From: Patescibacteria group bacterium
GTDB taxonomy: Bacteria; Patescibacteriota; Minisyncoccia; UBA6257; GWB1-50-10
Reading direction: 5' to 3'
Assembly (NCBI GenBank): GCA_038065455.1
Contig: JBBTQX010000004.1
Coordinates: 5,157-69,156 of the forward strand
Length of the DNA stretch: 64,000 nucleotides
In this document: piece by piece, positions 1 to 64,000 of the stretch
Numbering within the stretch: position 1 is the stretch's first letter
Layout of the letters: each line of letters begins with the position of its first letter
Notes under the pieces: model-generated
What the model was told of the DNA's origin: nothing
What the model saw: the letters and a program-made list of their open reading frames with translations, nothing else
Database searches by the model: none
Made by a program: the position numbers and the translations under genes

Positions 1-636
1 ATCTCGAACGAAAGTGATAACACCGCCGAAAGTGAAATAAAAACCCAACTCCAGAAGCTTCTCGGCTTCGTTTTCCGTGCCGGTAAAAAAATGAATAATA
101 CCCGGATTAGAACCTAGAAGCCGGAATCTAAAATCTAGAATACTTATTAAATCCGGAAAAGCGTTGCGACAATGAATCATTAGGGGCTTATTAACTTCAT
201 GAGCCAATTTTATTTGTTCTTCAAACGCCCATTTCTGTTTTTCCTTAATTCCTAATTCATTATCTGCGATTCTAAAGTAGTCCAACCCGCATTCGCCAAT
301 CGCAACTACTTTCGAGTCCAGTGCCAATTTCTTGTAGTACCCGTAATCAAATACCTCGCCTCGGCTCGTGAATTCCTTGGCCGCTTCGCCTCCGCCAAGT
401 TCGTTCACGTCGTGAAAAGATTTGTCCGTATGCACGGGATGCAGACCGATAGCGGCGAAGACCGGCTCACTCGCGAATTCCAGGGCGATTTCCACAGCCC
501 GCAAAGAAGTGTCTTTCTGTGTGCCGACATTCACCATTCCCACGCCGGCGGAAAGCGCGCGGTTCACGACTTCCTTATAATCCTCTTTGAATGCAGAGAG
601 ATTGGCATGCGTATGGGCGTCGAAAAACTTGAGCAT
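1..636 (-). CDS. TatD-family metal-dependent hydrolase/DNase. Partial: the C-terminus runs past the window start.
   Basis: The reverse translation starts MLKFFDAHTHANL..GLHPVH..GECGLDY, which matches TatD/YchF TIM-barrel hydrolase motifs. The ATG is at 634-636. Confidence 0.65.
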   Translation of the reverse strand, partial: MLKFFDAHTHANLSAFKEDYKEVVNRALSAGVGMVNVGTQKDTSLRAVEIALEFASEPVFAAIGLHPVHTDKSFHDVNELGGGEAAKEFTSRGEVFDYGYYKKLALDSKVVAIGECGLDYFRIADNELGIKEKQKWAFEEQIKLAHEVNKPLMIHCRNAFPDLISILDFRFRLLGSNPGIIHFFTGTENEAEKLLELGFYFTFGGVITFVRD

Positions 637-658
637 AATTTTTTATTATATGTGGATC

Positions 659-2116
659 TTAAGAAAAGCGCGGAAACAAAATCGCGCTTTTTTTATTCGC
701 AAGCACGGCTTTTTTTATCTTCGCGCCCGTATCGGGCATAAAAGGCTCAAGCAAACGGGCGATGAAATACAGTTCCTCCGCGAGTTCGGCAATAATCTTT
801 TTGCCGGCCTCCGGATCGGTTTTCACCAGCCGGAATGGTTCCTTCTCATTTATCTTCTGGTCCATGGCCCGCGCACGCGCTAAAATATAGCCCGTCGCCC
901 GGTTGAATTCGAATTTTCCCATCGCTTCTCTGTATTCAGGGGGCAATTCCGCGGCCTCCGGCCGAACGGCCTTCTCGAGATTATCCTCGGCCAGCTTCAT
1001 CACGCGGGCGGCCAAGTTTCCGATGCCGTTCGCCAAATTGGCATTGTAGGCTTCTTTGAATCTATCCCAAAAAAAATCACTGTCTTCAAACGGGCTCATG
1101 TTATGTGCCAGAAAAAATCGGAGCGCATCCGTTCCGTATTTTTCCACGATTTCAAACGGATTCACCACATTCCCCAAACTCTTGCTCATCTTCTGCCCGT
1201 CGCTTGTGATAAAACCATGGATGATTATCTGCCGGGAAGGTGGCAAGCCGGCGGATAGGAGCATCGCCTGCCACATTGCGGACTGCTGGCGCAGATTGTC
1301 CTTGCCGGCAATCTGGAGCGCGTTCGGTTTTTCTTTCGTACCCCAAAAATCACCGAATTTTTTATCGTCTTCGGGCCAGCCCAAGGTCGAAATATAATTC
1401 GTCAAGGCATCGAACCAAACATACATTATTTGCATATCGTCTCCGGGCACCGGCACGCCCCACGGCATCTTGCTTTTTAGGCGCGAAACGCTGAAATCTT
1501 GAAGCCCGCTCGCAACGAAGTTTCTTATTTCAGTCAGTCGATGGGCCGGTACCACAAAATCCGGATATTTTTCGTAAAGTTCCAAAAGCGGTTTTTGATA
1601 TTTCGAAAAACGGAAGAAGTAATTTTCCTCGTCGATAAGTTCCAATTCAAGATTGGGATGAATCGGACACTTGCCGTCCGCAAGCTCGGAATCGGTTTTT
1701 TCGAGTTCGCAGCCGACGCAATATTTCACCCGGTAATTCTTTTTGTAAATATCGCCGCTGTTCTCGCATCGCCGCCAGAATTCTTGCGCCGCCGCCATAT
1801 GATGCGGATCGGTCGTACGGATAAAATTTGTGAAGTCCAAATTCAAAGATTTTTTCAATTTGCCGAATTTGGCGGCATTCTCGTCCGCATATTTTTGAGT
1901 TTCTTTGCCCTCTTCCAAGGCTTTCCGATAAATTTTTAACCCGTGCTCATCGGTACCCGTATTAAAAACAACTTCTTCGCCGAGAAACTTATGATGACGG
2001 GCAATAATATCCGCCTGGACGACTTCGAGCGCAAAGCCGATATGCGGATCCGCATTCACATAAGGCAGGGTGGTAGTAATATAGAATTTGCCAATTTTAT
2101 TCATGAGCCCGCCCAT
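659..2116 (-). CDS. metG: methionyl-tRNA synthetase (short form)
   Basis: The N-terminus reads YITTTLPYVNADPHIGF (the class I HIGH region) and a KMSKSLGN motif is present. It is 485 aa. Confidence 0.9.
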   Translation of the reverse strand: MGGLMNKIGKFYITTTLPYVNADPHIGFALEVVQADIIARHHKFLGEEVVFNTGTDEHGLKIYRKALEEGKETQKYADENAAKFGKLKKSLNLDFTNFIRTTDPHHMAAAQEFWRRCENSGDIYKKNYRVKYCVGCELEKTDSELADGKCPIHPNLELELIDEENYFFRFSKYQKPLLELYEKYPDFVVPAHRLTEIRNFVASGLQDFSVSRLKSKMPWGVPVPGDDMQIMYVWFDALTNYISTLGWPEDDKKFGDFWGTKEKPNALQIAGKDNLRQQSAMWQAMLLSAGLPPSRQIIIHGFITSDGQKMSKSLGNVVNPFEIVEKYGTDALRFFLAHNMSPFEDSDFFWDRFKEAYNANLANGIGNLAARVMKLAEDNLEKAVRPEAAELPPEYREAMGKFEFNRATGYILARARAMDQKINEKEPFRLVKTDPEAGKKIIAELAEELYFIARLLEPFMPDTGAKIKKAVLANKKSAILFPRFS

Positions 2117-2219
2117 AGTTTCAACTCACGACTGAGGAATTGAACAGAGCATATTATTATCTTTCCTTTTTCATTACTATCCATATATTTATTGAAACTA
2201 TAGGCGGGGTATCAAGCCC

Positions 2220-3233
2220 TTACATATCGAGCACCGGGCGGCGCTCTTTCCTTTCGGTCAGATAATTGAAGATTTCTTGGACTAAGACAGCAAGCGGAAC
2301 ACTTAAGATTATCCCCACAAAACCGGCGATTTGGGCCCCAGCCAAAAGGGAAACAACCACGATTACCGGGTGTACTCTCATACTCTTACCCATTATGATC
2401 GGAATGAGTATATGATTCTCAAATTGCTGGACAACAAAAAAGAATGCTAAAGCATACATACCCAACGCCGTGGAATCGGCGATAGCGATAACGAAGGCAA
2501 TAAGCCCAATCATTATAGGACCGATGATCGGCACCACCTCGAATATGGCGGCGAGAATACCCAAAATCAGAGCGTAGCGAACGCCAATAAACCACATTCC
2601 CAATCCCACCGCGAAACCGACGAATAGACTCAATACCAGCTGAGTGCCGAGCCAGCGGCGCATTTTTATCTTGAATCCGTCGAAAATGGATAGAATCGGC
2701 CGTTCGTAATCATCCGGGATGATAACCCGTATCATTTTTTCCGCTCCGTCTTTTTCAATACTCAAATAAAGTGTGACAAAAATCGAGGAGAAGAAAAGAA
2801 TGGCGTTTCCGAAGAGTTTAGTAATCGCGCCGGGAACGGAATTGCCCGCGCCCGAAATCAAATTCAATATCTGATCCGCTCCGATATTCAAACTTTCCAA
2901 ACTCAAGCTGAAATTGCCGAAACGAAAAACCGAAGTAACGAATTGAGTAAAATGGAAAAGGAAGCCGGCCAGTTCCTCGAAGATAACCGGCGCTATGATG
3001 TATATTCCGCCGGCAAAAACGGAAATAATGGCGAGAATCACGATGATGGAGGCGAAGACCCGACCGATTCTGGCTTTCTCGGCGAGAAAAGTGACGAATG
3101 GGTCTATTCCCATCGAAATCACAACACCCACAAGAAGAACGGTGAAAGCATCCCAGGCGAAATAAACGAGCGCGATGCCCGCCAGAAAGATAAAAATCCT
3201 CCATAAAGTCCCCCAAGCCACTTCCGTTTTCAT
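2220..3233 (-). CDS. AI-2E family transporter (PerM/YhhT-like)
   Basis: This is a polytopic membrane protein with an AI-2E-like core (RRWLGTQLVLSLF..VPIIGPIMIGLIAFVIA). The start is probably the ATG at 3231-3233 (MKTEVAWG), which overlaps the inverted repeat of the element at 3231-3361. Confidence 0.55.
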   Translation of the reverse strand: MKTEVAWGTLWRIFIFLAGIALVYFAWDAFTVLLVGVVISMGIDPFVTFLAEKARIGRVFASIIVILAIISVFAGGIYIIAPVIFEELAGFLFHFTQFVTSVFRFGNFSLSLESLNIGADQILNLISGAGNSVPGAITKLFGNAILFFSSIFVTLYLSIEKDGAEKMIRVIIPDDYERPILSIFDGFKIKMRRWLGTQLVLSLFVGFAVGLGMWFIGVRYALILGILAAIFEVVPIIGPIMIGLIAFVIAIADSTALGMYALAFFFVVQQFENHILIPIIMGKSMRVHPVIVVVSLLAGAQIAGFVGIILSVPLAVLVQEIFNYLTERKERRPVLDM

Positions 3234-3361
3234 CCCGTTAGAAACAGGATACGCCGCTTTGGCGCATCCGTTGGGAATCAAGCGACCTCCGAGATTTGAT
3301 TTTTCTCATAATTACCTTCATTTTTATATCTTTAGAATACACCGGTTTCTAACGGGATTCA
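3231..3361. mobile_element. small element bounded by inverted repeats (copy a)
   Basis: The ends are CATCCCGTTAGAAAC ... GTTTCTAACGGGAT, a 14-bp inverted repeat. Inside, next to the left arm, is the hairpin GGATACGCC..GGCGCATCC, and the rest is AT-rich. The flanking pentamers TTCAT/TTCAT form a possible direct repeat. Confidence 0.6.
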
Positions 3362-4627
3362 TACTTTCACTATATCAAGAAAACTCCTCTTCTTAAAGGG
3401 CCCGATGAGCGCCAGATTCAAGCCGTCGTTTCTTACCACTTCCCGCATAACTTTTCTTACGTCATTCGCGGTTATTCCGTTTACCTTCCGAGCCAGCTCC
3501 TGAGGCGAGGTGAGCTTCAGTCCCAGCATTTCCTGGCCGCCGTAGAAATAAGCCAATTCATCCGAGGTTTCGAGCGAGAGATAAAGATTGCCTATCAGAT
3601 GTTCTTTGGCTTTTTTGAGATCTTTTTCGCTCACCAATTCGTTCCGCAAACGGTTGAATTCTTCCAAACCGGCCCTAATAACCGTTTCGATTTTTGTATG
3701 CTCGATTCCCGCCGCCATCGTCAAAAGGCCGTGATCGGAATAAAGGTCGGCATCGGCCCGCACATAATAGGCGGCGCCGAGCTCTTCCCGAATTCTTTGA
3801 AAAAAGCGCGAGCTCATTCCCCCGCCCAGGATTTCGGCCGCGACCTGGAGGGCGATTCGCCGCTCGTCGTGGACGCCGAAAGCGCGGAACCCGAGAACCA
3901 AGTGGGTCTGGTCCGATTTTTTGAATTGAATGAGTTCCCGCGGCCTGGCCTGAATCTCTTTAACTTTGAGTTTTTTGCTTTTGGGTCCGGGCTTCAAAAC
4001 CGAAAAATATTTTTCGATTCTTTTCGCGATGTCTTTCTCGCCGAAAGCGCCCGCGACCGTCACAATCGTGGCTTGAGGCACGTAGTGTTTCGCCCGATAT
4101 TTCATGAAGTCGTTCCGGGTGATGCTCCGAATAACTTCTTTACGGCCGAGAATATCCCAACCCGCCGGCTGATTGCCGTAGACGAGATTCATAAAAAGGC
4201 TCTGAACCTTCCGAGAAGGCGTATCCTCGTACATATTGAACTCCTGGATAATGACGCCTTTTTCTTTTTCGATTTCCCGGGAATCAAATGTCGGATTCAG
4301 ATACATATCGGCCACCACGTCCAATATCTCGTTCACATTCTCTTTTTTCGCTTTTGCATAATAGCTCGTGGATTCCTGACTCGTGAAAGCATTGGATTGC
4401 GCCCCAAGCCCGTCCATCTCCGCCGCAATATCAATCGGCTTCGGCCGCTTTGCCGTACCTTTGAAGCACATATGCTCCAGAAAATGCGAGATGCCGCTTA
4501 TGTCTTTCGTTTCGTATTTCGAGCCGGCCTCCACCGACACCATTACGGTCGCCGCCAGACTGCCCGATTGGGGCGCGAGAATAATCCGCAGACCGTTTTT
4601 TAATTTAATTCTTCTGATATTTTTCAT
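3359..4627 (-). CDS. M16-family zinc peptidase (insulinase-like)
   Basis: HFLEHMCFKGT carries the inverted zinc-binding HxxEH motif. It is 422 aa. Confidence 0.85.
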   Translation of the reverse strand: MKNIRRIKLKNGLRIILAPQSGSLAATVMVSVEAGSKYETKDISGISHFLEHMCFKGTAKRPKPIDIAAEMDGLGAQSNAFTSQESTSYYAKAKKENVNEILDVVADMYLNPTFDSREIEKEKGVIIQEFNMYEDTPSRKVQSLFMNLVYGNQPAGWDILGRKEVIRSITRNDFMKYRAKHYVPQATIVTVAGAFGEKDIAKRIEKYFSVLKPGPKSKKLKVKEIQARPRELIQFKKSDQTHLVLGFRAFGVHDERRIALQVAAEILGGGMSSRFFQRIREELGAAYYVRADADLYSDHGLLTMAAGIEHTKIETVIRAGLEEFNRLRNELVSEKDLKKAKEHLIGNLYLSLETSDELAYFYGGQEMLGLKLTSPQELARKVNGITANDVRKVMREVVRNDGLNLALIGPFKKRSFLDIVKV

Positions 4628-6026
4628 ATATGTAATTTTTTAGTTCTTTGATTTTTACGCGTTCCTGTTTCATCGTATCGCGGTCCCGCACCGTCACGTC
4701 TTCAGTTTCCAGGCTTTCGAAATCCACCGTGATGCAGTAAGGCGTGCCGGCTTCGTCCTGCGCCCGATAGCGCTTGCCCACATTTCCCCTGTCGTCCCAC
4801 GCCACCGTGTACTCTTTCCTCAATTCTTCGTAGATTGTCCGTGCCAGTTTTACCAGCTCCAGCTTATTAGCCAGAAGCGGAAAAACCGCGGCTTTGTAGG
4901 GCGCTAATTTGGGATGTAATTTCAATACAATCCGTTTTTCCATTTCGTTGTTTTCTTTATTTGAATTTTGGGGCTTGTTTAGGATTTCGGATTTCGGATT
5001 TAGGATTTCTTCCGTATACGCATCCATTAGAAAGAAAAGGGTTGCGCGGTCTACGCCGCCCGAGGTCTCGATGATATAAGGCAGAAAGCGTTCCTTGGAT
5101 TCCTCGTCGAAATAGGTCAGATCCTGCTTGGAAAATTCCTGATGGCGCCGCACATCCCAATCGCCCCGATGGTGGATTCCCTCCATCTCCTTCCAGTCGC
5201 CTTCCGCGTTATACTCGATATCGAATGCCGCCTGGGCGTAGTGCGCCAACTGCTCGTGTTCCTTGAAACGGAGATTTTTCTTCGTCATTCCGAGGGACAG
5301 ATACCACTTCATCCGTTCTTCTTTCCAATATTCCATCCACTTCATCGATTCTTTTTTGTCCGGTTTCGTATAGAACTGCAATTCCATCTGCTCGAATTCA
5401 CGGGAGCGGAAAGTGAGTCCGCCGGGCGTTATCTCGTTCCGGAAGGCCTTGCCGACCTGGACGACGCCGAACGGGATTTTAACGCGGGTGGAATCCAGAA
5501 CATTTTTGAAATTCACGTGCACGCCCTGGGTGATTTCGCCGCGGAGATATGTCTTGAGCTTCTCTCCCTCTATTGAGCCGAGATAGGTCTCGACCATCAG
5601 ATTGAATTGCTTCGGTTCGGTTATTTCTCCGCCGCAATCGGGACATCCGCCAGCCGGCGGATTTTTCTCCAATTGGTCGGCGCGAAAACGATGGTGGCAT
5701 TTTTTGCACTCGACGAGCGGGTCGGAAAAAGAATCCAGATGGCCCGATGCCTCCCAAACCTTCGGATTCATTATTATGGCGGCATCCAGGCCCACGATAT
5801 TCTCGTGCTCCTGCGTCATGTTCTTCCAAAACTCGTTCTTGATATTCCGCTTCAATTCCGCCCCGAGCGGGCCGTAATCCCAAGTACCCGCGAGGCCGCC
5901 GTAGATTTCGGAGCCCGGATAAATAAAGCCGCGCCGCTTGGCCAGAGAAGTAATCTTCTCGAAAATATCCTTCTTTTCTTCCTTCTTCATATATGAACCT
6001 ATTGTAAACCGTAAACAACTCTTCAC
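4605..6026 (-). CDS. glyQS: glycyl-tRNA synthetase, class II (GlyQS type)
   Basis: YGGLAGTWDYGPLG and class II aaRS motifs are present. The protein contains an in-frame heptamer-repeat insertion that encodes EILNPKSEILNKP. Confidence 0.9.
   Translation of the reverse strand: MKSCLRFTIGSYMKKEEKKDIFEKITSLAKRRGFIYPGSEIYGGLAGTWDYGPLGAELKRNIKNEFWKNMTQEHENIVGLDAAIIMNPKVWEASGHLDSFSDPLVECKKCHHRFRADQLEKNPPAGGCPDCGGEITEPKQFNLMVETYLGSIEGEKLKTYLRGEITQGVHVNFKNVLDSTRVKIPFGVVQVGKAFRNEITPGGLTFRSREFEQMELQFYTKPDKKESMKWMEYWKEERMKWYLSLGMTKKNLRFKEHEQLAHYAQAAFDIEYNAEGDWKEMEGIHHRGDWDVRRHQEFSKQDLTYFDEESKERFLPYIIETSGGVDRATLFFLMDAYTEEILNPKSEILNKPQNSNKENNEMEKRIVLKLHPKLAPYKAAVFPLLANKLELVKLARTIYEELRKEYTVAWDDRGNVGKRYRAQDEAGTPYCITVDFESLETEDVTVRDRDTMKQERVKIKELKNYIYEKYQKN
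4974..5009. repeat. tandem heptanucleotide repeat (GGATTTC/GGATTTA, 4 units) inside the glyQS coding sequence
   Basis: The + strand reads aggatttcggatttcggatttaggattt. On the coding strand this is GAAATCC units. Confidence 0.85.
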
Positions 6027-6041
6027 TCAAGTTATCAAAAA

Positions 6042-7850
6042 CTATTTAACCACATCGGATTCCCCTGAGATTGCTCCTACTACTGCGCTCGTGACGGAGC
6101 CCGCAACGCTTTGCAAATCGAGTCCGGTAAAATTGTCCAAGGCCTTGAGGCGGGCCGCTCTCAGGAGAAGCTGAGAAGCACCCAACATATCGTCATTCGG
6201 CGTTCCTTCGATTTGAAAGACCGCCTCGGCCGGCTCGCTCAAAACCCCCTTGGTCGCCGCCACTCGGTCGATTCTCCAAACCACCTCGTTCTCCTTCTCG
6301 TCGAAGACGGGCGATTCGCCCAAATTGGCCTTGACCGCGCCACTCCATTTCACCCCGGCGGCGAGCGCCGCCCTTACCTCGACATTATTCAAATCATTGG
6401 AAAAATTCTTTATCACCCAATGGACGGAGTATTGGGTGGATTCGCCCACTTTGGGCGGCAGATTGCCCGCATCCGTTATTCCGCTTTCTTTGTTATTATG
6501 GAAAGTTTGGGCGGTTAGGAGCACCAAGCCGGAAATCTTCGTATCCGACGCCACGCTCACCGACGTCTGGCCGGCCGAAAGATAGTAAGGCACCGAAGGC
6601 GAAGTCACAATCGCGTTCATCCGAACGGAAAAATTGCGGTCGTTCAGCCTCGTAAGATTGAACGAGCTTCTTATCTTCGCCTGGAAATTCACCTCGCCGT
6701 TCGCGCCCGGATCAAGCATCTTCAAAGCCGGCAAATTCGAGAAATTCCAATAAAAAGATTTGGCCGCCGCCGGATCGAGCATTTCTCCGGTCAAAGACGC
6801 GTTCAATTTCACGTCGGCTAAAACAATGCCGCTGTCATTCCGATAACGGATGGAATAATTGAGGGTTTCGCCGACTTTCGCGGTGTAATCTTCCCGACCG
6901 TTCACCGAAACTTCCAGAAAAATCGGCGAAGCGGAAGGCGAGAGATTTACCGTTCCTTCCGCGATTGGATATTCGTTCCCACCCAGTTCGGCCGAAATTT
7001 TAACGGGAATGACGGCAGTCGCCCCATAGGTCAAATCAAGCCGACCAGAAATAACAAGTTTACCCTTCGCCCCGGGAGCCAAAACGCCCAACTTCCAATA
7101 ATTATTGAGCGAAGCCGGCGGAACGCTCGCCGAATCGAATTTGAACGAGTTGGGATACTCCGCCTGCAAGATTAATTCCGAAAAGCTGAAATCGCTCTCA
7201 TTTTTGTAATTCACTTCCAGCTGAAAGCCCGAACCGCTCAATATTTGGCCGGGATTTTTTATTTCCATCGATACGGCCGAGCCTTTTATTTTCACTTCTC
7301 CGGCCGATCGAACTTCGAAACGGGTGCCTGTCCCGATCGAGTAGGATACCGAGGCCGATATTTTCCCGACCGAATTGTCTTCGCCTGTTGCCAAGAGGGA
7401 AAAAGTTTTTTTAACCAGGTTTCCCGAAGCGATGTCACCCGCGCTTTCCGTCGCCAAATTACGGCCTGCGGGAAAACCAGGCACGGCGATGCCCTCGGGA
7501 AGATTGAGGGTAATCACGGCTTTATTAATAACCCCGCCTGAATTATTCGCCATACTAACTTCAACGGAAAAAGGGGTACCCCGTGAAACGCTCTTGGGAA
7601 CGGATACCTCTAGTGTCACATCCCGGGAAACGGAAGTATAGGAAAAGATGAAAAATAAGCCGGCGCCGACTATGAGGAGTGCAATAATACTGCCGATAAG
7701 AAGTATTTTTTTGAGCCACCTGTGATGATCTTCGATATCATCCTCAAATTCGCGGATTTTTTCGGCGAAAGGCTCGATCCCGGCTTTTTTTGCGGTGGGA
7801 AACTTTTTTTGGAAAGTTTTGAGCCTTTTCTCGAGGTTATTCAGGGCCAT
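6042..7850 (-). CDS. membrane-anchored surface protein with repeated beta-sandwich domains (DUF11/CARDB-like)
   Basis: The N-terminus has a TM segment (ILLIGSIIALLIVGAGLFFIF). It is followed by Thr/Ser/Asn-rich repeated modules of about 100 aa. Confidence 0.4.
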   Translation of the reverse strand: MALNNLEKRLKTFQKKFPTAKKAGIEPFAEKIREFEDDIEDHHRWLKKILLIGSIIALLIVGAGLFFIFSYTSVSRDVTLEVSVPKSVSRGTPFSVEVSMANNSGGVINKAVITLNLPEGIAVPGFPAGRNLATESAGDIASGNLVKKTFSLLATGEDNSVGKISASVSYSIGTGTRFEVRSAGEVKIKGSAVSMEIKNPGQILSGSGFQLEVNYKNESDFSFSELILQAEYPNSFKFDSASVPPASLNNYWKLGVLAPGAKGKLVISGRLDLTYGATAVIPVKISAELGGNEYPIAEGTVNLSPSASPIFLEVSVNGREDYTAKVGETLNYSIRYRNDSGIVLADVKLNASLTGEMLDPAAAKSFYWNFSNLPALKMLDPGANGEVNFQAKIRSSFNLTRLNDRNFSVRMNAIVTSPSVPYYLSAGQTSVSVASDTKISGLVLLTAQTFHNNKESGITDAGNLPPKVGESTQYSVHWVIKNFSNDLNNVEVRAALAAGVKWSGAVKANLGESPVFDEKENEVVWRIDRVAATKGVLSEPAEAVFQIEGTPNDDMLGASQLLLRAARLKALDNFTGLDLQSVAGSVTSAVVGAISGESDVVK

Positions 7851-8383
7851 TAGAGATATATTAACTCATCACTCTTCGTTTTTAAACCGCAATTCCGGCA
7901 AAAAAATGACTGGTCTTTCGCACGGAAAAAAGCGGCAGGTCTTCCCGCGCAAATATCGCACTCCGCCTCCTGCGGATCGTAGCCGAGCGCCTTGAGAAAA
8001 ACTTTGACGTCTCCATCCGCCGAAGCCAGACCCTTCACAATCAAATGCCATAGGCGCAAATCGGGCACTCCTTTGGGAGTGAGCGCCCGCACCAGGGATA
8101 TTATCCTGAAAGCCGAGGGATAGAATTTCGGATCTTGCCGATTTTTCCGAAAACTTTCATCAGTCAAAGCATCCGTGAGAATAATGCGATTTTTTTCCGC
8201 CAAACGCACTATTATTACATTGAATAAATTCAAATGCGGGGAGAGCTTCGAAAGAATCCGCCGCCCGCCCACGACATTCGATTCCAAACGGCCGAAATCT
8301 CTGGTATAAAGATCGACTACTCGGTCGCTTTCTTTATGCGGACGAAGCCCAAGAACCACCGCTTGAGTGAGATATTCCGTCAT
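7850..8383 (-). CDS. recO: DNA repair protein RecO (short)
   Basis: MTEYLTQAVVLGLRPHKESDRVV resembles the RecO N-terminal OB fold. The C-terminus has the zinc finger CDICAGRPAAFF..FFCRNCG. The start is the internal Met at 8381-8383, which abuts the stop of the upstream gene. Confidence 0.75.
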   Translation of the reverse strand: MTEYLTQAVVLGLRPHKESDRVVDLYTRDFGRLESNVVGGRRILSKLSPHLNLFNVIIVRLAEKNRIILTDALTDESFRKNRQDPKFYPSAFRIISLVRALTPKGVPDLRLWHLIVKGLASADGDVKVFLKALGYDPQEAECDICAGRPAAFFRAKDQSFFCRNCGLKTKSDELIYL

Positions 8384-9870
8384 CGGGATGCGGGCAGATT
8401 GTCTTTCGGGGTCCGCCAATACCCCAAACGGAATCGGCCGCCGAGCATTAGCCGCGTTTGGGCGTCCAATGCCGGAAACGCCGAGAAAACTATGAAAACC
8501 AGCGGAGTGAGCAGCCACTCGAGAAAATACCAGATCAAATACCACCGCTTGAAGCCTTTGAGCCGCGGATAAAGAATGATAATGCTCAAAAAAGCCGAGG
8601 TAATAATGCCGATGGAGCTCAAATTCAATATCCAGCCGGTCAGGCGGGGAAGATTGTACGAGATGACTGAGGTCCGAAACGCCTCGTCTCCCAATAAATT
8701 CGGGAACCAGCCGAAAAGAAAGATGATAAAAGAGCTTGTGGACCAGGAATATACGCCGTCAAAAAGCGTCCATTTCCAAAAACGCCCGACTTTGGCCGGA
8801 AAAGATTTATCTTTCGAAAAATCATTCGCCGCCCGGGCCAAATTCTCGGCACCCCAGGCCCAGCGCCTCTGTTGTTTATAAAGATTCTTGAGCGCCGCGA
8901 AAAAAGTTTCGCCGGCCACCGCGTCCATGTAAACGGGATAAAGAAGCGGTTCGGCCCGCCAATCGCCCTTATAATGCGCGAGGCATTGGAAAAATATTCT
9001 CGAATCTTCGGAAACGATATCGGTCTCCCAAAACCCGACTTCGACCAAGGCCTTGAGCGGCATACTATGGGAAGAGAATGATACCAATTGCTCCGGCCGC
9101 GACTCCTGCATTAATTGCCAGAAAGAGCCGGAAAATCCGACCAAGCGGGCGAAAAACGGGGCTTCATGGACGTTATTGATAAAAAGCGGAATTGGCTGGA
9201 AACTCGAGCGATATGGATGGGACGAATTCAGGAATTTATAGGCGAGTATTCCGAAATAATCCTGATCGGTGCGCGTATCGATATCGAAAACCGAGACCAG
9301 AACGTCGTCGTAAGAAATACTTAAAGGGTTAATGAGTTTTGAAAGCGCTTCTTTGGCCGCCCAAGCCTGATTCGATCCCTTGCCGGCCAGCTCACCCGGC
9401 AAATCGGCCGGATGACGGGTTATTAGAAAACCCTTGAAAGCGGCGCCGAACTCTTCTTCGATTTTCAAAGCGGTTTCCCGGTCGGTTTCTCCTCCCCTTT
9501 CTTCGGTCGCAAGAACGACGAAAAATTTTTCTTTCGGATAATTGGCTTCTATGAGATTTGAAAATGCCTGTTTTATTATCCCATAGCTTTCCCGATAGAC
9601 CGGCAATATCACCAAGTGGCGGATTTTCTCCCAATTTTCCGGATTATCTTTTTTCAACTTCGCGAGCCAATCCATCTTCAGATTGGCATTCATCTTGGTG
9701 AACGACGAACGGAGGTGAAAAAAGAGATAGATTAGCTTTAAAAACCAATAAAGATCGTAAAGAAGGATGAAAACGACCACGGCGACGGGCGCGCGCCAAG
9801 AAAGAAATGCGAGACCGAAAAGAGTAAGCCAGGCCAGGGCGCCAGGCATTATTTCCCAAAATCGAATCAT
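8380..9870 (-). CDS. family 2 glycosyltransferase, processive type (QxxRW motif), membrane-bound
   Basis: VILPVYRE..FFVVLATEERGGETD is a GT-A DxD-like region. QQRRWAWGAENL is the QxxRW motif. Several TM segments are present. Confidence 0.7.
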   Translation of the reverse strand: MIRFWEIMPGALAWLTLFGLAFLSWRAPVAVVVFILLYDLYWFLKLIYLFFHLRSSFTKMNANLKMDWLAKLKKDNPENWEKIRHLVILPVYRESYGIIKQAFSNLIEANYPKEKFFVVLATEERGGETDRETALKIEEEFGAAFKGFLITRHPADLPGELAGKGSNQAWAAKEALSKLINPLSISYDDVLVSVFDIDTRTDQDYFGILAYKFLNSSHPYRSSFQPIPLFINNVHEAPFFARLVGFSGSFWQLMQESRPEQLVSFSSHSMPLKALVEVGFWETDIVSEDSRIFFQCLAHYKGDWRAEPLLYPVYMDAVAGETFFAALKNLYKQQRRWAWGAENLARAANDFSKDKSFPAKVGRFWKWTLFDGVYSWSTSSFIIFLFGWFPNLLGDEAFRTSVISYNLPRLTGWILNLSSIGIITSAFLSIIILYPRLKGFKRWYLIWYFLEWLLTPLVFIVFSAFPALDAQTRLMLGGRFRLGYWRTPKDNLPASR

Positions 9871-9883
9871 AAAAAGAGGCTAT

Positions 9884-10285
9884 TTAGTATATGAGGATAC
9901 CGAGGAAATTCTCCAAACTGTAAGCTCCGCCGCCGAGAACCGCAAGCGCGATTGCCGCGGCGAAAATAATGAGGTCGAATTCATAGCCGTCCGCCAATCC
10001 TTTCTTCATTTTCATCTTCAAAATTATGACGGCAAATTGAATCGCGATTAATACCGCGACGAGCTGGACGAGAAATCCGGCCAGCAAAAATATTCCGCCG
10101 ACGAACTCCAATATTGAAACGACGGCCGCCCAAAAGATTCCCGGCTTAAATATCTGTCCCATCCACTCCGCCGTTCCTTTGATGTTTTTTATCTTCGGCC
10201 AGCCATGGGCGATTAAAATGATGCCCAATATCACCCTTAAAAAAGCTATCCCGATGCCCCCGAATACAAATAAAGGTTGAATCAT
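9884..10285 (-). CDS. DoxX-family membrane protein
   Basis: MIQPLFVFGGIGIAFLRVILGIILIAHGWPKI is a DoxX-like sequence. The start is taken at the internal ATG (10283-10285) so the gene does not run across the tsaD start. Confidence 0.55.
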   Translation of the reverse strand: MIQPLFVFGGIGIAFLRVILGIILIAHGWPKIKNIKGTAEWMGQIFKPGIFWAAVVSILEFVGGIFLLAGFLVQLVAVLIAIQFAVIILKMKMKKGLADGYEFDLIIFAAAIALAVLGGGAYSLENFLGILIY

Positions 10286-10330
10286 GCCTGTAAGTATACA
10301 ACCGCCGGATTTATCCGTAAAATGGTTGGA

Positions 10331-11437
10331 ATGAAGATACTCGCAATCGAAACGTCCTGCGATGAAACCGCGCTCGCGCTTCTCAAAGCAAGCGGGGGCT
10401 TGCGCGCTCCGAAATTTAAAGTCATTAAGAATCTGGTCTCTTCCCAGATAGAAGTGCATCGGCCCTGGGGTGGCGTCGTGCCGAACCTCGCCAAACGAGA
10501 ACACATTAAAAATTTGCCGATTGTGTTTGAGCAAATTTTTTCAAATCCTAAATACCGATTTCATCGAGTATCCTCGACAAAGTCGGGACAAATTCAAAAT
10601 TCTAAAATCCAAATTCCAAAAATTGATCTGCTGGCCGTAACAGTGGGACCGGGACTGGAGCCGGCACTTTGGACCGGCGTCGAATTCGCAAAAGAATTGA
10701 AAAAAAATATTTTTCCGAAAGTTCCGCTAATCGGCGCAAACCATTTGGAGGGACACCTATACAGTTTTTTGCTATCGCAAAAAACTGCAAATCCTAAATC
10801 CAAAATCCTAAATCCTAAAATATTTCCCGCAATTGCGCTTATAGCAAGCGGGGGTCATACCATTCTTCTCAAGATGGAATCACTCATAAAATGGAAAAAA
10901 TTGGGTGAAACGCGGGATGACGCGGTGGGCGAGGCTTTCGATAAAGCGGCAAGAATACTCGGCCTTCCCTACCCTGGCGGACCGGAAATTCAGAAGCTCG
11001 CAGCTAACGGCAATCCCGAAGCCGTCGCCTTCCCTCGTCCGATGATTTACGACAATTCGCCGACTGGCAAATATGAATTCAGTTTCTCTGGTTTGAAAAC
11101 TTCCGTCCTTTATTATCTGCGGGATAATCCGAAAGCCGACAAAGCGAATGTAGCCGCCTCATTCCAGAAAGCTGCGGTGGACGTTCTGATATCGAAAACC
11201 GCCCGCGCCGTTCGGGAATTTAAGGCGAAATCGGTAATGCTTTCGGGCGGCGTCGCGGCCAACGCGTATCTTAGAGACAGACTGCGAGAGGCAAGCGACA
11301 AGATGGGTGTAAATTTCCTGGTGCCGCCGATGGATTTCAATACCGATAACGCCGTGATGATCGCGGCCGCGGCCTATATCCAAAATCTGCGCAAAAAGAA
11401 ATACGCCATTCGCGCCCAAGGGAATTTGAATTTATAA
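10331..11437 (+). CDS. tsaD: tRNA N6-adenosine threonylcarbamoyltransferase TsaD (Kae1/Gcp family)
   Basis: MKILAIETSCDETALAL, LIASGGHT and GVAANAYLR are all present. Two low-complexity heptamer-repeat insertions are also present. Confidence 0.9.
   Translation: MKILAIETSCDETALALLKASGGLRAPKFKVIKNLVSSQIEVHRPWGGVVPNLAKREHIKNLPIVFEQIFSNPKYRFHRVSSTKSGQIQNSKIQIPKIDLLAVTVGPGLEPALWTGVEFAKELKKNIFPKVPLIGANHLEGHLYSFLLSQKTANPKSKILNPKIFPAIALIASGGHTILLKMESLIKWKKLGETRDDAVGEAFDKAARILGLPYPGGPEIQKLAANGNPEAVAFPRPMIYDNSPTGKYEFSFSGLKTSVLYYLRDNPKADKANVAASFQKAAVDVLISKTARAVREFKAKSVMLSGGVAANAYLRDRLREASDKMGVNFLVPPMDFNTDNAVMIAAAAYIQNLRKKKYAIRAQGNLNL
10589..10623. repeat. degenerate heptamer repeat (AAATTCA/AAAATCC ...) in tsaD
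   Basis: The sequence is aaattcaaaattctaaaatccaaattccaaaaatt. It encodes QIQNSKIQIPK. Confidence 0.7.
10789..10816. repeat. heptamer repeat AAATCCT/AAATCCA, 4 units, in tsaD
   Basis: The sequence is aaatcctaaatccaaaatcctaaatcct. It encodes ANPKSKILNPK. Confidence 0.85.
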
Positions 11438-11444
11438 TTGGAAT

Positions 11445-13709
11445 ATGAACGCTGATTTTTCAAAGCCCTATGACCCGAAGATAACCGAAGAAAAAATATA
11501 CCAGCTTTGGCTTGATTCCGGCTATTTCAATCCGGACAACCTGCCTGCGCAGGCAGGCCTGCCTGTCGCAAAAATCAAAAATTCAAAAATTAAAAATTAC
11601 GTGGTATATATGCCCCTCCCGAACGTGACGGGCACGCTCCATATGGGCCACGCCTTGAACAACACCATTCAGGATATTCTCATCCGTTATCATCGGATGA
11701 AGGGATATAAAACGCTCTGGCTCCCCGGCACAGACCACGCCGGCATCGCCACGCAGTACGTGGTGGAAAAAGACCTGCGAAAACAAAATATTTCCCGTTT
11801 CGAACTCGGCCGGGAAAAATTCGTGGAGAAGGTCTGGGAATGGAAGAAAAAATATGGCGACGCGATCTTAAACCAGCTCAAAAAAATTGGCATCTCGGCC
11901 GATTGGTCCCGCACGCGCTTCACGATGGACGAAGCCTATAGCCAAGATGTTTTAAAAGTCTTCGTTCATTACTACGAGAAGGGCTGGCTTTATCGCGGAC
12001 TCCGCACCGTGAACTGGTGCCCGAAGGATGGCACAAGCCTCTCCGAGCTGGAACTGGAATACGAGGATACCGAAACCAAACTCTGGTATATCAACTATCC
12101 GCTTACGGATAGTAAATCCGAAATCCGAAATCCGAAATCCGAATTCATAACAGTGGCGACAACGAGACCCGAAACGATGCTGGGCGATACCGCGATTGCC
12201 GTGAATCCCGCCGACAAGAGATACAAGCATCTTATCGGAAAGACCGTCGTCCTTCCGATTCAAAATCGAGAGATACCGATTGTGGGCGATATCGCGATAG
12301 ACCCTAAGTTCGGCACGGGCGCGGTCAAGGTGACGCCGGCCCACGATATTCTCGATTTCGAAATCGGCCAACGGCACAAACTGGAAACGATTCAGGTAAT
12401 AGACGAACGGGCCAAAATGACGGTGATAGCCGGAAAGTATGCCGGACTAAAAGCCGTTGAAGCCCGCGAAAAAATCGTGAACGACCTCAAAGAAATGGGG
12501 CTTCTGGTAAAAGAAGAAAAATATCAAACCCGCGTCGCGAAGTGCTACCGTTGCGGCACGATTATTGAGCCTATCCCATCCAATCAATGGTTTTTGAAGA
12601 TGGATAAATTGGGAGCGATGGCGAAGCAGGCCGTGAAATCCAAAAAAGTGAGAATTCAGCCGAAAAATTTCGAGAAAACCTACTTGAATTGGCTTGAAAA
12701 CGTCCGCGACTGGTCGGTCTCCCGCCAAATTTGGTGGGGACACCGGTTGCCGGTTTGGTTTCACGAGCCGAAGTGCGTTCCCAAAAAGGGCCGCGAAAAG
12801 GATTCCGCCAAGTGCGAGGAGATGGTGGTTTCGCTCACCGAACCGGAGTGTAAATATTGCGAAGGGAAATATATCCAATCGGAAGACGTGCTTGATACCT
12901 GGTTTTCCTCCGCTCTTTGGCCATTTGCCGGGCTTTCTAAAGAAGATGCAGAAAAATATTATCCCGGAAACGTCCTCGTAACCGCCCGCGACATCATTAA
13001 TTTATGGGTCGCGCGGATGATCTTCTCCGGCTTAGAATTCAAGAAAAAGGTTCCCTTCACTGATGTCTTCATTAACGGCACCATCCTTGCCAAGGACGGC
13101 CGGCGAATGTCCAAAAGCCTCGGCACTGGCATTGACCCGCTGAATTACATCGGACTGCATGGAGCGGACGCGACACGTTTCGCTATCATCTGGCAGGCCT
13201 CCGGCCAGGATATCCGCTGGGACGAGGCGGCCGTCATGGCCGGCCGGAAATTCTGCAATAAAATCTGGAACGCATCCCGCTTTGTTATAGAACAAAGCGG
13301 AAATCCGAAATCCGAAATCCGAAATCCGAAACCTCGAACGGCAGCGGATAAAAAGATTCTTAAGAAGCTCGCGGCGGTGAAAAAACAAACCGGAAAAAAC
13401 ATAGAAAAATTCGAGTTCTCGAAAGCGCTCCACGATATTTACGATTTCTTCTGGCATGAGTTCTGCGACATTTACATCGAGGAGACAAAAAAAATTCACC
13501 CCGTTAGAAATAGCCCGCCCCAAGGCCCGGAGGGCGCGCGCCGCGCGGGCGAGATTTCTAACGGGGCAGGAGGAAATTCGGCAGAAATATTGATGTATGT
13601 ATTAAAAGAATCCCTTAAAATGCTCCATCCATTCATGCCATTCATCACGGAAGCGATCTATGGAAACATGGCCGAAAAAAATGGGCTTTTAATGGTTGAA
13701 AAATGGTAG
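11445..13709 (+). CDS. valS: valyl-tRNA synthetase (C-terminally short)
   Basis: PNVTGTLHMGHAL is the HIGH region, DGRRMSKSLG is the KMSKS motif, and LHPFMPFITE is present. The protein is 754 aa. It contains two GAAATCC repeat insertions and a 69-bp element inserted in frame. Confidence 0.9.
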   Translation: MNADFSKPYDPKITEEKIYQLWLDSGYFNPDNLPAQAGLPVAKIKNSKIKNYVVYMPLPNVTGTLHMGHALNNTIQDILIRYHRMKGYKTLWLPGTDHAGIATQYVVEKDLRKQNISRFELGREKFVEKVWEWKKKYGDAILNQLKKIGISADWSRTRFTMDEAYSQDVLKVFVHYYEKGWLYRGLRTVNWCPKDGTSLSELELEYEDTETKLWYINYPLTDSKSEIRNPKSEFITVATTRPETMLGDTAIAVNPADKRYKHLIGKTVVLPIQNREIPIVGDIAIDPKFGTGAVKVTPAHDILDFEIGQRHKLETIQVIDERAKMTVIAGKYAGLKAVEAREKIVNDLKEMGLLVKEEKYQTRVAKCYRCGTIIEPIPSNQWFLKMDKLGAMAKQAVKSKKVRIQPKNFEKTYLNWLENVRDWSVSRQIWWGHRLPVWFHEPKCVPKKGREKDSAKCEEMVVSLTEPECKYCEGKYIQSEDVLDTWFSSALWPFAGLSKEDAEKYYPGNVLVTARDIINLWVARMIFSGLEFKKKVPFTDVFINGTILAKDGRRMSKSLGTGIDPLNYIGLHGADATRFAIIWQASGQDIRWDEAAVMAGRKFCNKIWNASRFVIEQSGNPKSEIRNPKPRTAADKKILKKLAAVKKQTGKNIEKFEFSKALHDIYDFFWHEFCDIYIEETKKIHPVRNSPPQGPEGARRAGEISNGAGGNSAEILMYVLKESLKMLHPFMPFITEAIYGNMAEKNGLLMVEKW
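11541..11603. repeat. GC palindrome plus AAAAATN heptamer run in the valS N-terminal region
   Basis: The GC palindrome is cctgcctgcgcaggcaggcctgcctg. It is followed by aaaaatcaaaaattcaaaaattaaaaatt, which encodes AKIKNSKIKN. Confidence 0.6.
12114..12141. repeat. tandem heptamer AAATCCG x4 in valS
   Basis: The sequence is aaatccgaaatccgaaatccgaaatccg. It encodes KSEIRNPKSE. Confidence 0.9.
13301..13328. repeat. tandem heptamer AAATCCG x4 in valS
   Basis: The sequence is aaatccgaaatccgaaatccgaaatccg. It encodes NPKSEIRNPK. Confidence 0.9.
13498..13566. mobile_element. small element bounded by inverted repeats (copy d), inserted in frame in valS
   Basis: The ends are CCCCGTTAGAAAT ... ATTTCTAACGGGG, a 13-bp inverted repeat. 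The core is GC-rich. At 69 bp it adds 23 codons (PVRNSPPQGPEGARRAGEISNGA). Confidence 0.6.
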
Positions 13710-14383
13710 CCGCACTCAACTTAGCCGTTATCCTTGCGCTCGCCTTCCTGCCTTCCATCGTCTGGCTCATTTTCTTTCTCAAGGAAGACCGCCATCCCGA
13801 ACCGAAGAAATTGATATTTTTGGTCTTCTGCGCGGGCGCGCTCGCGAGCGTTCCGGCGATTGTTTTTCAATTCGGATTCCAGAGATTTGTGAGCAACCCT
13901 CTTCACCTTTTTATCGTTACCATTCTCGGACTGGCGCTCATTGAGGAAATTTTCAAGTTTTCCGCGGCTTATTTCAGCGTCCGAAAAGAGCCGGCCTTCA
14001 ACGAGCCGGTGGACGCGATGATTTATTCCATCGTCGCCGCCCTGGGCTTCGCCACGATAGAAAATTTGTTCATTATGGGGGACAAGATGCAATATTTGAC
14101 CGTAAACAGCCTAATCGTGAGCGTGAGCACGCTCGGTTTCCGCTTCGTGGGTGCTACCCTGCTCCATACTCTCGCCTCGGCCTTCGCTGGCTACTATTGG
14201 GCCAGGCGGAAAATTTTCCTCGGTCTCGCGGCGGCCACACTCTCTCATTTCATCTTCAATTATCTCGTTTATCGATTCGAAAGCGTGAGTCTGCTTTACC
14301 CCTCCATTTTCCTCGTTTTTCTCGCAATCTTCATCTTCAATGATTTTTCAAAATTGGACAGGCAACAAAATTCATCGGACTAA
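13703..14383 (+). CDS. PrsW-like intramembrane protease family protein
   Basis: A multi-TM protein with EEIFKF, GFATIENLF and LLHTLASAF, which resemble the PrsW motifs. Confidence 0.45.
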   Translation: MVAALNLAVILALAFLPSIVWLIFFLKEDRHPEPKKLIFLVFCAGALASVPAIVFQFGFQRFVSNPLHLFIVTILGLALIEEIFKFSAAYFSVRKEPAFNEPVDAMIYSIVAALGFATIENLFIMGDKMQYLTVNSLIVSVSTLGFRFVGATLLHTLASAFAGYYWARRKIFLGLAAATLSHFIFNYLVYRFESVSLLYPSIFLVFLAIFIFNDFSKLDRQQNSSD

Positions 14384-14395
14384 CCTCTCCGCAAT

Positions 14396-14404
14396 TGGTA
14401 TAAT
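14396..14404 (+). promoter_or_regulatory. extended -10 promoter (TGgTATAAT) placing the transcript start at or next to the hsp20 ATG (leaderless)
   Basis: TGGTATAAT sits at 14396-14404 and the ATG at 14411, which is 7 nt after the -10. No Shine-Dalgarno sequence is present. Confidence 0.45.
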
Positions 14405-14410
14405 AAACTT

Positions 14411-14875
14411 ATGTTCCAAGAAAAAAATGGAAATAAAAAAAATGAGCCCAGGAGGGATATTTTCGCGGAGCTCGCCAAAATAAAAACCGAGCCGGCGCCG
14501 CTTATCAAAGTAAGAACCGGGGACGGAAAAGGACCGGAAGAAGACGAAGGCACTTTGACCGTGGATGTCTTTGAAGACGGCGACTACTTCATCGTCGAAT
14601 CCACTATTGCCGGCGCGAAGGACGAGGATTTGGAGATAAATATCACGAACGAATCGGTCACTATCAGGGGCCGGCGCGAACGCAAGGAAGAGGTGAAAGA
14701 AAAAGATTATTTCTATCAGGAACTCTTCTGGGGCGCTTTTTCCCGCTCCATTATCCTCCCCCAGGAAGTGGATCCCGAAAATTCCACCGCCGCTTTGAAA
14801 AACGGCATTCTCACGATAAGGATGCCGAAAATGAACAGGCAAAGATCAAAAAAACTAAGAGTGGGCTTAGATTAA
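14411..14875 (+). CDS. Hsp20/alpha-crystallin family small heat-shock protein
   Basis: The alpha-crystallin domain reads LTVDVFEDGDYFIVES..ITIRG...GILTIRMPK. Confidence 0.8.
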   Translation: MFQEKNGNKKNEPRRDIFAELAKIKTEPAPLIKVRTGDGKGPEEDEGTLTVDVFEDGDYFIVESTIAGAKDEDLEINITNESVTIRGRRERKEEVKEKDYFYQELFWGAFSRSIILPQEVDPENSTAALKNGILTIRMPKMNRQRSKKLRVGLD

Positions 14876-14882
14876 AAAGAAG

Positions 14883-14912
14883 TCCCGCCAAAAGCAATTG
14901 GCGGGATTTTTT
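14883..14912. terminator. bidirectional rho-independent terminator between hsp20 (+) and the ORF at 14919..15224 (-)
   Basis: The hairpin is TCCCGCC-aaaagcaatt-GGCGGGA. It is followed by TTTTTT on the + strand and an A-run on the other side. Confidence 0.7.
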
Positions 14913-14918
14913 ATTGAA

Positions 14919-15224
14919 TTATTCTCTTATGTACGGAGCGGATCTGAACATGTCGGAAATAACCTCGCAATCGCATCCGGAATCAAGCGAAGCTATTATC
15001 TCCTTAAATTCTTCGCGGCGGAATTCTATGTCAAGATCAAGCCCTAATACATTCGCTATTTTATCACGCAGGGAATCAAAAAAACGAAATGCTTCAGTCG
15101 TATCTCTTGGACTATTGGGGGCAAAATTCATTCCCAACTTGCATAAACTTTTTAGATACTGCTCGCTTCCTAACTCATGGATGCTTAATTCATCCAGTTT
15201 TTCTTGAAAATCTTTTGAGCCCAT
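14919..15224 (-). CDS. hypothetical protein (101 aa)
   Basis: The ORF sits in a lower-GC stretch. On the minus strand GGAGG lies upstream of the ATG. No recognisable motif was found. Confidence 0.4.
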   Translation of the reverse strand: MGSKDFQEKLDELSIHELGSEQYLKSLCKLGMNFAPNSPRDTTEAFRFFDSLRDKIANVLGLDLDIEFRREEFKEIIASLDSGCDCEVISDMFRSAPYIRE

Positions 15225-15323
15225 ATTTCCTCCAATATTTTTAATTGTTAAGCAAAAACGTGAATAATAACTGTCTATAAAATATGCCTCCTTTCTTATA
15301 AAGTCAAAGCGGCCCCCGCCCGG

Positions 15324-16703
15324 CTAACGGCGCTTGAAAATTTTCTTGCAATAGAGATTGAATTTTTCTCCCCTATCGAACTCGTTCTTGAACTTCTCAA
15401 AGCTGGCCGCCCCCGGCGAAAAAATAATCATCCATTTCGTCTTTTTCTCTTTTTTTTCATAAATCACTTGGGTGGTATACTTAAGTATACCACCTAGATC
15501 TTCGTAGAAGTTTATTTTTTTGTTTTTAGAATATCCGATTTTCTCGAGCGCCGCGATCATTTTTTTGGTGGCGCTGCCGTTCAAAAGGAAAAGGTTTTCC
15601 GGTTTCACGAAGCGCTTTACTGTTTTCGCCCATCCGCCATATTCCAAGTTTTTATCCGTTCCACCGGAGATGAGGATAATATTTTCTTTTCCGAACCTCC
15701 GAAGAGCGGCTATCGTCCCATCGGGCGAGGTCGCCGTCGTGTCATTCACCACCGTAAGCTTCGGCGATTTGAAGACGATCTCCTCCCGGAATTTTATTCG
15801 CGGCAAACGCCAGGCCGCTCGTCGGAGAGCCGAAACGGGCACGCCGGCAAGTTTGGCGGCGAGATATGCGGCTTTGAAATTCTCCAGATTATGCGGACCG
15901 GAGATTTTGGAGAATTTCTTTTCATTTATACCGGTTTTTGCGGATGAATAGAGCATCTTTGAGCCGACCCTCCAATTGGAGAATTTTTTAAGGAAAAATT
16001 TCGTCCATTCGTTCCGGCAATTCAGAATCAAAAAATCTCCCTTCTTCTGGTTTTTGAATATATTCGCCTTCGCAGAAGCATAGCTGACAAGCGTCCGGTA
16101 GCGGTTCATATGGTCACGGTAGATATTGGTGATTACAGCCACTTCCGGACCCCGGCCGGATTGGCTTAAAAGCTCCAGGTGCCAGGACGAAAGTTCCGCG
16201 ACGACGGGCGACTTGCCGTCTAAGCCGTCCAGAATGCCGAGCAGGGGCTGGTCCGAGGAGTTGCCGGTAAGTTTCGCCTTCGGAAACTTTTGCTTCAATA
16301 AAAACAATATCCAGTTCACGGTTGTCGTCTTCCCCCGGGTGCCGGTCACGGCGATAATCGGATTTTTGCAGTATCGGAAGAACAAGCTCGCTTCATTCTC
16401 CAAACGCGCACCGTGTTTTTTGGCAATGGCGAGATACTTGCTCTCGCGCGGCACGGCTGGATTCACCACGATAATTTTATTGGTCTTGAAATCAGCTCTG
16501 CGGTGTTTGCCCAAAACGAAAATAATTTTTTTCGCCGCCGCGCCCAATTTATTTATCGAGTCTTTTAATTCCCCGCGCGAACGCAAATCCGTCACGGTCA
16601 CATTCGCGCCGTGCAGAATGAGCCACTTCGTGGTCGCAATCCCCCCGCCGAGCAGACCCAGGCCCATTACCAGTACTTTTTTGTTTTTTAACTCAATGGC
16701 CAT
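15324..16703 (-). CDS. murD: UDP-N-acetylmuramoylalanine--D-glutamate ligase MurD
   Basis: KKVLVMGLGLLGGG is the Rossmann-type N-terminus and IAVTGTRGKTTT is the P-loop. The C-terminus carries a 24-bp palindrome within the coding sequence. Confidence 0.85.
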   Translation of the reverse strand: MAIELKNKKVLVMGLGLLGGGIATTKWLILHGANVTVTDLRSRGELKDSINKLGAAAKKIIFVLGKHRRADFKTNKIIVVNPAVPRESKYLAIAKKHGARLENEASLFFRYCKNPIIAVTGTRGKTTTVNWILFLLKQKFPKAKLTGNSSDQPLLGILDGLDGKSPVVAELSSWHLELLSQSGRGPEVAVITNIYRDHMNRYRTLVSYASAKANIFKNQKKGDFLILNCRNEWTKFFLKKFSNWRVGSKMLYSSAKTGINEKKFSKISGPHNLENFKAAYLAAKLAGVPVSALRRAAWRLPRIKFREEIVFKSPKLTVVNDTTATSPDGTIAALRRFGKENIILISGGTDKNLEYGGWAKTVKRFVKPENLFLLNGSATKKMIAALEKIGYSKNKKINFYEDLGGILKYTTQVIYEKKEKKTKWMIIFSPGAASFEKFKNEFDRGEKFNLYCKKIFKRR

Positions 16704-16780
16704 TTAGAAACATTATTCCCTGTTTACAGATTTTTCACAAACAAAAAACTCATTTTGTGAGGAATTTTCAATATATTAAG

Positions 16781-18754
16781 TTAAAGAAACGGAACGATGA
16801 GGAGCGCCACAATGTTTATCACTTTGATAAGCGGATTGATGGCCGGACCGGCGGTGTCTTTGTAGGGATCACCCACCGTGTCGCCCGTGACCGCCGCCAA
16901 GTGCGCGTCCGAACCCTTGCCGCCGTGATTCCCTTCCTCAATATGCTTCTTTGCATTATCCCAGGCCGCGCCGCCCGAAGTCATCGAGATACCGATGAAA
17001 AGCCCCGAAATAATCGTGCCTATCAGGAATCCGCCCAGAGATTCTTTGCCGAGACCAAATCCCACCGCCAAGACCGCCACGATAGGCAGAAGCGCCGGCA
17101 CAATCATTTCCTGCAAAGCCGCCTTCGTCACAATATCCACCGCCTTTTGATATTCGGGCCTGGCCGTGCCTTCCATTAATCCCTTGATTTCGCGGAATTG
17201 CCGGCGGATTTCGTCCACAATCGCGCCCGCCGCCTTGCCGACGGATTTCATCGCGATGGCAGCGAATAAATTCGGAATGGCCGCACCCAACAGGAGCCCA
17301 ATTAAAACATAAGGATTCTGAAGATCGAACGAAATGGAAGAATAAGATTTCAAAAGCTCTTCGGTATAGCCGGCGAAAAGCACGAGCGCCGCGAGGCCGG
17401 CCGAAGCAATAGCATAGCCTTTTGTGACCGCCTTCGTGGTGTTCCCCACCGCGTCCAGCGAGTCGGTTATCTGCCGAACGCTTTCGGACGCGCCCGACAT
17501 TTCGGCAATACCGCCCGCGTTATCGGTAATCGGCCCGAACGAATCTATCGCCACGATAATCCCAGCAACCGAAAGCATCGAAACCGCCGCGATTGCCACG
17601 CCGTAAATTCCGGAAAGAAGAAAAGCGCCGAGTATCCCCGCCACAATCACGATAATCGGCAGGAAGGTCGCCTCCATTCCGACCGAAAGGCCCATAATAA
17701 TATTCGTGCCGTGGCCGGAATTAGACGCGTCCGAAATGCTTTGCACCGGCCGGTAGCCCTTCGCCGTGTAGTAATCGGTAATGACGACCATCAGGGCCGT
17801 AACCGCGAGTCCGATAAGACTCGAAGCAAAAATACCGCCGAATTCCGTCGGGAAAAAATACTTGGCGGCGAAATAAAAGAGGATTGCGGAGACGACAAGC
17901 GAAGCGATGAGCCCTTTGTAAAGCGCCTTCATTATTCCTTGATCATTGGGGTCTTTTCCGAGTCGAACAAAAAGACTGCCGATGATTGAGGCAATAATAG
18001 CGAGCGCTCCCAAAACCAGCGGGAATAAAAGCACGGGACCGGACATTGTGAGCGCCCCAAGAAGCATCGCCGCCGTGAGCGTCACAGCGTAAGTTTCGAA
18101 AAGATCGGCGGCCATGCCGGCGCAGTCGCCGACATTATCGCCCACATTGTCGGCAATGACGCCGGGATTCCTCGGATCGTCCTCCGGAATGCCCGCCTCA
18201 ACCTTGCCGACGAGATCGGTGCCCACGTCGGCCGCCTTTGTGAAGATACCGCCACCCAAACGGGCAAAGACCGAAATCAAGCTCGCACCGAAGCCGAGGC
18301 CGATGAGTGCGTTCGCATCATTCGTCAAAAGATAGAAACCGGCGACCGACAACAATCCCAGAGCCACCACCAAAAATCCGGTAACCGAACCGGCCCTGAA
18401 AGCCAAAGAAAGAGCGGGGCCCAAACCCTTGCCGGCCGCCTCCGCTGTTTTTGAATTGGAACGGACGGCTACATTCATTCCTAGATAGCCGGCGAGCGCC
18501 GAAGCGGCCGCCCCTACCAGAAATCCCAAAGCCATTAAATAACCCAAGGCAAAATAAATTATCAAAAAAAGAACCGACGCGACGACGGCCACCGTCCGAT
18601 ACTGCCGGCTGAGATATGCCGAAGAACCCTCCTGAATAGCCTTCGAAATCTCCACCATTTTTTCGTTTCCTGCCGGCTGCTTTTTGAGCCATAAAGCCAG
18701 ATAGGCTGTGTAGGCGACTGCGACCACTACAGAACCAAAAATTAAATACAACAT
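16781..18754 (-). CDS. hppA: membrane-bound proton-translocating pyrophosphatase (H+-PPase)
   Basis: [18 protein letters not shown] and [21 protein letters not shown] are present. It is 657 aa with many TM segments. Confidence 0.9.
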
Positions 18755-18786
18755 ATTATTGAATGTTTTAAAAAATTAAATTTTAT

Positions 18787-20010
18787 TTATTTCTCGACTT
18801 GTTTTTCTTCCTCTCCGAAATCATTCTGACCTTCCTCTACCGCCGCCACGGCTACACCGCCTTCCTGCACCTCGTCCGGATTGGATTGCGAGCGCACATC
18901 TATCTTCCAACCCGTAAGTTTAGCCGCGAGCCGCACATTCTGTCCGCCTTTGCCGATTGCGAGGCTCAACTGGTCTTCGGAAACGAGCACCCGCGCTTCG
19001 CGCCGTTCCAATATTTCCACGAGCTTCGCCTTGGCGGGCGAAACGGAATTGCCGATGAACTTCGCCGGGTCATCGGACCACTCTATAATGTCTATTTTTT
19101 CGTTGCCGAGCTCGTTCGTCACCGCCATCACGCGCGTTCCGCGCTGGCCGACCGCCGAGCCGACGGGGTCCACGCCGTCTTCCTTCGAAGCGACCGCGAT
19201 TTTGGTGCGGCTGCCCGCTTCCCGCGCGATTTCTTTTACCTCCACCGTGCCTTCGGCAATCTCGGGCACCTCAAGTTCGAAAAGCTTTTTCACGAAATTC
19301 GGGTGCGAACGCGAAAGCACGATACCCGGCCGGCGCGGATCGTCCTGAACGGCCAAAACATAAAAGCGCATCCGGTCGCCCACGCGATAGTGCTCACCCG
19401 GAATGCTTTCGTTCGGATACATAATGCCCACCGCGCGCCCGAGATTCACGAAAACATTGCCCCGGTCGAAACGCTGAACTACTCCGCTCATAATCATTCC
19501 CTCTTTGTCCGCAAATTCGTCTTTTATTGACGAGCGCTCCGCCTCGCGGAGATTCTGCAAAATCACCTGCTTGGCCGTCTGCGCCGCGATGCGGCCGAAA
19601 TCGGCCTGTACCTCGAGCGGAAATTCCAATTCCTCTTCTATCTGGACATCCGATTTTATTTTTTTGGCATCCTCGAGGAATATGTGCCGGTCGGGATTAT
19701 ATCGCGGGAACTCTTCTTTTTCCTCCGCTCCCTGAGCCATGGGCGGCTGATTCTGAATCTGTTCTTCCTCTTCCGATTCGCTCACAATGCGCACTTGAGC
19801 GGGATCAACCACTGCCTTTACCTGCGAGAAATCCACATCCCCCGTTTTCAGGTTAAATTTGGCACGAATTATTTCCGAACGCTTCCGGTATTCTTTTTTA
19901 TAGGCGGCGGCGATGGCCGCTTCGATAGCGCCCAAAACTTTTTCCGCCGGTATTCCTTTTTCCGCGGCAATTTGTTCCGCCGCGCTCGCTAATGTTTTTA
20001 AATCCATCAT
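18787..20010 (-). CDS. nusA: transcription termination/antitermination factor NusA
   Basis: An N-terminal domain, an S1 domain and two KH domains are present (LSLAIGKGGQNVRLAAKLTGWKIDV). There is an acidic insertion in the middle. Confidence 0.85.
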   Translation of the reverse strand: MMDLKTLASAAEQIAAEKGIPAEKVLGAIEAAIAAAYKKEYRKRSEIIRAKFNLKTGDVDFSQVKAVVDPAQVRIVSESEEEEQIQNQPPMAQGAEEKEEFPRYNPDRHIFLEDAKKIKSDVQIEEELEFPLEVQADFGRIAAQTAKQVILQNLREAERSSIKDEFADKEGMIMSGVVQRFDRGNVFVNLGRAVGIMYPNESIPGEHYRVGDRMRFYVLAVQDDPRRPGIVLSRSHPNFVKKLFELEVPEIAEGTVEVKEIAREAGSRTKIAVASKEDGVDPVGSAVGQRGTRVMAVTNELGNEKIDIIEWSDDPAKFIGNSVSPAKAKLVEILERREARVLVSEDQLSLAIGKGGQNVRLAAKLTGWKIDVRSQSNPDEVQEGGVAVAAVEEGQNDFGEEEKQVEK

Positions 20011-20086
20011 GTTTGTTTAAAATTTTACCGCTCTCGAGGAGCGGATTACATATCAATAATATCCCAACCGATAAAACAATCAAGTA

Positions 20087-20115
20087 TTGACGTATTTATA
20101 TTATTATGATATACT
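20087..20115 (+). promoter_or_regulatory. sigma70-type promoter TTGACG-17-TATACT
   Basis: The -35 is at 20087-20092 and the -10 at 20110-20115. An AGGAGG Shine-Dalgarno sits at 20163-20168, before the ATG at 20175. Confidence 0.5.
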
Positions 20116-20174
20116 ACAATTAGCATAGAAAATTAACGATTTAATTTTTATTCACAATTTAATAGGAGGTTGTT

Positions 20175-20639
20175 ATGAAAAGAGAATTAAAGGCATTTTG
20201 GGTATCTTTATTCATCATTATTGCCATTCTAGTACTGATGATATTATTGAAAGTCACGGGTTATCGGGAATTTGATTTCGACCGCTCTGATAATCCTCTG
20301 CCGCCGAATCCTGTTATTAATTCTTCCCTTTGCGCCGAACTCGAAAAGGCTAAGGAGGGTGATTTTGTTGAATTCGATAGTCAGTGGCATGTTATAACCA
20401 ACATAAATTTCATTAACGATGGCGATGACCGGGATTATTATGTCATGCTCCTAAAATATGGCGGTATGATCAATATACCGGTTTACTATAATCGAGTCGA
20501 TGACAATGCACGGATTAGTCGGGTTATCCGGTGGGAAGAGGGCAATGAATCATCATTATCAATGATGAGTGATGTGCCGATCGGCCAAATAAAATGGAAG
20601 GCCGCGGCAAGGGAGTTTTTCAAAACAAACAAGCAGTGA
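20175..20639 (+). CDS. hypothetical N-terminally anchored protein (154 aa)
   Basis: A strong Shine-Dalgarno sequence precedes the ATG and the N-terminus has one TM helix. The gene is in an AT-rich region. Confidence 0.55.
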   Translation: MKRELKAFWVSLFIIIAILVLMILLKVTGYREFDFDRSDNPLPPNPVINSSLCAELEKAKEGDFVEFDSQWHVITNINFINDGDDRDYYVMLLKYGGMINIPVYYNRVDDNARISRVIRWEEGNESSLSMMSDVPIGQIKWKAAAREFFKTNKQ

Positions 20640-20958
20640 AATCCGAGTTAGTATGATAATGGCGACCAATTCATCGGCCGCCATTTTTATTTCCTAAAAC
20701 CGTTTAGATATATAACTAAAAAAACAAGGTAGTATAATTGACTATACCACCTGGTAATTAATCCTTGAGTAATTCTATTTTAAAGCAGGCCTTTTCTCTT
20801 AATTCCTGACTTATATTCTTTTTGTTCACCCGTGTCATATTGATTTCTTTTTATTCTAGCATATATAAATAGTTCGACATGCTATACCATCTGGTAGTCT
20901 AATTGATTAGACTACCCATTATAATATGTGAAATTAGGGACATATTCAAACATTTTCT

Positions 20959-21336
20959 TTAAATGTTTTCGTAGTGGCGGATTTCGAAAGCATCGGCTTC
21001 GGCAAACCCATTACTCTTCTTAACAAGAGCCACGAGATCCAGACGCCAGCCCCTTTTGTCGCTTATGAGCTCTTCGTGGGAACCCGCGTATATTTCCGCC
21101 GTCCGGCGGAATTTTTTCATCTTAGCTCCGGACATCTGGTCTTCCGGTTTCAATATCCCCGGCCTCATAGTCTTAACTTCCACAAAAACCAGGGTCTTAT
21201 CCGGTGCTATTACCACAATATCCAACTCGCCCCATTTCTCCCGCTTATTTCGTTCAATTACCCCATAACCCTTTCTTTTCAGATATTCGGCCGCAAAATC
21301 CTCCCCCTCCCGCCCCAATTCAGATTTTTGAGTCAT
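20959..21336 (-). CDS. YraN-family (UPF0102) putative endonuclease
   Basis: GREGEDFAAEYLKRKGYGVIERNKREKWGELDIVV...LVFVEVKTMR matches the YraN signature. The start is taken at the internal Met (MTQKS). Confidence 0.65.
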   Translation of the reverse strand: MTQKSELGREGEDFAAEYLKRKGYGVIERNKREKWGELDIVVIAPDKTLVFVEVKTMRPGILKPEDQMSGAKMKKFRRTAEIYAGSHEELISDKRGWRLDLVALVKKSNGFAEADAFEIRHYENI

Positions 21337-21772
21337 AGTAAGCAAATTTCCCGAATTTCCCCTGTTTGTGCAAATTGAATATTCTTCTATATGGATATGG
21401 GACGTTGGTATTCCCAATCTTCTCTATCCATTCCTGAAATTGAACTCCTTTGTAACCACGGAGTTTTCCATAAAAGAACGGAACGACCACATTTATAAGC
21501 GACAAATAATCCCTAACTATTAATGTCGCCATTTTACCCCTATTAACCCCGTCTTTTCTGTATGGACCACTAACATAAATACTATTACTGTTTATTTTTG
21601 GCAGCTTCATTGATGTTCTCATGAGCCTCAAAAGCTCTTCATCTCGTTGATGCATAGAAATAATAAAAGTTGGAACTTTTAGTTTTTCTTCTCTTTTTAC
21701 TCTTGTATCAAAGGTGAAGCAACCCTCTCCTTCTACTAATCCTCTGATATATTCATCAGAAAGTAGTTCCAT
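21320..21772 (-). CDS. free-standing single-motif LAGLIDADG homing endonuclease
   Basis: LSDEYIRGLVEGEGCF is the LAGLIDADG dodecapeptide. The protein is 150 aa. The island is AT-rich. A TGATATAAT -10 lies directly upstream. Confidence 0.75.
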   Translation of the reverse strand: MELLSDEYIRGLVEGEGCFTFDTRVKREEKLKVPTFIISMHQRDEELLRLMRTSMKLPKINSNSIYVSGPYRKDGVNRGKMATLIVRDYLSLINVVVPFFYGKLRGYKGVQFQEWIEKIGNTNVPYPYRRIFNLHKQGKFGKFAYYDSKI

Positions 21773-22042
21773 ATATAAATAATTATATCAAAAAATATTT
21801 GATAAAGTGTTTATGCACAAACACTTTTGACCCTTATTTTTCTCAAAATCCTAAAAACGTAATGCCAGTATGACTACCAGGTTTTGGAGTTATCAACAGT
21901 GTTTTACAATGTTTTACAAGATTCGTCAAAAGAGTAGCATTCATCGCGCTACCCGATAACCGCATGAAACCTACATATGTAGGTTTCATCGCATTATCGG
22001 GTTTTTCGGGTTTTACAGGTTTTTCAATTTAATCAAATAAAA

Positions 22043-22080
22043 GACCCTTTACCGAAAAACCGGCAAAAGGTCTAAAACAG
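22043..22080 (-). terminator. rho-independent terminator downstream of the ORF at 22090..22461
   Basis: On the minus strand the hairpin GACCTTTTGCCGG-ttttt-CGGTAAAGGGTC is followed by CTTTTATTT. Confidence 0.5.
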
Positions 22081-22089
22081 ATATATCAA

Positions 22090-22461
22090 TTAGACAGTAC
22101 GGGGAGTGGGGGAATTTCCGGAATATTTTGGTATTCTCTTCACCTTTTTCACGATATTCGACGCTTTTTTAAAAGCATACTCTGCACAATAACGCTGGGT
22201 TTGCAGATAATCATTATCCAAGATGTTTTTTGGATCAGATTCAAATATCACACATTCATTTTTTCGCGCGAAATCATCACATTTCTTTTTTGCCTCTCTC
22301 CATTTATAGCTCAATTCATTCAATTTATTCCTGATTTCATAATCAGAAACCTGCGCCGGCCATTTCCCGAAAATCTTCCGAAAACGCCAAGCCGGACTGA
22401 ACAAAAATGCTACTGGCAAAAATAGGGCGATTAAAGCCAAAAGATACAAAAGATTTGACAT
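22090..22461 (-). CDS. hypothetical membrane-anchored protein (123 aa)
   Basis: The N-terminus has one TM helix (LLYLLALIALFLPVAFLF). No recognisable motif was found. Confidence 0.45.
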   Translation of the reverse strand: MSNLLYLLALIALFLPVAFLFSPAWRFRKIFGKWPAQVSDYEIRNKLNELSYKWREAKKKCDDFARKNECVIFESDPKNILDNDYLQTQRYCAEYAFKKASNIVKKVKRIPKYSGNSPTPRTV

Positions 22462-22535
22462 AAGACCTCCTTAAAAATGAAAGTTAGGTTTTGAAATATT
22501 GGTTTATAAAGCTATCTGATTCAATTAAACAACTA

Positions 22536-23282
22536 CTATAGAACTCTGTCAATAAACCTCTTTGTCTCTTCCGGACCGGATACTTTTACGCATTTTATTC
22601 CGGCTTTCTTAGCCGAATAGTCATTCCCGCCGGGAAAGAGGGTGTCGCCGAAAAAAACAACATCTTTTTTTGAAATCTTAAAGAACTTCATCAGTTTTTT
22701 TATAGCATAGCCTTTATCGATGCCTTTCTTGGTGATATCAATCGAGGTGAGCCCGCCTTGGCGAACTTCGAAATTCGGCAGGATTTTTTTCATAAATTTT
22801 ACGATCCTGGGCCGAATATCTCGCCGGCGGTTCCATTCTTTTTTAAACGGCAGGGGAGCGCGGTCGCCCAAAGCCGAGAATGTCACCTGAGTTCCGCGAT
22901 TCTCAATCGTGACTCCGAATATGCGTTTGGGATATTCAAAATCGGCTTCAAAAAGCCCTTTATTCAAGGCTTTTTTTATTCTCGCCAAGTCTTTTCGGTT
23001 AAGCCTTATCTCATACTCTTTCCGCCAACCTTTCCTATAGGAGAAGAACGAAGCGCCATTGGTGGGGAAAAGGAACAAATTATGGAGATTTATCGACTCT
23101 TTTTCGAGCGGTTTCAAAAGTTGTTCCTTGAAAAGTGCCAATTTGCCGCCGCCCACAACCGCCACCTTGGTTTTTTGGGTCAGTTTGGCGAGAATTTTGG
23201 CCATACCGCGATCGATCGGCATCTTACTTTTCGCAAGCGTTCCATCCAAATCGAAAATGAAGACTTTTTTGTCCTTGAGCAT
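22536..23282 (-). CDS. HAD-IIB family hydrolase, phosphomannomutase-like
   Basis: FIFDLDGTL is HAD motif I. FFGDTLFPGGNDY resembles the eukaryotic-type phosphomannomutase C-terminal motif. Confidence 0.6.
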   Translation of the reverse strand: MLKDKKVFIFDLDGTLAKSKMPIDRGMAKILAKLTQKTKVAVVGGGKLALFKEQLLKPLEKESINLHNLFLFPTNGASFFSYRKGWRKEYEIRLNRKDLARIKKALNKGLFEADFEYPKRIFGVTIENRGTQVTFSALGDRAPLPFKKEWNRRRDIRPRIVKFMKKILPNFEVRQGGLTSIDITKKGIDKGYAIKKLMKFFKISKKDVVFFGDTLFPGGNDYSAKKAGIKCVKVSGPEETKRFIDRVL

Positions 23283-23368
23283 GGGCTGGTTAACCAGGCA
23301 GTAGAAACTCGATTAGGGTATGGATTCCGGCCGCGCCGCAATCGAGTTTTCACTACCTGGTTAATTGA
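23283..23368. repeat. inverted pair of the CGAGTTTCTACTACCTGGTTAA repeat, with a CTGGTTAACCAG palindrome
   Basis: The reverse copy is at 23283-23311 (ctggttaaccaggcagtagaaactcgatt). The forward copy is at 23340-23368 (aatcgagttttcactacctggttaattg). A third copy is at 33112-33140. Confidence 0.6.
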
Positions 23369-23405
23369 ATTCTAGTCTATTTTCGTCTTTAATAGAATAA
23401 GTCTT

Positions 23406-25487
23406 ATGACAAAAATGAAATCAAAACAAAAGAAAGGAGAGATAACACCTCTTCATCCCGATACGATGAAAAGTATTTGGTTCGTGATTCTCTTTGGTCT
23501 TGCGATAATTTTTATTTTGGCCGGCACCGGCCAGGCGGGTCCCATCGGCAACGGCTTTTACGGATTTTTCGGAAAACTTTTCGGCTGGGGCTATTGGCTT
23601 CTACCCGCGCTTTCGCTTCTTGTCGGTTTTGTTTCGCTTGCAAGCGACAGACGGAAATTGCTCGGCTCGGTGCTTATGGGCGGCATCATCTTTATTCTTT
23701 CCGCTTTGGGACTGATAGATATTATTTCGCCCGGAAACGGCGGTTGGGCGGGTATAGCCGTGGGCGCGCTTAAGATTCCTTTCGGCACTCCGGCTTCGGT
23801 TGTCATTACCATAACCGCGCTCGTGGTTTCTTTTCTCGTTATCGTGAACCGGCCGCTTAAACTGAATCTTTTGAACGGCAAAAAAGACAATGAGGAAGAT
23901 GAGTTGGAAATAAACATACCCGAAGAACCGCCGGCTGCGCCTAAAAATGAAAAGAATCTGCCGACTGGCGGAAAAAAAGAGAATAGTCCGCCAGCTGGCG
24001 GAGAGGAAAATCTGGTAATAGAATCGAAAATGGAAATGCCAAAAACGGGGGTTCTCGCTCGGCCGATAAAGAATTATGTCGCGCCGCCGCTCGACCTTTT
24101 AACCTCGACTACCGAGAAGCCGACTATCGGTGACCTGCGGGCAAACGCGAACGTCATTAAACGGACTTTGGACGGCTTCGGTATCCCGGTCGAGATGGGA
24201 GAAATCAACGTCGGACCAACCGTTACCCGCTACACCTTAAAACCAGCCGAGGGAATCAAACTCTCCAGAATAACGGCTTTAAGCCAGGATTTAGCCATGT
24301 CTTTGGCCGCCCATCCTATTAGGATTGAAGCGCCGATTCCCGGCAAATCGCTCGTAGGCATCGAGGTGCCAAACAAAGCGGCGGCCGTCGTGCGGCTTGG
24401 TAGCCTTCTCTTGTATCCCGATTCCAAAAAATCCGGCCAGCTTTCTTTTGCCCTCGGACGGAATGTGAGTGGCGAGCCGATTTTCAAAGATATCGAAAAA
24501 ATGCCCCACCTTTTGGTCGCAGGCGCGACCGGCTCCGGCAAATCCATCATGATTCACTCCATTATAATGTCTCTGCTCTATAAAAACTCGCCGGATATGC
24601 TCCGTTTTATAATGATTGACCCGAAACGCGTGGAACTTTCAATTTATAACGGCATTCCGCATCTTTTATCTCCCGTCATCACCGAGAATAAAAAATCAAT
24701 CGCCGTCCTCCGCTGGGCCATTCAGGAAATGGATCGGCGCTACAAGCTCCTTCTGGGCGAGGGCTCGCGCGATATTACAAGTTACAATAAGTCCGGTAAG
24801 AATTCGCTACCTTATCTCGTAATCGTGATAGACGAATTGGCGGATCTAATGACTTCCTACGGCCACGAAGTGGAGGGTTCAATTATCCGCCTAGCACAGA
24901 TGGCCCGCGCGACCGGCATCCATCTCATTGTTTCCACCCAGCGGCCGTCGGTCGAGGTCATCACTGGCCTCATCAAAGCCAATATTACCTCGCGCATCGC
25001 GCTCCAAGTGGCGAGCCAGATAGATTCGCGGACGATACTGGATGCCGCCGGCGCGGAAAAACTTTTGGGGAGCGGCGACGCGCTCTTTACCTCCGCCGAA
25101 CTTTCAAAACCTCTGCGCGTCCAGGGCGCGTATCTCACGGAGGAAGAAATAAAGAAGGTAACCGAATTTATCAAAAAGAATAATGAGAGCGCCGATGAGG
25201 GCATAAATGTTTCGGGTAATAACGGCACCGGAGAAGAAACCTCGGTGAATCTCAACTTCGACGACTTCGATACCGATGGCGCCGACGAACTTCTCGAAGA
25301 AGCGATTGAAACCGTCCGGGCCGCGAAAAAAGCTTCGGCTTCTCTCCTTCAGAGACGGCTTAAAGTCGGCTATGCCCGGGCCGCGAGACTCTTGGATATA
25401 ATGGAGGAAAAAGGCATAATCGGGCCGGGGGACGGAGCGAAACCCCGGGAAGTGTTTTATAATGACGGGGAAGGAAATGGAGAATGA
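23406..25487 (+). CDS. ftsK: DNA translocase FtsK/SpoIIIE
   Basis: The N-terminus has TM segments. The Walker A motif is GATGSGKS. The C-terminal gamma domain is winged-helix-like (LLQRRLKVGYARAARLLDIMEEKGIIGP). Confidence 0.9.
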   Translation: MTKMKSKQKKGEITPLHPDTMKSIWFVILFGLAIIFILAGTGQAGPIGNGFYGFFGKLFGWGYWLLPALSLLVGFVSLASDRRKLLGSVLMGGIIFILSALGLIDIISPGNGGWAGIAVGALKIPFGTPASVVITITALVVSFLVIVNRPLKLNLLNGKKDNEEDELEINIPEEPPAAPKNEKNLPTGGKKENSPPAGGEENLVIESKMEMPKTGVLARPIKNYVAPPLDLLTSTTEKPTIGDLRANANVIKRTLDGFGIPVEMGEINVGPTVTRYTLKPAEGIKLSRITALSQDLAMSLAAHPIRIEAPIPGKSLVGIEVPNKAAAVVRLGSLLLYPDSKKSGQLSFALGRNVSGEPIFKDIEKMPHLLVAGATGSGKSIMIHSIIMSLLYKNSPDMLRFIMIDPKRVELSIYNGIPHLLSPVITENKKSIAVLRWAIQEMDRRYKLLLGEGSRDITSYNKSGKNSLPYLVIVIDELADLMTSYGHEVEGSIIRLAQMARATGIHLIVSTQRPSVEVITGLIKANITSRIALQVASQIDSRTILDAAGAEKLLGSGDALFTSAELSKPLRVQGAYLTEEEIKKVTEFIKKNNESADEGINVSGNNGTGEETSVNLNFDDFDTDGADELLEEAIETVRAAKKASASLLQRRLKVGYARAARLLDIMEEKGIIGPGDGAKPREVFYNDGEGNGE

Positions 25488-26136
25488 AAAGAAAAAATTA
25501 AACAATCTCATCCTTGAAGCTTTGAAACTCAAAGGGATGAATCTGGAAAAGCTTTCCCAGCTGACCGGGGTTTCCGAACATTCGCTCGCTCTGCTTCTTG
25601 AGGAGCAATTCGACAAATTGCCGCCCGCGCCCTATGTCCGCGGCTATTTGCTCAAGATCGCCGAGGTTCTGAACCTGGACGGCCGGGAACTTTGGCGGGA
25701 ATATCTTAAAAATAACGAGGAAATCCGCCGTTCCGGCAAAGAAGATATCTTGCCGTTGAACCGGTTCGCCATACCGAAACTCAATAAAAAAATTGTCGCA
25801 ATTTCCGGAGCGGTTATTTTGTTCGTCGCGCTCGTCATTTTCCGCCTGCCGGCTTTTTTCGGCCAGCCGGAACTCGAAATTTCGAATATTGACGAGAATC
25901 CGACCATTGTCCGCGAGGCCACGTTCGCCGTCCGTGGTATAATGAATCCGACTGATGAACTTATGATAAACGGCGAGGTCATCTATCCTCAAAAAGACGG
26001 AAACTTCGAAAAAAACATATTGCTTCAGCCCGGCTTCAATAATGTAGTGTTCCAAATAAAAAAATTGCTTGGTCGAGTCTATATGGTAGAAAAACAAATT
26101 TTCTATCAAACCAAAGAAAAAAATGAAACCCAATAA
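25462..26136 (+). CDS. RodZ-like helix-turn-helix membrane protein
   Basis: The N-terminal helix-turn-helix region reads [43 protein letters not shown]. It is followed by one TM helix and then a beta-rich C-terminal domain. Confidence 0.5.
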
Positions 26137-27166
26137 ACAGGAAAAGGAAAAAGCCGGCGAGAGCATTGATTCACTCATCGAATCCATCCAGTCGCGCTTC
26201 GGCGACGGCTCCATAATGAGGTTAGGAGAAAATCATCATTCCAAGGTGGCGGTCGTGCCTTCCGGTTCGTTCTCGTTGGATATCGCCCTAGGCGGAGGAT
26301 TGCCCAAAGGAAGAGTAATCGAAATATTCGGACCGGAATCTTCCGGCAAGACGACGCTCGCGCTCCACGCGGTCGCCGAAGCACAGAAGCGCGGCGGCAA
26401 GGCTGCTTTTATAGATGCCGAACACGCCCTTGATCCGGAATATGCCGCGCGCATCGGCGTGAAGGTGAAAGACCTCATTATTTCCCAGCCGGACAACGGC
26501 GAAGAGGCGCTGAATATCCTGGAAAGCCTCGTGCGCTCCAACATTATAGACGTGGTGGTAATAGATTCCGTCGCGGCCCTCACCCCGAAGGCCGAAATCG
26601 AGGGCGAGATGGGTCAATCGCATATGGGGCTCCAAGCGCGCCTCATGTCCCAAGCCCTCCGCAAACTCACCGCTATCGCGGACAAATCCGGCACGATAGT
26701 TATTTTCATAAACCAGACTCGGATGAAGATCGGCCTCGTCTTCGGCAATCCTGAAACGACGACCGGCGGAATGGCTTTAAAATTCTATGCCTCCGTTCGC
26801 ATCGATATCCGCCGCATCGCCCAGGTAAAAAAGGGGGAGGATATTATCGGCAACCGGGTGAAGGCCAAAATAGTCAAAAATAAAGTGGCACCGCCTTTCC
26901 GCATTGCCGAATTCGACATTATGTATGGCGAGGGCATTTCCTACGAAGCCGATGTGATGAACACCGCCTTGAAATACGAAGTAATGAAAAAGAACGGCGC
27001 GAGTTTTTCTTTCGGCGAAGAGAAGTTGGGAGTCGGATTCGACAATGTCCGGCTGAAACTCAAAGAAGACAAAAAACTCCTTGAATCGATAAAGAAAAAG
27101 ACCCAGGAGGCAGCCGACAAAAAGATTATAATTGGAGCTAGTCCTTCAACTGTTAGCGAAGAATAA
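26123..27166 (+). CDS. recA: recombinase RecA
   Basis: [19 protein letters not shown] is the Walker A region. The L1 and L2 loop regions are conserved. Confidence 0.95.
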
Positions 27167-27171
27167 ATAAA

Positions 27172-27200
27172 AATCCGACATAATGTCGGATTTTTATTTT
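27172..27200. terminator. bidirectional rho-independent terminator between recA (+) and folD (-)
   Basis: The hairpin is TCCGACA-taa-TGTCGGA. It is followed by TTTTTATTTT, and the folD stop codon lies inside that T-tract. Confidence 0.7.
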
Positions 27201-28009
27201 AAATTGAGCTTGAAGAAATTTTCAAAAAGCTTGGCGACGAGAATCGGGCCGGTGCCGCCGGGAGTCGGCGTATAACAAATAGATTCGGAAACGCTCATCG
27301 GATTGAAATCGCCGGAAATTTTATCTCCACTCATCCCATATCCGAAATCAATTACGAGCGCATCATTTTTCACCATTTCTGATTTTATCAATCCGGCTTG
27401 CCCAGTACCCAAAATGATCAGATCGGCCTGTTTTAAAATCTTTAGATCACTTCCTATATCTAAACAATATAATTCGGCGCACTTGCCTTTGAGCCAAACG
27501 GATACCGGCTTACCCACTAAAAATCCCAAACCTACTACCGCTACGCGATAATTTTCAATCCGCCAGTCGGCGGACAATATACAATTTTCAACTATTTCTT
27601 GAACAACGCCGACGGCGGGAGGTAAAACCGGATTCCGACCGGTGTAGAAAGCGCCGAGCGCCCGTTCGCCCAAAACATCGATGTCCTTTTCTCGCGAAAT
27701 GGCGTTCAAAACATATTGGCAGTCGATATGGGCCGGAAGCGGCAACTGGACTATCGCTCCGCCGCACGTTTTATGTTTCGCGATTTTCAAAATCTCCTTC
27801 CGCAAGCCGTCCTGACCGATGCTTTCGGAAAATTTATAGAGCCGAAAATCCACACCAATCTCTTTCGCAATTTTTTCCTTTTGTTTTACAAAACTGGCCG
27901 ACGCCGCGTCATCTCCGATTAAAAAAACCGCCATAAATTTATTCGGTTTTTCCGATTTTTTCAAATTCTCCAATATCCCTTCCGCGATTTTCTTCCCGTC
28001 TATTACCAT
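27194..28009 (-). CDS. folD: bifunctional methylenetetrahydrofolate dehydrogenase/cyclohydrolase FolD
   Basis: The N-terminus MVIDGKKIAEGI... is followed by the FolD fold motifs PGGTGP and GPIL. Confidence 0.85.
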   Translation of the reverse strand: MVIDGKKIAEGILENLKKSEKPNKFMAVFLIGDDAASASFVKQKEKIAKEIGVDFRLYKFSESIGQDGLRKEILKIAKHKTCGGAIVQLPLPAHIDCQYVLNAISREKDIDVLGERALGAFYTGRNPVLPPAVGVVQEIVENCILSADWRIENYRVAVVGLGFLVGKPVSVWLKGKCAELYCLDIGSDLKILKQADLIILGTGQAGLIKSEMVKNDALVIDFGYGMSGDKISGDFNPMSVSESICYTPTPGGTGPILVAKLFENFFKLNLK

Positions 28010-28054
28010 TGATTTAGCAAAAGAAACGTGTTGTGGATAAGAGGAGGATAAGCC

Positions 28055-29275
28055 CTATTTAATAGGGAAATCCTTGCAGATTCGGCCTACTTCTTTTTTG
28101 AGGATTTCCGGTTTTTTCTCTTTCAAAAGCGCTTCGGAAATGAGCCGCCCGATTATTTTCATCTGCCTTTCTTTTAAACCGCGGGTCGTGAGCGCGGCCG
28201 TTCCCAGCCGGATGCCCGACGGGCTCATTGGCGTGCGTGTGTCGTGCGGAATGGTGTTTTTGTTCGCGATAATACCGATATCTTCCAGAAGCTCGCTGGT
28301 TTCCTGTCCGCTCAAACCGCGCGCCCAAGTATCCAAAAGTATAAGATGCGAATCCGTGCCGCCCGAAACTATTTTCCAATGAAGTTTTTTCAGAGTCTCC
28401 GCGAGAGCTTTGGCATTTCTGACCGTCTGCTTCGCATACTTCCTAAAGCCAGGTTCGGCCGCTTCTTTCAGAGCCACGGCTGTCGCGGCGATCTGATTGC
28501 CGTGAGGGCCGCCCTGAAGGCCGGGGAAAACGCTTTTATCTATCGCTTCCGAGAATTTATTGCGCGAGAAGATGAGCGCCGCTCTCGGTCCGCGCAAAGT
28601 TTTGTGCATTGTGGTCGTAACCACGTCGGCCGAAGAAAATGGCGAAGGATAAGCGCCGCCCGCGATCAAGCCCGCGAAATGGGACATATCCACCATAAAA
28701 ATCGCACCGGAAGATTTGGCGATTCTCTGGAATTTTTTGAAATCGATTATCCGAGAGTAAGCGGTGTAGCCGGCCACAATTAGTTTCGGCCGTTCTTTTT
28801 TCGCGATTCCGGAAACTTCGCCGTAATCGAGTTGGCCACTGCCTTTTTGGACAACGTAAGGAATAATCTTCCACAACTTTCCCGTCACGCTCACCTTGTG
28901 GCCATGGGTAAGGTGGCCGCCCATATCCAAACGCAACCCCATAATCTTTTCTCCGACCGGAACGAGCGCGAGATAAACGGCGAGATTGGCGGGGGAGCCG
29001 GAATAAGGCTGGATATTCACGGACCATTCTTTGGGTGAAAGCCGGAAAAGCTTCAAGGCGCGCTCTTTCGTAAGGTCTTCCAGCTTGTCCATCACTTCGT
29101 TCCCGCCATAATACCTCATTTTAGAGTAGCCTTCCGCGTATTTATTGGTAAAAACGGAGCCTAGGGCAGCCAAAACATCGTCGGAGACGTAATTTTCCGA
29201 AGCAATCAGATTCAAAGTGTCGTTTTGCCGCTTAGCCTCGCTGTTTATGAGATTTTCGACGATTTTATCGTTCAT
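28055..29275 (-). CDS. glyA: serine hydroxymethyltransferase
   Basis: LIASENYVSDDVLAALGSVFTNKYAEGY is present. The PLP-binding region reads TTTMHKTLRGPR. Confidence 0.95.
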   Translation of the reverse strand: MNDKIVENLINSEAKRQNDTLNLIASENYVSDDVLAALGSVFTNKYAEGYSKMRYYGGNEVMDKLEDLTKERALKLFRLSPKEWSVNIQPYSGSPANLAVYLALVPVGEKIMGLRLDMGGHLTHGHKVSVTGKLWKIIPYVVQKGSGQLDYGEVSGIAKKERPKLIVAGYTAYSRIIDFKKFQRIAKSSGAIFMVDMSHFAGLIAGGAYPSPFSSADVVTTTMHKTLRGPRAALIFSRNKFSEAIDKSVFPGLQGGPHGNQIAATAVALKEAAEPGFRKYAKQTVRNAKALAETLKKLHWKIVSGGTDSHLILLDTWARGLSGQETSELLEDIGIIANKNTIPHDTRTPMSPSGIRLGTAALTTRGLKERQMKIIGRLISEALLKEKKPEILKKEVGRICKDFPIK

Positions 29276-29317
29276 TGTTTCTTTAGTATAATCTTAAAAA
29301 ATCAAAAACACAAAGAA

Positions 29318-29347
29318 AAAGCGGGTGGTATACTCAAGTATACCACC
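29318..29347 (-). terminator. palindrome GGTGGTATACTCAAGTATACCACC plus T-run, acting as terminator for the ORF at 29378..29665
   Basis: On the minus strand the palindrome is followed by CGCTTTTTCTTTG. A near-identical palindrome lies at 15471-15494 inside murD. Confidence 0.5.
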
Positions 29348-29377
29348 CTGTTTTTTAATCAAAGTAATCAGTCCGAA

Positions 29378-29665
29378 CTATTTATTCAGTAAATCGTTCA
29401 GATCATTCAGCGAGTTCTGTTCATCTTGAAGCCCGGAAAAACTGTCGGGAAGAGAGGTTTTGGCCGGCGTGCTTGTGGGCGTTGTAGTCGCAATATTATT
29501 TTCCGCCGGCAATTGGGCGTTGTAGTCATCTTCGGTCAGATTGGCCGCCGGGAACACTTCGGCCGGAGGAGGAAATATCATCGGAATGTAGGCGGCCATA
29601 AGTCCGATTGCCATTAAAATAGCGAAGGTTGCCAACACCACCCGATTATTTTTGAAGCTGTTCAT
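29378..29665 (-). CDS. hypothetical small membrane-anchored protein (95 aa)
   Basis: The N-terminus has a TM helix and the C-terminus is Thr/Pro-rich. No recognisable motif was found. Confidence 0.4.
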   Translation of the reverse strand: MNSFKNNRVVLATFAILMAIGLMAAYIPMIFPPPAEVFPAANLTEDDYNAQLPAENNIATTTPTSTPAKTSLPDSFSGLQDEQNSLNDLNDLLNK

Positions 29666-30228
29666 AAAAGCTGATTTTGAGCCGATAGTTCTTCCTTATA
29701 TTCTATCGCAAGTTTGGTCATTCGGGAAGAATAGCGCTCCGGTATCCAGAGATAGCCTTGTTTTTTGATGAGTTCATACAGCTCTTTCGTCACCTTCACA
29801 TCCTGCAGGCAATAATCCTTGAGTTCTTGGATCTCCCCTCGCCGATACATTTCTATCGCCTCTAGCCCGTGGCTGGATTTGCCGATACCGAGATTCGCCT
29901 CGGCCAGAATTCCCAAACCGATGCGCCGGCCGAGATTCTTTTCCACTTCTTCGAGAATGTCGAAGTGCTCGATGGAATTGAAATTAAAGCTGAAATATTT
30001 TTCGAGGACCGGCAAATCGAAACGCACGCCGGCAAAGGTAACGATAAGCTGAGTGCGCTTTAAAAGCTCGCCCAGTTTTTCCATCTCGTGCTCGTCAAAA
30101 GCGAAATATTTGTCTTCGTCGTAGGAGTAAACGCCTACTACCGACACCGACAAATCTTTCAGGTGGTCGCGGCCGCCCACATCCTCGAAGGAGTTTTTCG
30201 TCTCGATGTCCAATATAATACGGTCCAT
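29662..30228 (-). CDS. DEDD-type 3'-5' exonuclease domain protein
   Basis: MDRIILDIETKN is a DEDD Exo I-like motif. The start is taken at the internal Met at 30226-30228. The C-terminus reads YCLQDVKVTKELY. Confidence 0.5.
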   Translation of the reverse strand: MDRIILDIETKNSFEDVGGRDHLKDLSVSVVGVYSYDEDKYFAFDEHEMEKLGELLKRTQLIVTFAGVRFDLPVLEKYFSFNFNSIEHFDILEEVEKNLGRRIGLGILAEANLGIGKSSHGLEAIEMYRRGEIQELKDYCLQDVKVTKELYELIKKQGYLWIPERYSSRMTKLAIEYKEELSAQNQLL

Positions 30229-30229
30229 G

Positions 30230-30733
30230 TTAAACGTGTCGGTCCGCAACTTTGGAGGCGGCATAGCTGTCGGGCTTGGTTTTTGCCTCGAAATTGTTGG
30301 CCCGCACCATTCCCACGACTTCCTGAATGAGATTTTTGGTCGGGCCGTTTTCGCCCACGTCCACGTGGATTTCGAAATCCCAGTTCAATTTCACGCCTTG
30401 CGCCGCCTGCTCTTTCGTAACTTTTTCCAAGTCGGTCAGAATGGCTTTCGCGGTATCGATGGAGAGCATTACTTCCTGGATGATGCGGTCGTGGAGATTG
30501 TAGAATTTGCCCATATCAAGCCGGCGCCAGAAATACCGGCCGCCATTCCCCACGCGGTGCACCACAATTGCGGTTACGAAGTCTGCATCGTTGTCCTGCA
30601 AACGCAAAGAATCGCTTCCGATAATCACTTTGTAATGCGCGTTCGGCTTTATTTTTATGAAATCTAAAATCTCCCGCACAACCTGGTCGGCATCAATTTT
30701 TAATCCGTATGATGTGTTGAAAACCGTATTCAT
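30230..30733 (-). CDS. DUF458/YkuK-like RNase H-fold protein
   Basis: YKVIIGSDSLRLQDNDADFVTAIVVHRVGNGGRYF resembles the YkuK family pattern. Confidence 0.45.
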   Translation of the reverse strand: MNTVFNTSYGLKIDADQVVREILDFIKIKPNAHYKVIIGSDSLRLQDNDADFVTAIVVHRVGNGGRYFWRRLDMGKFYNLHDRIIQEVMLSIDTAKAILTDLEKVTKEQAAQGVKLNWDFEIHVDVGENGPTKNLIQEVVGMVRANNFEAKTKPDSYAASKVADRHV

Positions 30734-30738
30734 TGTTG

Positions 30739-30766
30739 ATATAAAAATACGCCCCAGGAAGGGGCG
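30739..30766 (-). terminator. rho-independent terminator (CGCCCC-aggaa-GGGGCG then T-run on the minus strand)
   Basis: The hairpin is at 30750-30766. On the minus strand it is followed by TATTTTTATAT. The likely function is to end the ftsH-tRNA transcript. Confidence 0.45.
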
Positions 30767-30803
30767 GTGTCAAATGAAACTCTATTTTTTTCTTCAGGAC
30801 TTC

Positions 30804-30950
30804 TTAACGTCGGCCCAAAAGAAACAATAGCCCCAACAGAACGAATATCGCCGCCTCCAGCCAATTTTGTTTTTGAAAAGCTTCAATTAAAGCTAATCCG
30901 AAAAATAATACAAATACCGCGAAGTTGGCGCCGAACTTAATCTTTTTCAT
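30804..30950 (-). CDS. small hydrophobic ORF (48 aa), speculative
   Basis: The translation is MKKIKFGANFAVFVLFFGLALIEAFQKQNWLEAAIFVLLGLLFLLGRR, which has two TM helices. It lies directly downstream of the tRNA pair and is too short for the ORF track. Confidence 0.25.
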   Translation of the reverse strand: MKKIKFGANFAVFVLFFGLALIEAFQKQNWLEAAIFVLLGLLFLLGRR

Positions 30951-30953
30951 TTG

Positions 30954-31025
30954 TGGGCGATGAGGGATTTGAACCCCCGGCCTTCATCGTGTAAAGATGT
31001 TGCTCTACCACTGAGCTAATCGCCC
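30954..31025 (-). tRNA. tRNA-Val (anticodon UAC)
   Basis: The cloverleaf reads GGGCGAT-TA-GCTCAGTGGTAGAGC-A-ACATC-TTTACAC-GATGA-AGGCC-GGGGG-TTCAAAT-CCCTC-ATCGCCC-A. CCA is not encoded. Confidence 0.85.
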
Positions 31026-31032
31026 TGGATTG

Positions 31033-31106
31033 TCGGCCCGGAAGGACTCGAACCTTCGAATAGACGAGGTATAAGCTCGTTGCATTAGCCGCTATGCTAC
31101 GGGCCG
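31033..31106 (-). tRNA. tRNA with anticodon UAU, putative tRNA-Ile2(UAU) reading AUA
   Basis: The cloverleaf has acceptor CGGCCCG/CGGGCCG, D-arm GCAT-AGCGGCTA-ATGC, anticodon arm ACGAG-CTTATAC-CTCGT, a 6-nt variable loop, T-arm GAAGG-TTCGAGT-CCTTC and discriminator A. It directly abuts the ftsH stop codon. Confidence 0.65.
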
Positions 31107-32951
31107 TTAGGCCTTCAATCCTACTTGCTTCAGATTAAAGCTTTTTATGATTTTGTAAAACTCTTCCTGTTCCAAGGTCTCTTTTTCCATGAGCGCCTTA
31201 GCGATGGTATCCAGAACGGTGCGGTGGGCCGTCACGATTTTTTTGGCGATGTTTAAGGTCTTCTCGATTATCTTATTCACCTCGGCATCTATTTCAGTAC
31301 CGACGGTTTCGGAATAATCTTTTTCAGTCGTCATCTCGCGGCCCAAAAAAATCAGTTCTTGGGTCTTGCCAAAGGTGCGCGGCCCGAGTTTTTCACTCAT
31401 GCCATATCTGGTCACCATCCGATGGGCATCGTCCGTCGCATTCTTGATATCACTCGAGGAGCCGGTCGTAATGTCTTTGAAAACCAATTGCTCCGCCACA
31501 TATCCGCCGAAGGATACGGCGAGGTCGGCCAAAAACTGCGTCTTGGTGCGGAGATGGGTTTCTTCAAGCGGCAATTTTATCGTATAACCGCCGGCCATTC
31601 CTCGGCTGATAATGGAAACCTTGTGTATCGGGTCGGCATCTTTCAAAGCCGCCGCGACAAGCGCGTGGCCGGCCTCGTGATAGGCGGTGATTTTCTTTTC
31701 GTTGTCGGAGATGACGCGGCTTCGGCGCGCGGGTCCGAGCATCACTTTCTCGATGGAACTCAAAAAATCTTCCTGGTCGACAATTTTCTTATTCTCCCGG
31801 GCGGCTTTGATGGCCGCTTCGTTTATGAGATTCGCCAAGTCCGCTCCGGCGAAGCCCGGCGTGCGCACCGCCACCACTTTCAAATCGACATTTTTCGCGA
31901 GCGGCTTTCCGATGGCGTGGATTTTCAAAATCTCTTCCCGGTCTTTGATGTCGGGACTGTCCAGAACCACGCGCCGATCGAATCGGCCGGGTCTCAAAAG
32001 CGCGGCGTCCAAAACATCCGGGCGATTTGTTGCCGCCATCACGATAACATTGGAGTTCCGTTCAAAGCCATCCATTTCAACGAGAATTTGATTCAAGGTC
32101 TGTTCGCGCTCGTCATGGCCGCCGCCCATCCCGGTGCCGCGCTCGCGTCCCACCGCATCAATCTCATCTATGAAAATAATGGAAGGCGCGGCTTTCTTGG
32201 CTGTCATAAACAAATCCCGCACGCGGCTTGCACCCACGCCCACGAACATTTCGACGAATTCCGAAGCGGAGATATGAAAAAAAGGAACATTGCTCTCGCC
32301 CGCCACCGCCCGGGCCAAAAGGGTTTTGCCCGTGCCCGGCAGACCCATCAGAAGCACGCCGCGGGGAATACGCGCGCCGATATCCAGAAATTTCTTGGAA
32401 TTTTTCAAAAAATCCACTACTTCGCGCAATTCTTCTTTGGCTTCTTTCAATCCCGCCACATCCTTGAAGGTCACCTTGTCCTTACTTCGGGAAAAGAGCT
32501 TGATGTTCATTTTGCCGAATGAAAAGGCCTGATTCGCTCCGGTCTTCGCTTGGCGGAATATCCACCAAAAAATCAAAACCATAACGATTATGGGCAGGAT
32601 AATCGGAACAAGAATACCCATCCAATATTTGAAACCACTCTCGTCTTGGACGCTCAGTTGCAGTTTTATCAAAGCTTCTTTCGTTACGCCGTAACCGGTG
32701 AGCGTTTCGATTATTCCCGTCTCGTTCTCCTTGCGCGAATGGGCGTTCGTCCCATCGTTCAATTTTATTTCCAAATCATTGCCATTCACATTCACGCTCT
32801 TCACCTCGCCTGCGATTATTTTTTGGGCCAGAGCGTCAATTGTGAGCTTCTGCGAATCCGTACCGGCCGGCGCCGAAAAAAGCGAAAAGATAAAAGCGAC
32901 GAAAAATAAAAGGATTATGGCGCCCGTGAAATTTTTGGTAAACTTTTTCAT
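31107..32951 (-). CDS. ftsH: ATP-dependent zinc metalloprotease FtsH
   Basis: The Walker A motif is GLPGTGKT. The second region of homology is present. HEAGHAL is the zinc-binding site. The N-terminus has TM segments. The ATG overlaps the inverted repeat of element copy b. Confidence 0.95.
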
Positions 32952-33064
32952 CCCGTTAGAAACAGGATGCGCTTTTTAAGCGTATCCGTATTATTAAACT
33001 TATTTATTTCTTTATTTTTCATGGAATATTCTATATTATACTTAGCAAATTTCTAACGGGATGA
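32949..33064. mobile_element. small element bounded by inverted repeats (copy b)
   Basis: The ends are CATCCCGTTAGAAAC ... ATTTCTAACGGGATG. The internal hairpin is GGATGCGC..GCGTATCC and the core is AT-rich. The left repeat arm contains the ftsH start codon. Confidence 0.6.
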
Positions 33065-33125
33065 ATATTTTATATCATAACAAAAAAACAAACCGCCCTC
33101 AAATGAGAGCGGGTTCGAGTTTCTA

Positions 33126-34217
33126 CTACCTGGTTAATTTCAAAACAATTCTCTTTTCCTGCGTTTTCACTTCGTGGACTGTGAAATCGTAGGCTTGGCC
33201 GATTGTCAGTTCTTTTCTCATTTCCGGCAAGCCGCCGAAATCCGTCACATGCACCTGACCCTGCAAACCGTGCTCCAGATTCACAACCGCGCCGAAAGGA
33301 TTGAAGACGTAGACCGTGCCCTTTACCGCATCGCTTTCCTTGAAAAGCTCTTCGACTTTGGTCCAGGGATCTTCTTTCAGAACCTTGAGCGAAAGCGAGA
33401 TACGGCCGTCCTTGATATCCACTATCTTGGCCTTAATCACTTCGTCTATTTTGACAAATTCCTTGGGGTTGTCGATTACGCGATGGTCAATTTCGGAAAC
33501 ATGGATGAATCCTTCAAGGGCCGGATTGTCGGTAAATCGGATAAAAATGCCGAAGTCCGCCACACCCGAGACCACTCCCTCGATATCCTGGCCAACCGAA
33601 TAGTTCTTGGCGAGCTCCTTGGCGCTCAATTCTTGGGCCGCCCGTTCGGAAACGATTAATTTGTTGGTGCGCGAGTTCGCATCGATTATTTTCACTTCGA
33701 ATTCCTGGCCCACAAAAGCCTGAAGCGCTTCGAGAATCTTGCCCTTTTCCTCCGCGCCGACTTTCGGATAGTGCTCGTTCGCCAATTGGGAAACTGGCAG
33801 GAAAGCTCCCAAGCCCCTGAGCTCGGCCATCAGCCCGCCTTTATTGAAACCGGTTATCTTCACTTTAATGGGCTCCTCTTTGCCCATCAATTCCTGAACA
33901 TCGGTCCAGGCTTTTTGTTTATCGGCTTGCGAAAGCGAGAGTTCTATTAATCCTTCTTCATTATCTATATTGACTACTTTGGCGTGCACCGGCTCGCCCA
34001 CATTCAAACTCTTCACAATTTCCTTCGCATTCTGAAGTTCGCCGCGATAAACGGCGCCCGTGCCGAAGCGGCCCAAATCTACCGTGAGCATTTTGGAACT
34101 TTTCTCCATTACTTTCCCTTCCACGAGATCGCCCGTCTTCAGGGTCGGCAAAAAATTCGGGTCCGTTTTCAAAAACTGGCCGATGAGGGTGTTCGCGCTC
34201 GGTTTCACTTTATCCAT
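33126..34217 (-). CDS. rpsA: 30S ribosomal protein S1-like (four S1 domains)
   Basis: Four tandem S1 / OB-fold modules are present. It is 363 aa, a short form of rpsA. Confidence 0.7.
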   Translation of the reverse strand: MDKVKPSANTLIGQFLKTDPNFLPTLKTGDLVEGKVMEKSSKMLTVDLGRFGTGAVYRGELQNAKEIVKSLNVGEPVHAKVVNIDNEEGLIELSLSQADKQKAWTDVQELMGKEEPIKVKITGFNKGGLMAELRGLGAFLPVSQLANEHYPKVGAEEKGKILEALQAFVGQEFEVKIIDANSRTNKLIVSERAAQELSAKELAKNYSVGQDIEGVVSGVADFGIFIRFTDNPALEGFIHVSEIDHRVIDNPKEFVKIDEVIKAKIVDIKDGRISLSLKVLKEDPWTKVEELFKESDAVKGTVYVFNPFGAVVNLEHGLQGQVHVTDFGGLPEMRKELTIGQAYDFTVHEVKTQEKRIVLKLTR

Positions 34218-34253
34218 ACTTGACGAAGATTATCATAAAAGCGCGTTGAAAAT

Positions 34254-34331
34254 CAATCCCGTTAGAAATCACGCCCGCGCGCAAGCGCGCCCCGCAGGGG
34301 CCTGCGGGGCGGGCTATTTCTAACGGGATCA
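34254..34331. mobile_element. small element bounded by inverted repeats (copy c), with a GC-rich hairpin core
   Basis: The ends are ATCCCGTTAGAAAT ... ATTTCTAACGGGAT, a 14-bp perfect inverted repeat. The core is GCCCGCCCCGCAGG-GGCC-CCTGCGGGGCGGGC. The flanks are ATCAAT and ATCAAC. Confidence 0.6.
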
Positions 34332-34387
34332 ACCCCTAAATTCATTGCTGAACATCAGAAACAATGATAAAATAGGATAAATTCAGT

Positions 34388-34960
34388 ATGATCATCAACT
34401 ACTACGGCGGAGATTACTTCAAAATCCAGGCCGGAGACCTCGCCATTCTCATCGACCCGGAAAACCAGCGCTCGTTCAAGGGCGCGACATTGGCGTTGAA
34501 CACCATAAGGCCGAGTTTGGCAGAAGCGCCTCTTGAAGCTTCTCCGGCATGGATAGACCACCAAGGGGAGTATGAGGTGAACGGAATAAGGGTAGAGGGC
34601 CGGACATTGGGTGAAGAGGAAAAAAAGGAAAAGACGGCTTATCGAATCGAGTTCGACGAGGTTCGCATCGGCGTTTTGGGCCATCTCGCGAAAGATCCCG
34701 ATCCGAAGATGCAGGAGTTTTTGATGGATTGCGATGTGCTGATTATTCCGGCCGGAGAAAAGCCTTTTATTTCTTCCGCGGCGGCGGCTAAACTCATCCG
34801 CCAGCTCGAACCTTCGATTGTCATTCCGTCTTTCGCCGAGAATCCCAAACCGTTTCTCAAAGAGATGGGGCAGGAAAAAATAACAGCGGAAGAGAAATTC
34901 GTCTTTAAAAAGAAAGATCTTGCGCCGAAAGCGATGATCGTAAAATGGCTGGCTTCCTGA
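34388..34960 (+). CDS. metallo-beta-lactamase-fold hydrolase family protein (tentative)
   Basis: YFKIQAGDLAILIDP..VLIIPAG resembles the UPF0173 / MBL-fold pattern. No HxHxDH motif is visible, so the call is weak. Confidence 0.35.
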   Translation: MIINYYGGDYFKIQAGDLAILIDPENQRSFKGATLALNTIRPSLAEAPLEASPAWIDHQGEYEVNGIRVEGRTLGEEEKKEKTAYRIEFDEVRIGVLGHLAKDPDPKMQEFLMDCDVLIIPAGEKPFISSAAAAKLIRQLEPSIVIPSFAENPKPFLKEMGQEKITAEEKFVFKKKDLAPKAMIVKWLAS

Positions 34961-35310
34961 AAAAAATCAGCGAATTCCTGCGGCGGGTCCGTCGCTCGGA
35001 CGACCGCGAGAAAAAACGCTGGATGATTTTTTTCTCCGCTATCGGGATGATTGCCGTCGTCGCCCTTTGGATGGCTTATCTGAATATCACTCTTCCTAGA
35101 AGCTCCGCGGACGAAACGAGCGCGACCCCCGAAGAAATTGGAACATCGCCATCTTTCTTTAAAATTCTCGGAACGGGCTGGGAATCCGTTTGGAAAAGCA
35201 TCGAGAACAACGCGAATAATATCGGCAGAAATTTGGAAAATCAATGGCTGAATCTGATGGAGCAGGCAAAACGCACGAATGACGTGAACCTGGAAAAACC
35301 TTCGAATTAG
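34945..35310 (+). CDS. hypothetical membrane-anchored protein (121 aa)
   Basis: It has one TM helix (WMIFFSAIGMIAVVALWMAYL). No recognisable motif was found. Confidence 0.4.
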   Translation: MAGFLKKISEFLRRVRRSDDREKKRWMIFFSAIGMIAVVALWMAYLNITLPRSSADETSATPEEIGTSPSFFKILGTGWESVWKSIENNANNIGRNLENQWLNLMEQAKRTNDVNLEKPSN

Positions 35311-35335
35311 GATATATTAATTAAAGGAATAATTT

Positions 35336-38300
35336 ATGAATAAAGAAAAAGAAATACCGGAAGAAAGAAGGGACAAGATTCAGGCGCAGGAGATTACCTC
35401 CGAGCTCCGCGATTCCTATCTGGACTACGCGATGTCCGTCATCGTCTCGCGGGCTTTGCCCGACGTGCGCGACGGCCTGAAGCCGGTTCAGCGGAGAATT
35501 CTCTGGGCGATGTGGGACGACAGCCTGACGCACAGCGCCAAGTTCCGGAAATCGGCCAATGTCGTGGGTGCGGTCTTAGGGCGCTATCATCCGCACGGCG
35601 ACATCGCACTTTACGACGCGATGGCCCGAATGGCCCAGGATTTTTCCCTGCGCTATCCGCTAGTTGACGGGCAAGGCAATTGGGGATCGATCGACGGGGA
35701 TTCTCCCGCAGCAATGCGTTACTGCGTAACCGGAAACACTTTAATCATTACCGAAAAAGGACTGGTTCCGATTGAAAGTTTAGGAGATTCAAAAAATCTG
35801 GACGGCGAAGAAAAAAATATTCAAATAAAAATACTTTCTAAAAATAGGGGGGTTAACAAAGCCGTGAAATGGTTTGACAGCGGCAGACATCCAACGATTA
35901 AAGTGGAAACGAATCACGGATTTTCCTTGACGGGCAGTGAAAATCATCCGATTCTCACTTGGATAAAAAATCCCGCCACTGGCGCTCCTTCTTTCTCGTG
36001 GAAACTTTTAAACGATGTAAAAGAAGGAGATTTTGCCGTTATTGAAAGAACTTCCGATTTGTTATGGCCGGAAAAAAATATCAACCTGGCTTCTTATTGG
36101 CCAAATGAAAATAGGCGCTGGGATAAAAAAATCCTACCCAGAGAGTTGGATGAAAATTTAGCGTTCGTGCTTGGGGCGTTAATAGCGGAGGGAACAATCA
36201 AAGAAAATGAGATTGAATTCTGTAACAGCGATCCCGAATTCATAGATGAATTTAAGGCGAAATGGCGGAATGTTTTCCCCGATTGCCGCCTCCATCAGTT
36301 TTACCGCAAGCCGAATTCTTTTGGCAAAAAACCTTACCAAACGCTGGAGATACACTCCCGGCAAGTGGCGGCTCTATTGAGAAATGTCGGTCTTTTACCC
36401 GTGAAATCCGCCAAAAAAACGATTCCTAATCTGGTTCTTCAATCACCAAAGTCAGTTGTCGCTTCTTTCTTAAGGGCCTATTTCGAAGGAGACGGCAGTA
36501 TCAGCTGGAGCGGGAGAATGAACGAACTTAGCGCGGTTTCCACAAGCGAGAAACTTATTAAAGAAATTCAAATAGCACTTTTGAGATTTGGGATAGTATC
36601 CGCGAAAAGATTTGATAGATTAAAAAGCAATCACAAGCTCTATATTCGCGGCCTGAAAAACTACGCGCTTTTCAAAAAGCAGGTAGATTTTGCTGTTTCG
36701 GTCAAAAAAACAAAGTTGAACGGCTTATTGGAAAAAACCGAAAGAGATTCTTCATTGACGGACTTCGTGCCATTTTTATCAGAATTCATAAGGAAAAATA
36801 CGGAACGAGATTATAAAAAAGAAAGAATAACCAACCATTACAATTTTGACCGTTATTCAAACCTAAAAAACAGAGAAGCGGGCATATTAACTGCGGTTCG
36901 CTCCGAAATAAAAACCAAAACCGCCGGAGTCCTGGAATCCCTACTTTCAAACAATTACCTTTTTGACCCGATTGTAAAAGTGGAAAAAGGCGGAATTGAA
37001 AAAGTTTATTCGGTAAAAGTCGCCAGTGATTGCCACTCTTTCGTTGCGAACGGTTTTATAAATCACAACACGGAGGCGCGCCTTTCGCGGATAGCGGAGG
37101 AACTTCTCACGGATATCGAAAAAGAAACGGTGGATTGGCAGCCGAACTACGACGCCACCCGCGAAGAACCGAAATTCCTGCCGGCCCGGCTTCCGAATCT
37201 GCTTTTGAACGGCACGGTCGGCATCGCGGTCGGTATGGCGACATCCATTCCGCCCCATAATCTGGGCGAGATTGCGGACGCGACCGCTCATCTAATAGAG
37301 CACCCCGACGCCGATATAAAAGAATTGATGCAATTTATGCCCGGGCCGGACTTTCCGACCGGCGGAATCATCTACGACAAAAAAGCGCTCGAGGAAGCCT
37401 ACACGACCGGCAAGGGTTCGGTCACTATCCGCGCCAAAGCTGAGATAGAAGAAAGAACCCATTCAAAACACACCGGTCAGGCGTCATCGGGCAGCTTCCA
37501 GATAATCATCTCCGAAATTCCGTATCAGGTGAATAAATCCGATCTCATCACCAAGATGGCCGAACTCGTGACGGACAAGAAAATCGAGGGTATCCGCGAC
37601 ATTCGCGACGAATCCGACCGTGAAGGCCTCCGCATCGTCGTGGAATTAAAGAACGACTCCTCGCCCCAGAAAATACTGAATCAGCTCTATGAATATACCG
37701 AACTCCAGAAGAATTTTTATTACAACGTTCTCGCGCTCGTAAACGGCCTTCAGTCGGAGATACTATCGCTCAAAGACGTGCTCTCGGAATATCTGGAACA
37801 CCGGAAAATAGTAATTCGCCGCCGAACGGAATTCGACCTCAAAAAAGCCCAGGACCGCGCCCATATTCTCGAAGGCCTCGTTAAGGCACTCGATAACATA
37901 GACAAAATAATCTCGACCATCAAGAAATCGAGAGACCGCGAAACGGCGAAACAGAGTCTGGTCAAGAATTTCAAACTCTCACCTCTCCAAGCCGACGCCA
38001 TTTTGGAAATGAAACTTCAAAGTCTTGCCGCCCTCGAACGGGAAAGACTGGAGAACGAGCTTAAGGAAAAAAGAAAGCTTATCGCTGAGCTCGAGTTGAT
38101 ATTAAAACAGCCGAAGAGGATATTAGGCATCATTAAAGATGATCTTCTGGATCTCAAAAAAATCTTCGCTGACCCGCGCCGGACGAAAATCATCGCGACC
38201 GGACTTAAAGAATTCAAGGAAGAGGATCTAATTCCTCAAGAAGAGGCTATTATCACCTTCACTCAAGACGGCTATGTGAAAAGGATGCCGCCGACGACCT

Positions 38301-39172
38301 TCCGCGTGCAGAAGCGCGGCGGCAAGGGTCTTATCGGTTCCGATCTCAAGGATGAAGACTTGATCAACCAACTCCTTTCGGCCGACACGCACGATAACAT
38401 TATCTTCTTCACGACCGGCGGAAAAGCCTTTCAAACAAAAGTTTACGAAATACCGGTGGCCGCTCGCACCGCGAAAGGCAAATCAATCCATAACTTCTTG
38501 GAGATTCCGCCGAACGAAAAAGTGAGTGCGATTGTCACCTATCCGCAGGCGCACGCCGACGGCAAGCACTTTATGGTAATGGTGACGAAAAGCGGCGTGG
38601 TGAAGAAAACCCCATTGGCGGATTTCGAAAATGTCCGCCGGAGCGGCATCATCGCCATCAAATTGAGCGCGGGCGACATTCTGGGCTGGATAAAGCTTTC
38701 CGAAGGCGATGATCAGATAATCCTCGTAAGCGCTCTCGGACAGGCTATCCGTTTCAAGGAAAAAGACATTCGGGGTATGGGTCGCGCGGCCGCGGGCGTA
38801 CGCGCCATCCATCTCAAGAAAAGCGACAGCGTGAGCGGGCTTGATATAATAAAGAAAGAGAATTCGGACAAATCAAGAATGGTGGCGGTGATGGCGAATG
38901 GCTTCGCTAAACAGACGGCGCTCAAAGAGTATAAAATCCAGCGCCGGGGCGGCTCGGGAACAAAGACGGCCAAGATTACGGATAAGACGGGGCCGGTCAT
39001 CGGAGCGCATATCGTGGACGATAAAGTAGAGGAGGTGTTGGCTTTTTCGACTAAGGGCCAAGCCATCCGGACACCGCTCAAAGATATCAGAGTATTGAGC
39101 CGCGCCACGCAAGGGGTGAAGATTATGAACCTGGAAAAGGGGGATAATCTGGTGGGAATAGTGTGCTTATAG
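35336..39172 (+). CDS. gyrA: DNA gyrase subunit A containing an intein
   Basis: The N-extein reads ..[22 protein letters not shown] 449-aa intein follows. The C-extein reads [11 protein letters not shown].., then the GyrA core and the beta-pinwheel C-terminal domain. The extein is 829 aa. Confidence 0.9.
35723..37069 (+). other. GyrA intein with LAGLIDADG homing endonuclease domain, inserted after the catalytic Tyr
   Basis: It begins CVTGNTLI (Cys1). [14 protein letters not shown] and [12 protein letters not shown] are the LAGLIDADG blocks. It ends ..VANGFINHN, followed by Thr at +1. It sits at the same site as the Mxe GyrA intein. Confidence 0.85.
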
Positions 39173-39176
39173 AATT

Positions 39177-40394
39177 ATGAATTTATCAAAAAACCAATTA
39201 ATAATCACAGTTGCTGTCGGGGTGGTGATATTGATATTTGCGCTGGTTTTTTCGGGCATTATTCCCGGCCTCCAGAATAAAACAACGGACTCGACAAAAA
39301 TAAATGCGACTTTGAGTTTCTGGGGAATTGGAGATATGAAAGACGCTTATGTAGGCATTTTCGGTTCTTTCAAAACAACCTATCCAAATGTTACGGTGAA
39401 TTACCGCGCTTTTACGGACGGCGCCGAATACGACACCGCGCTCCTTGAAGCGCTCGCGGCCGGCCAGGGCCCTGATATTTTTATGGTTCGGAACACGGAT
39501 CTCCCGAAACAAATAAACAAAATTGCGCCCTTTCCTCAAACACAGATTGCCGCCGCGCAATTCAAGCAATATTTCCCGCAGGCCGCAGGTCAGGACTTCA
39601 CGTTGGGTCAAAATGTTTATGCCTTACCGCTCTCAATAGACACGCTCGCGCTTGTTTATAATCGCGATATCTTCGACCAGGCGGCGATGCCGCTTCCGAC
39701 GAGCTGGCAAAGCTGGGAGGATTTCACGGCCGCGGCCTCCAAATTGGAAGCCAAAACTGAAACCAACGACCTTCTCTATCTCCTTATGATGCAGAACGGA
39801 ACGAAACTTTCGGACAATAGCGGCAAAGGACTAGTGTCTTTCGCCTCTCCGAACGGCGTCCAAGCTTTGAACTTTTATTCTCCGCTTTATAAAGCAGGAG
39901 CAATCGACGATTTCAGCCAGGGTAAGACAGCGATGACTTTTGCTTACGCGCGCGACCTTCCGCGAATAGCGTTAAAGAACGGGTTTTTGAACTTTGCCGT
40001 CGCGCCCGTACCTCAACCGAAGAACGCCGCGCTCTCAATTTCGTATCCGAGTTATTGGGGCTATGCCGTTTCGCGCCAAAGTCCGAACCAAGCACTCGCC
40101 TGGAATTTCATAATCGCGATGGCGGTGAACGAGGCGACGGCAAAAGATTATGTCGAAAAAACAGGCAATCCGCCGACCTTGAACTCGCTTATTTATAAAT
40201 ATCAAAATGACCCCGCCCTCGGCGTTTTCGCGAGACAGGCCCTGACCGCCCGCTCTTGGTACCAAGCGGACGCCGAATTCATAAACAAAACCGTTTCGGG
40301 TATGATTAATTCATTCGCAAAGGGCGGAATCCAAGCAATAGAAGCCTTAAATCAGGCTCAAAGCGCCATCAACCAATCTTTGAATAAAAGATAA
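39177..40394 (+). CDS. extracellular solute-binding protein-like (SBP family 1), N-terminally anchored
   Basis: An N-terminal TM helix is followed by a sugar-type SBP-like fold (FWGIGDMKDAYVGIF.., ..DIFMVRNTD). Confidence 0.45.
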   Translation: MNLSKNQLIITVAVGVVILIFALVFSGIIPGLQNKTTDSTKINATLSFWGIGDMKDAYVGIFGSFKTTYPNVTVNYRAFTDGAEYDTALLEALAAGQGPDIFMVRNTDLPKQINKIAPFPQTQIAAAQFKQYFPQAAGQDFTLGQNVYALPLSIDTLALVYNRDIFDQAAMPLPTSWQSWEDFTAAASKLEAKTETNDLLYLLMMQNGTKLSDNSGKGLVSFASPNGVQALNFYSPLYKAGAIDDFSQGKTAMTFAYARDLPRIALKNGFLNFAVAPVPQPKNAALSISYPSYWGYAVSRQSPNQALAWNFIIAMAVNEATAKDYVEKTGNPPTLNSLIYKYQNDPALGVFARQALTARSWYQADAEFINKTVSGMINSFAKGGIQAIEALNQAQSAINQSLNKR

Positions 40395-40399
40395 TAATT

Positions 40400-40774
40400 A
40401 TGAATAATTTCTCGGCCGCTATTTTCGACATTTGGAAGGGCGCTAGTTGCGGCGCTTCCGTTCCGATAACGTCCGGCAGTGGGCCAGCCGGCCCGTGCAG
40501 TCTCTGCGATGGCCTCCAGGTGGCGATAAATATAGTGAACGGCCTTACGACGGCCGCCATCGTCATCGCGACGGCGATGATAATCTATGGCGCGGTCCGC
40601 CTAATGCTCTCGGGCGGCTCGGAACAAATGTTTAAAGACGCAAAAGGCACTATCACGAGTGCTGTTATCGGGCTCGCTATCGTCCTCGGCGCCTGGCTTA
40701 TAATAAACACCGTCATCCATATCATCTCGGGCAATGTTAATTTCCCTTGGGCGAGCATTAAGTGTTTAATATAA
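40400..40774 (+). CDS. VirB2/TrbC-like pilin family protein (paralog 1)
   Basis: It has a leader peptide, then two hydrophobic helices separated by a SGGSEQMFKDAKG loop (IIYGAVRLMLSGG...). This is the VirB2-like topology. Confidence 0.5.
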   Translation: MNNFSAAIFDIWKGASCGASVPITSGSGPAGPCSLCDGLQVAINIVNGLTTAAIVIATAMIIYGAVRLMLSGGSEQMFKDAKGTITSAVIGLAIVLGAWLIINTVIHIISGNVNFPWASIKCLI

Positions 40775-41163
40775 ATAAAATGTTCAAAAAAATTATTTCA
40801 ATTGTGAGCCTAACAGCCTTCTTGTTGGTTTTATCGGTTGCGACGATTGCATCTGCTCAAAATCCTCAACCTCCTCCCCCTAGTGGTTTAATTAATCCAC
40901 TTTGCCCCGCAGGTAATCCGAATTGCGCCCGCTCCGACGCCGAAGGCCTCTTAAATTCCATCGTAAGCTGGCTTTTGATAATCGCAACTCCGATTGCAGT
41001 CGGAATGATAATTTACGGCGCTTTCCAGATGATTTTCGCCGGCGGCGACCCGGAAAAATTCAAGAACGGCAAGATGACGATTCTTTACACGGCAATCGGC
41101 TATGGTATAATCCTGATAGGTGAGGGTATCACCCTGATAATCAAGGACGTTCTGAGCAAATAA
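40762..41163 (+). CDS. VirB2/TrbC-like pilin family protein (paralog 2)
   Basis: The signal peptide ends ..ASA. The core reads MIIYGAFQMIFAGGDPEKFKNGKMTILYTAIGYGIIL. Confidence 0.55.
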   Translation: MFNINKMFKKIISIVSLTAFLLVLSVATIASAQNPQPPPPSGLINPLCPAGNPNCARSDAEGLLNSIVSWLLIIATPIAVGMIIYGAFQMIFAGGDPEKFKNGKMTILYTAIGYGIILIGEGITLIIKDVLSK

Positions 41164-41201
41164 GATACCCCATAAAAGGTCGCTTTTAGATATAAATAAA
41201 A

Positions 41202-41546
41202 ATGATAAAAAATAAAAAATTGATTAGCGGAGTTGCGTTTCTGGTTGTTTTATTGCCAGTTCTGGCTTTTGCTCAAATTTCTGGTCTCCCGGTTCAAATC
41301 ACGTCGGTAACTGAGGCTAGCACCAGATTAGGAGCCATTGTGGGTTTTTTCGTGATTTTATTTTGGGTTCTCACCGTTGCCATGTTAATCTGGGCTGCCA
41401 TAATTTATCTCACAGCCGGTGGCGATGAGGAAAAATTAAAGGAGGCTAAGAGCCGGATAATCTATGCCGTAATAGCGGCCGCTATCGCCTTACTATCTAC
41501 CAGTCTGAAATCCATTGTTACAAATCTAATCGGTGGTACCAGTTAA
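41202..41546 (+). CDS. VirB2/TrbC-like pilin family protein (paralog 3)
   Basis: The signal peptide ends ..AFA. The core reads IWAAIIYLTAGGDEEKLKEAKSRIIYAVIAAAIAL. Confidence 0.55.
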   Translation: MIKNKKLISGVAFLVVLLPVLAFAQISGLPVQITSVTEASTRLGAIVGFFVILFWVLTVAMLIWAAIIYLTAGGDEEKLKEAKSRIIYAVIAAAIALLSTSLKSIVTNLIGGTS

Positions 41547-41568
41547 TCGGGTTTTATAGATACTAAAA

Positions 41569-41597
41569 AACACTCTCACAAAGGAGGGTGTTTTTTT
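41569..41597 (+). terminator. rho-independent terminator
   Basis: The hairpin ACACTCTC-acaaag-GAGGGTGT is followed by TTTTTTT. Confidence 0.6.
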
Positions 41598-41627
41598 TAC
41601 AACAGTTAAAGTAATATAATATGTAAT

Positions 41628-41921
41628 ATGTTCAATAAAATCGTCACTGTGGTTTTTGCCGCAGATCCCCCAATAAAATCTATAACGGATGTGGAAAACA
41701 CTCTAGTCAAGATTGTAAATTTGATGTTTGGGATATTTTGGATAATTGCGGTCGTCGTTATTATTTGGGCCGCTTTTACGTTCCTTACGGCTGGCGATGA
41801 CAAAGAAAAGGTGGAGAAAGCTAAAAAGATTCTCCTTTACGCTTTGATCGCTGCCACTGTGGCGCTTTTAGCAAATAGCATTGGTCCGGTTTTGAGCAAT
41901 CTTCTTGGTGGAATATCCTAA
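41628..41921 (+). CDS. VirB2/TrbC-like pilin family protein (paralog 4)
   Basis: The core reads IIWAAFTFLTAGDDKEKVEKAKKILLYALIAATVALL. Confidence 0.5.
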   Translation: MFNKIVTVVFAADPPIKSITDVENTLVKIVNLMFGIFWIIAVVVIIWAAFTFLTAGDDKEKVEKAKKILLYALIAATVALLANSIGPVLSNLLGGIS

Positions 41922-43254
41922 GATAATTGGAGTTATGTTAACGAATATTTTTCAAAAACAATTAATTAAAATTGTTTTTTTCTCACTAATTATAATTAGT
42001 GCCTTAGCACATATCTATAAAATAAATTTGCCTGCAATTCCAGTCTTTGACGAGTCTTATTTTTCCACCTTTGCCGCCCAGAACGCCCTCGGCGAACCCT
42101 ACTTCGATATTCATCCTCCGCTCGGCAGACTAATATTTACCCTTCCGTTATTTTCAAAAAGCCGGGAAGCGCTTAAAGATGCGGACTTTGTAAGAACATA
42201 CCGAAGCCCGACGAGCAGCCAAATAATAACTGACTATAGGCCGGGGAGTTATAAAAGTTTTCCTTATTTGGATTTGAGATTAATAAGTGTTCTTTCGGGT
42301 TTGGCATTTCTTTCGGCGCTTTTCTTTTTCATCCGGGAGCTGGCAGGGGACAAGGTCGCTCTTCTTGCAATGTTTCTTGCAGCTTTGGAAAATGCGCTTC
42401 TGCTCCATACCCGCCTCATCTTAATGGATGGAATGTATCTGGCGCTCGGTTTATTCGGCCTCTACTTCTTCGTTAGAAAATATCCGAAACCTATTCTGGG
42501 CGGGTTGTTATTCGGCGCGGCCTTGGCTGTAAAACTCACTGCCATTGCCCTTATTGGGCCGGCTCTGGTTCTATGGATGCTTTCGGGCGACAAAAAAACA
42601 GCCGGAAAAAACTTTTTGAAATTCTGTCTTATATCTTTTGGAACTCTCCTGGTACTCTGGTTTTCCATAAACACCCTGCTTTCCCCCCCCGGAGAAAGGC
42701 TCGCCTCATTCAATGAAATTATGGGGACTAGCCTCGCGCCTGCTTTCTGGACGCCGATAATAATGTTTTTGAAAGATATTTTAGTATCATTCGTCGGTTA
42801 TACTTTCGGCGGAAATAACCCAATGATGAGCCCGTGGTATTTTTGGCCCATTCTTTTAGGAACTATCCATTACGATAATTCAGGGATGAACATAAGACTT
42901 GTCGGCAATATTTTCGTCTGGTATCTTTCAACACTCGCGGTTCTCGCGGCAATCGTGAAGTTCGCGAGAGACGGGATAAAAAAAATCAGCTTGAGCGAAG
43001 AATACAAACCGGCGCTTATCCTGCTTGGCGGATATATATTCGCCCTGGTTCCGTTTTTTACGATAATCCGCCGAGCGACTTTCCTGTACCACTACTTCCC
43101 CGCGCTTGCTTTTGCCATCGGTCTTGCGGCCTTTTTTATAATAAAATTCCTTGAGAATAAATCTAAGGGAATAAAAAACACGGCTATTTCCGCGATAATA
43201 ATTCTCACCGTCATCGGTTTCATCGTTTCCGCTCCCTATACCTACGGTTTATAA
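41905..43254 (+). CDS. PMT/ArnT-like (GT39/GT83) membrane glycosyltransferase
   Basis: VFDESYFSTFA...DIHPPLGRLIF matches the DE...HPPLGK signature of protein O-mannosyltransferase-like enzymes. It has about ten TM segments. Confidence 0.6.
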   Translation: MVEYPKIIGVMLTNIFQKQLIKIVFFSLIIISALAHIYKINLPAIPVFDESYFSTFAAQNALGEPYFDIHPPLGRLIFTLPLFSKSREALKDADFVRTYRSPTSSQIITDYRPGSYKSFPYLDLRLISVLSGLAFLSALFFFIRELAGDKVALLAMFLAALENALLLHTRLILMDGMYLALGLFGLYFFVRKYPKPILGGLLFGAALAVKLTAIALIGPALVLWMLSGDKKTAGKNFLKFCLISFGTLLVLWFSINTLLSPPGERLASFNEIMGTSLAPAFWTPIIMFLKDILVSFVGYTFGGNNPMMSPWYFWPILLGTIHYDNSGMNIRLVGNIFVWYLSTLAVLAAIVKFARDGIKKISLSEEYKPALILLGGYIFALVPFFTIIRRATFLYHYFPALAFAIGLAAFFIIKFLENKSKGIKNTAISAIIILTVIGFIVSAPYTYGL

Positions 43255-43269
43255 GAATTAAAAAAAACA

Positions 43270-43308
43270 GAGCCTCAACTCTGAATATTTCGGAGCGAGG
43301 CTCTTTGA
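43270..43308. terminator. bidirectional rho-independent terminator
   Basis: The hairpin is AGAGCCTC-aactctgaatatttcggagc-GAGGCTCT, with an A-run upstream and T-rich sequence downstream. It lies between convergent genes. Confidence 0.55.
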
Positions 43309-43368
43309 ATCTACAAACTAAAACTTGTAACTTACAACCGGGTCTTATGACCTCATTCCGAAAACCAG

Positions 43369-44256
43369 CTAATTCCAAGCTATTGAAGTGGCATCTACAT
43401 CACCGTCAAGCGCCGTCATCCAAAAGATGGCTTGCCGCTCAACTTTACCGCTTAAGCTTTTTCCAATGTCCACCGTATCAGTGGACCCATTTTGAAATTT
43501 AACAAGCGTTCTTCCGGTAACAATCACGTCAACCATACGTCGGTAATTATAATTGTAAAGATCTATCTTTTCGCTCCGCACGCCTTTTGTAAGGTGTATC
43601 GGAAAAGAAATCAGATCTTTTTTCTCCGGCTCTGTAGGGATGTTCGCAACGGAATTCTGATAAATTACCGTTGCTACAACCGGCGATTGTTTCACCGATG
43701 TAGTATCTAACAGCCAACCTGCCGTCTTCCCATCCCATCTGCTTACCGCCCCACCAACAGCATTTAAAGTTGATGGAATAACCGCGTACAAGAAGAAAAG
43801 AATTGTAATCCCGATTGCCAGAAAAGTTAACACACTTCTGGAACTGGTCACGAATTTTTCCATCCCATAGGGATCATACGATGGAAGAAATATTAATGCC
43901 AGAATAACAAGTAAAAATACCGGAATCAGTGATACAACACTTGTTATTGGAACTATTACCAAATAAAGAGCGAATAATAATTCGAATCCCAGCACCAATC
44001 CAATCAATGTCAGAAGACGCCTTCCTCCACTTATCAGTGCAACAGCGCCAATTAGCAGGGGATCAGCCACAACCATAAAGAATAGGAGAATCCCAATTAA
44101 AGCGAATGTGACTGTAAGCCATGGATATCCAAATAATGCGACGATAACAATTAAAAACGGATACAAAAAAGAGATAATAATTGCTATCTTTAAAATTAAC
44201 CAAACCATTAGTACCTGTGGGGTACGGAAAATTTCTACTATTGTTCTCATTGCCAT
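43369..44256 (-). CDS. hypothetical polytopic membrane protein (295 aa)
   Basis: It has at least five TM helices and a hydrophilic C-terminal domain. It overlaps the upstream ORF by 10 nt, so the two are probably an operon. Confidence 0.45.
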   Translation of the reverse strand: MAMRTIVEIFRTPQVLMVWLILKIAIIISFLYPFLIVIVALFGYPWLTVTFALIGILLFFMVVADPLLIGAVALISGGRRLLTLIGLVLGFELLFALYLVIVPITSVVSLIPVFLLVILALIFLPSYDPYGMEKFVTSSRSVLTFLAIGITILFFLYAVIPSTLNAVGGAVSRWDGKTAGWLLDTTSVKQSPVVATVIYQNSVANIPTEPEKKDLISFPIHLTKGVRSEKIDLYNYNYRRMVDVIVTGRTLVKFQNGSTDTVDIGKSLSGKVERQAIFWMTALDGDVDATSIAWN

Positions 44257-44828
44257 TCTCCTTTCTTTTCACCTCTGAATTTTCTTAACCAATTTGCGGC
44301 ATTTTTATCCGCCTCATTGAAGCTTTCCCAAAAACCTTTTCCTTTGGGTTTGTCGTCAGCAATAACCGGTTCTTCTTTCTTACCGAAGAAGATATCATCA
44401 AAGAGTTGGAGCTCTTTCTTTATCTTCTCCGCTTCTTTTTCCATGTCCATATCACCGGCTTTTTCCAGACGTTCGAATATTTTACCAACAAAAGCTGCTC
44501 TAGTGCTTTCTGCGGCTTTAGAGGAAATATCCTTTTTTTGTTTTTTTCCAGACACGTCTCCTTCTTTTTTGTTATCCAGTCTATCTGAAACATATTCCAA
44601 AAAATCGGAGCTTTTTTCCATTATCGCCGAAAGAAATGGATTAGAAACTTTCTCTGCTCTTCCTTCTATCCAACTGGTAAAAAGATCGAAACCTCTCTTT
44701 AAGATAGGGTTATTTCTTAATTTACTATCCTCCGGGATAAATTTTTCAACGAACAAGTCGGCAAGTTTTTCCAACTCTGTATTGAAGAAACTCAATGCCT
44801 CATTTACGTGTTGTTTTTTAACAGCCAT
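44247..44828 (-). CDS. hypothetical protein (193 aa), Lys/Glu-rich
   Basis: A strong Shine-Dalgarno sequence (GGAAAGGAG) and a promoter lie upstream. The gene is in a low-GC region. No recognisable motif was found. Confidence 0.45.
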   Translation of the reverse strand: MAVKKQHVNEALSFFNTELEKLADLFVEKFIPEDSKLRNNPILKRGFDLFTSWIEGRAEKVSNPFLSAIMEKSSDFLEYVSDRLDNKKEGDVSGKKQKKDISSKAAESTRAAFVGKIFERLEKAGDMDMEKEAEKIKKELQLFDDIFFGKKEEPVIADDKPKGKGFWESFNEADKNAANWLRKFRGEKKGEWQ

Positions 44829-44904
44829 TTTTACATCTCCTTTCCTTCCTTTCGGAAGAATCTAGTTATAAGTTAGTTATTTATTATGACAATATTCTGC
44901 TTAT

Positions 44905-44933
44905 ATCTTAGCATAGAACAAATTAGTTGTCAA
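44905..44933 (-). promoter_or_regulatory. sigma70-type promoter TTGACA-17-TAAGAT (minus strand)
   Basis: The -35 is the reverse complement of tgtcaa at 44928-44933. The -10 is the reverse complement of atctta at 44905-44910. Confidence 0.5.
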
Positions 44934-44950
44934 TTACTCGTAAGGCACAT

Positions 44951-45326
44951 TCAACCCTCAAGTGCAACACTCATCACCTCCTGGGGTGTTCTCCACCCCA
45001 GACGTTTTCTTGGTCTTGAATTTAATGCGCGTTCGACATACGCGATATCTTCTTCCTGTATCATAGTGAAATCAGTCTTCTTGGGGAAGTAGTCTCGGAT
45101 GAGGCCATTCGTGTTTTCGTTCGTGAGCCAGACGAGGGGTATATACTCTGCGCTCCCCGGGAAAGTTTCTCTGCAGCTCCCTGGAGACTGACGATGGAGA
45201 GCGATTCAAAACAAAAGCAATAGAACGGACCGATTCCCTTTTCCACCTCATCACCTGAATGATTTCCCTCTCTTCGATTGAAAAATGTTGATATGACATA
45301 CACTTCATTTTACCGAAGTGTTGCAC
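44951..45326 (-). pseudogene. IS30-family transposase pseudogene (core deleted, frameshifted)
   Basis: The evidence is as for the element above. The two homologous segments are in different reading frames and together cover about 145 of the roughly 340 aa expected. Confidence 0.65.
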
Positions 45327-45335
45327 TTACTTGTT
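44951..45335 (-). mobile_element. internally deleted IS30-family element (remnant) with 12-13 bp terminal inverted repeats
   Basis: The inverted repeats are AAGTGCAACACT at 44959-44970 and AGTGTTGCACTT at 45320-45331. The transposase N-terminal helix-turn-helix region (HFSIEEREIIQ..RSPSSVSRELQRN) is present. The C-terminal tail (PLVWLTNENTNGLIRDYFPKK..LNSRPRKRLGWRTPQEV) is present in a different frame. The DDE catalytic core is missing. Confidence 0.7.
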
Positions 45336-45385
45336 GAACTAACTAAATCGCGGTATTATGCGATAAATAAAGGGTATTTTAGCAT

Positions 45386-45469
45386 GGGCAGGTGGCGAAA
45401 TTGGCAGACGCACCAACTTTAGGAGTTGGCGATCGCAAGGTCTTGTGGGTTCAAGTCCCACCCTGCCCA
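45386..45469 (+). tRNA. tRNA-Leu (anticodon UAG), type II with long variable arm
   Basis: The acceptor stem is GGGCAGG/CCTGCCC. The anticodon arm is CCAAC-TTTAGGA-GTTGG. The long variable arm is CGATCGCAAGGTCTT. The T-arm is GTGGG-TTCAAGT-CCCAC. Confidence 0.85.
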
Positions 45470-45496
45470 CTAGATAATTATTAATTCTCCGTATTG

Positions 45497-45530
45497 GGGC
45501 CTGAAACCGATTATTTATCGGTTTGTTTTT
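45497..45530 (+). terminator. rho-independent terminator after tRNA-Leu
   Basis: The hairpin AAACCGAT-tattt-ATCGGTTT is followed by GTTTTTGTT. Confidence 0.55.
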
Positions 45531-45550
45531 GTTCCTATGTTTTATCATTA

Positions 45551-45584
45551 CTATCCTATTTATCCGACCGGATAAATAGGATAG
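45551..45584. promoter_or_regulatory. 15-4-15 perfect palindrome CTATCCTATTTATCC-gacc-GGATAAATAGGATAG (operator-like)
   Basis: It lies downstream of the PaaX-like gene at 45644..46231. A related ATCCTATC-ggaaa-GATAGGAT palindrome lies upstream of the same gene. Confidence 0.5.
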
Positions 45585-45643
45585 TAAGAAGACAAAATAA
45601 AAAACGTGGAAATAACAATATTGGAAATCGGCAAAAACGAATC

Positions 45644-46231
45644 TTAGTTGATTTGTTTTAAACTTCCCGCCTTGCTGATTTCAAAAATTTCGACAAAATC
45701 AACCATATTAAACTTATCCAAATCATCGATGAATTGTTTTGGGATTTTTACTTTGCCAACCCATACGCTTTTCTGAATCATTTTCAAGTCCAGGTTTTTT
45801 AAAACTTCTCTAATCCAGGCTCGCTTTGATCTTTCTTTTTCCGGAATATCGAAAACAACAATGGTAAATTGACCCTTTTCTTTCGAATAGCTCATAGGCC
45901 GAGGCAATCTTTTTATATTATCCAATTTCAATTTTTCAAGTTTTTCTTTTCCTTTTCCGGTAATGGAGAAGAAATTTGTCTTGTTTCTCGCTTCAACTTT
46001 TATAAGGCCGTCTTCTTTTAGTTTATAAAGAAGGTTGTAATATTTTTGTTTAATTTCCGCTTCTTTTTTTCTTCCGGCTCTATCGTCTTTTATTTTATAT
46101 GTCTCGTGTTCCATTCTACCAATGGAGGCACCGTAACCGGCATTCAAGAAAGCATTGAAAAAATCAAAACTATTAATTGTCATATCTCCTAAAACCTCCA
46201 AAACCTTCAATAAAATATCTCCTTTAGCCAT
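45644..46231 (-). CDS. PaaX-like transcriptional regulator family protein
   Basis: FTIVVFDIPEKERSKRAWIREVLKNLDLKMIQKSVWVG resembles the PaaX C-terminal domain pattern W.G.W.lv..ipe..R..R..lr..L...Gf..lq.SVw. It is a paralog of the gene at 55294..55863. Confidence 0.5.
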   Translation of the reverse strand: MAKGDILLKVLEVLGDMTINSFDFFNAFLNAGYGASIGRMEHETYKIKDDRAGRKKEAEIKQKYYNLLYKLKEDGLIKVEARNKTNFFSITGKGKEKLEKLKLDNIKRLPRPMSYSKEKGQFTIVVFDIPEKERSKRAWIREVLKNLDLKMIQKSVWVGKVKIPKQFIDDLDKFNMVDFVEIFEISKAGSLKQIN

Positions 46232-46254
46232 ATTTTTATTATACTATCTTATTA

Positions 46255-46275
46255 ATCCTATCGGAAAGATAGGAT
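46255..46275. promoter_or_regulatory. palindrome ATCCTATC-ggaaa-GATAGGAT overlapping the -35 region of the PaaX-like gene promoter
   Basis: It is followed on the minus strand by TAGTATAAT and an AAGGAG Shine-Dalgarno before the ATG at 46231. Confidence 0.5.
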
Positions 46276-46316
46276 AGTGATTCTATTAATAAAATAAATA
46301 GAAGAATATCTTCTTA

Positions 46317-47210
46317 CTATTTGCGGCGGCGGGCGTGGAAGGTCTGATGGATTTCCTTGAGCTCCTTATTGGTCAGGTGGGTATAGACCTGGGTGGTCGA
46401 AATATTGGCGTGGCCCAGAAGCGACTGGACCGAACGCAGGTCGGCGCCGTTTATAAGAAGGTCGGTGGCAAACGAGTGTCGGATTTGATGGGGGTGGACT
46501 TTTTTCGGGATGCCGGCTTTTTTGGCGTAGAAAGAAGTTAATCTCTGAACGGAACGGGGATTTATCCGGCCGATTACCTTGTTCTTTTTGGTCAGGCTCG
46601 CGAAAAGGTATTCCTCGGTATCGCTTCTTTTTTCCAAATAGTTTTTAATGGATTTTTTGGCCCCCTCCGACAGAAAAACCACCCGGAGCTTGTCGCCTTT
46701 TCCGCGCACGGATATTTCGCCCCGCTCCAAATCCAGATAGCGGGGGAGGGCGCAAAGTTCGGAGAGCCGGAGACCGGTCGAGAAAAATGTTTCCAAAATT
46801 GCCCGGTCCCGAAGCGAGCGCAAATCCTTCCCGTCGGGAGCCGAAACCAGGCGCTCCAATTCTTTATAGTCCAGGGTTTCAATGTCGCGTCGGGAAACCC
46901 TCGGCAACTCTATTTTTTCCGGAGCGAGCACTTTTATATCGCGCTTCAGGAGATATTTCAAAAGATTGCGAATGGCGATTACGTAATAACTCTGGGTATT
47001 TTTTTTCAAATCTTTGCGGGAAAGATTTACCCGGAAGTCGCGCACCGCATCCTCCGTAATATCCTTAATGGAACGGATTTTCTGGTTTTCCAGAAAAAAT
47101 TTCAGGTAGCGCCCATAGTTCTCGCGCGTCTTCCGCGAGCGGTTTCTTTCCACCTCCAGATAGTCCAGATAATCCTTGAGATATTTTTCCGCTTCGGTCA
47201 TTTGTTTCAT
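46317..47210 (-). CDS. tyrosine recombinase (XerC/XerD-like phage-integrase family)
   Basis: The C-terminal catalytic motifs are present (HQIRHSFATDLL, LLGHANISTTQVYTHL). The N-terminus has a SAM-like domain. It is 297 aa. Confidence 0.8.
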   Translation of the reverse strand: MKQMTEAEKYLKDYLDYLEVERNRSRKTRENYGRYLKFFLENQKIRSIKDITEDAVRDFRVNLSRKDLKKNTQSYYVIAIRNLLKYLLKRDIKVLAPEKIELPRVSRRDIETLDYKELERLVSAPDGKDLRSLRDRAILETFFSTGLRLSELCALPRYLDLERGEISVRGKGDKLRVVFLSEGAKKSIKNYLEKRSDTEEYLFASLTKKNKVIGRINPRSVQRLTSFYAKKAGIPKKVHPHQIRHSFATDLLINGADLRSVQSLLGHANISTTQVYTHLTNKELKEIHQTFHARRRK

Positions 47211-47225
47211 CTTACCACTTCTGTC

Positions 47226-47437
47226 GCAAAAGGTTTGGGGGTATCCCTAGTTCCCTCAAAAAACACGCTATCAAATTCCCCAGTGCCGATAACCTCCGGT
47301 TATCGAGCATCCACGATTGCTTTCGCAATCGGGACGTGGAATTTGCGCTCGCTCTCGGCCTCGCTCTTCCGCTTCGCGGAAACCATGCCCACTCGGCCTG
47401 CGAGACGGTTTTCTTGAGGAAATTAGGGATACCCCAT
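47226..47437. ncRNA. candidate structured RNA: long closing stem enclosing a three-way junction (possible S15-binding leader or 6S-like RNA). The strand is unknown.
   Basis: GGGGTATCCCTAGTTCCCTCAA at 47226-47247 pairs with TTGAGGAAATTAGGGATACCCC at 47416-47437. Inside are the nested helix CAAATTCC/GGAATTTG and the hairpins CGATAACC-tcc-GGTTATCG and CGATTGC-ttt-GCAATCG. The region is GC-rich. It lies directly upstream of rpsO. Confidence 0.3.
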
Positions 47438-47543
47438 TAATAAAATAAAAAGGTGAGGTTTTTCTTCCCAAAGAAATATCTCGAAGCTAGGTTACGACTT
47501 TACGAGTGGTAATGAAGGGGATGCGGGAGAGGCGATAAAAACT

Positions 47544-47571
47544 TTACAAATTCAAAAACCTGAGATAGAAT
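47544..47571 (+). promoter_or_regulatory. candidate promoter TTTACA-16-TAGAAT directly upstream of the rpsO ATG
   Basis: The -35 is at 47544-47549 and the -10 at 47566-47571. The ATG is at 47581 and no Shine-Dalgarno is present, so the mRNA would be nearly leaderless. Confidence 0.35.
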
Positions 47572-47580
47572 GGAAAAACC

Positions 47581-47847
47581 ATGTTAACCAAGAGACAAAA
47601 GCAGAATGTCATCAAAGAGAGTGCCAAGCACGATACCGATACCGGCTCCGAGGAGGTCCAAATTGGCCTTCTTTCTAAGCGAATTAAGCTTCTGGCCGAT
47701 CACCTCAAAAAGAACGCCAAAGATAATCACTCTAGGCGGGGTCTTTTGATAATGGTGGGCAAACGGCGCCGCTTTCTCCAAGCCCTCAAAGTGGATGACG
47801 AGAAGCGCTATACGCAAGTTATGAAGAAGCTCGCAATCGAGGCGTAA
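47581..47847 (+). CDS. rpsO: 30S ribosomal protein S15
   Basis: LTKRQKQNVIKE..DTGSEEVQIGLLSKRIKLLADHLKKNAKDNHSRRGLL is an S15 sequence. Confidence 0.9.
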   Translation: MLTKRQKQNVIKESAKHDTDTGSEEVQIGLLSKRIKLLADHLKKNAKDNHSRRGLLIMVGKRRRFLQALKVDDEKRYTQVMKKLAIEA

Positions 47848-47851
47848 ACAG

Positions 47852-48370
47852 ATGGTTAATAACAATCCAAACCAGAGAGTGGGCGTCTTCATAGATGTCC
47901 AGAATATTTACCATTCGGCAAAAAATCTCTACCGTTCCCGCGTCAATTTCAAAGAATTGATGAAGGCGGTCGTAGGCCGGCGCCAGCTGGTCCGCTCGAT
48001 GGCTTATGTCATCAAAACGGAAAATACCGAAGGAGAGAGTTCTTTTTTCGAGGCCCTGCGCCAAGCCGGAATGGAATTAAGAGTGAAAGACCTTCAGATA
48101 TATCCGGATGGAACGAAAAAAGGCGACTGGGATGTGGGTCTGGCGGTGGACGCCATGCGGATGGCTTCGACCCTGGATGTCATCGTGCTCGTGACGGGCG
48201 ACGGCGATTTCGTGCCCCTCGTGGAATATCTGAAGCTCGGAATGGGCAAAGCAGTGGAAGTCGCGGCTTTCAGCCGGACGGCTTCAGGAAAACTCAAAGA
48301 AACTACCGACACCTTCGTCGAGGTGGAACACATTCCCCGGGCGCTCTTGAGAATAAAGAGCCGGGAATAA
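47852..48370 (+). CDS. NYN-domain (LabA-like) protein
   Basis: VGVFIDVQNIY..VIVLVTGDGDFVPLV matches the NYN / PIN-like fold signature. Confidence 0.65.
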   Translation: MVNNNPNQRVGVFIDVQNIYHSAKNLYRSRVNFKELMKAVVGRRQLVRSMAYVIKTENTEGESSFFEALRQAGMELRVKDLQIYPDGTKKGDWDVGLAVDAMRMASTLDVIVLVTGDGDFVPLVEYLKLGMGKAVEVAAFSRTASGKLKETTDTFVEVEHIPRALLRIKSRE

Positions 48371-48391
48371 ATTTTTAATAAAACAACTAAT

Positions 48392-50443
48392 ATGGACTTA
48401 GCGAGAAAAATATACAAAACAAGTATGAAAGGCGAGGAGGTTTCGTTTGAAGTTTCGAAAATAGCCGGCCAGGCGAATGCGGCCGTCATAGGCCGGCATG
48501 GCGATACGGCCGTTTTGGCAGCCGTTGTAATGAGTGAGCAGGACAAGAGCGGGGATTTCTTTCCGCTCACAGTTGATTATGAAGAAAGATTTTATGCCGC
48601 CGGAAAAATCCTCGGTAGCCGTTTCGTGCGTCGCGAAGGCAAAGCCACAGATGATGCCGTACTCTCCGCCCGCGTCATCGACCGTACCATCCGCCCGCTC
48701 TTCGACCCCCGCCTCCGCCGCGAAGTCCAGGTAGTTATCACTATTCTTTCTTACGAAGAAAAAAATGATCCGGATTTTATCGCGCTTCTATCGGCTTCGG
48801 CCGCGCTCGCCATCTCCGACATTCCCTGGAACGGCCCAGTGGCCGGAATGAAGATTATTTCTCCGGAAAATGGAGATATTGCGAGTTATCAGGCTTATTT
48901 CGCCGGAACGGATAAGAAAATTAATATGATAGAGTTCGAGGGGAAAGAGATTTCCGAGAGCGTGGCGGAAAAAGTTTTCGCCGAATGTTTCGAAGAAATC
49001 AAAAAATTGGTGGCTTTTCAGAGAGATATCGCGAAGGAAATAGGAAAACCCAAGGCCCAAGTGGCTCTGGCAACCGCCGATCCGAAAACCCAATCCGTCG
49101 TGAATGAATTTTTGAAAGAAGATTTGGAGGAAGCTCTTGCGGCTAAGCACACCGAAGGGTTACGGAAAAAAATATTGGAACATCTCGAAAAAGCCGGCGA
49201 GAATGAGAGCGTGCTCAATTCCGCCGAGGTCTTCTTCGAGGAAGAGGTGGACAAATATGTCCATACTTTGGCAATAGAAAAAGATAAGCGGGTTGACGGA
49301 AGAAAAATGGATGAGGTTCGCGATCTTCATGCCGAAGCCGGTCTTTTTAAAAGAGTTCATGGCTCGGCGCTCTTCTGCCGAGGTGAAACTCAGGTTTTGG
49401 CGATGACAACTCTTGCGACGCCCGAAGGCAAACAACTTGTTGAGAGCATGGAGGGCACAATCAAGAAGCGTTTTATGCTGAACTATAATTTCCCGGGTTT
49501 TGCAACCGGAGAAACAGGACGCTCCAATCGGGGACCCGGCCGCCGAGAAATCGGCCACGGCGCATTGGCTGCGAAAGCCGTCGTTGCGATGCTGCCCTCC
49601 GAAGAAGAATTTCCTTATGCAATCCGCGTCGTTGCCGAAACTCTTTCCTCGAACGGCTCCTCCTCTATGGCTTCAACCTGCGCAACCTCGCTCTCGCTTA
49701 TGGATGCCGGCATACCGCTCAAAAAACAAGTGGCTGGAATTTCCATCGGATTGATGAGTGATGAAAGCGGCCGCTACAAACTCCTAACCGACATTCAAGG
49801 ACCGGAAGACCATTACGGAGATATGGATTTCAAGGTGGCCGGCACGCGCGACGGAATAAATGCCATTCAGATGGATGTGAAAGTAGACGGTATTACGCTT
49901 CAAATTTTCAAAGAAGCTTTAATGGCCGCGAAGACCGCACGCTTCCAAATACTGGATGTTATGGATAAAACGCTTTCCGCACCCCGCGCAGATCTTTCGC
50001 CTTTTGCGCCCCGTATCACAACCATCCAAATCCCCATTGAAAATATCGGGCAAATTATCGGTCCGGGCGGAAAAACAATTAACGGCATTCTGGCTCAGAC
50101 CCAAAATAAGGTAACGATAGATATCGAAGAAGACGGAAGAATATTTATCGCCGGCACCGATTCGGCTCTCGTCGCTCAAGCGGTTTCGATAATCAAAGGA
50201 ATTGCGAAGGATGTGAATATCGGAGAAATGGTTGAAGGAACGATAATTAAAATATTGGATTTTGGAGCAATTGTGGATCTCGGCGGCGGCAAAGATGGAA
50301 TGATCCATGTTTCCGAACTCAAAGAAGGTTTTGTTAAAAAAGTGGAAGATGTCGTCAAGGTGGGCGATTTTGTAAGAGCGAAAGTAATCCGATCGGAGGA
50401 CGGAAAAATCGGACTTTCTCTGAAGCAGGTGGCGGCGAAGTAA
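48392..50443 (+). CDS. pnp: polyribonucleotide nucleotidyltransferase (PNPase)
   Basis: There are two RNase PH domains, a KH domain and an S1 domain. Recognisable segments are GRHGDTAVL, GETQVL, RFMLNYNFPGF and GDMDFKVAGT. Confidence 0.95.
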   Translation: MDLARKIYKTSMKGEEVSFEVSKIAGQANAAVIGRHGDTAVLAAVVMSEQDKSGDFFPLTVDYEERFYAAGKILGSRFVRREGKATDDAVLSARVIDRTIRPLFDPRLRREVQVVITILSYEEKNDPDFIALLSASAALAISDIPWNGPVAGMKIISPENGDIASYQAYFAGTDKKINMIEFEGKEISESVAEKVFAECFEEIKKLVAFQRDIAKEIGKPKAQVALATADPKTQSVVNEFLKEDLEEALAAKHTEGLRKKILEHLEKAGENESVLNSAEVFFEEEVDKYVHTLAIEKDKRVDGRKMDEVRDLHAEAGLFKRVHGSALFCRGETQVLAMTTLATPEGKQLVESMEGTIKKRFMLNYNFPGFATGETGRSNRGPGRREIGHGALAAKAVVAMLPSEEEFPYAIRVVAETLSSNGSSSMASTCATSLSLMDAGIPLKKQVAGISIGLMSDESGRYKLLTDIQGPEDHYGDMDFKVAGTRDGINAIQMDVKVDGITLQIFKEALMAAKTARFQILDVMDKTLSAPRADLSPFAPRITTIQIPIENIGQIIGPGGKTINGILAQTQNKVTIDIEEDGRIFIAGTDSALVAQAVSIIKGIAKDVNIGEMVEGTIIKILDFGAIVDLGGGKDGMIHVSELKEGFVKKVEDVVKVGDFVRAKVIRSEDGKIGLSLKQVAAK

Positions 50444-50508
50444 TTTACCGGGCCCGGTCTATCTTATCCACAACACAGAAAATTCTCAGGTGGTATAATA
50501 TAAGGACA

Positions 50509-51585
50509 ATGGCAAATGAAAACTTAATGGGTGCAGGCGAGGGCGAGTCTCCGTTGATGAAGCCGGCCGCTCCGAACGTCGACGTGCGGACGATGAGTTC
50601 CGACATGCAGTCGATTAATACCGGCAGTCCCACTCCGAAACCTTATGTTCCGCAAACAGCGCCCGAAAATATGGCTGTAGTTCCTCCGGTTCCGAATACT
50701 TCCGTTCCAGATCAATCATTCCAGATACCTCAGGCGGACACAACCTTCGGTTCGCCGATGCCAGAAATACCAGTCAAAAAAAGTGGTAAGGGGGTCTTCA
50801 CGGCTATCATAGTTTTCATTGCGGTCGTCGGCCTCGCGGCTCTCGGCTACTTCGTCATTTATCCGATTTTCTTCGCCAATCCGAATTCATTTCCGATTGC
50901 AATTCCGATTAATATGAATCCCAATCCGGCGCCGGCGCTTCCCGCAACCGAGCCGACCCCGATATCCGAACCGGCTCCGATTACCGAAGTCGTTTCTTCT
51001 ACCGCGCCCGTAGCGCCCGCTACGCCGGCACCAACCCACGTTTCGATTCTTACGATTCCGGCCGATAGTAAACTTGAATTAAGCACGGTACTGAAATACG
51101 GACCGGTGCTTTCCAATCTAGCCTTGAATACGACCGCCTCGCCCAGCCTTACTGAAATAATTTACAAGGACTCAAATGGAAATTTATTAGAAACCGCTGA
51201 TATTCTCAAAAACGTTTTGAAATTGGAAGCCTTAGCTTTCAATTACCAATTCAATGAGGGGGGAGCGGCTGGAATGGTTTATAATGACAGTAAAAATGTC
51301 CGCTCACTCGGTTTTGTTTTCCAATTGGCTGATAATACCGATTTGGAAACAAAAATAAGCGGTCTTCAATCTTTCATCGAAAAATTGGGTTTTAGCGGAA
51401 TTTTTTCGGGCAACCCGGGAGCGGAAAAAGCCTGGAAATCCAGCCAGGTTTCCGGCGCATCGAATCATCGCTATCTCACTTTCGAAAATCCTGGTTTTAC
51501 CATCGATTACGGCTGGGTCGGAAATAAACTGGTAATCGCTACCTCATTTGACGGCTTCAAAGAGATAATCAAGAGGCTTCAATAA
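50509..51585 (+). CDS. hypothetical Pro/Ala/Thr-rich membrane-anchored protein (358 aa)
   Basis: A single TM helix (VFTAIIVFIAVVGLAALGYFVIYPIFF) is followed by a Pro-rich linker and a C-terminal globular domain. Confidence 0.45.
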   Translation: MANENLMGAGEGESPLMKPAAPNVDVRTMSSDMQSINTGSPTPKPYVPQTAPENMAVVPPVPNTSVPDQSFQIPQADTTFGSPMPEIPVKKSGKGVFTAIIVFIAVVGLAALGYFVIYPIFFANPNSFPIAIPINMNPNPAPALPATEPTPISEPAPITEVVSSTAPVAPATPAPTHVSILTIPADSKLELSTVLKYGPVLSNLALNTTASPSLTEIIYKDSNGNLLETADILKNVLKLEALAFNYQFNEGGAAGMVYNDSKNVRSLGFVFQLADNTDLETKISGLQSFIEKLGFSGIFSGNPGAEKAWKSSQVSGASNHRYLTFENPGFTIDYGWVGNKLVIATSFDGFKEIIKRLQ

Positions 51586-51590
51586 TAATT

Positions 51591-51923
51591 ATGAACAAGG
51601 AAGATTTGAAAAAAATCGAAGAGAAGCTCCTCTCCGAAAAACTTGAAATTGAAAAAGACTTGGAAAAATTAAAAGAGGGATTGGATTTCGGAAGCGATGT
51701 GGATAATTTCGACGAAGAATCGGATGAAGCGGAAGAAATGGGCAACTATTTAGGCATTAAAAAAACCCAAGACGCCCGATTGAGCCAAATCGACAAAGCC
51801 ATCCAAAAAATAAAAGAGGGGACTTATGGTACTTGCGGAAAATGCGGAAAATTAATAGAAATGGAAATTTTGGAGATAGACCCGGAATCGTTCCTTTGTA
51901 AAAACTGCAAGCGCGGAGCCTAA
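51591..51923 (+). CDS. DksA/TraR-family C4-type zinc-finger protein
   Basis: The C-terminus has the C4 zinc finger GTCGKCGKLIEMEILEIDPESFLCKNC and the N-terminus is coiled-coil. Confidence 0.7.
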   Translation: MNKEDLKKIEEKLLSEKLEIEKDLEKLKEGLDFGSDVDNFDEESDEAEEMGNYLGIKKTQDARLSQIDKAIQKIKEGTYGTCGKCGKLIEMEILEIDPESFLCKNCKRGA

Positions 51924-51932
51924 AAATAAACG

Positions 51933-53471
51933 ATGCCGGCGGTTCCCAAACTTTATTCCGCAGAATTGGATGGTGTAAACGCCGAACTTATCGAAGTGGA
52001 GGCCGACTTGAATGTCGGCCTCCATTCTTTCAACATCGTCGGTCTCGCCGACAAGGCCCTAACGGAAGCGAAGGAGCGGGTTAATTCCGCCCTCAAAAAT
52101 TCCGGCATTAAGCCGCCCTCAAAAGAGAATCGGCGCATCACCATAAATCTCGCGCCGGCCGACGTGAAAAAAGTCGGCTCGAGATTCGACCTGCCTGTCG
52201 CGCTCGCTTATCTTTTGGCAAGCGAGCAATTAAAAAGTTTTGAAACGAAAGATAAGATGTTTATCGGCGAGCTTTCGCTCGACGGCGCCTTGCGTCCGGT
52301 CGCGGGCGCTTTGAACGCGGCGCTTCTCGCCCAAAGAAAAGGTTTCAAAGAAATATTCGTTCCGGCGGGAAACGCGGTCGAGGCCGCGATTCTCGAAAAC
52401 ATCAAGGTTTTTGGCGTGAAAAATCTGGTCGAAATAATCGGGCACCTGGAAGGAACCGCGCCCATCGCTCCGCAAATAAAGACCGAGATGACTCCCGGAT
52501 ATTCGGGGGTTTTCGTGAAACTGAGCGAGGTCAGGGGCCAGGCGGCGGCCAAACGGGCGCTTATAATCGCCGCGGCGGGCGGCCACAATCTGCTCTTCTC
52601 GGGTCCGCCCGGCACAGGAAAAACAATGCTGGCCCAGGCGATGAATTCGATTATTCCACCGCCCTCCCTCGAAGAAACAATCGAAATAACGGAGATTTGG
52701 AGCGCCGCCGGCCTTTTGAATCGGGCGAGTCCGGTTATCGATTTCCGCCCTTTTCGGGCGCCGCATCACAACGCCTCGCTTATATCCATTATCGGGGGCG
52801 GTTCGATTCCTAAACCGGGCGAGATAAGTCTGGCTCACCGGGGCGTGCTCTTCTTGGATGAGATGCCGGAATTCCATCGCGACGCGCTCGAGAGCCTGCG
52901 CCAACCGCTCGAATCCGGCTCGGTAAGCATCGCCCGTTCCAAAAAATCGCTGGTTTTTCCGGCCCGATTCATCCTTGTTGCCGCGATGAATCCCTGCCCC
53001 TGCGGATATTTCAACGACCCGGAAAAAGAATGCCGGTGCACGGCGAACGAGGTATTCCGCTACCACAAAAAGATTTCCGGGCCACTAATGGACCGGATTG
53101 ATATCCAACTTGAAGTGCCAAGGATACCCGTCGAAGAACTGCGACGAGAAGAAAACAGCGAAAACGATGAACCAGTCAGAAAAAAAATTAGGGAGGTGAG
53201 AGATGTTCAGCGGGAAAGATTTAAAAAAAACGGCTTCAAAATATTCACGAATGCCGAAATGTCTTCGCGCCAGACGGAACAAATTGCGAAACTCGAGACT
53301 GGAGCGGAAAATTTCCTCAAGGAAACTTTGGAAAAGAATTTCATTTCCATCCGCGGCTATTACCGCATCCTCAAAGTTTCCCGAACCATCGCCGATCTCG
53401 AAGAAAGTTTGGAAATAAAAACGGACCACTTGGCGGAAGCGTTCCAGTATAGGCTGAAAATTGGGGAATAA
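51933..53471 (+). CDS. comM: YifB/ComM family Mg-chelatase-like AAA+ ATPase
   Basis: The N-terminal domain resembles the Lon protease domain. The Walker A motif is GPPGTGKT. VLFLDEMPEF is present. Confidence 0.85.
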   Translation: MPAVPKLYSAELDGVNAELIEVEADLNVGLHSFNIVGLADKALTEAKERVNSALKNSGIKPPSKENRRITINLAPADVKKVGSRFDLPVALAYLLASEQLKSFETKDKMFIGELSLDGALRPVAGALNAALLAQRKGFKEIFVPAGNAVEAAILENIKVFGVKNLVEIIGHLEGTAPIAPQIKTEMTPGYSGVFVKLSEVRGQAAAKRALIIAAAGGHNLLFSGPPGTGKTMLAQAMNSIIPPPSLEETIEITEIWSAAGLLNRASPVIDFRPFRAPHHNASLISIIGGGSIPKPGEISLAHRGVLFLDEMPEFHRDALESLRQPLESGSVSIARSKKSLVFPARFILVAAMNPCPCGYFNDPEKECRCTANEVFRYHKKISGPLMDRIDIQLEVPRIPVEELRREENSENDEPVRKKIREVRDVQRERFKKNGFKIFTNAEMSSRQTEQIAKLETGAENFLKETLEKNFISIRGYYRILKVSRTIADLEESLEIKTDHLAEAFQYRLKIGE

Positions 53472-54335
53472 TTATTTGCTGACTGCAAAGGGATTTTTCG
53501 CGCCGAAAACCTCGAAATGAAGATGGCATCCCGTCGGGCCGTGCGTGTTGCCGGTATTTCCCATTATGCCAACTTCTTCGCCGCGGCTTACGTATTGCCC
53601 AATCTTCACGAGAACCTTATCCAAGTGAGCGTAGCGGGTTTTCACGCCGTTTGGATGTTCAAGAAGAACAAAGGTTCCGTAGCCGTTGTTCCAGCCGCTC
53701 GCGCCATCTCCCAAAACACTGTCCGAAATCACAAGACCTTCCGCCGCAGCATGCACAGACGTACCGCACTGATTCGCGATATCCACCGCATTAGCATTAT
53801 GGAGCTGGCCCCAATTCCAGCCGATTGCCGGCAAAGCGAAATAATCCTTGAGATCGGGGAGAATACCATCCACGGAAACGGCTTGAATCGCCGACTTGTC
53901 CTCCAGAGGCGAAACCACGATTGTATCGCCTTGTTTTATCGTCTTCACTCCCGGATTAAGCTTCTTGAGAGCGTCCGCCGAAAGGCCGAGGTTCGCGGCA
54001 ATCTTCTGGAAAGTATCACCCTTTCTCACTTTGTATTTTTTGAGGCCGTCGCCCAGGAATATCAGATTGGTAAGAGGATCCGAGGCGCCGGAAACAGCCG
54101 TACCCTCCGCCAAAAAAACGTTGTTTTCGGCCGTGTCGGCCGGAGCGCCCGGATAAACGACATCACCCGAAGCAGAGGAGCGTCCGGCCCCCAATTCCTC
54201 TACCGGACCGCCCGAACTCCAGGCCGCCGGCCTCTCATAGGCTTCGGTGTTGCGCCAAAACCAGAAAACGGACGCGTTCAAAACCAGGAAAGCGGGGATA
54301 AAAAGGAGCGACCAGAAACTGGTCGTTTTGAACAT
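53472..54335 (-). CDS. M23-family peptidase with LysM domain
   Basis: The LysM domain reads YKVRKGDTFQKIAANLGLSADALKKLNPG. The M23 active site reads HLHFEV, and GNTGNTHGPTGCH is present. Confidence 0.85.
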   Translation of the reverse strand: MFKTTSFWSLLFIPAFLVLNASVFWFWRNTEAYERPAAWSSGGPVEELGAGRSSASGDVVYPGAPADTAENNVFLAEGTAVSGASDPLTNLIFLGDGLKKYKVRKGDTFQKIAANLGLSADALKKLNPGVKTIKQGDTIVVSPLEDKSAIQAVSVDGILPDLKDYFALPAIGWNWGQLHNANAVDIANQCGTSVHAAAEGLVISDSVLGDGASGWNNGYGTFVLLEHPNGVKTRYAHLDKVLVKIGQYVSRGEEVGIMGNTGNTHGPTGCHLHFEVFGAKNPFAVSK

Positions 54336-54398
54336 CCCCTTAAAAAGGGGCTTAAATTGAAGTAAAATCGTACTAATAGGGGTATTATACCAAAACGA

Positions 54399-55196
54399 AT
54401 GGAAAAATCAAAGAAAAGCCTCGGTCAGAATTTCCTGTTAAACAAGGAGAAAATAAAAGAGATTGTTGGGGCGCTGGACATAAAATCCGGCGATGTGGTG
54501 GTTGAAATCGGTCCCGGACACGGGGAGCTGACGAAAGAACTGATAACTAATGACAAATTACGAATAATCGCAATTGAGAAAGACGAGGGGTTGGTGGAAA
54601 AACTTGGAGATGAAATGAAGAAACATGGAGATAAAATCGAAATTATAGCCGGCGATGCGTTAAAAATGCTTCCGGACGTAGTTTCGGGTTATGGGTCAAA
54701 AACAAGTTATAAGTTAATTGGAAATATTCCCTATTACATCACCGGCTTCCTTTTGAGAACGATAAGCGAATTGGAGCACAAGCCGAAAATCACCGTTCTC
54801 ACGGTCCAAAAAGAGGTGGCCAAGCGTATCTGCGGAGAAATGAATTTGCTCTCCGCGAGTGTCCGATACTGGGCGGAACCGGAAATCATCGGTATTATTC
54901 CCAAGTCGGATTTTTCTCCCCAACCCAAAGTGGACTCGGCGATTATCAGGTTAAAAACCATAAACAAAAAACGAGAAACGGGGGATGAGGCGAAAAGTGC
55001 CGAGAATTATCATAAATTCATAAAAATTCTCTTCAAACAACCCCGAAAAACCATATTGAACAATTTGCTTGGAATGGGGAAAAACAAGGTGGAAATTGAG
55101 AAAATCCTAAAAGAAAATAGTATAGACCATAACAGCCGGGCCCAAAATCTCAATGTGTCTCAAATAAGAGAACTGGCTCGGATTTTTACCGCTTAA
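54399..55196 (+). CDS. rsmA: 16S rRNA (adenine1518-N6/adenine1519-N6)-dimethyltransferase RsmA/KsgA
   Basis: SLGQNFLLNKE is present. The SAM-binding motif is VVEIGPGHGELT. NIPYYIT is present. Confidence 0.9.
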   Translation: MEKSKKSLGQNFLLNKEKIKEIVGALDIKSGDVVVEIGPGHGELTKELITNDKLRIIAIEKDEGLVEKLGDEMKKHGDKIEIIAGDALKMLPDVVSGYGSKTSYKLIGNIPYYITGFLLRTISELEHKPKITVLTVQKEVAKRICGEMNLLSASVRYWAEPEIIGIIPKSDFSPQPKVDSAIIRLKTINKKRETGDEAKSAENYHKFIKILFKQPRKTILNNLLGMGKNKVEIEKILKENSIDHNSRAQNLNVSQIRELARIFTA

Positions 55197-55257
55197 AAAC
55201 AAGCAAAAACCGTAAAAACAGAAAAATATTAGTAATTCATTATAATTTAGAATATTG

Positions 55258-55288
55258 CAAAGTTATACTGTCATGACATAATAACTTA
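55258..55288. promoter_or_regulatory. imperfect palindrome CAAAGTTATAcTGTCATGACAtaATAACTTaG overlapping promoter-like TATAAT/TAGAAT elements upstream of the second PaaX-like gene
   Basis: It is about 26 bp with an ATGTCATGACAT core. Its perfect twin lies downstream of the gene at 55876-55909. Confidence 0.5.
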
Positions 55289-55293
55289 GTAAA

Positions 55294-55863
55294 ATGCGAA
55301 TTAGGAGAAACTCACAACCCTATCGCCTTCTTAAATACCTTGCTATAGGCACCGGTGTTTTGACACTCTCTCTTATAGCGCCGGTAAGCGGCGCGATGCT
55401 GGTGAAAAATTTTATCCGCTATTATTTCAGGAATAAAAAGTTTCAAAAATATCGATTTCTAAATGATTTGAAAAATCTCCAAAGTAGAGAATTGGTATCG
55501 TATAAAGAGGAGGGGAGAGGAGTGGTGAAAATCACCCTTACTAAGAACGGCCGGGAGAAAATACTGCGGTACCAAATTGATGAAATAAAAATAAAAAAGC
55601 CCGCCCGCTGGGATGGGCAATGGCGGCTGATAATGTTTGATATACCGCATTACAAACGCATTGCCCGCGACGCTTTTCGGACAAAGCTGAAAAATTTGGA
55701 ATTCTATCCTATTCAGAAAAGCGTATTTATCACTCCTTATCCCTGCGAGAATGAGATAGATTTTATAGCGTCTATTTTTGATGTAAGAAAAGAGGTTCTT
55801 ATCCTTTATGTGAGCCGATTTGAAGGGGAGGAGAAATTCAAAAATCACTTCAAAATATACTAA
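55294..55863 (+). CDS. PaaX-like transcriptional regulator family protein (paralog)
   Basis: WDGQWRLIMFDIPHYKRIARDAFRTKLKNLEFYPIQKSVFITP resembles the PaaX C-terminal domain pattern. Confidence 0.5.
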   Translation: MRIRRNSQPYRLLKYLAIGTGVLTLSLIAPVSGAMLVKNFIRYYFRNKKFQKYRFLNDLKNLQSRELVSYKEEGRGVVKITLTKNGREKILRYQIDEIKIKKPARWDGQWRLIMFDIPHYKRIARDAFRTKLKNLEFYPIQKSVFITPYPCENEIDFIASIFDVRKEVLILYVSRFEGEEKFKNHFKIY

Positions 55864-55875
55864 ATATTCGCTATT

Positions 55876-55909
55876 ACAAAGTTATTATGTCATGACATAA
55901 TAACTTTGT
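55876..55909. promoter_or_regulatory. perfect 34-bp palindrome ACAAAGTTATTATGTCATGACATAATAACTTTGT
   Basis: It is read directly from the sequence and lies downstream of the PaaX-like gene. Confidence 0.5.
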
Positions 55910-56018
55910 AAAAATGTAGAAAAAAGGGAGAGGGGGAATGAAGGAGAAAGATGGTGATAGAGGAGGATGGGGAGTGGGGAGAGAGAAAGAAAAAAGGAAA
56001 AAGTGGGGGCTGTTTGAT

Positions 56019-56381
56019 TTAAAATAAACTAACTCCTGCTTTCCAGATGGTACCTTCCGCCGTAATGGGTACCGGAAGCACGCAAACCCCTCCCGGGATG
56101 GCGGTTCCCAAGACTTTCGCGCCGGGTTTAAGAATGAAATTTTCGTAAATCACGGAAACACCCGGCTGATAAAGAAAAACTCCGGGTCTAGGTTGCCCAA
56201 CCGTAATAAGAATGCCATTAGTGCAAGGAACGGCGACTAAGATATTGCCCCCGAAAGGAATGATCAGTCCTATTGCTGAAGCGAATTGAGGGAAAATAAG
56301 CATACCGACAGCAAGAAAAAAGAAAGAAAAAGAAGATATAATAAAAAACATTTTCACTCCTCTGTAAAACATGTTAGGCAT
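56019..56381 (-). CDS. hypothetical secreted or membrane-anchored protein (120 aa), Gly/Pro-rich
   Basis: The N-terminus has a hydrophobic signal or anchor segment. No recognisable motif was found. Confidence 0.4.
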   Translation of the reverse strand: MPNMFYRGVKMFFIISSFSFFFLAVGMLIFPQFASAIGLIIPFGGNILVAVPCTNGILITVGQPRPGVFLYQPGVSVIYENFILKPGAKVLGTAIPGGVCVLPVPITAEGTIWKAGVSLF

Positions 56382-56462
56382 TGTTCAAAAAGGCTTATTT
56401 AAGCCAAAAACATTATAACATCCGGCGGCAAAATATAGTATACTGATAACATCTCGAATTAT

Positions 56463-57260
56463 ATGAAAAAAAGGAAAATAATCTCCGCCATTATTTTATT
56501 GAGCGGTTTGGCATTTTTTCTGCTAATCGTCAATTCCACCGGAAAAAATCAAGAATTTCCGGCCATGGTAGCCCTGAATAAGAATAACTCTGAATCCGGT
56601 TTTGACTACCGAACCGATAAAAATCGGGACATTATCCCGAGCGCGATTTCCGGAACAAATATGTCTCCCGCGACCGACAATTTAACCGAATTGCTCGCTA
56701 AAAACATTTCCAGTGGAATTCTCACGGTAAACAGTAAACTAGTATCCGAACAAGGAACTTCTTCCATTGCCCTTCCTTCATCTAATTCGTTGGGCAACTC
56801 CATAGAGCAGTCTATCGAGCAAAATATGAAATTCCCGGTCTTCGGCTTAAAAGATATCAGAATCGGCTCTGATAATTCGCCGGAGGCCCAACTCGCTTAT
56901 TTCAACACAATCGGGGAAATATCCAAGAAAAACTTTGGGAATTTCAAAACCTCCATCGTGACAATGCTCAATAATTTAATTGAAAATAACGATTCCACCG
57001 CACTCGCCAAATACGCTAGAATTGCAAATAAACAAGTCGCTGATTTTCTTGCGCTTAAAGTCCCGGAACAACTTTCCGCTTGGCATCTACAAAACCTGAA
57101 TTTATGGCAGAAGAAATTCACGGCCTATTCCGCGATGGCTAATTTGAGTTCCGATCCGCTCAAAATGATTATCGCCTTCAAAGAGGTTCCGAATATCGTG
57201 CAGGAAACATTGAATTTGGATTCAGTGATGAAAGAAAAATATTTAAAATTGATACCATAA
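56463..57260 (+). CDS. hypothetical N-terminally anchored exported protein (265 aa)
   Basis: The signal or anchor segment reads IISAIILLSGLAFFLLIV. It lies in a T4SS-like neighbourhood. Confidence 0.45.
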   Translation: MKKRKIISAIILLSGLAFFLLIVNSTGKNQEFPAMVALNKNNSESGFDYRTDKNRDIIPSAISGTNMSPATDNLTELLAKNISSGILTVNSKLVSEQGTSSIALPSSNSLGNSIEQSIEQNMKFPVFGLKDIRIGSDNSPEAQLAYFNTIGEISKKNFGNFKTSIVTMLNNLIENNDSTALAKYARIANKQVADFLALKVPEQLSAWHLQNLNLWQKKFTAYSAMANLSSDPLKMIIAFKEVPNIVQETLNLDSVMKEKYLKLIP

Positions 57261-58981
57261 TGGATTTATTGATGAAAAAAATTATTTCTTTGGTTCTTTT
57301 AACGTCTGTTTTGGCGGGAACCGCATTAATGGTTCCTCAAAAAGCTCAAGCGGCTGATCCGATAACCTGGGCGGTTTGCGGAGCATATGAAGCAACAATA
57401 GGGAAATTGTTCGGGGCTGCTGAAGATACAGTGAGTGGAACCATATCGGGTGCTGCGAATAAAATAGTGAACAAAGTAGTGAGCATTGATGCTGTTCCAG
57501 TTTCCGATAGTGCAGTTCAAAGCGGTCAAAAAGCGCAGGTCGCGAGCGATAAAAAAACGGAATGTGAGCGTTTTGTAGCGGATGTCGCGCTTGCCGCTTT
57601 GAAAAAACGACTTTTAAATATTATGACCCAGGATGTCGTAGAGTGGATAAATAATGGGTATGGGCCAGAAGGACCTAAATTCACCCAAGACTTCGAAAAA
57701 GTTTTCACCGACGCCGGGGACCAAGCTATAGGTGATATTCTTCAAGAATATGCCTTCACTGCTCCGCTTTGTAAACCTTTTTCTTTTGATATCACTTTCC
57801 AACTCCAGCAGCCGGCTCCGCTCGCCGAAAGAGCCCAATGTACGCTCACGAGCGTCATTAAAAGCTTTGAAAGCTACCGGGACGACTTCAAGAACGGCGG
57901 CTGGATCGGCTATCAGGAGCTTCTAAAACCTCAAAACAACCAATGGGGAGTGGAGCTTCTGACTCAAAGCGAGATAACGAGCCGCACGGCTCTTAAGATA
58001 AATTCCAGCGCTCTAAAAGAAACTGTTAATGTTGGATTCGATTCTTCGGAATGCACCGGCGGATGGGATTTAATGGATAAAATAACTAAACAGCTGGCAA
58101 AAGCTGGTTCCGAAATAGACCAAAATACAATAAATTTTTATGGTCATATAAATAAGGGTGATGTTTATCATGGGAAGACTTGGGACGATCCAAAATTAGC
58201 ACCTCCTTCTCCGACGAAAAGTAGTAAAAATTTCTTTTATAGTTGTGCTGGTACCACAATCACGACACCCGGTCGGACGATTGCGGCCGCTTTGGAAAAA
58301 TCCATTCTTCCAGAATTTGATCTTATAATAAACTCAAAAGACCTTACCAATTCTCTCGCTATTATCGCCGACGCGGCTATCAATGACATTATAAAAAGAG
58401 GGGTAAGAGGAATACAGAATTTCAATAAACCCGTTCCGAAAAATCCAGAAAATGAGAAGTTTTCCGATTCCCAAAGAAACAGGGTTAATCAGGCATCCGG
58501 GGATTACGATAAAATCCAAGGGCAGATAAGCAACAGTAAAACGACAGGTGCTTATCTTGACCAGATTAATCCGGCCGCCAACACCATTCTCGCCGCCTCA
58601 TCGATTCTCAAAAATGCTTCCGATAAAAACGAAGAAGCGATAAAAACCGGTCAAGATACTCTTGCCTGTATTGCCCAATCAAATACTCACGCCGATAGAC
58701 CTGCCATTCAAGCCGCCGTGGACAAAGCGAATTTAAACCCCGTGCTCATCACCGCAAAATCAACAGAAATTAAAACTAATTCCGCTTCCATACAAACCCT
58801 TATTTCCCAAATTAACGCGGGTAATTGTGATACCTATTACCAACCTCAATCTTGCCAATCTCAAATAGATGGCAAAAGATCTGCCGCCGGACAACTTAAT
58901 ATCGACGCTAATAACCTTCTAAATTCTGTTCAAGATACACTAACCAATCTGGAAGAATTAAAAAAGAAAGTTTGCTCTTAA
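57260..58981 (+). CDS. hypothetical secreted protein (573 aa)
   Basis: The signal peptide ends ..AQA-AD. The protein is Gln/Asn/Thr-rich and shows no enzymatic motif. Confidence 0.45.
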   Translation: MDLLMKKIISLVLLTSVLAGTALMVPQKAQAADPITWAVCGAYEATIGKLFGAAEDTVSGTISGAANKIVNKVVSIDAVPVSDSAVQSGQKAQVASDKKTECERFVADVALAALKKRLLNIMTQDVVEWINNGYGPEGPKFTQDFEKVFTDAGDQAIGDILQEYAFTAPLCKPFSFDITFQLQQPAPLAERAQCTLTSVIKSFESYRDDFKNGGWIGYQELLKPQNNQWGVELLTQSEITSRTALKINSSALKETVNVGFDSSECTGGWDLMDKITKQLAKAGSEIDQNTINFYGHINKGDVYHGKTWDDPKLAPPSPTKSSKNFFYSCAGTTITTPGRTIAAALEKSILPEFDLIINSKDLTNSLAIIADAAINDIIKRGVRGIQNFNKPVPKNPENEKFSDSQRNRVNQASGDYDKIQGQISNSKTTGAYLDQINPAANTILAASSILKNASDKNEEAIKTGQDTLACIAQSNTHADRPAIQAAVDKANLNPVLITAKSTEIKTNSASIQTLISQINAGNCDTYYQPQSCQSQIDGKRSAAGQLNIDANNLLNSVQDTLTNLEELKKKVCS

Positions 58982-58996
58982 AATAGGAGTAATAAA

Positions 58997-60985
58997 ATGG
59001 AAAAAATAATTAGAAATAAAAAAATTGTATTATTCTCGCTTGGAACAATTTTTTTTGTTTCTTTGTTTATCATTCCCCATTTTGCCGGAGCGCAAACCTC
59101 GATTATTACCGACGCGGCAGTCGGAATTTTCGTCACGGCCTTCAAGGTTTTCGCCTATATTTTAAACACCATCCTCGGCTTCCTTTTTATGCTTGCCGGC
59201 GGGCTCGTGAATATCGCGATGGATTTGAACGCCAAAATTTTGGATAAAACGAACACGCTGGTCAGTATCGGCTGGACAATCACCCGAGATGTGGCGAACC
59301 TCGGCTTCGTCCTGATTATGATAGTGATGGCAGTCGCGACCATCGTCCGCTACGAAAAATATAGCGTTCAGAAGCTCTTACCGCTCCTGATCGGCGCCGC
59401 CATTCTCGTGAACTTCAGCCTTACGATTGCGGGGGTTTTTATCAGCTTCTCGGATACAGTTTCGAAAGTTTTTTTGAAGAGACTGGTCGTGGAGGGCGCT
59501 ACCGGCCGGAACCTCACCGATGCCATCGCCGGCGCTTTCAGTCCTCAACGACTGCTGATGAAAAATACCGACAATCCGGAGCCGCCCGATCCAGCCTCGC
59601 AGGGGAATTTTTTGAGCGACGTATCGGCGGCGGCCCTTATCAGCATCTCCGGATTGGTTTTCAACGTTATCTTCATGGCCATCGCGGTGATTTCAATGGC
59701 CGCTTTAGCGCTTATGCTCCTTTACCGCTATATTTATCTTTCCTTCCTACTTATCCTTTCGCCGCTCGCCTGGATGTTCTGGGTCTTTCCCGACTTGGAA
59801 TATCTCTATAAGAAATGGTGGGAGAATTTCATAAAGTGGTGCTTCTTCCTGCCAGCTGTCACTTTCTTCCTCTATTTGGCGGTGGAGACTGCCTTCCAGA
59901 TGGAAAAAAACTCGATTTTCATCAACGCGACCGGCTTTACGGGCGCATTGACATCTATTATGCAGCAAGGCGCGCAGATGATAGTGCTCGCGGGACTGCT
60001 TCTGGGCGGATTGATTGTGGCCCAAACTCTAGGGATTAAGGGGGCAGAAGGATCTATGAAGCTAGCCGCGAAAATGGGCGAAGGAGCAAGATCGATGGCT
60101 GGACGAAAAGCCTTGCAATATGGAAGTTATGCTTTGCGGAGAAAGGGAGAGAAGCCGGATTCCAAATCTGCCGCAGAATGGCTGGTTGATAAAGCTAAGA
60201 GCGTGAAAATCCCCGTTGTAAAACAAGCGGTCGGCTATTTAGCCCGCGGAGCCACCAGAATTTCAACCGCGGGAGGAGAAGATATTTTGAAGGGACACGA
60301 TAGCGCCGTGAGTAAAATGTCTACTGCCGATGCCACGGCGGCCCTACTGACTGCTTCCGGACCGCGCCGAATAGCCCTTGTTAAAAAACTTTCCAAGGAA
60401 AAACAGTTGGGTAATCTGGATATGGGAGAAATAATAAACGGGGGCACGAGATCTCTTTTTACAAGATTCAATCAAGGAAGAGAATTCGGCGACGTTGAGA
60501 AGAACGGCCTAATGACGGTGGATATGATGGAGGCGCTGAAAAACAATAACGAGGAGGGTCTTCAGATAGCCACAGATAAACTAGTTGGCAGCATGACCAG
60601 AAAAGACTTGGAAACCGCTGCGGTAAAAGATTTGTTCAGCGGCAAAAAGAAGTTTGGCTTTGAAATAAACGACGTAAAAAACCTTGCCCAAAATTTTGCC
60701 CGGGCTCTGGAGTCGGAAAATCCTGCTCTCGTACCGAGCATGATACCGAAATTTGATTCTCCCTCCAGAAAAAACTTTACCGACACCTATAATGATGTCT
60801 TGGATGAAAGCTTGAAAATGGCTACTCCGGGCAGCCCGGCATACGATGAGATAAAAAAGATGAAAAAACAATTTGATACGGTGCTTGCCAACTATACAAT
60901 GGGGTTTTCTCCCGTCGAAGAGACAAGCGGCGGAGGAACAACCGCCAGCACGCCACCGCCAAGCGGAGGGGCTCCGAAACCCTGA
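58997..60985 (+). CDS. polytopic membrane protein, possible VirB6/TrbL-like T4SS channel component
   Basis: It has about six TM helices in the first 340 aa. The C-terminal domain is long and hydrophilic and ends in a Gly/Pro/Thr tail. The call rests on topology and gene context only. Confidence 0.35.
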   Translation: MEKIIRNKKIVLFSLGTIFFVSLFIIPHFAGAQTSIITDAAVGIFVTAFKVFAYILNTILGFLFMLAGGLVNIAMDLNAKILDKTNTLVSIGWTITRDVANLGFVLIMIVMAVATIVRYEKYSVQKLLPLLIGAAILVNFSLTIAGVFISFSDTVSKVFLKRLVVEGATGRNLTDAIAGAFSPQRLLMKNTDNPEPPDPASQGNFLSDVSAAALISISGLVFNVIFMAIAVISMAALALMLLYRYIYLSFLLILSPLAWMFWVFPDLEYLYKKWWENFIKWCFFLPAVTFFLYLAVETAFQMEKNSIFINATGFTGALTSIMQQGAQMIVLAGLLLGGLIVAQTLGIKGAEGSMKLAAKMGEGARSMAGRKALQYGSYALRRKGEKPDSKSAAEWLVDKAKSVKIPVVKQAVGYLARGATRISTAGGEDILKGHDSAVSKMSTADATAALLTASGPRRIALVKKLSKEKQLGNLDMGEIINGGTRSLFTRFNQGREFGDVEKNGLMTVDMMEALKNNNEEGLQIATDKLVGSMTRKDLETAAVKDLFSGKKKFGFEINDVKNLAQNFARALESENPALVPSMIPKFDSPSRKNFTDTYNDVLDESLKMATPGSPAYDEIKKMKKQFDTVLANYTMGFSPVEETSGGGTTASTPPPSGGAPKP

Positions 60986-60994
60986 TAATACAAA

Positions 60995-61843
60995 ATGATT
61001 AATCCTTTAAAAATAACCCAGGGGCAATTCGACCGGCGATGGGATGAAATGCCAGAAAGTCTTCGTGAACTTCTTTATTCTCCGGAACACGCCGAAATAA
61101 TCAGACTCATCTGCGAAAATCACCACCTGAGTGAAGAAAAAATAGAGACGGTTCTTGGTGTTGTTGGGAGTATTATTGCTGGATTTATTCATATTCAAGA
61201 TCTGGATCATCAAATTGTGGTTGTTCTTGATTTAAATCCCGAGTTGGCGAAAACGCTAGCTCTCGAAATCAATGAGCGGGTATTGGTTCGTTTCGAAAAA
61301 GAAATTGAGGATGTTTTTCAGCCGGTTTTGACGACTGGGGGAGCAAAAAAGAAAGAGAAAGAGAATAATAATTTAACGAACGTTAAGATTGTGGACGAAG
61401 ATGTACCTGGGCCCGTTTCTTTGTCGGAAAAGCCTTTTATTCTTCATCAAGAAAAATCCGAGGCTCCGGAAGAGAAGAAATCGTCTTTCAAAGGATTTTC
61501 GATGCCGTTCGGATTTTTCAAATCTAAAAATCAGCCAACTCCCGCCGGAAAATCGACAAAGGTGGAAATAGAAACTTCCGGCGACTCTCCGAAAAACGAA
61601 AAAAGAACGGTGAACTACAATGAGCTCCGTACCTCGCTCTCGCCCTTTGAAGTTGAACAAAATTTCATCAATCCCGTTAAAAATGAACCGGTTTCCGCGC
61701 TAATCGTTCCGATTCCGGAAATAAAACCCGTTCCGGCGGCGCCGGAAATATCCCCGCTCTCGGAAGAAAAGAAAAGCGAGATATTCGGCACCATCAAAAA
61801 GCCCCAGCCGAAAACGGAGGGAAATACCATCGATCTGCGATAA
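60995..61843 (+). CDS. hypothetical protein (282 aa)
   Basis: No recognisable motif was found. The C-terminus is Pro/Glu/Lys-rich. Confidence 0.4.
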   Translation: MINPLKITQGQFDRRWDEMPESLRELLYSPEHAEIIRLICENHHLSEEKIETVLGVVGSIIAGFIHIQDLDHQIVVVLDLNPELAKTLALEINERVLVRFEKEIEDVFQPVLTTGGAKKKEKENNNLTNVKIVDEDVPGPVSLSEKPFILHQEKSEAPEEKKSSFKGFSMPFGFFKSKNQPTPAGKSTKVEIETSGDSPKNEKRTVNYNELRTSLSPFEVEQNFINPVKNEPVSALIVPIPEIKPVPAAPEISPLSEEKKSEIFGTIKKPQPKTEGNTIDLR

Positions 61844-61853
61844 TTTTATAACC

Positions 61854-62336
61854 ATGAATTTCCAAGTCCCGCAATTTATAGAACAAAAGCCCAAAATCGT
61901 CGGGTTTCTGACCCTGCCCCAATTTCTCTATGTCGCGGGAGCCGCTATCTTAGGCTACATATCTTTCTATGTTTTCAATTTCTTCTTTGCCATTATTATC
62001 ACTGTTTTTGCCGGGCTTATCGGCATCGCTTTCGCTTTCGTAAAAGTGAACGGCCAAGAATTTCCCAAAATCATCGTGTCGGTCTTCGGTTATTTATGGG
62101 GACCCCGCCTTTATACCTGGCAAAGACAAACAGCCCGCGAATCCGTGAATATCAACGAGGTGGAGGAACTGCGGGGCAAGATGAGCCTCCAGGAAAAATT
62201 GAAATCCGTCGCTTTGAAAATCACTACCGGCAAATTCTTCAAGCCGGCGGACGAAGTTAGCGGGGACGGTGAAAAATACGAAACGGTGATGTATCTGACG
62301 GGAGAAAGACGAAGAGCTAAAAAAGTGGACTACTAG
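61854..62336 (+). CDS. small two-TM membrane protein, VirB3-like candidate
   Basis: KIVGFLTLPQFLYVAGAAILGY resembles the VirB3 (L)FKGLTRP..F motif. It sits directly upstream of the VirB4-like gene. Confidence 0.4.
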   Translation: MNFQVPQFIEQKPKIVGFLTLPQFLYVAGAAILGYISFYVFNFFFAIIITVFAGLIGIAFAFVKVNGQEFPKIIVSVFGYLWGPRLYTWQRQTARESVNINEVEELRGKMSLQEKLKSVALKITTGKFFKPADEVSGDGEKYETVMYLTGERRRAKKVDY

Positions 62337-62395
62337 GCAATTTTTAATTTTTGAATTTTTAAATAAATTATAATGTCTGAATTTTTAAACACTTT

Positions 62396-62740
62396 ATGAA
62401 ATATGATTTGGAAGAGAGGACGGCTAAATTTGGAGAAAGTGTCATATTTTTCATTAAGAAAATTCCTGAAAATCGGATAAACCAGCCACTAATAAACCAA
62501 GTCATAAGGTCTGCTACGAGCATTGGGGCTAATTATATGGAGGCTAACCAGGCAAGCTCTAAAAAGGATTTTAGAAATAAAATAAGAATTTCCCAAAAAG
62601 AATCTAATGAAACTAAGCATTGGATTAGAATGATGGCCGCCGCGAACCAGAACCATAAAGAAGAGTGTATGGTTTTATGGAAAGAGGCCCACGAATTAAC
62701 CTTGATTTTTGCTAAAATATCAAAAAATTGCGGTGTTTAA
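62396..62740 (+). CDS. four-helix-bundle protein (23S rRNA intervening-sequence protein family)
   Basis: RSATSIGANYMEANQASSKKDFRNKIRISQKESNETKHWIRM resembles the family pattern. It lies in an AT-rich islet. Confidence 0.55.
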   Translation: MKYDLEERTAKFGESVIFFIKKIPENRINQPLINQVIRSATSIGANYMEANQASSKKDFRNKIRISQKESNETKHWIRMMAAANQNHKEECMVLWKEAHELTLIFAKISKNCGV

Positions 62741-62803
62741 AAACTAGAATTTAGACATTATTTAAAAATTACAAAAATTACAAAATTATAATACAATAAG
62801 GAT

Positions 62804-63439
62804 ATGTCCGATACACCGCAACCATCCCAGCAATTCGTTCCGATAAAAGAGATTCGGGACGGCGTCGTTTATCTTAAAAATGGCGGGCTTCGCCAGCTCC
62901 TGATAGTGAGCGGGGTGAATTTTGAATTGAAATCCGAGGCCGAACAAAACCTGATTCTCGGCGGCTTCCAGAACTTCATCAACTCGCTCGATTTTTCCGT
63001 TCAAATCTTCGTCCATTCCCGCAAAGTGAATGTGGATAATTATCTGGCAAAAATGGACATGCGGAAAAAAGACGAGCAGAATGAGCTTTTAAAAATCCAA
63101 ATAGAGGAGTATGCGAATTTCATCCGGAGTTTCGTGGACCAGAACGCCATTATCAGCAAGAATTTTTTCATAGTGGTGCCCTACGACCCGATTGCCGCTC
63201 CGGCCGCCGCGAAAGGATTTCTCGGCCTTTTCGGCAAAAAAACTTCCGATAACGAGAAGAATGTTATGGAGAAAGAAAACTTGGAACAGCTCCGCCACCG
63301 GACGGAGCAGGTGATAGAAGGATTAAGCCAGACCGGAATCCGAGCCGCTATTTTGGAAAACGAAGAAGCAACGGAACTTTTTTATAATCTGTACAATCCC
63401 CAGCTCGTCGAGAAAAGAACTTTGGATATAGCCAAATAA
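62804..63439 (+). CDS. VirB4/TrbE-like conjugation ATPase, N-terminal segment (split gene)
   Basis: VPIKEIRDGVVYLKNGGLRQLLIVSGVNFELKSEAEQNLILGGFQNFINSLDFSVQIFVHSRKV...ELFYNLYNP resembles the N-terminal region of the Gram-positive VirB4 type (PrgJ/TcpF/ConE-like). Confidence 0.55.
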   Translation: MSDTPQPSQQFVPIKEIRDGVVYLKNGGLRQLLIVSGVNFELKSEAEQNLILGGFQNFINSLDFSVQIFVHSRKVNVDNYLAKMDMRKKDEQNELLKIQIEEYANFIRSFVDQNAIISKNFFIVVPYDPIAAPAAAKGFLGLFGKKTSDNEKNVMEKENLEQLRHRTEQVIEGLSQTGIRAAILENEEATELFYNLYNPQLVEKRTLDIAK

Positions 63440-63440
63440 A

Positions 63441-63572
63441 ATGAATCCCGTTAGAGACATAAGCCTTATGAAAAATATGATTACCAAACAATCAATGAAA
63501 TCCAATAAAGTCGAGTTAACTAATCCATCACGGATGCGCTTTTTGAGCGCATCCTGTCTCTAACGGGATGAA
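63441..63572. mobile_element. small element bounded by inverted repeats (copy e), lying between the two halves of the VirB4-like gene
   Basis: The ends are ATCCCGTTAGAGAC ... GTCTCTAACGGGAT. The hairpin GGATGCGC-tttttga-GCGCATCC sits next to the right arm. ATGAAT is directly repeated on both flanks. The right flank supplies the ATG of the downstream ORF. Confidence 0.6.
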
Positions 63573-64000
63573 TATTAAAATTCCTAAAGCGTACAAGCCG
63601 GGCGCCGAAGATATTCCGAACGTAATCGCTCCAGCGGGGCTGGAGATCGCGAGCAATTATATTAAGATAGGCGATTATTATTCCAAAACTTTTTTCGTTT
63701 TTACCTATCCCAGATATATTTCGACCGGCTGGTTCTCGCCGCTCGTAAATCTTCCGGAAATGATGGATATTTCCATATTCATCCACCCGATGGATACCGC
63801 GCTCGCGCTCCGAAACCTCCGAAAGAAAGTGGCTCAAGTTGAAGCTGAAATAAGCGAAAAAGAGGAAAAAGGTATTGTCCGCGACCCCGTACTCGAAACG
63901 GCCTATCAGGACATAGAATCGCTCCGGGATTCTCTTCAACAAGCACGGGAAAAACTCTTTGAGGTGGGTGTTTATATCACGATTTACGGGAAAAACCTGG
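63568..64000 (+). CDS. VirB4/TrbE-like conjugation ATPase, continuing segment (partial at window end)
   Basis: It begins MNIKIPKAYKPG. IKIGDYYSKTFFVFTYPRYISTGWFSPLVNLPEMMDISIFIHPMDTALALRNL resembles the VirB4 N-domain core. Confidence 0.55.
   Translation, partial: MNIKIPKAYKPGAEDIPNVIAPAGLEIASNYIKIGDYYSKTFFVFTYPRYISTGWFSPLVNLPEMMDISIFIHPMDTALALRNLRKKVAQVEAEISEKEEKGIVRDPVLETAYQDIESLRDSLQQAREKLFEVGVYITIYGKNL

Follow-up and report, generated by a model that had tools for sequence, protein, structure and literature searches.

Introduction

The classical VirB2-family pilins, TrbC of RP4 and VirB2 of the Agrobacterium Ti plasmid, belong to type IV secretion systems (T4SSs) of diderm bacteria; they are usually encoded by one pilin gene inside a virB/trb operon, work with VirB5 and VirB7-10 partners, and are cyclised head to tail. 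Several divergent virB2 copies stand in tandem in Bartonella (Trw) and in Anaplasma phagocytophilum, where a role in antigenic or host-receptor variation has been proposed for them. The Mbov_0395 family (NF045849), a pilin-like conjugal transfer protein encoded on Mycoplasma ICEs, is likewise a small hairpin protein, belongs to a wall-less or monoderm T4SS, and functions in conjugation.

The closest described systems are those of Patescibacteria. Quinonero-Coronel et al. (2025; PMC12102498) catalogued 441 VirB2 arrays of 2-11 pilin genes, with a mean identity of 25%, in 383 Patescibacteria assemblies, and Wang et al. (2023; PMC10633639) reported six essential PF18895 pilins, SEML1_0014-0019, in the T4SS cluster of Southlakia epibionticum ML1; the latter array has since been reviewed as the possible pilus of a monoderm T4SS (PMC12857230). 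A pilus of a patescibacterial T4SS has been proposed, never observed (PMC10633639, PMC12857230). The sole genetically tractable patescibacterium requires the T4SS and its pilin array for its epibiotic life, and the two together are a leading candidate for the conduit by which ultra-small Patescibacteria exploit their hosts.

The locus described here shares with SEML1_0014-0019 and the 441 arrays the PF18895 family, sometimes joined by PF04956; a tandem of 2-11 divergent subunits of ~100-140 aa with ~25% identity; and a chromosomal, monoderm-type T4SS with VirB4, PrgI and VirB6. It departs from them in its surroundings and in one leader: the array lies ~15 kb upstream of the T4SS cluster, in a string of gyrA, a solute-binding protein (SBP) gene and the pilin genes, whereas the array of S. 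epibionticum adjoins VirB6 and has no SBP; a PMT-family gene comes next in the clade studied here; and one paralog has lost its signal peptide. The locus is no new kind of system, and what it adds concerns a Paceibacteria-like lineage: the order of the paralogs, the loss of a leader, and the coupling to the SBP and gyrA.

Results

Four tandem genes of the T4SS pilin family

Within the window, the whole 64,000-nucleotide stretch that was analysed, four small ORFs follow one another on the + strand, as had been proposed in a reading made from the letters of the DNA (hereafter the sequence-only reading), which put them at 97-133 aa:

40400..40774, + strand: pilin paralog 1 (ORF1), class 1, 124 aa; Cys-rich, VirB2-like, without a signal peptide; PF18895 37.2 bits
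40780..41163, + strand: pilin paralog 2 (ORF2), class 2, 127 aa from the ATG at 40780; PF18895 46.9 bits, PF04956 30.6 bits
41202..41546, + strand: pilin paralog 3 (ORF3), class 3/4, 114 aa; PF18895 35.2 bits
41628..41921, + strand: pilin paralog 4 (ORF4), class 3/4, 97 aa; PF18895 47.3 bits, PF04956 25.5 bits (sub-threshold)

All four pass the gathering cut-off of PF18895 (T4SS_pilin; 26.6 bits). ORF2 also passes that of PF04956 (TrbC/VirB2; 27.9 bits), ORF4 falls just below it, and ORF1 and ORF3 gave no match to PF04956 at E ≤ 1 in the Pfam scan; the VirB2/TrbC-type identity given by the sequence-only reading is thus borne out. Precomputed Pfam annotation of four independent contigs (L001-L004) assigns identical families to the array ORFs. 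The 133 aa come from the longest ORF of ORF2 (40762-41163), which opens with a GTG at 40762; gene callers and NCBI protein P0001 ('MAG: pilin [Patescibacteria group bacterium]'), to which ORF2 is identical, start at the ATG at 40780.

The four ORFs are true paralogs, as their alignment to one another shows: local pairwise identity is 25-44%, with scores 4 to 21 SD over shuffled controls; ORF3 has its closest paralog in ORF4 (44%); and a profile made from the four retrieves just these four within the 64-kb window. Hydropathy gives each of them two hydrophobic helices with a short charged loop between, and the AF2 models agree for the two proteins modelled: ORF1 forms a hairpin (H35-70/H75-110; pLDDT 65.7), and in ORF2 (pLDDT 78.4) a signal-peptide helix and a disordered spacer precede the hairpin (H54-85/H91-126). 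The GG(D/S) motif that the sequence-only reading had seen in the loops is present in ORF1-3 and replaced by AGDD in ORF4; the peptide it quoted lies in ORF2. A regex search of the four ORFs found no type IV prepilin G/FTLIE-like motif, again as first read; no LPXTG motif occurs in them; and neither N_methyl nor TIGR02532 matched them at E ≤ 1 (Pfam, NCBIfam). Foldseek, a search uninformative for a helical hairpin, returned no match below E = 2 for the ORF2 model against the PDB, and the pilin profile matched no PDB sequence. All four ORFs match NF045849 weakly (E 1e-6 to 7e-4); because the scores, 19-28 bits, lie below the 40-bit cut-off, we do not count them as members of that family.

A T4SS core downstream in the same window

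Co-occurrence with VirB4 and VirB6 had been suggested as a check on the pilin identity, and a VirB6-like protein and the start of VirB4 are encoded in the same window, within a cluster whose secretion-system genes run from 58997 to 64000:

56463..58981, + strand: a 265-aa and a 573-aa protein, each secreted or anchored, that open the T4SS core cluster
58997..60985, + strand: VirB6/TrbL-like polytopic membrane protein, 662 aa; precomputed PF19590 TrbL_3, ~9 hydrophobic segments
60995..61843, + strand: 282-aa protein of the T4SS core cluster; follows the VirB6-like gene and precedes PrgI
61854..62336, + strand: PrgI family protein (VirB3/TraL-like); PF12666 29.8 bits against a cut-off of 27, TIGR02762 TraL 3.5e-4
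62804..63439, + strand: TrsD/TraC-like protein, homologous to the VirB4 N-terminal domain; NF041427 TrsD 4e-8, VirB4_plasma 1.3e-9, TIGR00929 3.7e-6, precomputed PF26593 TraC-like
63568..64000, + strand: start of a VirB4 ATPase gene that runs off the window; NF045975 4e-14, NF045971 1.7e-13

This core lies ~15 kb downstream of the array, and roughly 24 ORFs (by the ORF list) separate the array from the TrsD/virB4 genes, which places it outside the T4SS cluster. On a longer contig (L007) the product of this VirB4 gene runs to 583 aa and contains DUF87, AAA_10 and P-loop_TraG. The TrbL_3 match was not reproduced by a separate hmmscan; we keep the VirB6-like label because the precomputed match is joined by ~9 hydrophobic segments and by a location ahead of PrgI. 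The 265-aa and 573-aa proteins matched no Pfam or NCBIfam family; each has an N-terminal hydrophobic segment, and independent contigs show both of them co-linear with the VirB6-like gene. The 282-aa protein, to which profile scans gave no family, has the same two neighbours, the VirB6-like gene and PrgI, in contigs L005-L007. The Pfam search detected no relaxase or coupling protein in the window.

The host, which NCBI names a Patescibacteria group bacterium, has VirB4, PrgI (VirB3) and a VirB6-like protein alongside the pilins. We consider it very probable that the four genes encode VirB2-like pilin subunits of a chromosomal, monoderm-type (MPF-FATA-like) T4SS of a Patescibacteria/CPR bacterium. 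The identification is an ordinary one, since Patescibacteria arrays of VirB2-like pilins were already in the literature (2023-2025).

A conserved string of gyrA, SBP and pilin genes

The array is flanked by three genes on the same strand:

35336..39172, + strand: gyrA with an intein; precomputed DNA_topoisoIV, Intein_splicing, LAGLIDADG_3 and DNA_gyraseA_C; head of the conserved gyrA-SBP-pilin string
39177..40394, + strand: membrane-anchored family-1 SBP; PF13416 1.5e-25, PF01547 1.1e-23
41935..43254, + strand (gene callers' start): PMT-family (GT39-like) membrane glycosyltransferase; PF02366 2.5e-14, PF16192 2.1e-21

Our comparison set comprised 49 species loci, all from Patescibacteria MAGs. 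The SBP, which has one N-terminal TM segment, stands immediately upstream of the pilin array in 44 of the 49 (median gap 4.5 nt), the SBP is itself immediately preceded by gyrA in 36 of 37 loci, and SBP and pilins remain neighbours even in L055 and L056, the most divergent loci, which lack gyrA. The PMT gene, which the sequence-only reading had correctly placed after the array, contains both the PMT and the PMT_4TMC domain and starts 13 nt past paralog 4; it follows the array in just 11 of 45 loci, each of them from the nearest clade. The coupling of the array to SBP and gyrA is tight and wide, and that to PMT local only. Within PMC12102498 and the collection of papers searched, no mention was found of an association of SBP, gyrA or PMT with pilin arrays. 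A mobile-element origin of the array was rejected in view of its housekeeping neighbours and the synteny conserved across 49 species. We infer a functional link between SBP and array, and nominate the SBP as a candidate partner of the pilins.

The persistent neighbourhood of the SBP, with or without gyrA, and the ~15 kb between array and virB4 would suit proteins that are VirB2-family by descent and make no pilus: small membrane subunits working with the adjacent SBP in an uptake or sensing complex, or just the membrane-embedded part of the T4SS channel. However, family-1 SBPs normally partner MalF/G-type ABC permeases, not two-TM hairpins; membership of PF18895 and TrbC is direct; and the pilin domains of relatives are fused to large extracellular extensions (150-400 aa in class-1 pilins), which fits a displayed subunit. 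In S. epibionticum, moreover, the array sits inside the T4SS cluster, is essential along with that cluster and has no SBP alongside. We regard this reading as unlikely, even though Gram-positive T4SSs are normally without pili (PMC12102498, PMC12857230) and none has been seen so far.

Three pilin classes in a fixed order

The nearest relatives of the window, whose contig is present in samples from Hainich groundwater wells, are Minisyncoccia/Paceibacteria-labelled MAGs. Across the comparison set, the first position of the array is held by class 1 (40 of 49 loci), the second by class 2 (37 of 49), and positions 3-4 by class 3/4. Classes 1 and 2 are one-to-one orthologs, and in almost every locus their lead over the next-best class is +16 to +126 bits; related arrays hold 2-12 pilin genes, and the copy number of class 3/4 differs between genomes. 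Class 1 carries the invariant motif IW..C..CxxCD..FPW..C and the invariant residues C33, C36, C122, W12, W99 and W117; class 2 carries an NPL motif past the signal peptide that is invariant in 34 homologs. The AF2 model of ORF1 was also inspected for a possible disulfide counterpart of VirB2 cyclisation, in which the four cysteines would tie the two ends of the protein together; both ends have pLDDT <50.

The leader peptide that the sequence-only reading had assigned to each of the four proteins turned out to be a feature of only some. It is clear in ORF2 (MFKK...IASA/Q, the slash marking the cut) and ORF3 (MIKNKK...LAFA/Q, followed by a P(I/V)TS(L/V) motif), whereas ORF4 has a short leader (MFNKIVTVVFAA/DPP) with a hydrophobic N-terminus of just 12 residues, and ORF1 has none. 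The N-terminus of ORF1 is MNNFSAAIFDIW, with an in-frame stop 15 nt upstream; most ORF1 orthologs have a signal peptide ending in ..SASA/A, and its loss is common to a subclade at 67-80% identity, the members of which start M(x)NFSAAIFDIW. In ORF4's class the leaders are degenerate among the closest relatives, and L010 and L015 have classical ones. One pilin class, it appears, can dispense with the signal peptide. The N-terminal segments of the pilins are Pro/Ser/Thr-rich.

Judged from sequence comparison, the paralogs are ancient, with three classes (1, 2 and 3/4) in a fixed order. Tandem paralogy had been taken in the sequence-only reading as a sign of antigenic or functional diversification, and the two halves of that suggestion fared differently. 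The antigenic half would have the pilins be recently expanded, fast-diversifying and interchangeable variants for antigenic or host-range variation, as proposed for the Bartonella/Anaplasma VirB2 paralogs and raised for Patescibacteria arrays in PMC12102498; an identity among paralogs of just 25-44%, the variable copy number of class 3/4 and the range of array sizes speak in its favour. Nevertheless, one-to-one orthology and fixed order of classes 1 and 2 across 49 species genomes, and the possession by each of these classes of an invariant motif of its own, do not suit interchangeable variants; divergence among pilin orthologs (56-71% identity) matches in rate that of the flanking SBP (60-62%) and PMT (52-61%); and the locus is identical over 4 kb, with zero differences, in four independent metagenome contigs. 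Given the positional orthology and the equal evolutionary rates, recent duplication and antigenic variation were rejected, and we hold them to be very improbable. Fixed positions in 49 species genomes, together with a rate no faster than that of the neighbours, argue for fixed, specialised roles, so that functional diversification is the better fit and the paralogs are probably non-redundant.

Generic size, two hydrophobic helices and one weak PHROG holin match (ORF1 only; E = 0.023, 15.9 bits) would also be in keeping with small two-TM proteins of another kind, whether holins, peptides of the bacteriocin or immunity type, type IV prepilins or sortase pilins. Such an identity is hardly credible: PF18895 scores are above cut-off in all four ORFs, neither a prepilin nor a sortase motif is present, no holin, bacteriocin or other rival family is significant in Pfam, NCBIfam or PHROGs, and the array lies among housekeeping genes without phage context. 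A holin identity was rejected on the PHROGs scan, which gave no significant match, and on the lack of a lysis-cassette context.

Discussion

Our analysis places the four proteins close to the TrbC/VirB2 pilins in design and apart from them in organisation: they share the two-helix hydrophobic hairpin with its short charged loop and, in part, the signal peptide, and ORF2 passes the PF04956 cut-off; ORF1 and ORF3 have no PF04956 match, ORF4 is sub-threshold, and partners of the VirB5 and VirB7-10 kind were not seen here. Some points count against the pilin reading: just one of the four ORFs passes the classical TrbC/VirB2 model (PF04956), ORF1 has no signal peptide, the array lies outside the T4SS cluster, and the match behind the VirB6-like label was not reproduced by hmmscan. 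With Bartonella and Anaplasma the locus shares the tandem of divergent copies, but its paralogs fall into orthologous classes of ancient origin, kept in order and changing at background rate. Ancient and ordered pilins, a class without a leader, and the coupling to SBP and gyrA narrow the hypotheses, and favour a heteromeric pilus over antigenic variation.

Established VirB2/TraA biology and the work on Southlakia epibionticum suggest how such a set could operate: Sec would export paralogs 2 and 3, with signal peptidase I cleaving behind ASA or AFA; for paralogs 1 and 4, membrane insertion would probably take place without a classical leader; and all four would lie in the membrane as hairpins, their short K/E-rich loop facing the cytoplasm and their two ends the exterior. 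Extraction would then fall to the VirB4/VirB3/VirB6 machine, which would assemble the pilins into an extracellular filament or a conduit through the wall, putatively used for host-cell contact or exchange rather than for conjugation. Pilus formation by the four proteins is accordingly a prediction drawn from these better-known systems. The fixed order and the class-specific motifs suggest non-redundant roles: class 1 is possibly a specialised minor or tip subunit, because of its four cysteines and the large extra domains of its relatives, and class 3/4 may be the bulk subunit.

A more ambitious model, which we put forward as unlikely, would join these elements. The Paceibacteria-like T4SS pilins would form a fixed three-class set (a Cys-rich class 1, leaderless in a subclade; an NPL class 2; and class 3/4), encoded in a conserved gyrA-SBP-pilin operon apart from the T4SS core; the heteromeric pilus, on a monoderm cell, would be O-mannosylated in this clade; and the orphan SBP would be an unrecognised accessory: a receptor, an anchor, or a module that captures host-derived molecules as cargo. 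That the pilins are substrates of the PMT enzyme is plausible and speculative, the grounds being the adjacency in 11 of 45 loci and the Pro/Ser/Thr-rich N-termini.

The PMT gene may be co-transcribed with the pilin genes. No terminator-like site was found on the + strand from gyrA to the end of the PMT gene, and one promoter-like site, a consensus match only, falls inside the array:

41084..41111, + strand: promoter-like site that precedes paralog 3 and falls within the 3' end of paralog 2

It reads TTTACA-16-TATAAT with an upstream TG; 11 of 12 positions agree with the consensus, and no site in 35000-44500 matches better.

Four tandem pilin paralogs of the T4SS_pilin family

The four consecutive small ORFs on the + strand that a sequence-only reading had taken for VirB2/TrbC-like pilins were confirmed by the ORF listing, which places them between the gene of a membrane-anchored family-1 solute-binding protein (SBP; 39177-40394) and, as that reading also had it, a PMT-family glycosyltransferase gene (start at 41935 by gene callers):

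40400-40774, +, ORF1 pilin, 124 aa
40762-41163, +, ORF2 pilin, 133 aa as the longest ORF, 127 aa from ATG 40780
41202-41546, +, ORF3 pilin, 114 aa
41628-41921, +, ORF4 pilin, 97 aa

Gene callers and an identical NCBI protein, named 'MAG: pilin [Patescibacteria group bacterium]', start ORF2 at ATG 40780. Paralogy was borne out by alignment over a common core shared by all four proteins: local pairwise identity is 25-44%, highest for ORF3/ORF4 (44%), and alignment scores lie 4-21 SD above those of shuffles. A profile built from the four paralogs and their homologs matches only these ORFs in the 64-kb window; the four-paralog profile retrieves 52,716 cluster representatives (E <= 1e-3) among 1.84 billion proteins.

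Membership of the VirB2-like family is established by Pfam: all four ORFs exceed the PF18895 (T4SS_pilin) gathering cut-off of 26.6 bits (ORF1 37.2, ORF2 46.9, ORF3 35.2, ORF4 47.3), and ORF2 exceeds that of PF04956 (TrbC/VirB2; 30.6 vs. 27.9 bits), with ORF4 slightly under it at 25.5 bits. Matches to NF045849, a Mycoplasma ICE pilin-like family of NCBIfam, are all sub-threshold. For the rival reading as holins, PHROGs gave no significant match. Foldseek with the ORF2 model gave no match with E < 2 and the profile none among PDB sequences; fold searches are uninformative here, as hundreds of unrelated chains resemble a helical hairpin.

The architecture thought to be common to the four ORFs holds in part. 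Hydropathy and AlphaFold2 models of ORF1 and ORF2 both give two helices joined as a hairpin by a short K/E-rich loop, and neither a type IV prepilin motif, already reported as absent, nor an LPXTG motif was found in the four ORFs. A leader is not present in each: ORF1 begins MNNFSAAIFDIW, with an in-frame stop 15 nt upstream and no leader, and ORF4 has an N-terminal hydrophobic stretch of only 12 residues. Nor is the GG(D/S) loop universal, ORF4 reading AGDD.

Many matches to the four-paralog profile are poly-pilins, single polypeptides with 2-17 tandem VirB2-like pilin domains, e.g. P0068 (606 aa; a signal peptide and seven hairpin units) and P0164 (1775 aa). The linkers between the P0068 units, such as SF(D/G)IP(S/T)xxT, resemble the mature N-terminal motif of ORF3/ORF4, and may mark a processing site.

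Ordered pilin classes across relatives

An ORF2-family alignment, searched against a single genome of each species, yielded 49 loci, every one in a Patescibacteria MAG (taxon labels: Minisyncoccia, Jorgensen-, Lipton-, Wolfe- or Nealsonbacteria, and in some cases a doubtful 'Saccharibacteria'); the presence of an ORF2 ortholog follows from this design, and the remaining order results are independent of it. Gene order within the arrays, which contain up to 12 genes, is ancient: position 1 is of ORF1 type (class 1) in 40/49 loci, position 2 of ORF2 type (class 2) in 37/49, and positions 3-4 of ORF3/ORF4 type (class 3/4), classes 1 and 2 beating the next class by +16 to +126 bits in nearly all loci. 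Each class has its own signature: IWxG...C...CxxCD...FPWxxIxC with invariant C33, C36 and C122 for class 1; an invariant NPL following the leader for class 2; and P(I/V)TS(L/V) at that place for class 3/4. In comparison with the three nearest species, identity is 56-71% for the pilins, 60-62% for SBP, 52-61% for PMT and 83-90% for GyrA; the pilins therefore diverge no faster than their neighbours.

Most class-1 orthologs start with a classical signal peptide that ends in SASA|A. The start M(x)NF(S/P)AA of the leaderless form (NFSAA in ORF1, 40400-40440) is a remnant of the C-region of that signal peptide. Loss of the leader is old and tolerated rather than an artefact of assembly, because the same truncated form occurs in three relatives (P0047, P0048, P0050) at 67-80% identity. 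In many relatives the class-1 pilin has an extension of 150-400 aa, mostly C-terminal and sometimes N-terminal (L018:6432-7979, L019:6432-7988, L020:6873-7982, L045:6843-7982, L050:6414-7769; also L037, L046, L055 and L056), which could be a displayed domain on a minor pilin.

Antigenic or host-range variation has been discussed for VirB2 arrays (PMC12102498), and antigenic diversification had been suggested for this one; fixed positional orthology across 49 loci, and divergence no faster than that of flanking genes, disfavour antigenic variation. Order, rate, class signatures, leader loss and extensions together argue for specialised, non-redundant subunits, not a recently diversifying antigenic set.

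A conserved gyrA-SBP-pilin string

The orphan SBP, held in the membrane by one N-terminal TM segment, is the direct 5' neighbour of the array in 44/49 loci, at a median gap of 4.5 nt; in three of the other five the contig ends before the upstream sequence. gyrA in turn lies directly 5' of SBP in 36 of 37 loci; the two most divergent loci lack gyrA and still have SBP next to the pilins. Pfam scans of the window identified no ABC permease or ATPase for SBP, and any role alongside the pilins is a matter for speculation. The window gyrA (35336-39172; 1278 aa) contains an intein that bears a LAGLIDADG homing-endonuclease domain; several relatives have an intein-free gyrA of about 810-830 aa.

Comparable arrays are on record. 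The T4SS of Southlakia epibionticum is essential by Tn-seq (Wang et al. 2023, PMC10633639), as are all six of its PF18895 proteins (SEML1_0014-0019; PMC10633639 tables); Quinonero-Coronel et al. (2025) used PF04956 and PF18895 to search 3,035 genomes of Patescibacteria and found, in 383 assemblies, 441 VirB2 arrays that comprise 2-11 genes and whose identity averages 25% and reaches 54% (PMC12102498); and a 2025 review considers such arrays a possible pilus of the monoderm T4SS (PMC12857230). Given these reports, the window array adds one more case to a kind already described. Unlike the window array, that of S. epibionticum has no adjoining SBP (PMC10633639), and the SBP/gyrA association was not found in PMC12102498, its supplements or the T4SS literature searched. 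The main added value lies in the conserved gyrA-SBP-pilin string, the orthology by position and the class-1 pilin that lacks a leader.

The T4SS core and a possible mechanism

The co-occurrence with VirB4 and VirB6 expected of such pilins is seen within the window itself, where a T4SS core (56463-64000) lies about 15 kb 3' of the array:

from 56463, +, two secreted proteins without family, at the head of the core
58997-60985, +, VirB6-like polytopic protein, 662 aa, about 9 hydrophobic segments (precomputed PF19590 TrbL_3)
between the VirB6-like gene and PrgI, +, 282-aa protein without family
within the core, +, PrgI (VirB3-like; PF12666 above cut-off)
62396-62740, between prgI and the TrsD-like gene, 23S rRNA-intervening-sequence protein (PF05635)
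62804-63439, +, TrsD/TraC-like protein (precomputed PF26593 TraC-like)
up to 64000, +, start of VirB4 (583 aa in a longer contig, with DUF87, AAA_10 and P-loop_TraG)

Unlike the precomputed TrbL_3 and TraC-like matches, hmmscan against Pfam-A at E <= 1 gave no family for 58997-60985 or 62804-63439. Pfam detected neither relaxase nor coupling protein in the window; the FtsK encoded there has alpha and gamma domains and is of the chromosomal type.

By analogy with VirB2/TraA biology, ORF2 and ORF3 would be exported by Sec and cleaved by signal peptidase I, and ORF1 and ORF4 would insert into the membrane independently of a leader; a VirB4-driven machine would then pull the pilins from the membrane and polymerise them into a wall-crossing filament or conduit for host interaction, not conjugation. 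Speculatively, class 1 would be a minor or tip subunit and class 3/4 the major one.

Downstream genes and chromosomal setting

PMT is the immediate 3' neighbour of the array in only 11/45 loci, all in the closest clade, on the same strand and with small gaps; elsewhere the next gene is mostly on the opposite strand and without Pfam family. The putative PMT-pilin link is clade-restricted, and O-mannosylation of the Pro/Ser/Thr-rich N-terminal pilin segments by PMT is speculative. A PMT-type enzyme would require a mannose donor pathway, which a eukaryote-type phosphomannomutase (PF03332; 22536-23282, -) and a GT2-family glycosyltransferase (8380-9870, -) could provide. By consensus matching only, no terminator-like site occurs on the + strand between gyrA and the PMT end, and a strong promoter-like match lies upstream of ORF3 (41084-41111). 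After PMT come two convergent family-less genes (43369-44828, -), one for a product of about 293 aa that has 5 hydrophobic segments, the other for one of 193 aa; homologs of the former recur 3' of the array in L014, L030, L038 and L041.

The window is a chromosome stretch rich in housekeeping genes (aminoacyl-tRNA synthetases, NusA, FtsK, RecA, FtsH, intein-containing GyrA, PNPase, KsgA), and the same contig occurs in several metagenome runs, groundwater and other, with 100% identity across 39177-43254. The 23S rRNA-intervening-sequence gene keeps its position between prgI and the TrsD-like gene in three independent contigs (L005-L007). Near the core lies a LysM and Peptidase_M23 protein (53472-54335, -); such domains are frequent in VirB1-like candidates of Patescibacteria, which in Paceibacteria show an association with virB4 (PMC12102498). 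Two paralogous proteins with PaaX_M/Cas2-like domains are encoded at 45644-46231 (-) and 55294-55863 (+), one of them with a XerC/D-type integrase (46317-47210, -) and a protein of the HTH_38 type (45072-45326, -) as neighbours; no CRISPR-associated family came up when the window was scanned with Pfam. The window yielded no dnaA. Cumulative GC skew is lowest at about 44000-48000 and gene orientation turns from - to + around 47.3-47.9 kb, which may mark a replication-related switch point.

Follow-up and report, generated by a model that had tools for sequence, protein, structure and literature searches.

Paired operator-like palindromes bracket genes for truncated PaaX-type regulators in Patescibacteria: probable autorepressor modules

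Introduction

The stretch of Patescibacteria DNA analysed here (the window, 64,000 nucleotides in length) carries two small paralogous genes, each lying between two palindromes of its own, and it raises the question of what a regulator-like gene might do with two matched sites, one ahead of it and one behind. An earlier note on this DNA had called the proteins PaaX-like and had offered two readings, in which the genes were either autoregulated modules between operator-like sites or mobile gene cassettes, the palindromes then serving for recombination or attachment. Patescibacteria (the CPR group) are uncultured, and to our knowledge their transcriptional regulation is for that reason almost unexplored; the literature that we searched, on PaaX in connection with Cas2, with winged helices and with Patescibacteria or the Candidate Phyla Radiation, does not describe the family to which the two genes belong.

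Results

The first gene, p1 (45644..46231, minus strand), encodes a 195-aa protein, here termed mini-PaaX, that joins a PadR-like winged helix-turn-helix (wHTH) domain to a Cas2-like PaaX_M domain. The PaaX_M assignment rests on a Pfam match to PF20803 (E 2.6e-12, 47.1 bits against a cutoff of 24), and residues 43-102 give weak Pfam matches to PadR/wHTH families. When the full-length AF2 model (pLDDT 76.6) was searched with Foldseek, the best match was E. coli PaaX (8a39, 192 columns), followed at lower ranks by PadR-like proteins for the N-terminal domain (4esf, 6abt, LmrR) and by Cas2 for the C-terminal domain, so that the N-terminal domain, weakly matched in sequence, structurally resembles both PadR-like wHTH proteins and the N-terminal domain of PaaX. 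The second gene, p2 (55294..55863, plus strand), encodes a 189-aa paralog of identical two-domain architecture with a more hydrophobic N-terminal region, a stronger PaaX_M match (E 2e-20, 73.1 bits, same cutoff) and a C-terminal domain whose nearest structures are Cas2, Rv0674 and PaaX. The p2 model is less confident (pLDDT 69), particularly in the N-terminal domain, yet this domain aligns collinearly with that of p1; the two proteins share 34% identity over 100 aa, and the profiles of their families are collinear from residue 1 (hhalign 98%). Elsewhere in the window, a weak tblastn match at 28404-28598 suggested a third paralog, but it falls within glyA and was discarded as spurious.

Profile searches thus place both proteins in a DNA-binding architecture, wHTH plus PaaX_M, and the label PaaX-like holds for their domains and for the fold matched in 8a39. 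It does not extend to orthology. Neither protein reaches the cutoff of the PaaX equivalog model TIGR02277 (19.7 and 20.6 bits against 264.55), and neither has a Pfam match beyond PaaX_M at E<=1, both chains stopping directly after the Cas2-like domain. The low equivalog scores and the missing C-terminal domain of PaaX argue that p1 and p2 are not PaaX orthologs, and the absence of that domain leaves no evident effector pocket. No sequence in the PDB was matched by the family profile.

The C-terminal domain carries the FDIP and QKSV(F/W) motifs. The aspartate of FDIP, of the Cas2 type, never varies, nor do several acidic residues, and the p2 family has a C-E-x-E motif; given these residues, the Cas2-like domain may be capable of catalysis. 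Resemblance to Cas2 is otherwise partial. The Cas2 model TIGR01573 has a cutoff of 24.5 bits; p1 reaches 27.5 bits through a match confined to model positions 2-43 of 96, and p2 remains below the cutoff at 17.9 bits; PADLOC likewise returns partial Cas2 matches only. The window contains no CRISPR array, cas1 is absent near both genes, and the neighbours of the cassettes are xer, tRNA-Leu, rsmA and hypothetical genes. The Cas2 annotation of family members is a misnomer. We also considered a mini CRISPR array and set it aside: there are only two repeats, cas1 is missing, and the gene would have to be the "spacer".

All four palindromes reported to flank the two genes were found in place. The p1 downstream site (D, 45548..45587) is a perfect palindrome, as had been said, and a longer one than the 15-4-15 arrangement first described, with a 19-2-19 structure, TTACTATCCTATTTATCCG-AC-CGGATAAATAGGATAGTAA. 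Its outer boxes are ACTATCC/GGATAGT, its core on the gene strand is CCGG-TCGG, its centre lies 76 nt past the stop codon, and no T-run follows it. The p1 upstream site (U, 46241..46280) is a degenerate copy of D, in which the outer boxes are kept (ACTATCC ... AGATAGT) around a core CCGA-TAGG centred 30 nt ahead of the start codon; the two form a direct repeat over 37 nt (46242-46278) at 84% identity. The small promoter palindrome of the earlier note, ATCCTATC-ggaaa-GATAGGAT at 46255-46275, lies inside this copy and is secondary, the informative comparison being that of U with D as one 40-bp site directly repeated. At p2, the downstream site (55874..55911) is a perfect 38-bp palindrome with 19-nt arms and the core GTCA-TGAC, centred 29 nt past the stop codon between two convergent genes, and the upstream site (55254..55293), centred 21 nt ahead of the start codon, is an imperfect copy of it (42 nt, 55253-55294, 90% identity). 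Several public contigs terminate inside p2 D, which marks it as an assembly break. An AT-rich setting, also claimed earlier, is borne out, with a GC content of 0.30-0.34 across the p1 cassette and 0.45-0.53 in its flanks.

Within the window, p1 D and p2 D are the sole palindromes with perfect arms of at least 18 nt. The window holds no further copies of the p1 or p2 sites at <=3 mismatches of 28 nt (shuffled expectation 0.00) and no additional sites at <=6 mismatches of 22 informative positions; with no copies at unrelated positions, the palindromes are not a generic repeat. Folding separates the two members of each pair. The D sites would fold stably as hairpins, at -27.9 and -18.4 kcal/mol (z -7.9 and -6.1), and the U sites show no significant structure (z -1.9 and -1.6), so what U and D have in common is sequence rather than structure. 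In Rfam searches, tRNA was the only match.

Promoter overlap in the two cassettes is found only at U. For p1, a predicted -10 hexamer, TATAAT (46238..46243, minus strand), adjoins U at its right outer box, and the 6 nt between hexamer and ATG imply a leaderless mRNA; a generic promoter scan does not call this -10 because the -35 is weak, and the layout, GATAGTATAAT, recurs in the orthologs L183 and L184 and family-wide. For p2, the scan places promoter-like elements inside U itself (-35 TTGCAA at 55255-55260, -10 CATAAT at 55277-55282). Across the family, promoter elements scoring at least 9/12 overlap U in 33 of 60 p1-family loci and 20 of 52 p2-family loci, against 7 and 2, respectively, for D, and in the modal layout a -35 TTGACG stands at -7 and the -10 at +16/17.

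The pairing of sites is a family-wide feature. Of 149 homologous loci from Patescibacteria, 135 have a pair of matching, locus-specific sites around the gene, one on each side, which supports the earlier suggestion that each gene is autoregulated through a matched pair of operator-like sites. The best U-D flank score exceeds the control maximum of 12 in 75 of 76 p1-family and 60 of 73 p2-family loci, and no control locus reaches 16. The sites span 36-40 bp and share one anatomy: outward from a conserved 8-bp core, RCnA-TnGY, come positions that vary (±5-8), a stretch of A/T (±9-11) and the specific outer boxes that form the half-sites (±12-18). Arm pairing and U-D identity are low at ±5-8 and high on either side, at ±1-4 and ±10-17, and D sites are slightly more symmetric than U sites. 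In many sites the arms are perfect over 19-26 nt and run through the ±5-8 positions, unconstrained on average, and this symmetry, beyond the need of a dimeric repressor, hints at an additional process or a structural role.

Paralogs within one genome have differing boxes. A putative recognition-helix motif, Y[YH]N[LFIT], is accompanied by an ACTAT box in 15 of 16 loci, as against 5 of 37 loci otherwise (Fisher 3.5e-8, a value that ignores phylogeny), and the overall correlation between protein-domain and site identity is weak (Mantel-type, rho 0.1-0.2), slightly better for the recognition-helix region. The distance of D is fixed relative to the stop codon of its own gene and not relative to the neighbouring gene. 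By one count, 30 loci have a co-directional downstream neighbour and 22 a convergent one; in the p1 family the corresponding counts are 28 and 34. T-runs after D sites (8/60 and 11/52) are no more frequent than after U sites. Spacing between U and D gives no signal of helical phasing across loci, and phase-dependent looping thus gains no support. Additional sites are rare: an extra site occurs within 3 kb in only 3 of 60 p1-family loci, and extra or tandem copies turn up in a few loci (L021, L026, L029, L056), L029 having six sites; in L025 a third site stands 29 nt ahead of a tsaE-like operon.

Comparison between genomes shows both long-term stability and exchange. Most homologs are non-syntenic. 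Orthologs at 62-84% amino-acid identity, in contrast, occupy syntenic positions and conserve boxes and core. The p1 cassette lies between tRNA-Leu(tag) (45386..45470, plus strand), its conserved right-hand neighbour, convergent with p1, and, directly upstream, a gene for an Xer-like tyrosine recombinase (46317..47210, minus strand; Pfam Phage_integrase and SAM-like domains). Orthologs of p1 at 67% and 62% identity retain the order Xer-p1-tRNA-Leu, the ACTATCC boxes and the core, while positions ±5-9 drift; in the syntenic orthologs L183 and L184, the boxes and core of D are conserved. The Xer-like gene, a conserved neighbour in p1 orthologs, is also the most frequent neighbour in the p1 family as a whole (24 of ~76 loci), and a dif-like Xer site was considered on that account; we reject it because the core-adjacent arms are not conserved between orthologs. 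In a conspecific p2 allele (L099, 84.5% amino-acid identity), the core has changed from GTCA-TGAC to GCCA-TGGC in both sites, a concerted change, and in its U the left arm mirrors the changes of D and the right arm retains CATAAT.

Signs of exchange are found around both cassettes. The p1 segment differs at 1 position in 905 bp from that of a genome whose flanks diverge by 9-15%, in a sample of p1-bearing contigs that was found by exact protein match and is biased toward identical copies; the near-identical tract extends past both sites, by 107 and 64 bp. The p2 gene resides in an insertion/deletion block (55222..56430, edges approximate), present in the window and in L099 and absent from the related L186, L187 and L188, that also includes a convergent 120-aa ORF (56019-56381, minus strand). 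The edges of this block, ~27 nt before U and ~515 bp past D, do not coincide with the palindromes, and the comparison of cassette boundaries that the earlier note proposed thus speaks against its attachment-site reading. The empty loci in L186-L188 have no solo palindrome. Strains whose comM and M23 are 99% identical share 79% nucleotide identity in p2, and the region around both cassettes is generally mosaic. No viral relatives were found in IMG/VR, and there were no PHROG matches.

Discussion

Overall, we believe that the two genes are probably autorepressors, self-contained modules in which a promoter operator is paired with an auxiliary downstream operator. The protein would be a truncated PaaX-type repressor, made up of a PadR-like wHTH and a Cas2-fold dimerisation domain and devoid of the effector-binding C-terminal domain, and its dimer would bind a dyad-symmetric operator of ~40 bp. 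In such a complex, two recognition helices would read the cassette-specific outer boxes at ±12-18, wings or DNA bending would exploit the A/T tract at ±9-11, and the Cas2-like dimer would be placed over the family-conserved core RCnA-TnGY. Because U overlaps the -35/-10 region of a short-leader or leaderless promoter, binding there would switch off the regulator's own gene. The D operator, promoterless and just past the stop codon, would be an auxiliary site that either reinforces repression, by looping to the promoter site over ~650 bp, or insulates the gene, as a bound roadblock that shields it from neighbouring transcription. Other roles for D fit the data poorly. As an operator of the next gene it is contradicted by the ~42-55% of downstream neighbours that are convergent and by a distance to the neighbour that is independent of orientation, and as an intrinsic terminator it is rejected because T-runs are not enriched. 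Since paralogs in one genome carry different boxes, they would constitute orthogonal regulator-operator pairs, and in some genomes the site also precedes other genes, which indicates a small regulon.

At the same time, several features count against the autorepressor model: many sites are more symmetric than a dimeric repressor would need; the spacing of U and D lacks helical phasing; invariant acidic residues would be compatible with catalysis; protein and site covary weakly; for most members no target is visible besides the gene itself, and a regulator that controls solely itself is odd; and the cassettes bear signs of exchange or turnover. The mobile-cassette reading, in which a recombinase excises and integrates the unit at palindromes of the lox/dif, integron attC or pdif type, draws on the direct repeat around a single gene, the disregard for the orientation of neighbouring genes, the non-synteny of most homologs, the Xer-like recombinase adjoining p1 and many p1-family genes, the absence of p2 from three related genomes and the near-identity of the p1 segment amid diverged flanks. 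We nonetheless regard it as very unlikely. Conservation along the site follows the profile of a protein footprint and not that of a crossover site: ±5-9, where the arms of a tyrosine recombinase site would be expected and where attC, pdif and lox-type sites conserve their core-adjacent arms, are the most variable positions, and the conserved boxes lie 12-18 bp out and are cassette-specific, which makes them unusable by any common host recombinase. The edges of the p2 indel lie off the sites and enclose a second gene, with no solo site left behind, the p1 tract overshoots both of its sites in a sample that favours identical copies, diverged orthologs remain in place, and viral relatives were not found in IMG/VR. 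A different kind of selfish or conflict module would have the Cas2-like domain act as a nuclease that nicks or cuts the core once the wHTH has docked on the boxes, leading to homing-like gene conversion, or would make the protein a fused toxin-regulator. The invariant FDIP aspartate and conserved E/D residues (C-E-x-E in the p2 family), the long recognition site of ~40 bp, the co-conversion-like tracts around the p1 cassette, the strong divergence of p2 between otherwise near-identical strains, the several orthogonal paralogs per genome and the perfect palindromes, more frequent than operators need, could all be read in this way. Yet a homing target would be split by the gene and here the sites are intact on both sides of it, the motifs are also part of a non-catalytic fold signature common to PaaX, the PADLOC matches to Cas2 are partial, synteny is kept over the long term, and the general mosaicism of the region means that local exchange is not specific to the cassettes; the nuclease reading is, in our judgement, improbable. 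We think it equally unlikely that the cassettes are selfish, immunity-like modules, in which an orthogonal repressor/nuclease guards or propagates its own locus through action of the Cas2-fold domain on the core. If this were true, the perfect palindromes, the cross-lineage identity of p1 and the divergence of p2 between strains would be traces of site-directed gene conversion.

The palindromes might act in RNA rather than as DNA operators, forming structures of the 5' and 3' untranslated regions, terminators or stabilisers that a Cas2-like RNase might bind or cut. Some relatives of Cas2 and VapD are RNases, the D sites fold very stably, and D occupies a terminator-like position. Against this, the U sites lack significant structure and, with the predicted -10 at or beyond their right edge, would be mostly untranscribed; pairing is weakest at ±5-8, beside the would-be loop; D sites show no excess of T-runs over U; and Rfam finds tRNA alone. 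This reading seems to us quite improbable. That the sites are a generic dispersed repeat (REP/MITE-like) next to the genes by coincidence, or arose by chance, is hardly credible: extra or tandem copies do occur in a few loci, but each site type is confined to its own cassette within the window, a third copy nearby is rare in the p1 family, site sequence and adjacent gene go together over ~135 loci, with controls never above 12, and the chance expectation for such arm lengths is essentially zero.

The autorepressor model, which we favour, has its nearest precedent in PaaX, the phenylacetyl-CoA-responsive repressor of E. coli and Pseudomonas (PDB 8A39, 3L09), which likewise has an N-terminal winged helix followed by a Cas2-like PaaX_M domain. 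In E. coli, PaaX has the operator TGATTC-N27-GAATCA and exerts repression on its own promoter by obstructing RNA polymerase (PMC9493321). The wide spacing of these half-sites resembles that of the candidate mini-PaaX half-sites at ±12-18, and the promoter overlap of mini-PaaX U, read from the DNA, would correspond to the repression by PaaX of its own promoter. PaaX, however, is ~310 aa long, whereas mini-PaaX, at ~190 aa, lacks the C-terminal domain taken as the effector-binding region; no paa genes were noted among the mini-PaaX neighbours with Pfam families examined. Further differences are the dyad core conserved across the mini-PaaX family, the second candidate operator past the stop codon, the confinement to Patescibacteria and the many orthogonal paralogs. 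With Cas2 of CRISPR adaptation, mini-PaaX shares the ferredoxin-like fold of its C-terminal domain and the FDIP and QKSV(F/W) motifs; unlike Cas2, it is matched by HMMs over beta1-alpha1 only, has no nearby cas1 or CRISPR array, and carries the domain fused to a DNA-binding domain. PadR regulators offer the winged helix seen at the N-terminus of p1 and, as predicted for mini-PaaX, are small, dimeric, palindrome-binding autoregulators, but they dimerise through a C-terminal helix where mini-PaaX would use its Cas2-fold domain, and the half-sites of mini-PaaX are much wider apart.

The paired layout itself has parallels outside these families. In lambda, the repressor gene lies between two operator regions, and immunity types are orthogonal. 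Looping repressors such as lambda CI (OL-OR), DeoR and LacI (O1-O2) similarly combine a promoter operator with a second cognate operator hundreds of base pairs away; in mini-PaaX, by contrast, single sites exactly bracket a single small gene, and most D sites are without evident outward-facing promoters. RAYTs are HUH-Y1 transposase-like enzymes whose REPs occur in tens to hundreds of copies. Like mini-PaaX, a RAYT is a single-copy gene with its own cognate palindrome on both flanks, but mini-PaaX is a wHTH joined to a Cas2-fold domain, with no HUH/Y1, and usually has two sites only in the window and the homologous loci. We know of no described PaaX or PadR regulator in which a promoter operator has a twin past the stop codon of one small gene, and this layout poses the question of looping or insulation.

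The family is large, with 640 to ~4,300 clusters at 50% identity in the p1 branch alone, and in these ultra-small groundwater bacteria the sequence shows each regulator next to its candidate operator. The conserved core with its variable specificity box would constitute a natural set of orthogonal repressors and operators and a path to a recognition code, and it provides pairs of regulator and operator that can be put to the test where the organisms themselves cannot be grown. Many family members are labelled Cas2 in public records (NCBI). Because perfect palindromes break short-read assemblies, the genes often end up on contigs of ~1 kb and are lost from genome bins.

Two mini-PaaX genes bracketed by matched palindromes

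Both regulator genes and all four flanking palindromes claimed in the earlier note are present in the window: p1 (45644-46231, minus strand, 195 aa) and p2 (55294-55863, plus strand, 189 aa). The palindromes after the stop codons, here called downstream sites, are real but longer than the note had stated, that of p1 being a perfect 19-2-19 palindrome (45548-45587) and that of p2 a perfect 38-bp palindrome (55874-55911); they are the only ones in the 64-kb window with perfect arms of at least 18 nt, and both sit between convergent genes. The upstream sites, over the promoters, are degenerate direct copies of their downstream counterparts, with 84% identity over 37 nt for p1 (46242-46278) and 90% over 42 nt for p2 (55253-55294). 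A copy search of the kind that the note had suggested, run over the window, found no further p1 or p2 sites, whether up to 3 mismatches were allowed over 28 nt (shuffles give 0.00) or up to 6 over 22 informative positions. The cassettes, each a gene with its two sites, are also richer in AT than their flanks, as the note had it. Directly after the p2 downstream site lies a purine-rich stretch, GGGAGAGGGGGAATGAAGGAG... (55925-56005), which is missing from the conspecific allele at locus L099 and in which one pipeline calls a 29-aa ORF.

Both proteins match Pfam PaaX_M (E 2.6e-12 for p1, 2e-20 for p2), which is the Cas2-like middle domain of PaaX, with no other Pfam match above threshold except a partial one to Cas2, and both terminate at the end of this domain, scoring about 20 bits against the full PaaX model TIGR02277 (cutoff 264.55). 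The AlphaFold model of p1 (pLDDT 76.6) matches E. coli PaaX best (8A39, 192 columns), its N-terminal domain resembling PadR-like winged-helix regulators and its C-terminal domain Cas2. The p2 model is confident in the Cas2-like half alone, whose best matches are Cas2, Rv0674 and PaaX, and the two family profiles are collinear from residue 1 (hhalign 98%). Based on these domain matches, TIGR02277 scores, models and collinear profiles, p1 and p2 are paralogous "mini-PaaX" proteins, which share with PaaX the N-terminal winged helix and PaaX_M but lack its C-terminal domain. Public records frequently name family members "CRISPR-associated endonuclease Cas2". The C-terminal half does have the Cas2 fold; however, the window holds no CRISPR array, the neighbours of p1 and p2 include no cas genes, and PADLOC gives partial Cas2 matches at most for the two proteins. 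In the literature, we found neither the mini-PaaX family nor the bracketing layout described.

Matched sites throughout the family

We fetched 80 relatives of p2 from Patescibacteria genomes and 80 of p1 from metagenomes, and at each locus scored the best ungapped match between the 215 nt 5' of the start codon and the 215 nt 3' of the stop. Of the p2 set, 60 of 73 loci have a shared score above 12 (median 21), as do 75 of 76 loci of the p1 set; no control does, whether built from another locus's flank or from shifted windows of the same locus. The matched pair of flanking sites noticed in the window is thus a family-wide trait, and what the two flanks have in common is in every case a ~40-bp palindrome with locus-specific arms. 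Loci L013-L018 and many public contigs of about 1 kb end inside perfect palindromes or hold the regulator gene alone; short-read assemblies break at the sites, so the cassettes are likely to be under-represented in genome bins.

Aligned on the dyad, 104 sites of the p2 set have a family-conserved core at ±1-4, RCnA/TnGY (e.g. GCCA/TGGC, GCGA/TCGC, GTCA/TGAC), which is mostly ACGA/TCGT in the p1 set. Positions ±5-8 are variable and pair in just 60-75% of sites, ±9-11 are A/T, and ±12-18 form locus-specific boxes that pair in 81-96% of sites; symmetry falls off beyond ±19. Identity between upstream and downstream copies mirrors this pairing profile along the site (p2 set). Such a profile is what selection on protein contacts would predict; a recently duplicated sequence or an unbroken hairpin would look different. 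E. coli PaaX binds an operator with similarly wide half-site spacing, TGATTC-N27-GAATCA, and autorepresses by sterically hindering RNA polymerase at its promoter (PMC9493321). By analogy, the wide spacing of the mini-PaaX candidate operators would be the geometry of a PaaX-type architecture. Geometrically, the major grooves at ±15 and ±5 and the minor grooves at 0 and ±10 should lie on one helix face, compatible with a single dimer spanning the entire predicted site.

The p1 orthologs L183 (67% identity) and L184 (62%) retain the gene order PNPase-NYN-S15-Xer-p1-tRNA-Leu(tag), and in their sites the core, the ACTATCC/GGATAG boxes and a -10 beside the right box are likewise retained, while ±5-9 drifts. 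L099 comes from the same species as the window, given comM and M23 that are 98.5-98.9% identical (about 99% nt); its p2 allele has just 79% DNA and 84.5% protein identity to that of the window, and in both sites the core GTCA/TGAC has become GCCA/TGGC, with CATAAT retained in the right arm of the upstream site. The segment 54399-58981 as a whole is a mosaic of within-species divergence against L099 (rsmA 81%, the 120-aa ORF 97%, the next two hypothetical genes 65-70%), and its hypervariable genes adjoin a TrbL-like type IV secretion system gene.

Boxes differ between paralogs of one genome, and a putative recognition-helix motif, Y[YH]N[LFIT], accompanies the ACTAT box in 15 of 16 loci versus 5 of 37 otherwise, counts that ignore phylogeny. 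At L029, six sites bracket four genes, including a second paralog; the two adjacent paralogs (positions 1686-5796) have common outer boxes, and the sites of the second differ at ±5-7 only, symmetrically. The asymmetric core GCTA/TCGC occurs in p2-family sites 11 times in gene orientation and 0 times reversed. Together, this bias and the L029 differences suggest that inner positions may contribute to specificity in some lineages. L025 has an extra cognate site 29 nt ahead of a tsaE-like operon and L021 has tandem site copies, and a third site within 3 kb occurs in just 3 of 60 p1-set loci. An 86-nt exact duplication at L046 (1473-1559 and 2955-3041), covering the upstream site and the regulator's first codons, is either a partial second copy or a pseudogene fragment.

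A probable promoter operator and a second site after the stop codon

In the p1 set, 33 of 60 upstream but 7 of 60 downstream sites overlap a sigma-70-like -35/-10 pair with a score of 9 or more out of 12; in the p2 set these counts are 20 of 52 and 2 of 52. The usual p1-set layout, in which TTGACG lies at -7 and a -10 element at +16/17, places the upstream site 5' of where transcription starts. In many cases 7-13 nt separate the end of the -10 from the start codon, which implies that these mRNAs would be leaderless or short-leader. In the window, the predicted p1 -10, TATAAT (46243-46238, minus strand), abuts the right box of the upstream site, 6 nt from the ATG, and the predicted p2 promoter, TTGCAA-16-CATAAT (55255-55282), lies inside the p2 upstream site.

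Symmetry is slightly higher in downstream than in upstream sites (Wilcoxon p = 0.007), and the downstream ones alone are predicted to form stable hairpins (z -7.9 and -6.1 for p1 and p2, versus -1.9 and -1.6 upstream); no T-runs were seen after them. The two copies thus have sequence in common rather than structure, presumably read as DNA. In the p2 set, 30 downstream neighbours are co-directional and 22 convergent, and in the p1 set 28 and 34; regardless of neighbour, the downstream site lies 18-60 nt from its own stop codon. This fixed distance rules out an element of the next gene and makes the site part of the cassette, which would be an autonomous unit. The two sites are a median of 681 bp apart, with no helical phasing.

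Overall, the best-supported reading is the autoregulated module proposed in the earlier note, to which the promoter overlap of upstream sites points: a PaaX/PadR-type autorepressor would bind one cognate operator at its promoter and another, free of promoter elements and slightly more symmetric, right after the stop codon. The latter would serve as an auxiliary operator, with looping and roadblock or insulation about equally likely as its putative role. Selfish or nucleolytic cassettes are an improbable alternative that we nonetheless retain, because the arms are often perfect past what binding requires, the Cas2-type acidic residues are invariant, most members have only the regulator's own gene as a visible target, and alleles turn over fast.

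The note's other suggestion, mobile cassettes with palindromes as attachment or recombination sites, did not hold up. In three related genomes (L186, L187 and L188), comM-M23-rsmA is followed directly, after a 16-51-nt gap, by the gene lying past the cassette in the window; p2, the convergent 120-aa ORF and any solo palindrome are absent from these loci. The insertion or deletion spans about 55222-56430, from ~27 nt before the upstream site to ~515 bp past the downstream site, so that its edges lie away from the palindromes. Mini-PaaX relatives were not found in viral contigs. In 24 of about 76 p1-family loci (L103-L182, duplicate loci included), the gene right next to the regulator encodes an Xer-like tyrosine recombinase and lies either upstream and co-directional or downstream and convergent, an adjacency that could stem from inherited synteny or from a functional link.

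Exchange around p1 and other features of the window

Compared with the L001/L186 genome, a tract across the p1 cassette (45441-46345) has 1 difference in 905 bp and runs 107 and 64 bp past the two sites, whereas flanking genes differ by 9-24% (roughly 9-15% right around p1, up to 24% in rsmA) and the tRNA-Leu 5' half shows 7 differences. This indicates recent exchange of the p1 segment by homologous recombination, and we take the tract as evidence of that only, since the pair was found by exact protein match, which biases the sample to identical copies, and since mosaicism is general in the region around it. Beyond the tRNA-Leu 5' end, from 45385 down to 44943/43306, the window is strain-variable: L003 has an rve-family insertion sequence there, and L001/L002 have Band_7-like and other genes in place of the window's 193-aa and 295-aa ORFs.

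Another palindrome, GGTGGTATACTYAAGTATACCACC, is also repeated, with two copies (15471-15494 and 29323-29348), one within a murD-like ORF and the other upstream of glyA, with a core unrelated to that of the mini-PaaX sites. Four short tandem arrays (4978-5009, 10789-10819, 12114-12143 and 13300-13331), in each of which the heptamer AAATCCG/GAAATCC or its complement is repeated 4-5 times, may be bound by another factor. Beside tRNA-Val(tac), ARAGORN places a tRNA-Ile at 31032-31106 with the anticodon TAT, which is uncommon for bacterial tRNA-Ile.

Follow-up and report, generated by a model that had tools for sequence, protein, structure and literature searches.

The region at the end of the analyzed DNA (a stretch of 64,000 nucleotides, referred to below as the window) represents, with a probability of about 90%, the front two-thirds of a chromosomal type IV secretion system (T4SS) operon of the Patescibacteria type, which would derive from the conjugation machinery of monoderm bacteria (MPF-FATA), has no relaxase nearby and is accompanied by VirB2-like pilins. 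Systems of this kind have already been described across Patescibacteria (CPR), and the present copy is no new kind. The homologues of the encoded proteins and the related genomes agree with the CPR/Patescibacteria host proposed by the initial annotation of this DNA. Every reading frame which that annotation had placed between 56463 and 63439 was recovered at the same coordinates, the frame opening with the ATG at 63568 continues to the end of the window, and the assigned topologies of the operon proteins agree with our hydropathy scan (Table 1). The sequence was extended 2.5 kb beyond the window via contig L003, and additional T4SS parts turned up both in this extension and in relatives, in line with the type IV system suggested at the outset. 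A 114-aa ORF had been overlooked; it separates the VirB3-like gene from the first piece of the ATPase. Promoter and terminator scans barely exceeded the shuffled background; a weak promoter-like site lies at 56415-44, directly 5' of the first operon gene.

Table 1. Features of the T4SS operon and of its surroundings in the window.
Feature	Position	Strand	Remark
Exported protein with N-terminal membrane anchor, 265 aa	56463-57260	+	first gene of operon
Secreted protein with conserved cysteines, 573 aa	57260-58981	+	lineage-specific, candidate extracellular component
"Extended" VirB6-like polytopic membrane protein, 662 aa	58997-60985	+	C-terminal helical domain of ~300 aa
282-aa protein, helical N-terminal region followed by low-complexity tail	60995-61843	+	conserved short motifs
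VirB3-like protein (PrgI family), 160 aa, two transmembrane segments	61854-62336	+	Pfam PrgI
Four-helix-bundle (23S rRNA IVP family) gene, 114 aa	62396-62740	+	Pfam 23S_rRNA_IVP, TIGR02436
TrsD-like protein (VirB4 N-terminal domain as separate gene), 211 aa	62804-63439	+	NCBIfam TrsD/TraD
Palindromic repeat (MITE/REP-like)	63440-63567	.	between trsD-like stop and virB4 start codons
VirB4 ATPase, first 144 of 583 residues	63568-64000	+	gene cut by window end
Four divergent VirB2-like pilin genes, 124/133/114/97 aa	40400-41921	+	Pfam T4SS_pilin; ~15 kb upstream of main operon
LysM + M23 peptidase	53472-54335	-	Pfam Peptidase_M23 and LysM
comM	51933-53471		Pfam on record
recA	26123-27166		~30 kb from operon
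FtsK	23406-25487		alpha and gamma domains
Tyrosine recombinase	46317-47210		9-11 kb upstream of operon (with tRNA gene)
tRNA gene	45386-45469		9-11 kb upstream of operon (with tyrosine recombinase)

The VirB4-like identity initially given to the ATPase was borne out by both NCBIfam and PDB-sequence matches. The full virB4 ORF (L003:3655-5406) encodes 583 aa with a Walker A (KSGSGKS) and a Walker B (LLVIDEAW) motif, and neither ATPase piece carries a transmembrane segment in the hydropathy scan. The protein scored best with the NCBIfam model conju_CD1110 VirB4 (E 6.9e-114; 381.7 bits, cut-off 325), followed by the VirB4 model of Mycoplasma ICEs (301.9 bits), and among PDB sequences its top match was 4AG5, VirB4 of the monoderm Thermoanaerobacter (E 1.8e-41), with the distant TrwK next (E 6e-6). 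Among the homologues listed from 8,000 scored matches (E<=1e-10), nearly all are 580-595 aa long and 77-100% identical, and those with a named organism belong to Patescibacteria or to an unclassified "bacterium". With Firmicutes and Mycoplasma models as the best VirB4 profiles and a monoderm VirB4 as the best solved relative, an MPF-FATA ancestry of the apparatus is suggested, as judged from the best profile matches only.

The remaining core parts point to the same machinery. The VirB3-like protein matched Pfam PrgI (E 8.9e-7; 29.8 bits, cut-off 27) and weakly, under the cut-off, TraL (E 3.5e-4); its two transmembrane segments were seen in the hydropathy scan. A PrgI-family gene thus precedes the ATPase genes, and in 69 loci it directly adjoins the TrsD-like gene on the 5' side, confirming the VirB3-then-VirB4 order noted earlier as a conserved one. 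The 662-aa protein comprises a signal-like segment and approximately 6-7 hydrophobic helices, which extend to residue 347 and are followed by a hydrophilic tail of ~300 aa, and the T4SS proteins DotA and TrwI were its top fold matches. TrbL_3 is among the Pfam matches computed for it by others; our own Pfam scan returned zero matches even at E<=10, the scan of 39 orthologues only two weak TrbL matches, and the profile of the orthologues against PDB sequences nothing relevant. Since the sequence-level signal was weak in our own scans, the VirB6 call rests on the fold match, together with the Pfam matches of others; by its modeled structure the protein is VirB6-like, with the predicted fold of a membrane channel/stalk subunit, as its topology had suggested (VirB6/TrbL-like) in the initial annotation.

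The VirB2-like array reported at 40.4-41.9 kb also held up: all four ORFs pass the Pfam T4SS_pilin model (PF18895) with 35.2-47.3 bits (cut-off 26.6), two of them match TrbC/VirB2 as well, one above its cut-off, and each displays a leader followed by two hydrophobic segments (hydropathy scan). The paralogues share 26-44% mutual identity. In relatives, a pilin-domain protein is encoded downstream of virB4.

The exported proteins of the operon are far less conserved, and identity declines from ~80% in the ATPase to ~25-30% in these proteins. The 265-aa protein, with a single N-terminal hydrophobic segment (hydropathy scan), has orthologues of ~22-43% identity at the same position in 31 loci and no match in Pfam, NCBIfam or PDB sequences. 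The 573-aa protein, which starts with a signal-like segment in the same scan, shows invariant cysteines and the motif GGW.GYQELLKPQNN and belongs to a family of 4,554 representatives of 50%-identity clusters (E<=1e-3), with C-terminal PKD or fn3 domains in a few members. Its AF2 model was poor (pLDDT 52, confident in the C-terminal helices only), and the Foldseek search with that model yielded coiled-coil noise, which was discarded. The 282-aa protein has no clear transmembrane segment and no family or PDB match; in 40 loci an orthologue is encoded between VirB6 and VirB3, and the orthologues share the motifs PFILHEE, GFSxPFGFFK, KRVVHYSE and EGNxxDLR. Family profiles of all three proteins produced no credible match among PDB sequences, and Pfam, NCBIfam and PDB-sequence searches of the three remained without a match and thus revealed no VirB8-like part. 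VirB8 has seldom been found in T4SSs of the Patescibacteria type according to the literature, and thus it is no strict requirement. Two further exported, lineage-specific proteins (219 aa and ~389 aa) are encoded beyond the window.

The gene order, comM, M23, rsmA, 265, 573, VirB6, 282, PrgI, TrsD, VirB4, 114, 219, pilin-domain protein, 389, yidC, dnaA, is repeated over the operon in ~80 species-level genomes. The comM/M23/rsmA side was read directly in the window, and the yidC/dnaA side lies ~4-5 kb past virB4 in 48-52 related loci; proximity to dnaA in the present genome can be inferred from these relatives, as neither the window nor the sister contig reaches dnaA. From the neighborhood described earlier, M23/LysM and comM proved to be close to the operon, and recA did not. 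The LysM-M23 gene (Peptidase_M23 E 2e-24, LysM E 1.5e-8 in Pfam) is found at the corresponding position in 27 related loci, and its product is a plausible candidate for a cell-wall-remodeling partner, analogous to VirB1. A relative whose cluster encodes a T4SS_pilin-M23 fusion protein (L082:12188-12979) lends this idea indirect support.

Among known systems, the operon most closely resembles the T4SS of the Patescibacteria clade, which includes SEML1_0006-0019 of Southlakia epibionticum. Common to both are VirB4 with a separate TrsD-like gene, PrgI/VirB3 and VirB6, arrays of divergent VirB2-like pilins, surroundings that lack a relaxase or coupling protein, a chromosomal site in the vicinity of dnaA and adjoining ksgA/rsmA, and a neighboring M23/LysM peptidase as in the class Paceibacteria. 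There is no difference in kind; here the array lies 15 kb from virB4 and three insertions are present. The system described by Quinonero-Coronel et al. 2025 (PMC12102498) likewise has TrsD adjoining VirB4, PrgI, VirB6, pilin arrays and rare relaxases, and is located near dnaA and ksgA; in S. epibionticum no coupling protein or relaxase was recognized (PMC10633639, Wang et al. 2023). The initial remark that Gram-negative or Gram-positive paradigms do not fully describe the composition agrees with both papers. Monoderm MPF-FATA systems (TrsC, TrsD, TrsE of pGO1/pSK41; PrgH, PrgI, PrgJ of pCF10; CD1110 of a C. difficile CTn) contain the best-matching VirB4 family and share the PrgI-type VirB3, the absence of the outer-membrane core proteins VirB7, VirB9 and VirB10 and, in pGO1, a TrsD encoded on its own and homologous to the N-terminus of VirB4. 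Unlike the conjugative members of that group, the present operon is chromosomal with conserved gene order and does not lie on a mobile element, its exported proteins are lineage-specific, it was not found to encode a relaxase, coupling protein or adhesin, and it has VirB2-like pilins, which the Gram-positive systems lack. R388 Trw and Agrobacterium VirB (MPF-T) and Legionella Dot/Icm are more remote, with a distant VirB4 (the TrwK match given above); VirB5, VirB7, VirB8, VirB9, VirB10 and VirB11 were not detected here, and the cell envelope is a single-membrane one.

By analogy with the literature, the role of the apparatus would most likely be contact-dependent exchange with a host bacterium, by protein export or uptake of host material, and not conjugation. 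A competence-type machine for DNA uptake, similar to archaeal Ced or Helicobacter ComB, is an unlikely alternative. The weak CedB match that might favor it reached 39.7 bits against a cut-off of 700, so that a CedB-type ATPase was not found, and contrasts with the 381.7 bits of VirB4. Presence of comM 3 kb upstream only weakly suggests DNA uptake, because this adjacency is a shared order among unrelated housekeeping genes. Nucleotide synthesis is absent in these organisms, and in the class ABY1 the T4SS co-localizes with comF, recG and radA (PMC12102498), which would both fit a competence role; however, competence of S. epibionticum needs comEC and type IV pili, and deletion of comEC ends competence and leaves the cells viable, whereas the T4SS is essential (PMC12857230).

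That the genes are the transfer apparatus of a conjugative element (an ICE or plasmid remnant) moving DNA between cells, in agreement with the conjugation suggested initially, is very unlikely. The affinity of VirB4 to conjugation ATPases of Firmicutes and Mycoplasma ICEs, the occurrence of PrgI and TrsD on conjugative plasmids, and the tyrosine recombinase and tRNA gene upstream of the operon speak for such an element. Against it, neither a relaxase nor a VirD4/TcpA-type coupling protein was found among the large ORFs of the window, the GC content of the operon block is not distinct from that of the remaining window, and relaxases occur in just 103 of 3,035 Patescibacteria genomes (PMC12102498). 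Furthermore, the variable, island-like location of an ICE or plasmid was not observed: the same housekeeping flanks (comM/rsmA and yidC/dnaA) in ~80 species indicate vertical inheritance and no mobile island. The sole FtsK-like protein among these ORFs is, by its alpha and gamma domains, a genuine chromosomal FtsK.

The two-piece VirB4 recorded in the initial annotation was confirmed, and its description as a split, in the sense of damage, was not: the pieces correspond to a conserved two-gene form, TrsD plus VirB4. The 211-aa protein matched NCBIfam TrsD/TraD (E 4e-8) and the N-termini of four VirB4 models, all under the full-length cut-offs; a Pfam TraC-like match computed by others is on record, and our own Pfam scan gave zero matches even at E<=10. 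Along its whole length it can be aligned to residues 1-225 of a 795-aa VirB4 of the fused form, and in the relatives the TrsD-like gene is separate in 63 of 69 loci and fused to VirB4 in the other 6. Judging from these relatives, the arrangement is a stable gene fission which coexists with fused forms. A frameshift or sequencing error was rejected as its cause, the arrangement being reproducible and conserved, with a TAA-A-ATG junction once the repeat is removed. A decaying, non-functional remnant with a broken ATPase gene, to which the 128 nt between the two ATPase ORFs and the three insertions relative to the closest relatives (the four-helix-bundle gene, a segment with a PaaX/Cas2-like gene and the palindromic repeat) might point, is highly improbable. 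The two-gene form is the usual one, the TrsD-like and VirB4 parts are conserved at ~60% and ~80% identity among relatives, all reading frames of the operon are intact despite the insertions, the inserted repeat restores the virB4 ATG, and the identical 211-aa ORF, 128-nt spacer and 583-aa ORF recur in independent assemblies from several samples. Negligible likelihood is left for an ATPase of another P-loop family (FtsK or HerA) with membrane proteins that are unrelated transporters, the outcome which the initial annotation had named as refuting its reading, since the HerA central domain (Pfam DUF87) reached 37.6 bits and VirB4-specific models scored ~10 times higher, no FtsK match was obtained, the PDB sequence search with the ATPase returned VirB4 chains and no FtsK or HerA chains, and the top fold matches of the membrane protein are T4SS proteins.

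The 114-aa four-helix-bundle gene (23S_rRNA_IVP E 4.4e-16 in Pfam, TIGR02436 E 2e-20) is an insertion and no part of the T4SS; nearly all relatives lack it at the VirB3/TrsD junction, and in 4 of 82 loci it sits elsewhere among the junctions of the cluster. Its interpretation as Avd of a diversity-generating retroelement received no support, as the repeat search gave no long repeat pair that included this gene and the scanned ORFs no reverse transcriptase. The palindromic repeat fills the whole gap between the trsD-like stop and the virB4 start and has inverted repeats at its termini (ATCCCGTTAGAGACA / TGTCTCTAACGGGAT) and a GC hairpin inside, with a predicted RNA fold of -43 kcal/mol (z -6.5). 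Rfam detected three tRNAs only over the window and no family for this element. Repeats of this CCCGTTAGA-type, flanked by TGAA/ATGAA sites, are present in five copies within the window, and in four other species one occupies the trsD/virB4 junction. Several assemblies are interrupted precisely 30 nt into the repeat. The element regenerates the virB4 ATG at its own end, and an ATGAA start site with the start codon rebuilt was seen for 12 of 15 copies in seven genomes. Through its long stem, the trsD/virB4 element pairs the sequence immediately 3' of the trsD stop with the virB4 start codon, and within operons it might thereby serve as a hairpin for translational coupling or regulation. Start-codon-abutting repeats and small ORFs in operon junctions constitute a minor, possibly undescribed genome feature.

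Returning to the Patescibacteria-type T4SS as the preferred assignment, VirB4/TrsD, anchored by VirB3, would provide the power for assembling a pilus or conduit through VirB6, the exported lineage-specific proteins (265, 573, 219 and ~389 aa) might form its extracellular part, and the LysM-M23 peptidase might open the cell wall. In a tentative and rather doubtful joint reading, the origin-proximal operon would build a pilus-bearing conduit importing host macromolecules, e.g., RNA or nucleotides, rather than exporting DNA, and the repeat would belong to a family of small elements inserting at ATGAA start sites and rebuilding the start codon. If this uptake reading were true, the very widespread 573-aa secreted family, for which no domain is known, would be a universal, still undescribed extracellular component.

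Patescibacteria represent a large share of bacterial diversity, and their T4SS is one of a small number of machines with a demonstrated essential role in life on host cells, with T4SS genes and pilins required for the epibiotic growth of S. epibionticum (PMC10633639). The locus offers a clean example from Paceibacteria / Minisyncoccia with the full conserved gene order and VirB6 assigned by fold, and it flags the conserved exported proteins as targets for structural work.

Exact-protein look-ups recovered this locus from several independent assemblies, of groundwater (Hainich) and other origin, and one contig, L003, runs 2.5 kb beyond the window: its 211-aa ORF is followed by a 128-nt spacer, a 583-aa ORF, a 114-aa membrane protein and a 219-aa secreted protein. 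The 583-aa protein, which carries Walker A (KSGSGKS) and Walker B (LLVIDEAW) motifs, scored 381.7 bits (E 6.9e-114; curated cut-off 325) against NCBIfam NF045971, the model of the CD1110-family VirB4-like conjugal transfer ATPases; the Mycoplasma ICE VirB4 model gave 301.9 bits, and TraC and VirB4_CagE scored lower. When the two ATPase pieces were joined and searched against PDB sequences, VirB4 chains alone came back, the best being the C-terminal domain of Thermoanaerobacter VirB4 (4AG5, E 1.8e-41), with R388 TrwK at E 6e-6. Judged by these matches, the 583-aa ATPase is VirB4, as the initial annotation had proposed. The VirB4 models and the VirB4-only PDB matches rule out an FtsK or HerA identity: HerA/DUF87 reached only 37.6 bits, and the profile search gave no match to FtsK models. 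Among the matches listed, nearly all homologues were 580-595 aa long and 77-100% identical, and their sources name them as Jorgensenbacteria, Brennerbacteria, Paceibacterota or Minisyncoccia; the scored candidates, at least 8,000, lay without exception at E<=1e-10.

The remaining components proposed from the sequence were likewise recovered, every listed ORF being present on the + strand with a topology matched by our hydropathy scan (see the table); a 114-aa ORF between the PrgI and TrsD-like genes had been overlooked. The 160-aa VirB3-like protein passes Pfam PrgI (29.8 bits, cut-off 27), PrgI being the VirB3 of pCF10. For the 662-aa protein our own sequence-level family scans gave negative or marginal results. 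Externally computed Pfam hits place TrbL_3 on it and on most of its listed homologues, and TrbL/VirB6 on a few, and Foldseek on the predicted model returned TrwI/VirB6 chains as the best PDB hits (probability 0.98-0.99, with weak E-values of 0.14-0.3). Given its large C-terminal helical domain, the predicted model makes this protein an 'extended VirB6', in line with the earlier VirB6/TrbL-like call. All four small ORFs of the putative VirB2-like array, 26-44% identical to each other, clear the Pfam T4SS_pilin cut-off, and one of them clears that of TrbC/VirB2 as well.

Features of the window discussed in the text
Feature	Position	Strand	Remarks
265-aa protein	56463-57260	+	one N-terminal anchor
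573-aa protein	57260-58981	+	signal-like N-terminus
662-aa VirB6-like protein	58997-60985	+	signal-like segment, 6-7 hydrophobic helices to residue 347, ~300-residue hydrophilic tail
282-aa protein	60995-61843	+	between VirB6-like and PrgI genes
160-aa PrgI/VirB3-like protein	61854-62336	+	two transmembrane segments
114-aa ORF	62396-62740		23S-rRNA-IVP / four-helix-bundle family (Pfam E 4.4e-16, TIGR02436 E 2e-20)
Possible inverted repeats	62341-62388 / 62736-62783		flank the 114-aa ORF
211-aa TrsD-like protein	62804-63439	+	no transmembrane segment
virB4	ATG at 63568, open to window end	+	no transmembrane segment
Four pilin ORFs	40400-41921
Palindromic repeat, trsD/virB4 copy	63440-63567
Palindromic repeat, other copies	3234-3356; 13500-13565; 32952-33060; 34258-34327		13500-13565 falls within class I synthetase ORF
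PaaX_M/Cas2-like gene, 189 aa	55294-55863		with palindromes, 55248-55918
Second PaaX_M/Cas2-like paralogue	45644-46231	-	span 45536-46231
Tyrosine recombinase	46317-47210
tRNA gene	45386-45469
120-aa ORF	56019-56381	-	predicted hydrophobic segments
AAATCCG arrays (and complement)	4977-5012; 10590-10818; 12114-12157; 13287-13344
GyrA-like ORF, 1278 aa	35336-39172		GyrA by eye

The initial annotation described the ATPase as split, and the two pieces stand. The 211-aa protein has hits to the TrsD/TraD family (E 4e-8) and to four VirB4 models over their N-terminal 100-180 positions, in each case below the full-length cut-off. A sequencing artefact is ruled out, since the arrangement is identical in every assembly. 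TrsD-like and VirB4 proteins are encoded by separate genes, typically with a 4-nt overlap or a gap of up to ~30 nt, in 63 of the 69 species-level genomes holding both. The other six (loci L061, L062, L064, L065, L081 and L082) have a single fused ORF of 716-795 aa, to which the 211- and 583-aa proteins align end to end with the break at a linker; split and fused forms thus coexist within the group. The 'split' VirB4 is a normal, conserved gene fission. The Gram-positive plasmid pGO1 has the same arrangement, TrsD followed by TrsE, and in Patescibacteria the T4SS component most abundant near virB4 is reported to be TrsD (PMC12102498).

Mapping of all neighbouring proteins at 80 loci from species-representative genomes with a VirB4 protein revealed an order that recurs in all of the set: comM, LysM-M23 (opposite strand), rsmA, the 265- and 573-aa families, VirB6-like, the 282-aa family, PrgI, TrsD-like and VirB4, then a ~120-aa membrane protein, a ~220-aa secreted protein, a ~310-430-aa pilin-domain protein (T4SS_pilin), a ~389-aa protein, yidC (opposite strand) and dnaA. 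Identity of the relatives to the window proteins was ~80% for VirB4, ~60% for TrsD-like, 50% for PrgI, 40% for VirB6-like and 25-35% for exported proteins. The remainder of the window is housekeeping (aminoacyl-tRNA synthetases, proton-pumping pyrophosphatase, NusA, RecA, FtsH, PNPase and the GyrA-like ORF), and its FtsK, with alpha and gamma domains, is genuine. Neither a relaxase nor a VirD4/TcpA-type coupling protein occurred among the scanned large ORFs of the window, and none was found in the relatives' mapped cluster genes or in the Pfam annotation on record for the related loci L010 and L011. The conserved order and housekeeping setting, together with the lack of relaxase and coupling protein in these sets, show that the block is a vertically inherited chromosomal operon near the replication origin and not a mobile conjugative element. 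Of the earlier proposal of a conjugation or DNA-uptake T4SS, the secretion system stands; conjugation is unlikely and DNA uptake is unsupported.

The 573-aa protein belongs to a very large family (4,554 cluster representatives at 50% identity, E<=1e-3) with invariant cysteines, a GGW.GYQELLKPQNN motif and, in a few members, C-terminal PKD or fn3 domains, features consistent with a surface-exposed protein; its predicted structure was of too low a quality for interpretation. Neither the 265- nor the 282-aa family had a match in any library searched or among PDB sequences.

Relative to the closest relatives, such as locus L012 (VirB4 89% identical), the operon region carries three insertions. Between rsmA and the first operon gene, ~1.2 kb holds the 189-aa PaaX_M/Cas2-like gene, bracketed by near-identical 42-45-nt palindromes and missing from this site in relatives, together with the small opposite-strand 120-aa ORF, which is a called gene in sister contigs and has a counterpart in none of the related loci. 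The second PaaX_M/Cas2-like paralogue adjoins the tyrosine recombinase and the tRNA gene. The four-helix-bundle gene lies between PrgI and the TrsD-like gene, and a 128-nt palindromic element between the latter and virB4. Small selfish-looking ORFs occupy differing junctions of the operon across species (the window, loci L068, L077, L084 and L085, and a gap in L073); most belong to the four-helix-bundle/23S rRNA IVP family, and the one in the L073 gap looks, by reading of its translation, GxxExxY/PD-(D/E)XK-type.

The trsD/virB4 element, without a match in Rfam, is bounded by terminal inverted repeats (ATCCCGTTAGAGACA / TGTCTCTAACGGGAT), contains a GC hairpin and folds at -43 kcal/mol (z -6.5). 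Four further copies of the repeat lie elsewhere in the window, and others in loci L014, L015, L027, L038, L040 and L090; the family spans 64-123 bp, in one case 273 bp, with termini CCCGTTAGA / TCTAACGGG, and the trsD/virB4 junction of four other species likewise holds an element of this type. As expected of a multi-copy repeat, several assemblies end precisely 30 nt inside the element. Of the 15 copies examined, 12 have an end that reads TCTAACGG followed directly by GATGAA, in which the ATG starts a real gene. ATGAA usually stands just before the opposite end, a pattern suggestive of insertion at TGAA/ATGAA sites that rebuilds the start codon. Without the element, the trsD/virB4 junction here becomes TAA-A-ATG, the usual tight coupling; one might speculate that the stem couples virB4 translation to that of trsD. 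Among other sequence features, the arrays of the AAATCCG heptamer lie within, or at the borders of, the long ORFs of TsaD and of two aminoacyl-tRNA synthetases, and a segment inserted in the GyrA-like ORF resembles an intein with a homing-endonuclease-like part.

The identification made from the sequence is thus correct, and the system is already known. It is the same as that described by Quinonero-Coronel et al. 2025 (PMC12102498), who found VirB4, in a clade nested in MPF-FATA, in 2,417 of 3,035 Patescibacteria genomes. In their survey the system has dnaA, dnaN and ksgA nearby; TrsD, PrgI/VirB3, VirB6 and VirB2-like pilin arrays neighbour virB4; relaxases are confined to 103 genomes; and the VirB1 candidates, which bear M23/LysM domains, are virB4-associated in Paceibacteria. 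In Southlakia epibionticum, T4SS genes and pilins are essential for epibiotic growth; coupling protein and relaxase were not recognised there, and protein export or another role was proposed (Wang et al. 2023, PMC10633639). Deletion of comEC abolishes competence and leaves cells viable, so natural transformation is not the essential role (review, PMC12857230). For a cultured relative, a 2026 preprint describes tubular structures, perhaps T4SS pili, where it meets its host, and proposes host RNA as its food.

With the parts list and its conservation established, a scheme may be drawn by analogy with VirB-type systems: VirB3 would tether VirB4, in this case TrsD and VirB4 together, to the membrane, VirB6 would make the channel or stalk base, and VirB4 would power the extraction of pilins and the building of the pilus. 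Judged by topology and conservation, the exported 265-, 573-, 219- and ~389-aa proteins and the pilin-domain protein would form a lineage-specific extracellular portion. The LysM-M23 peptidase plausibly opens the cell wall. In L082, the locus of a more distant relative with fused VirB4, a single 263-aa protein two genes downstream of VirB4 (L082:12188-12979) joins T4SS_pilin and Peptidase_M23 domains, which ties M23 peptidases to the apparatus. The residual interest, which is modest, lies in the unknown exported proteins of this lineage and in the repeats that abut start codons.
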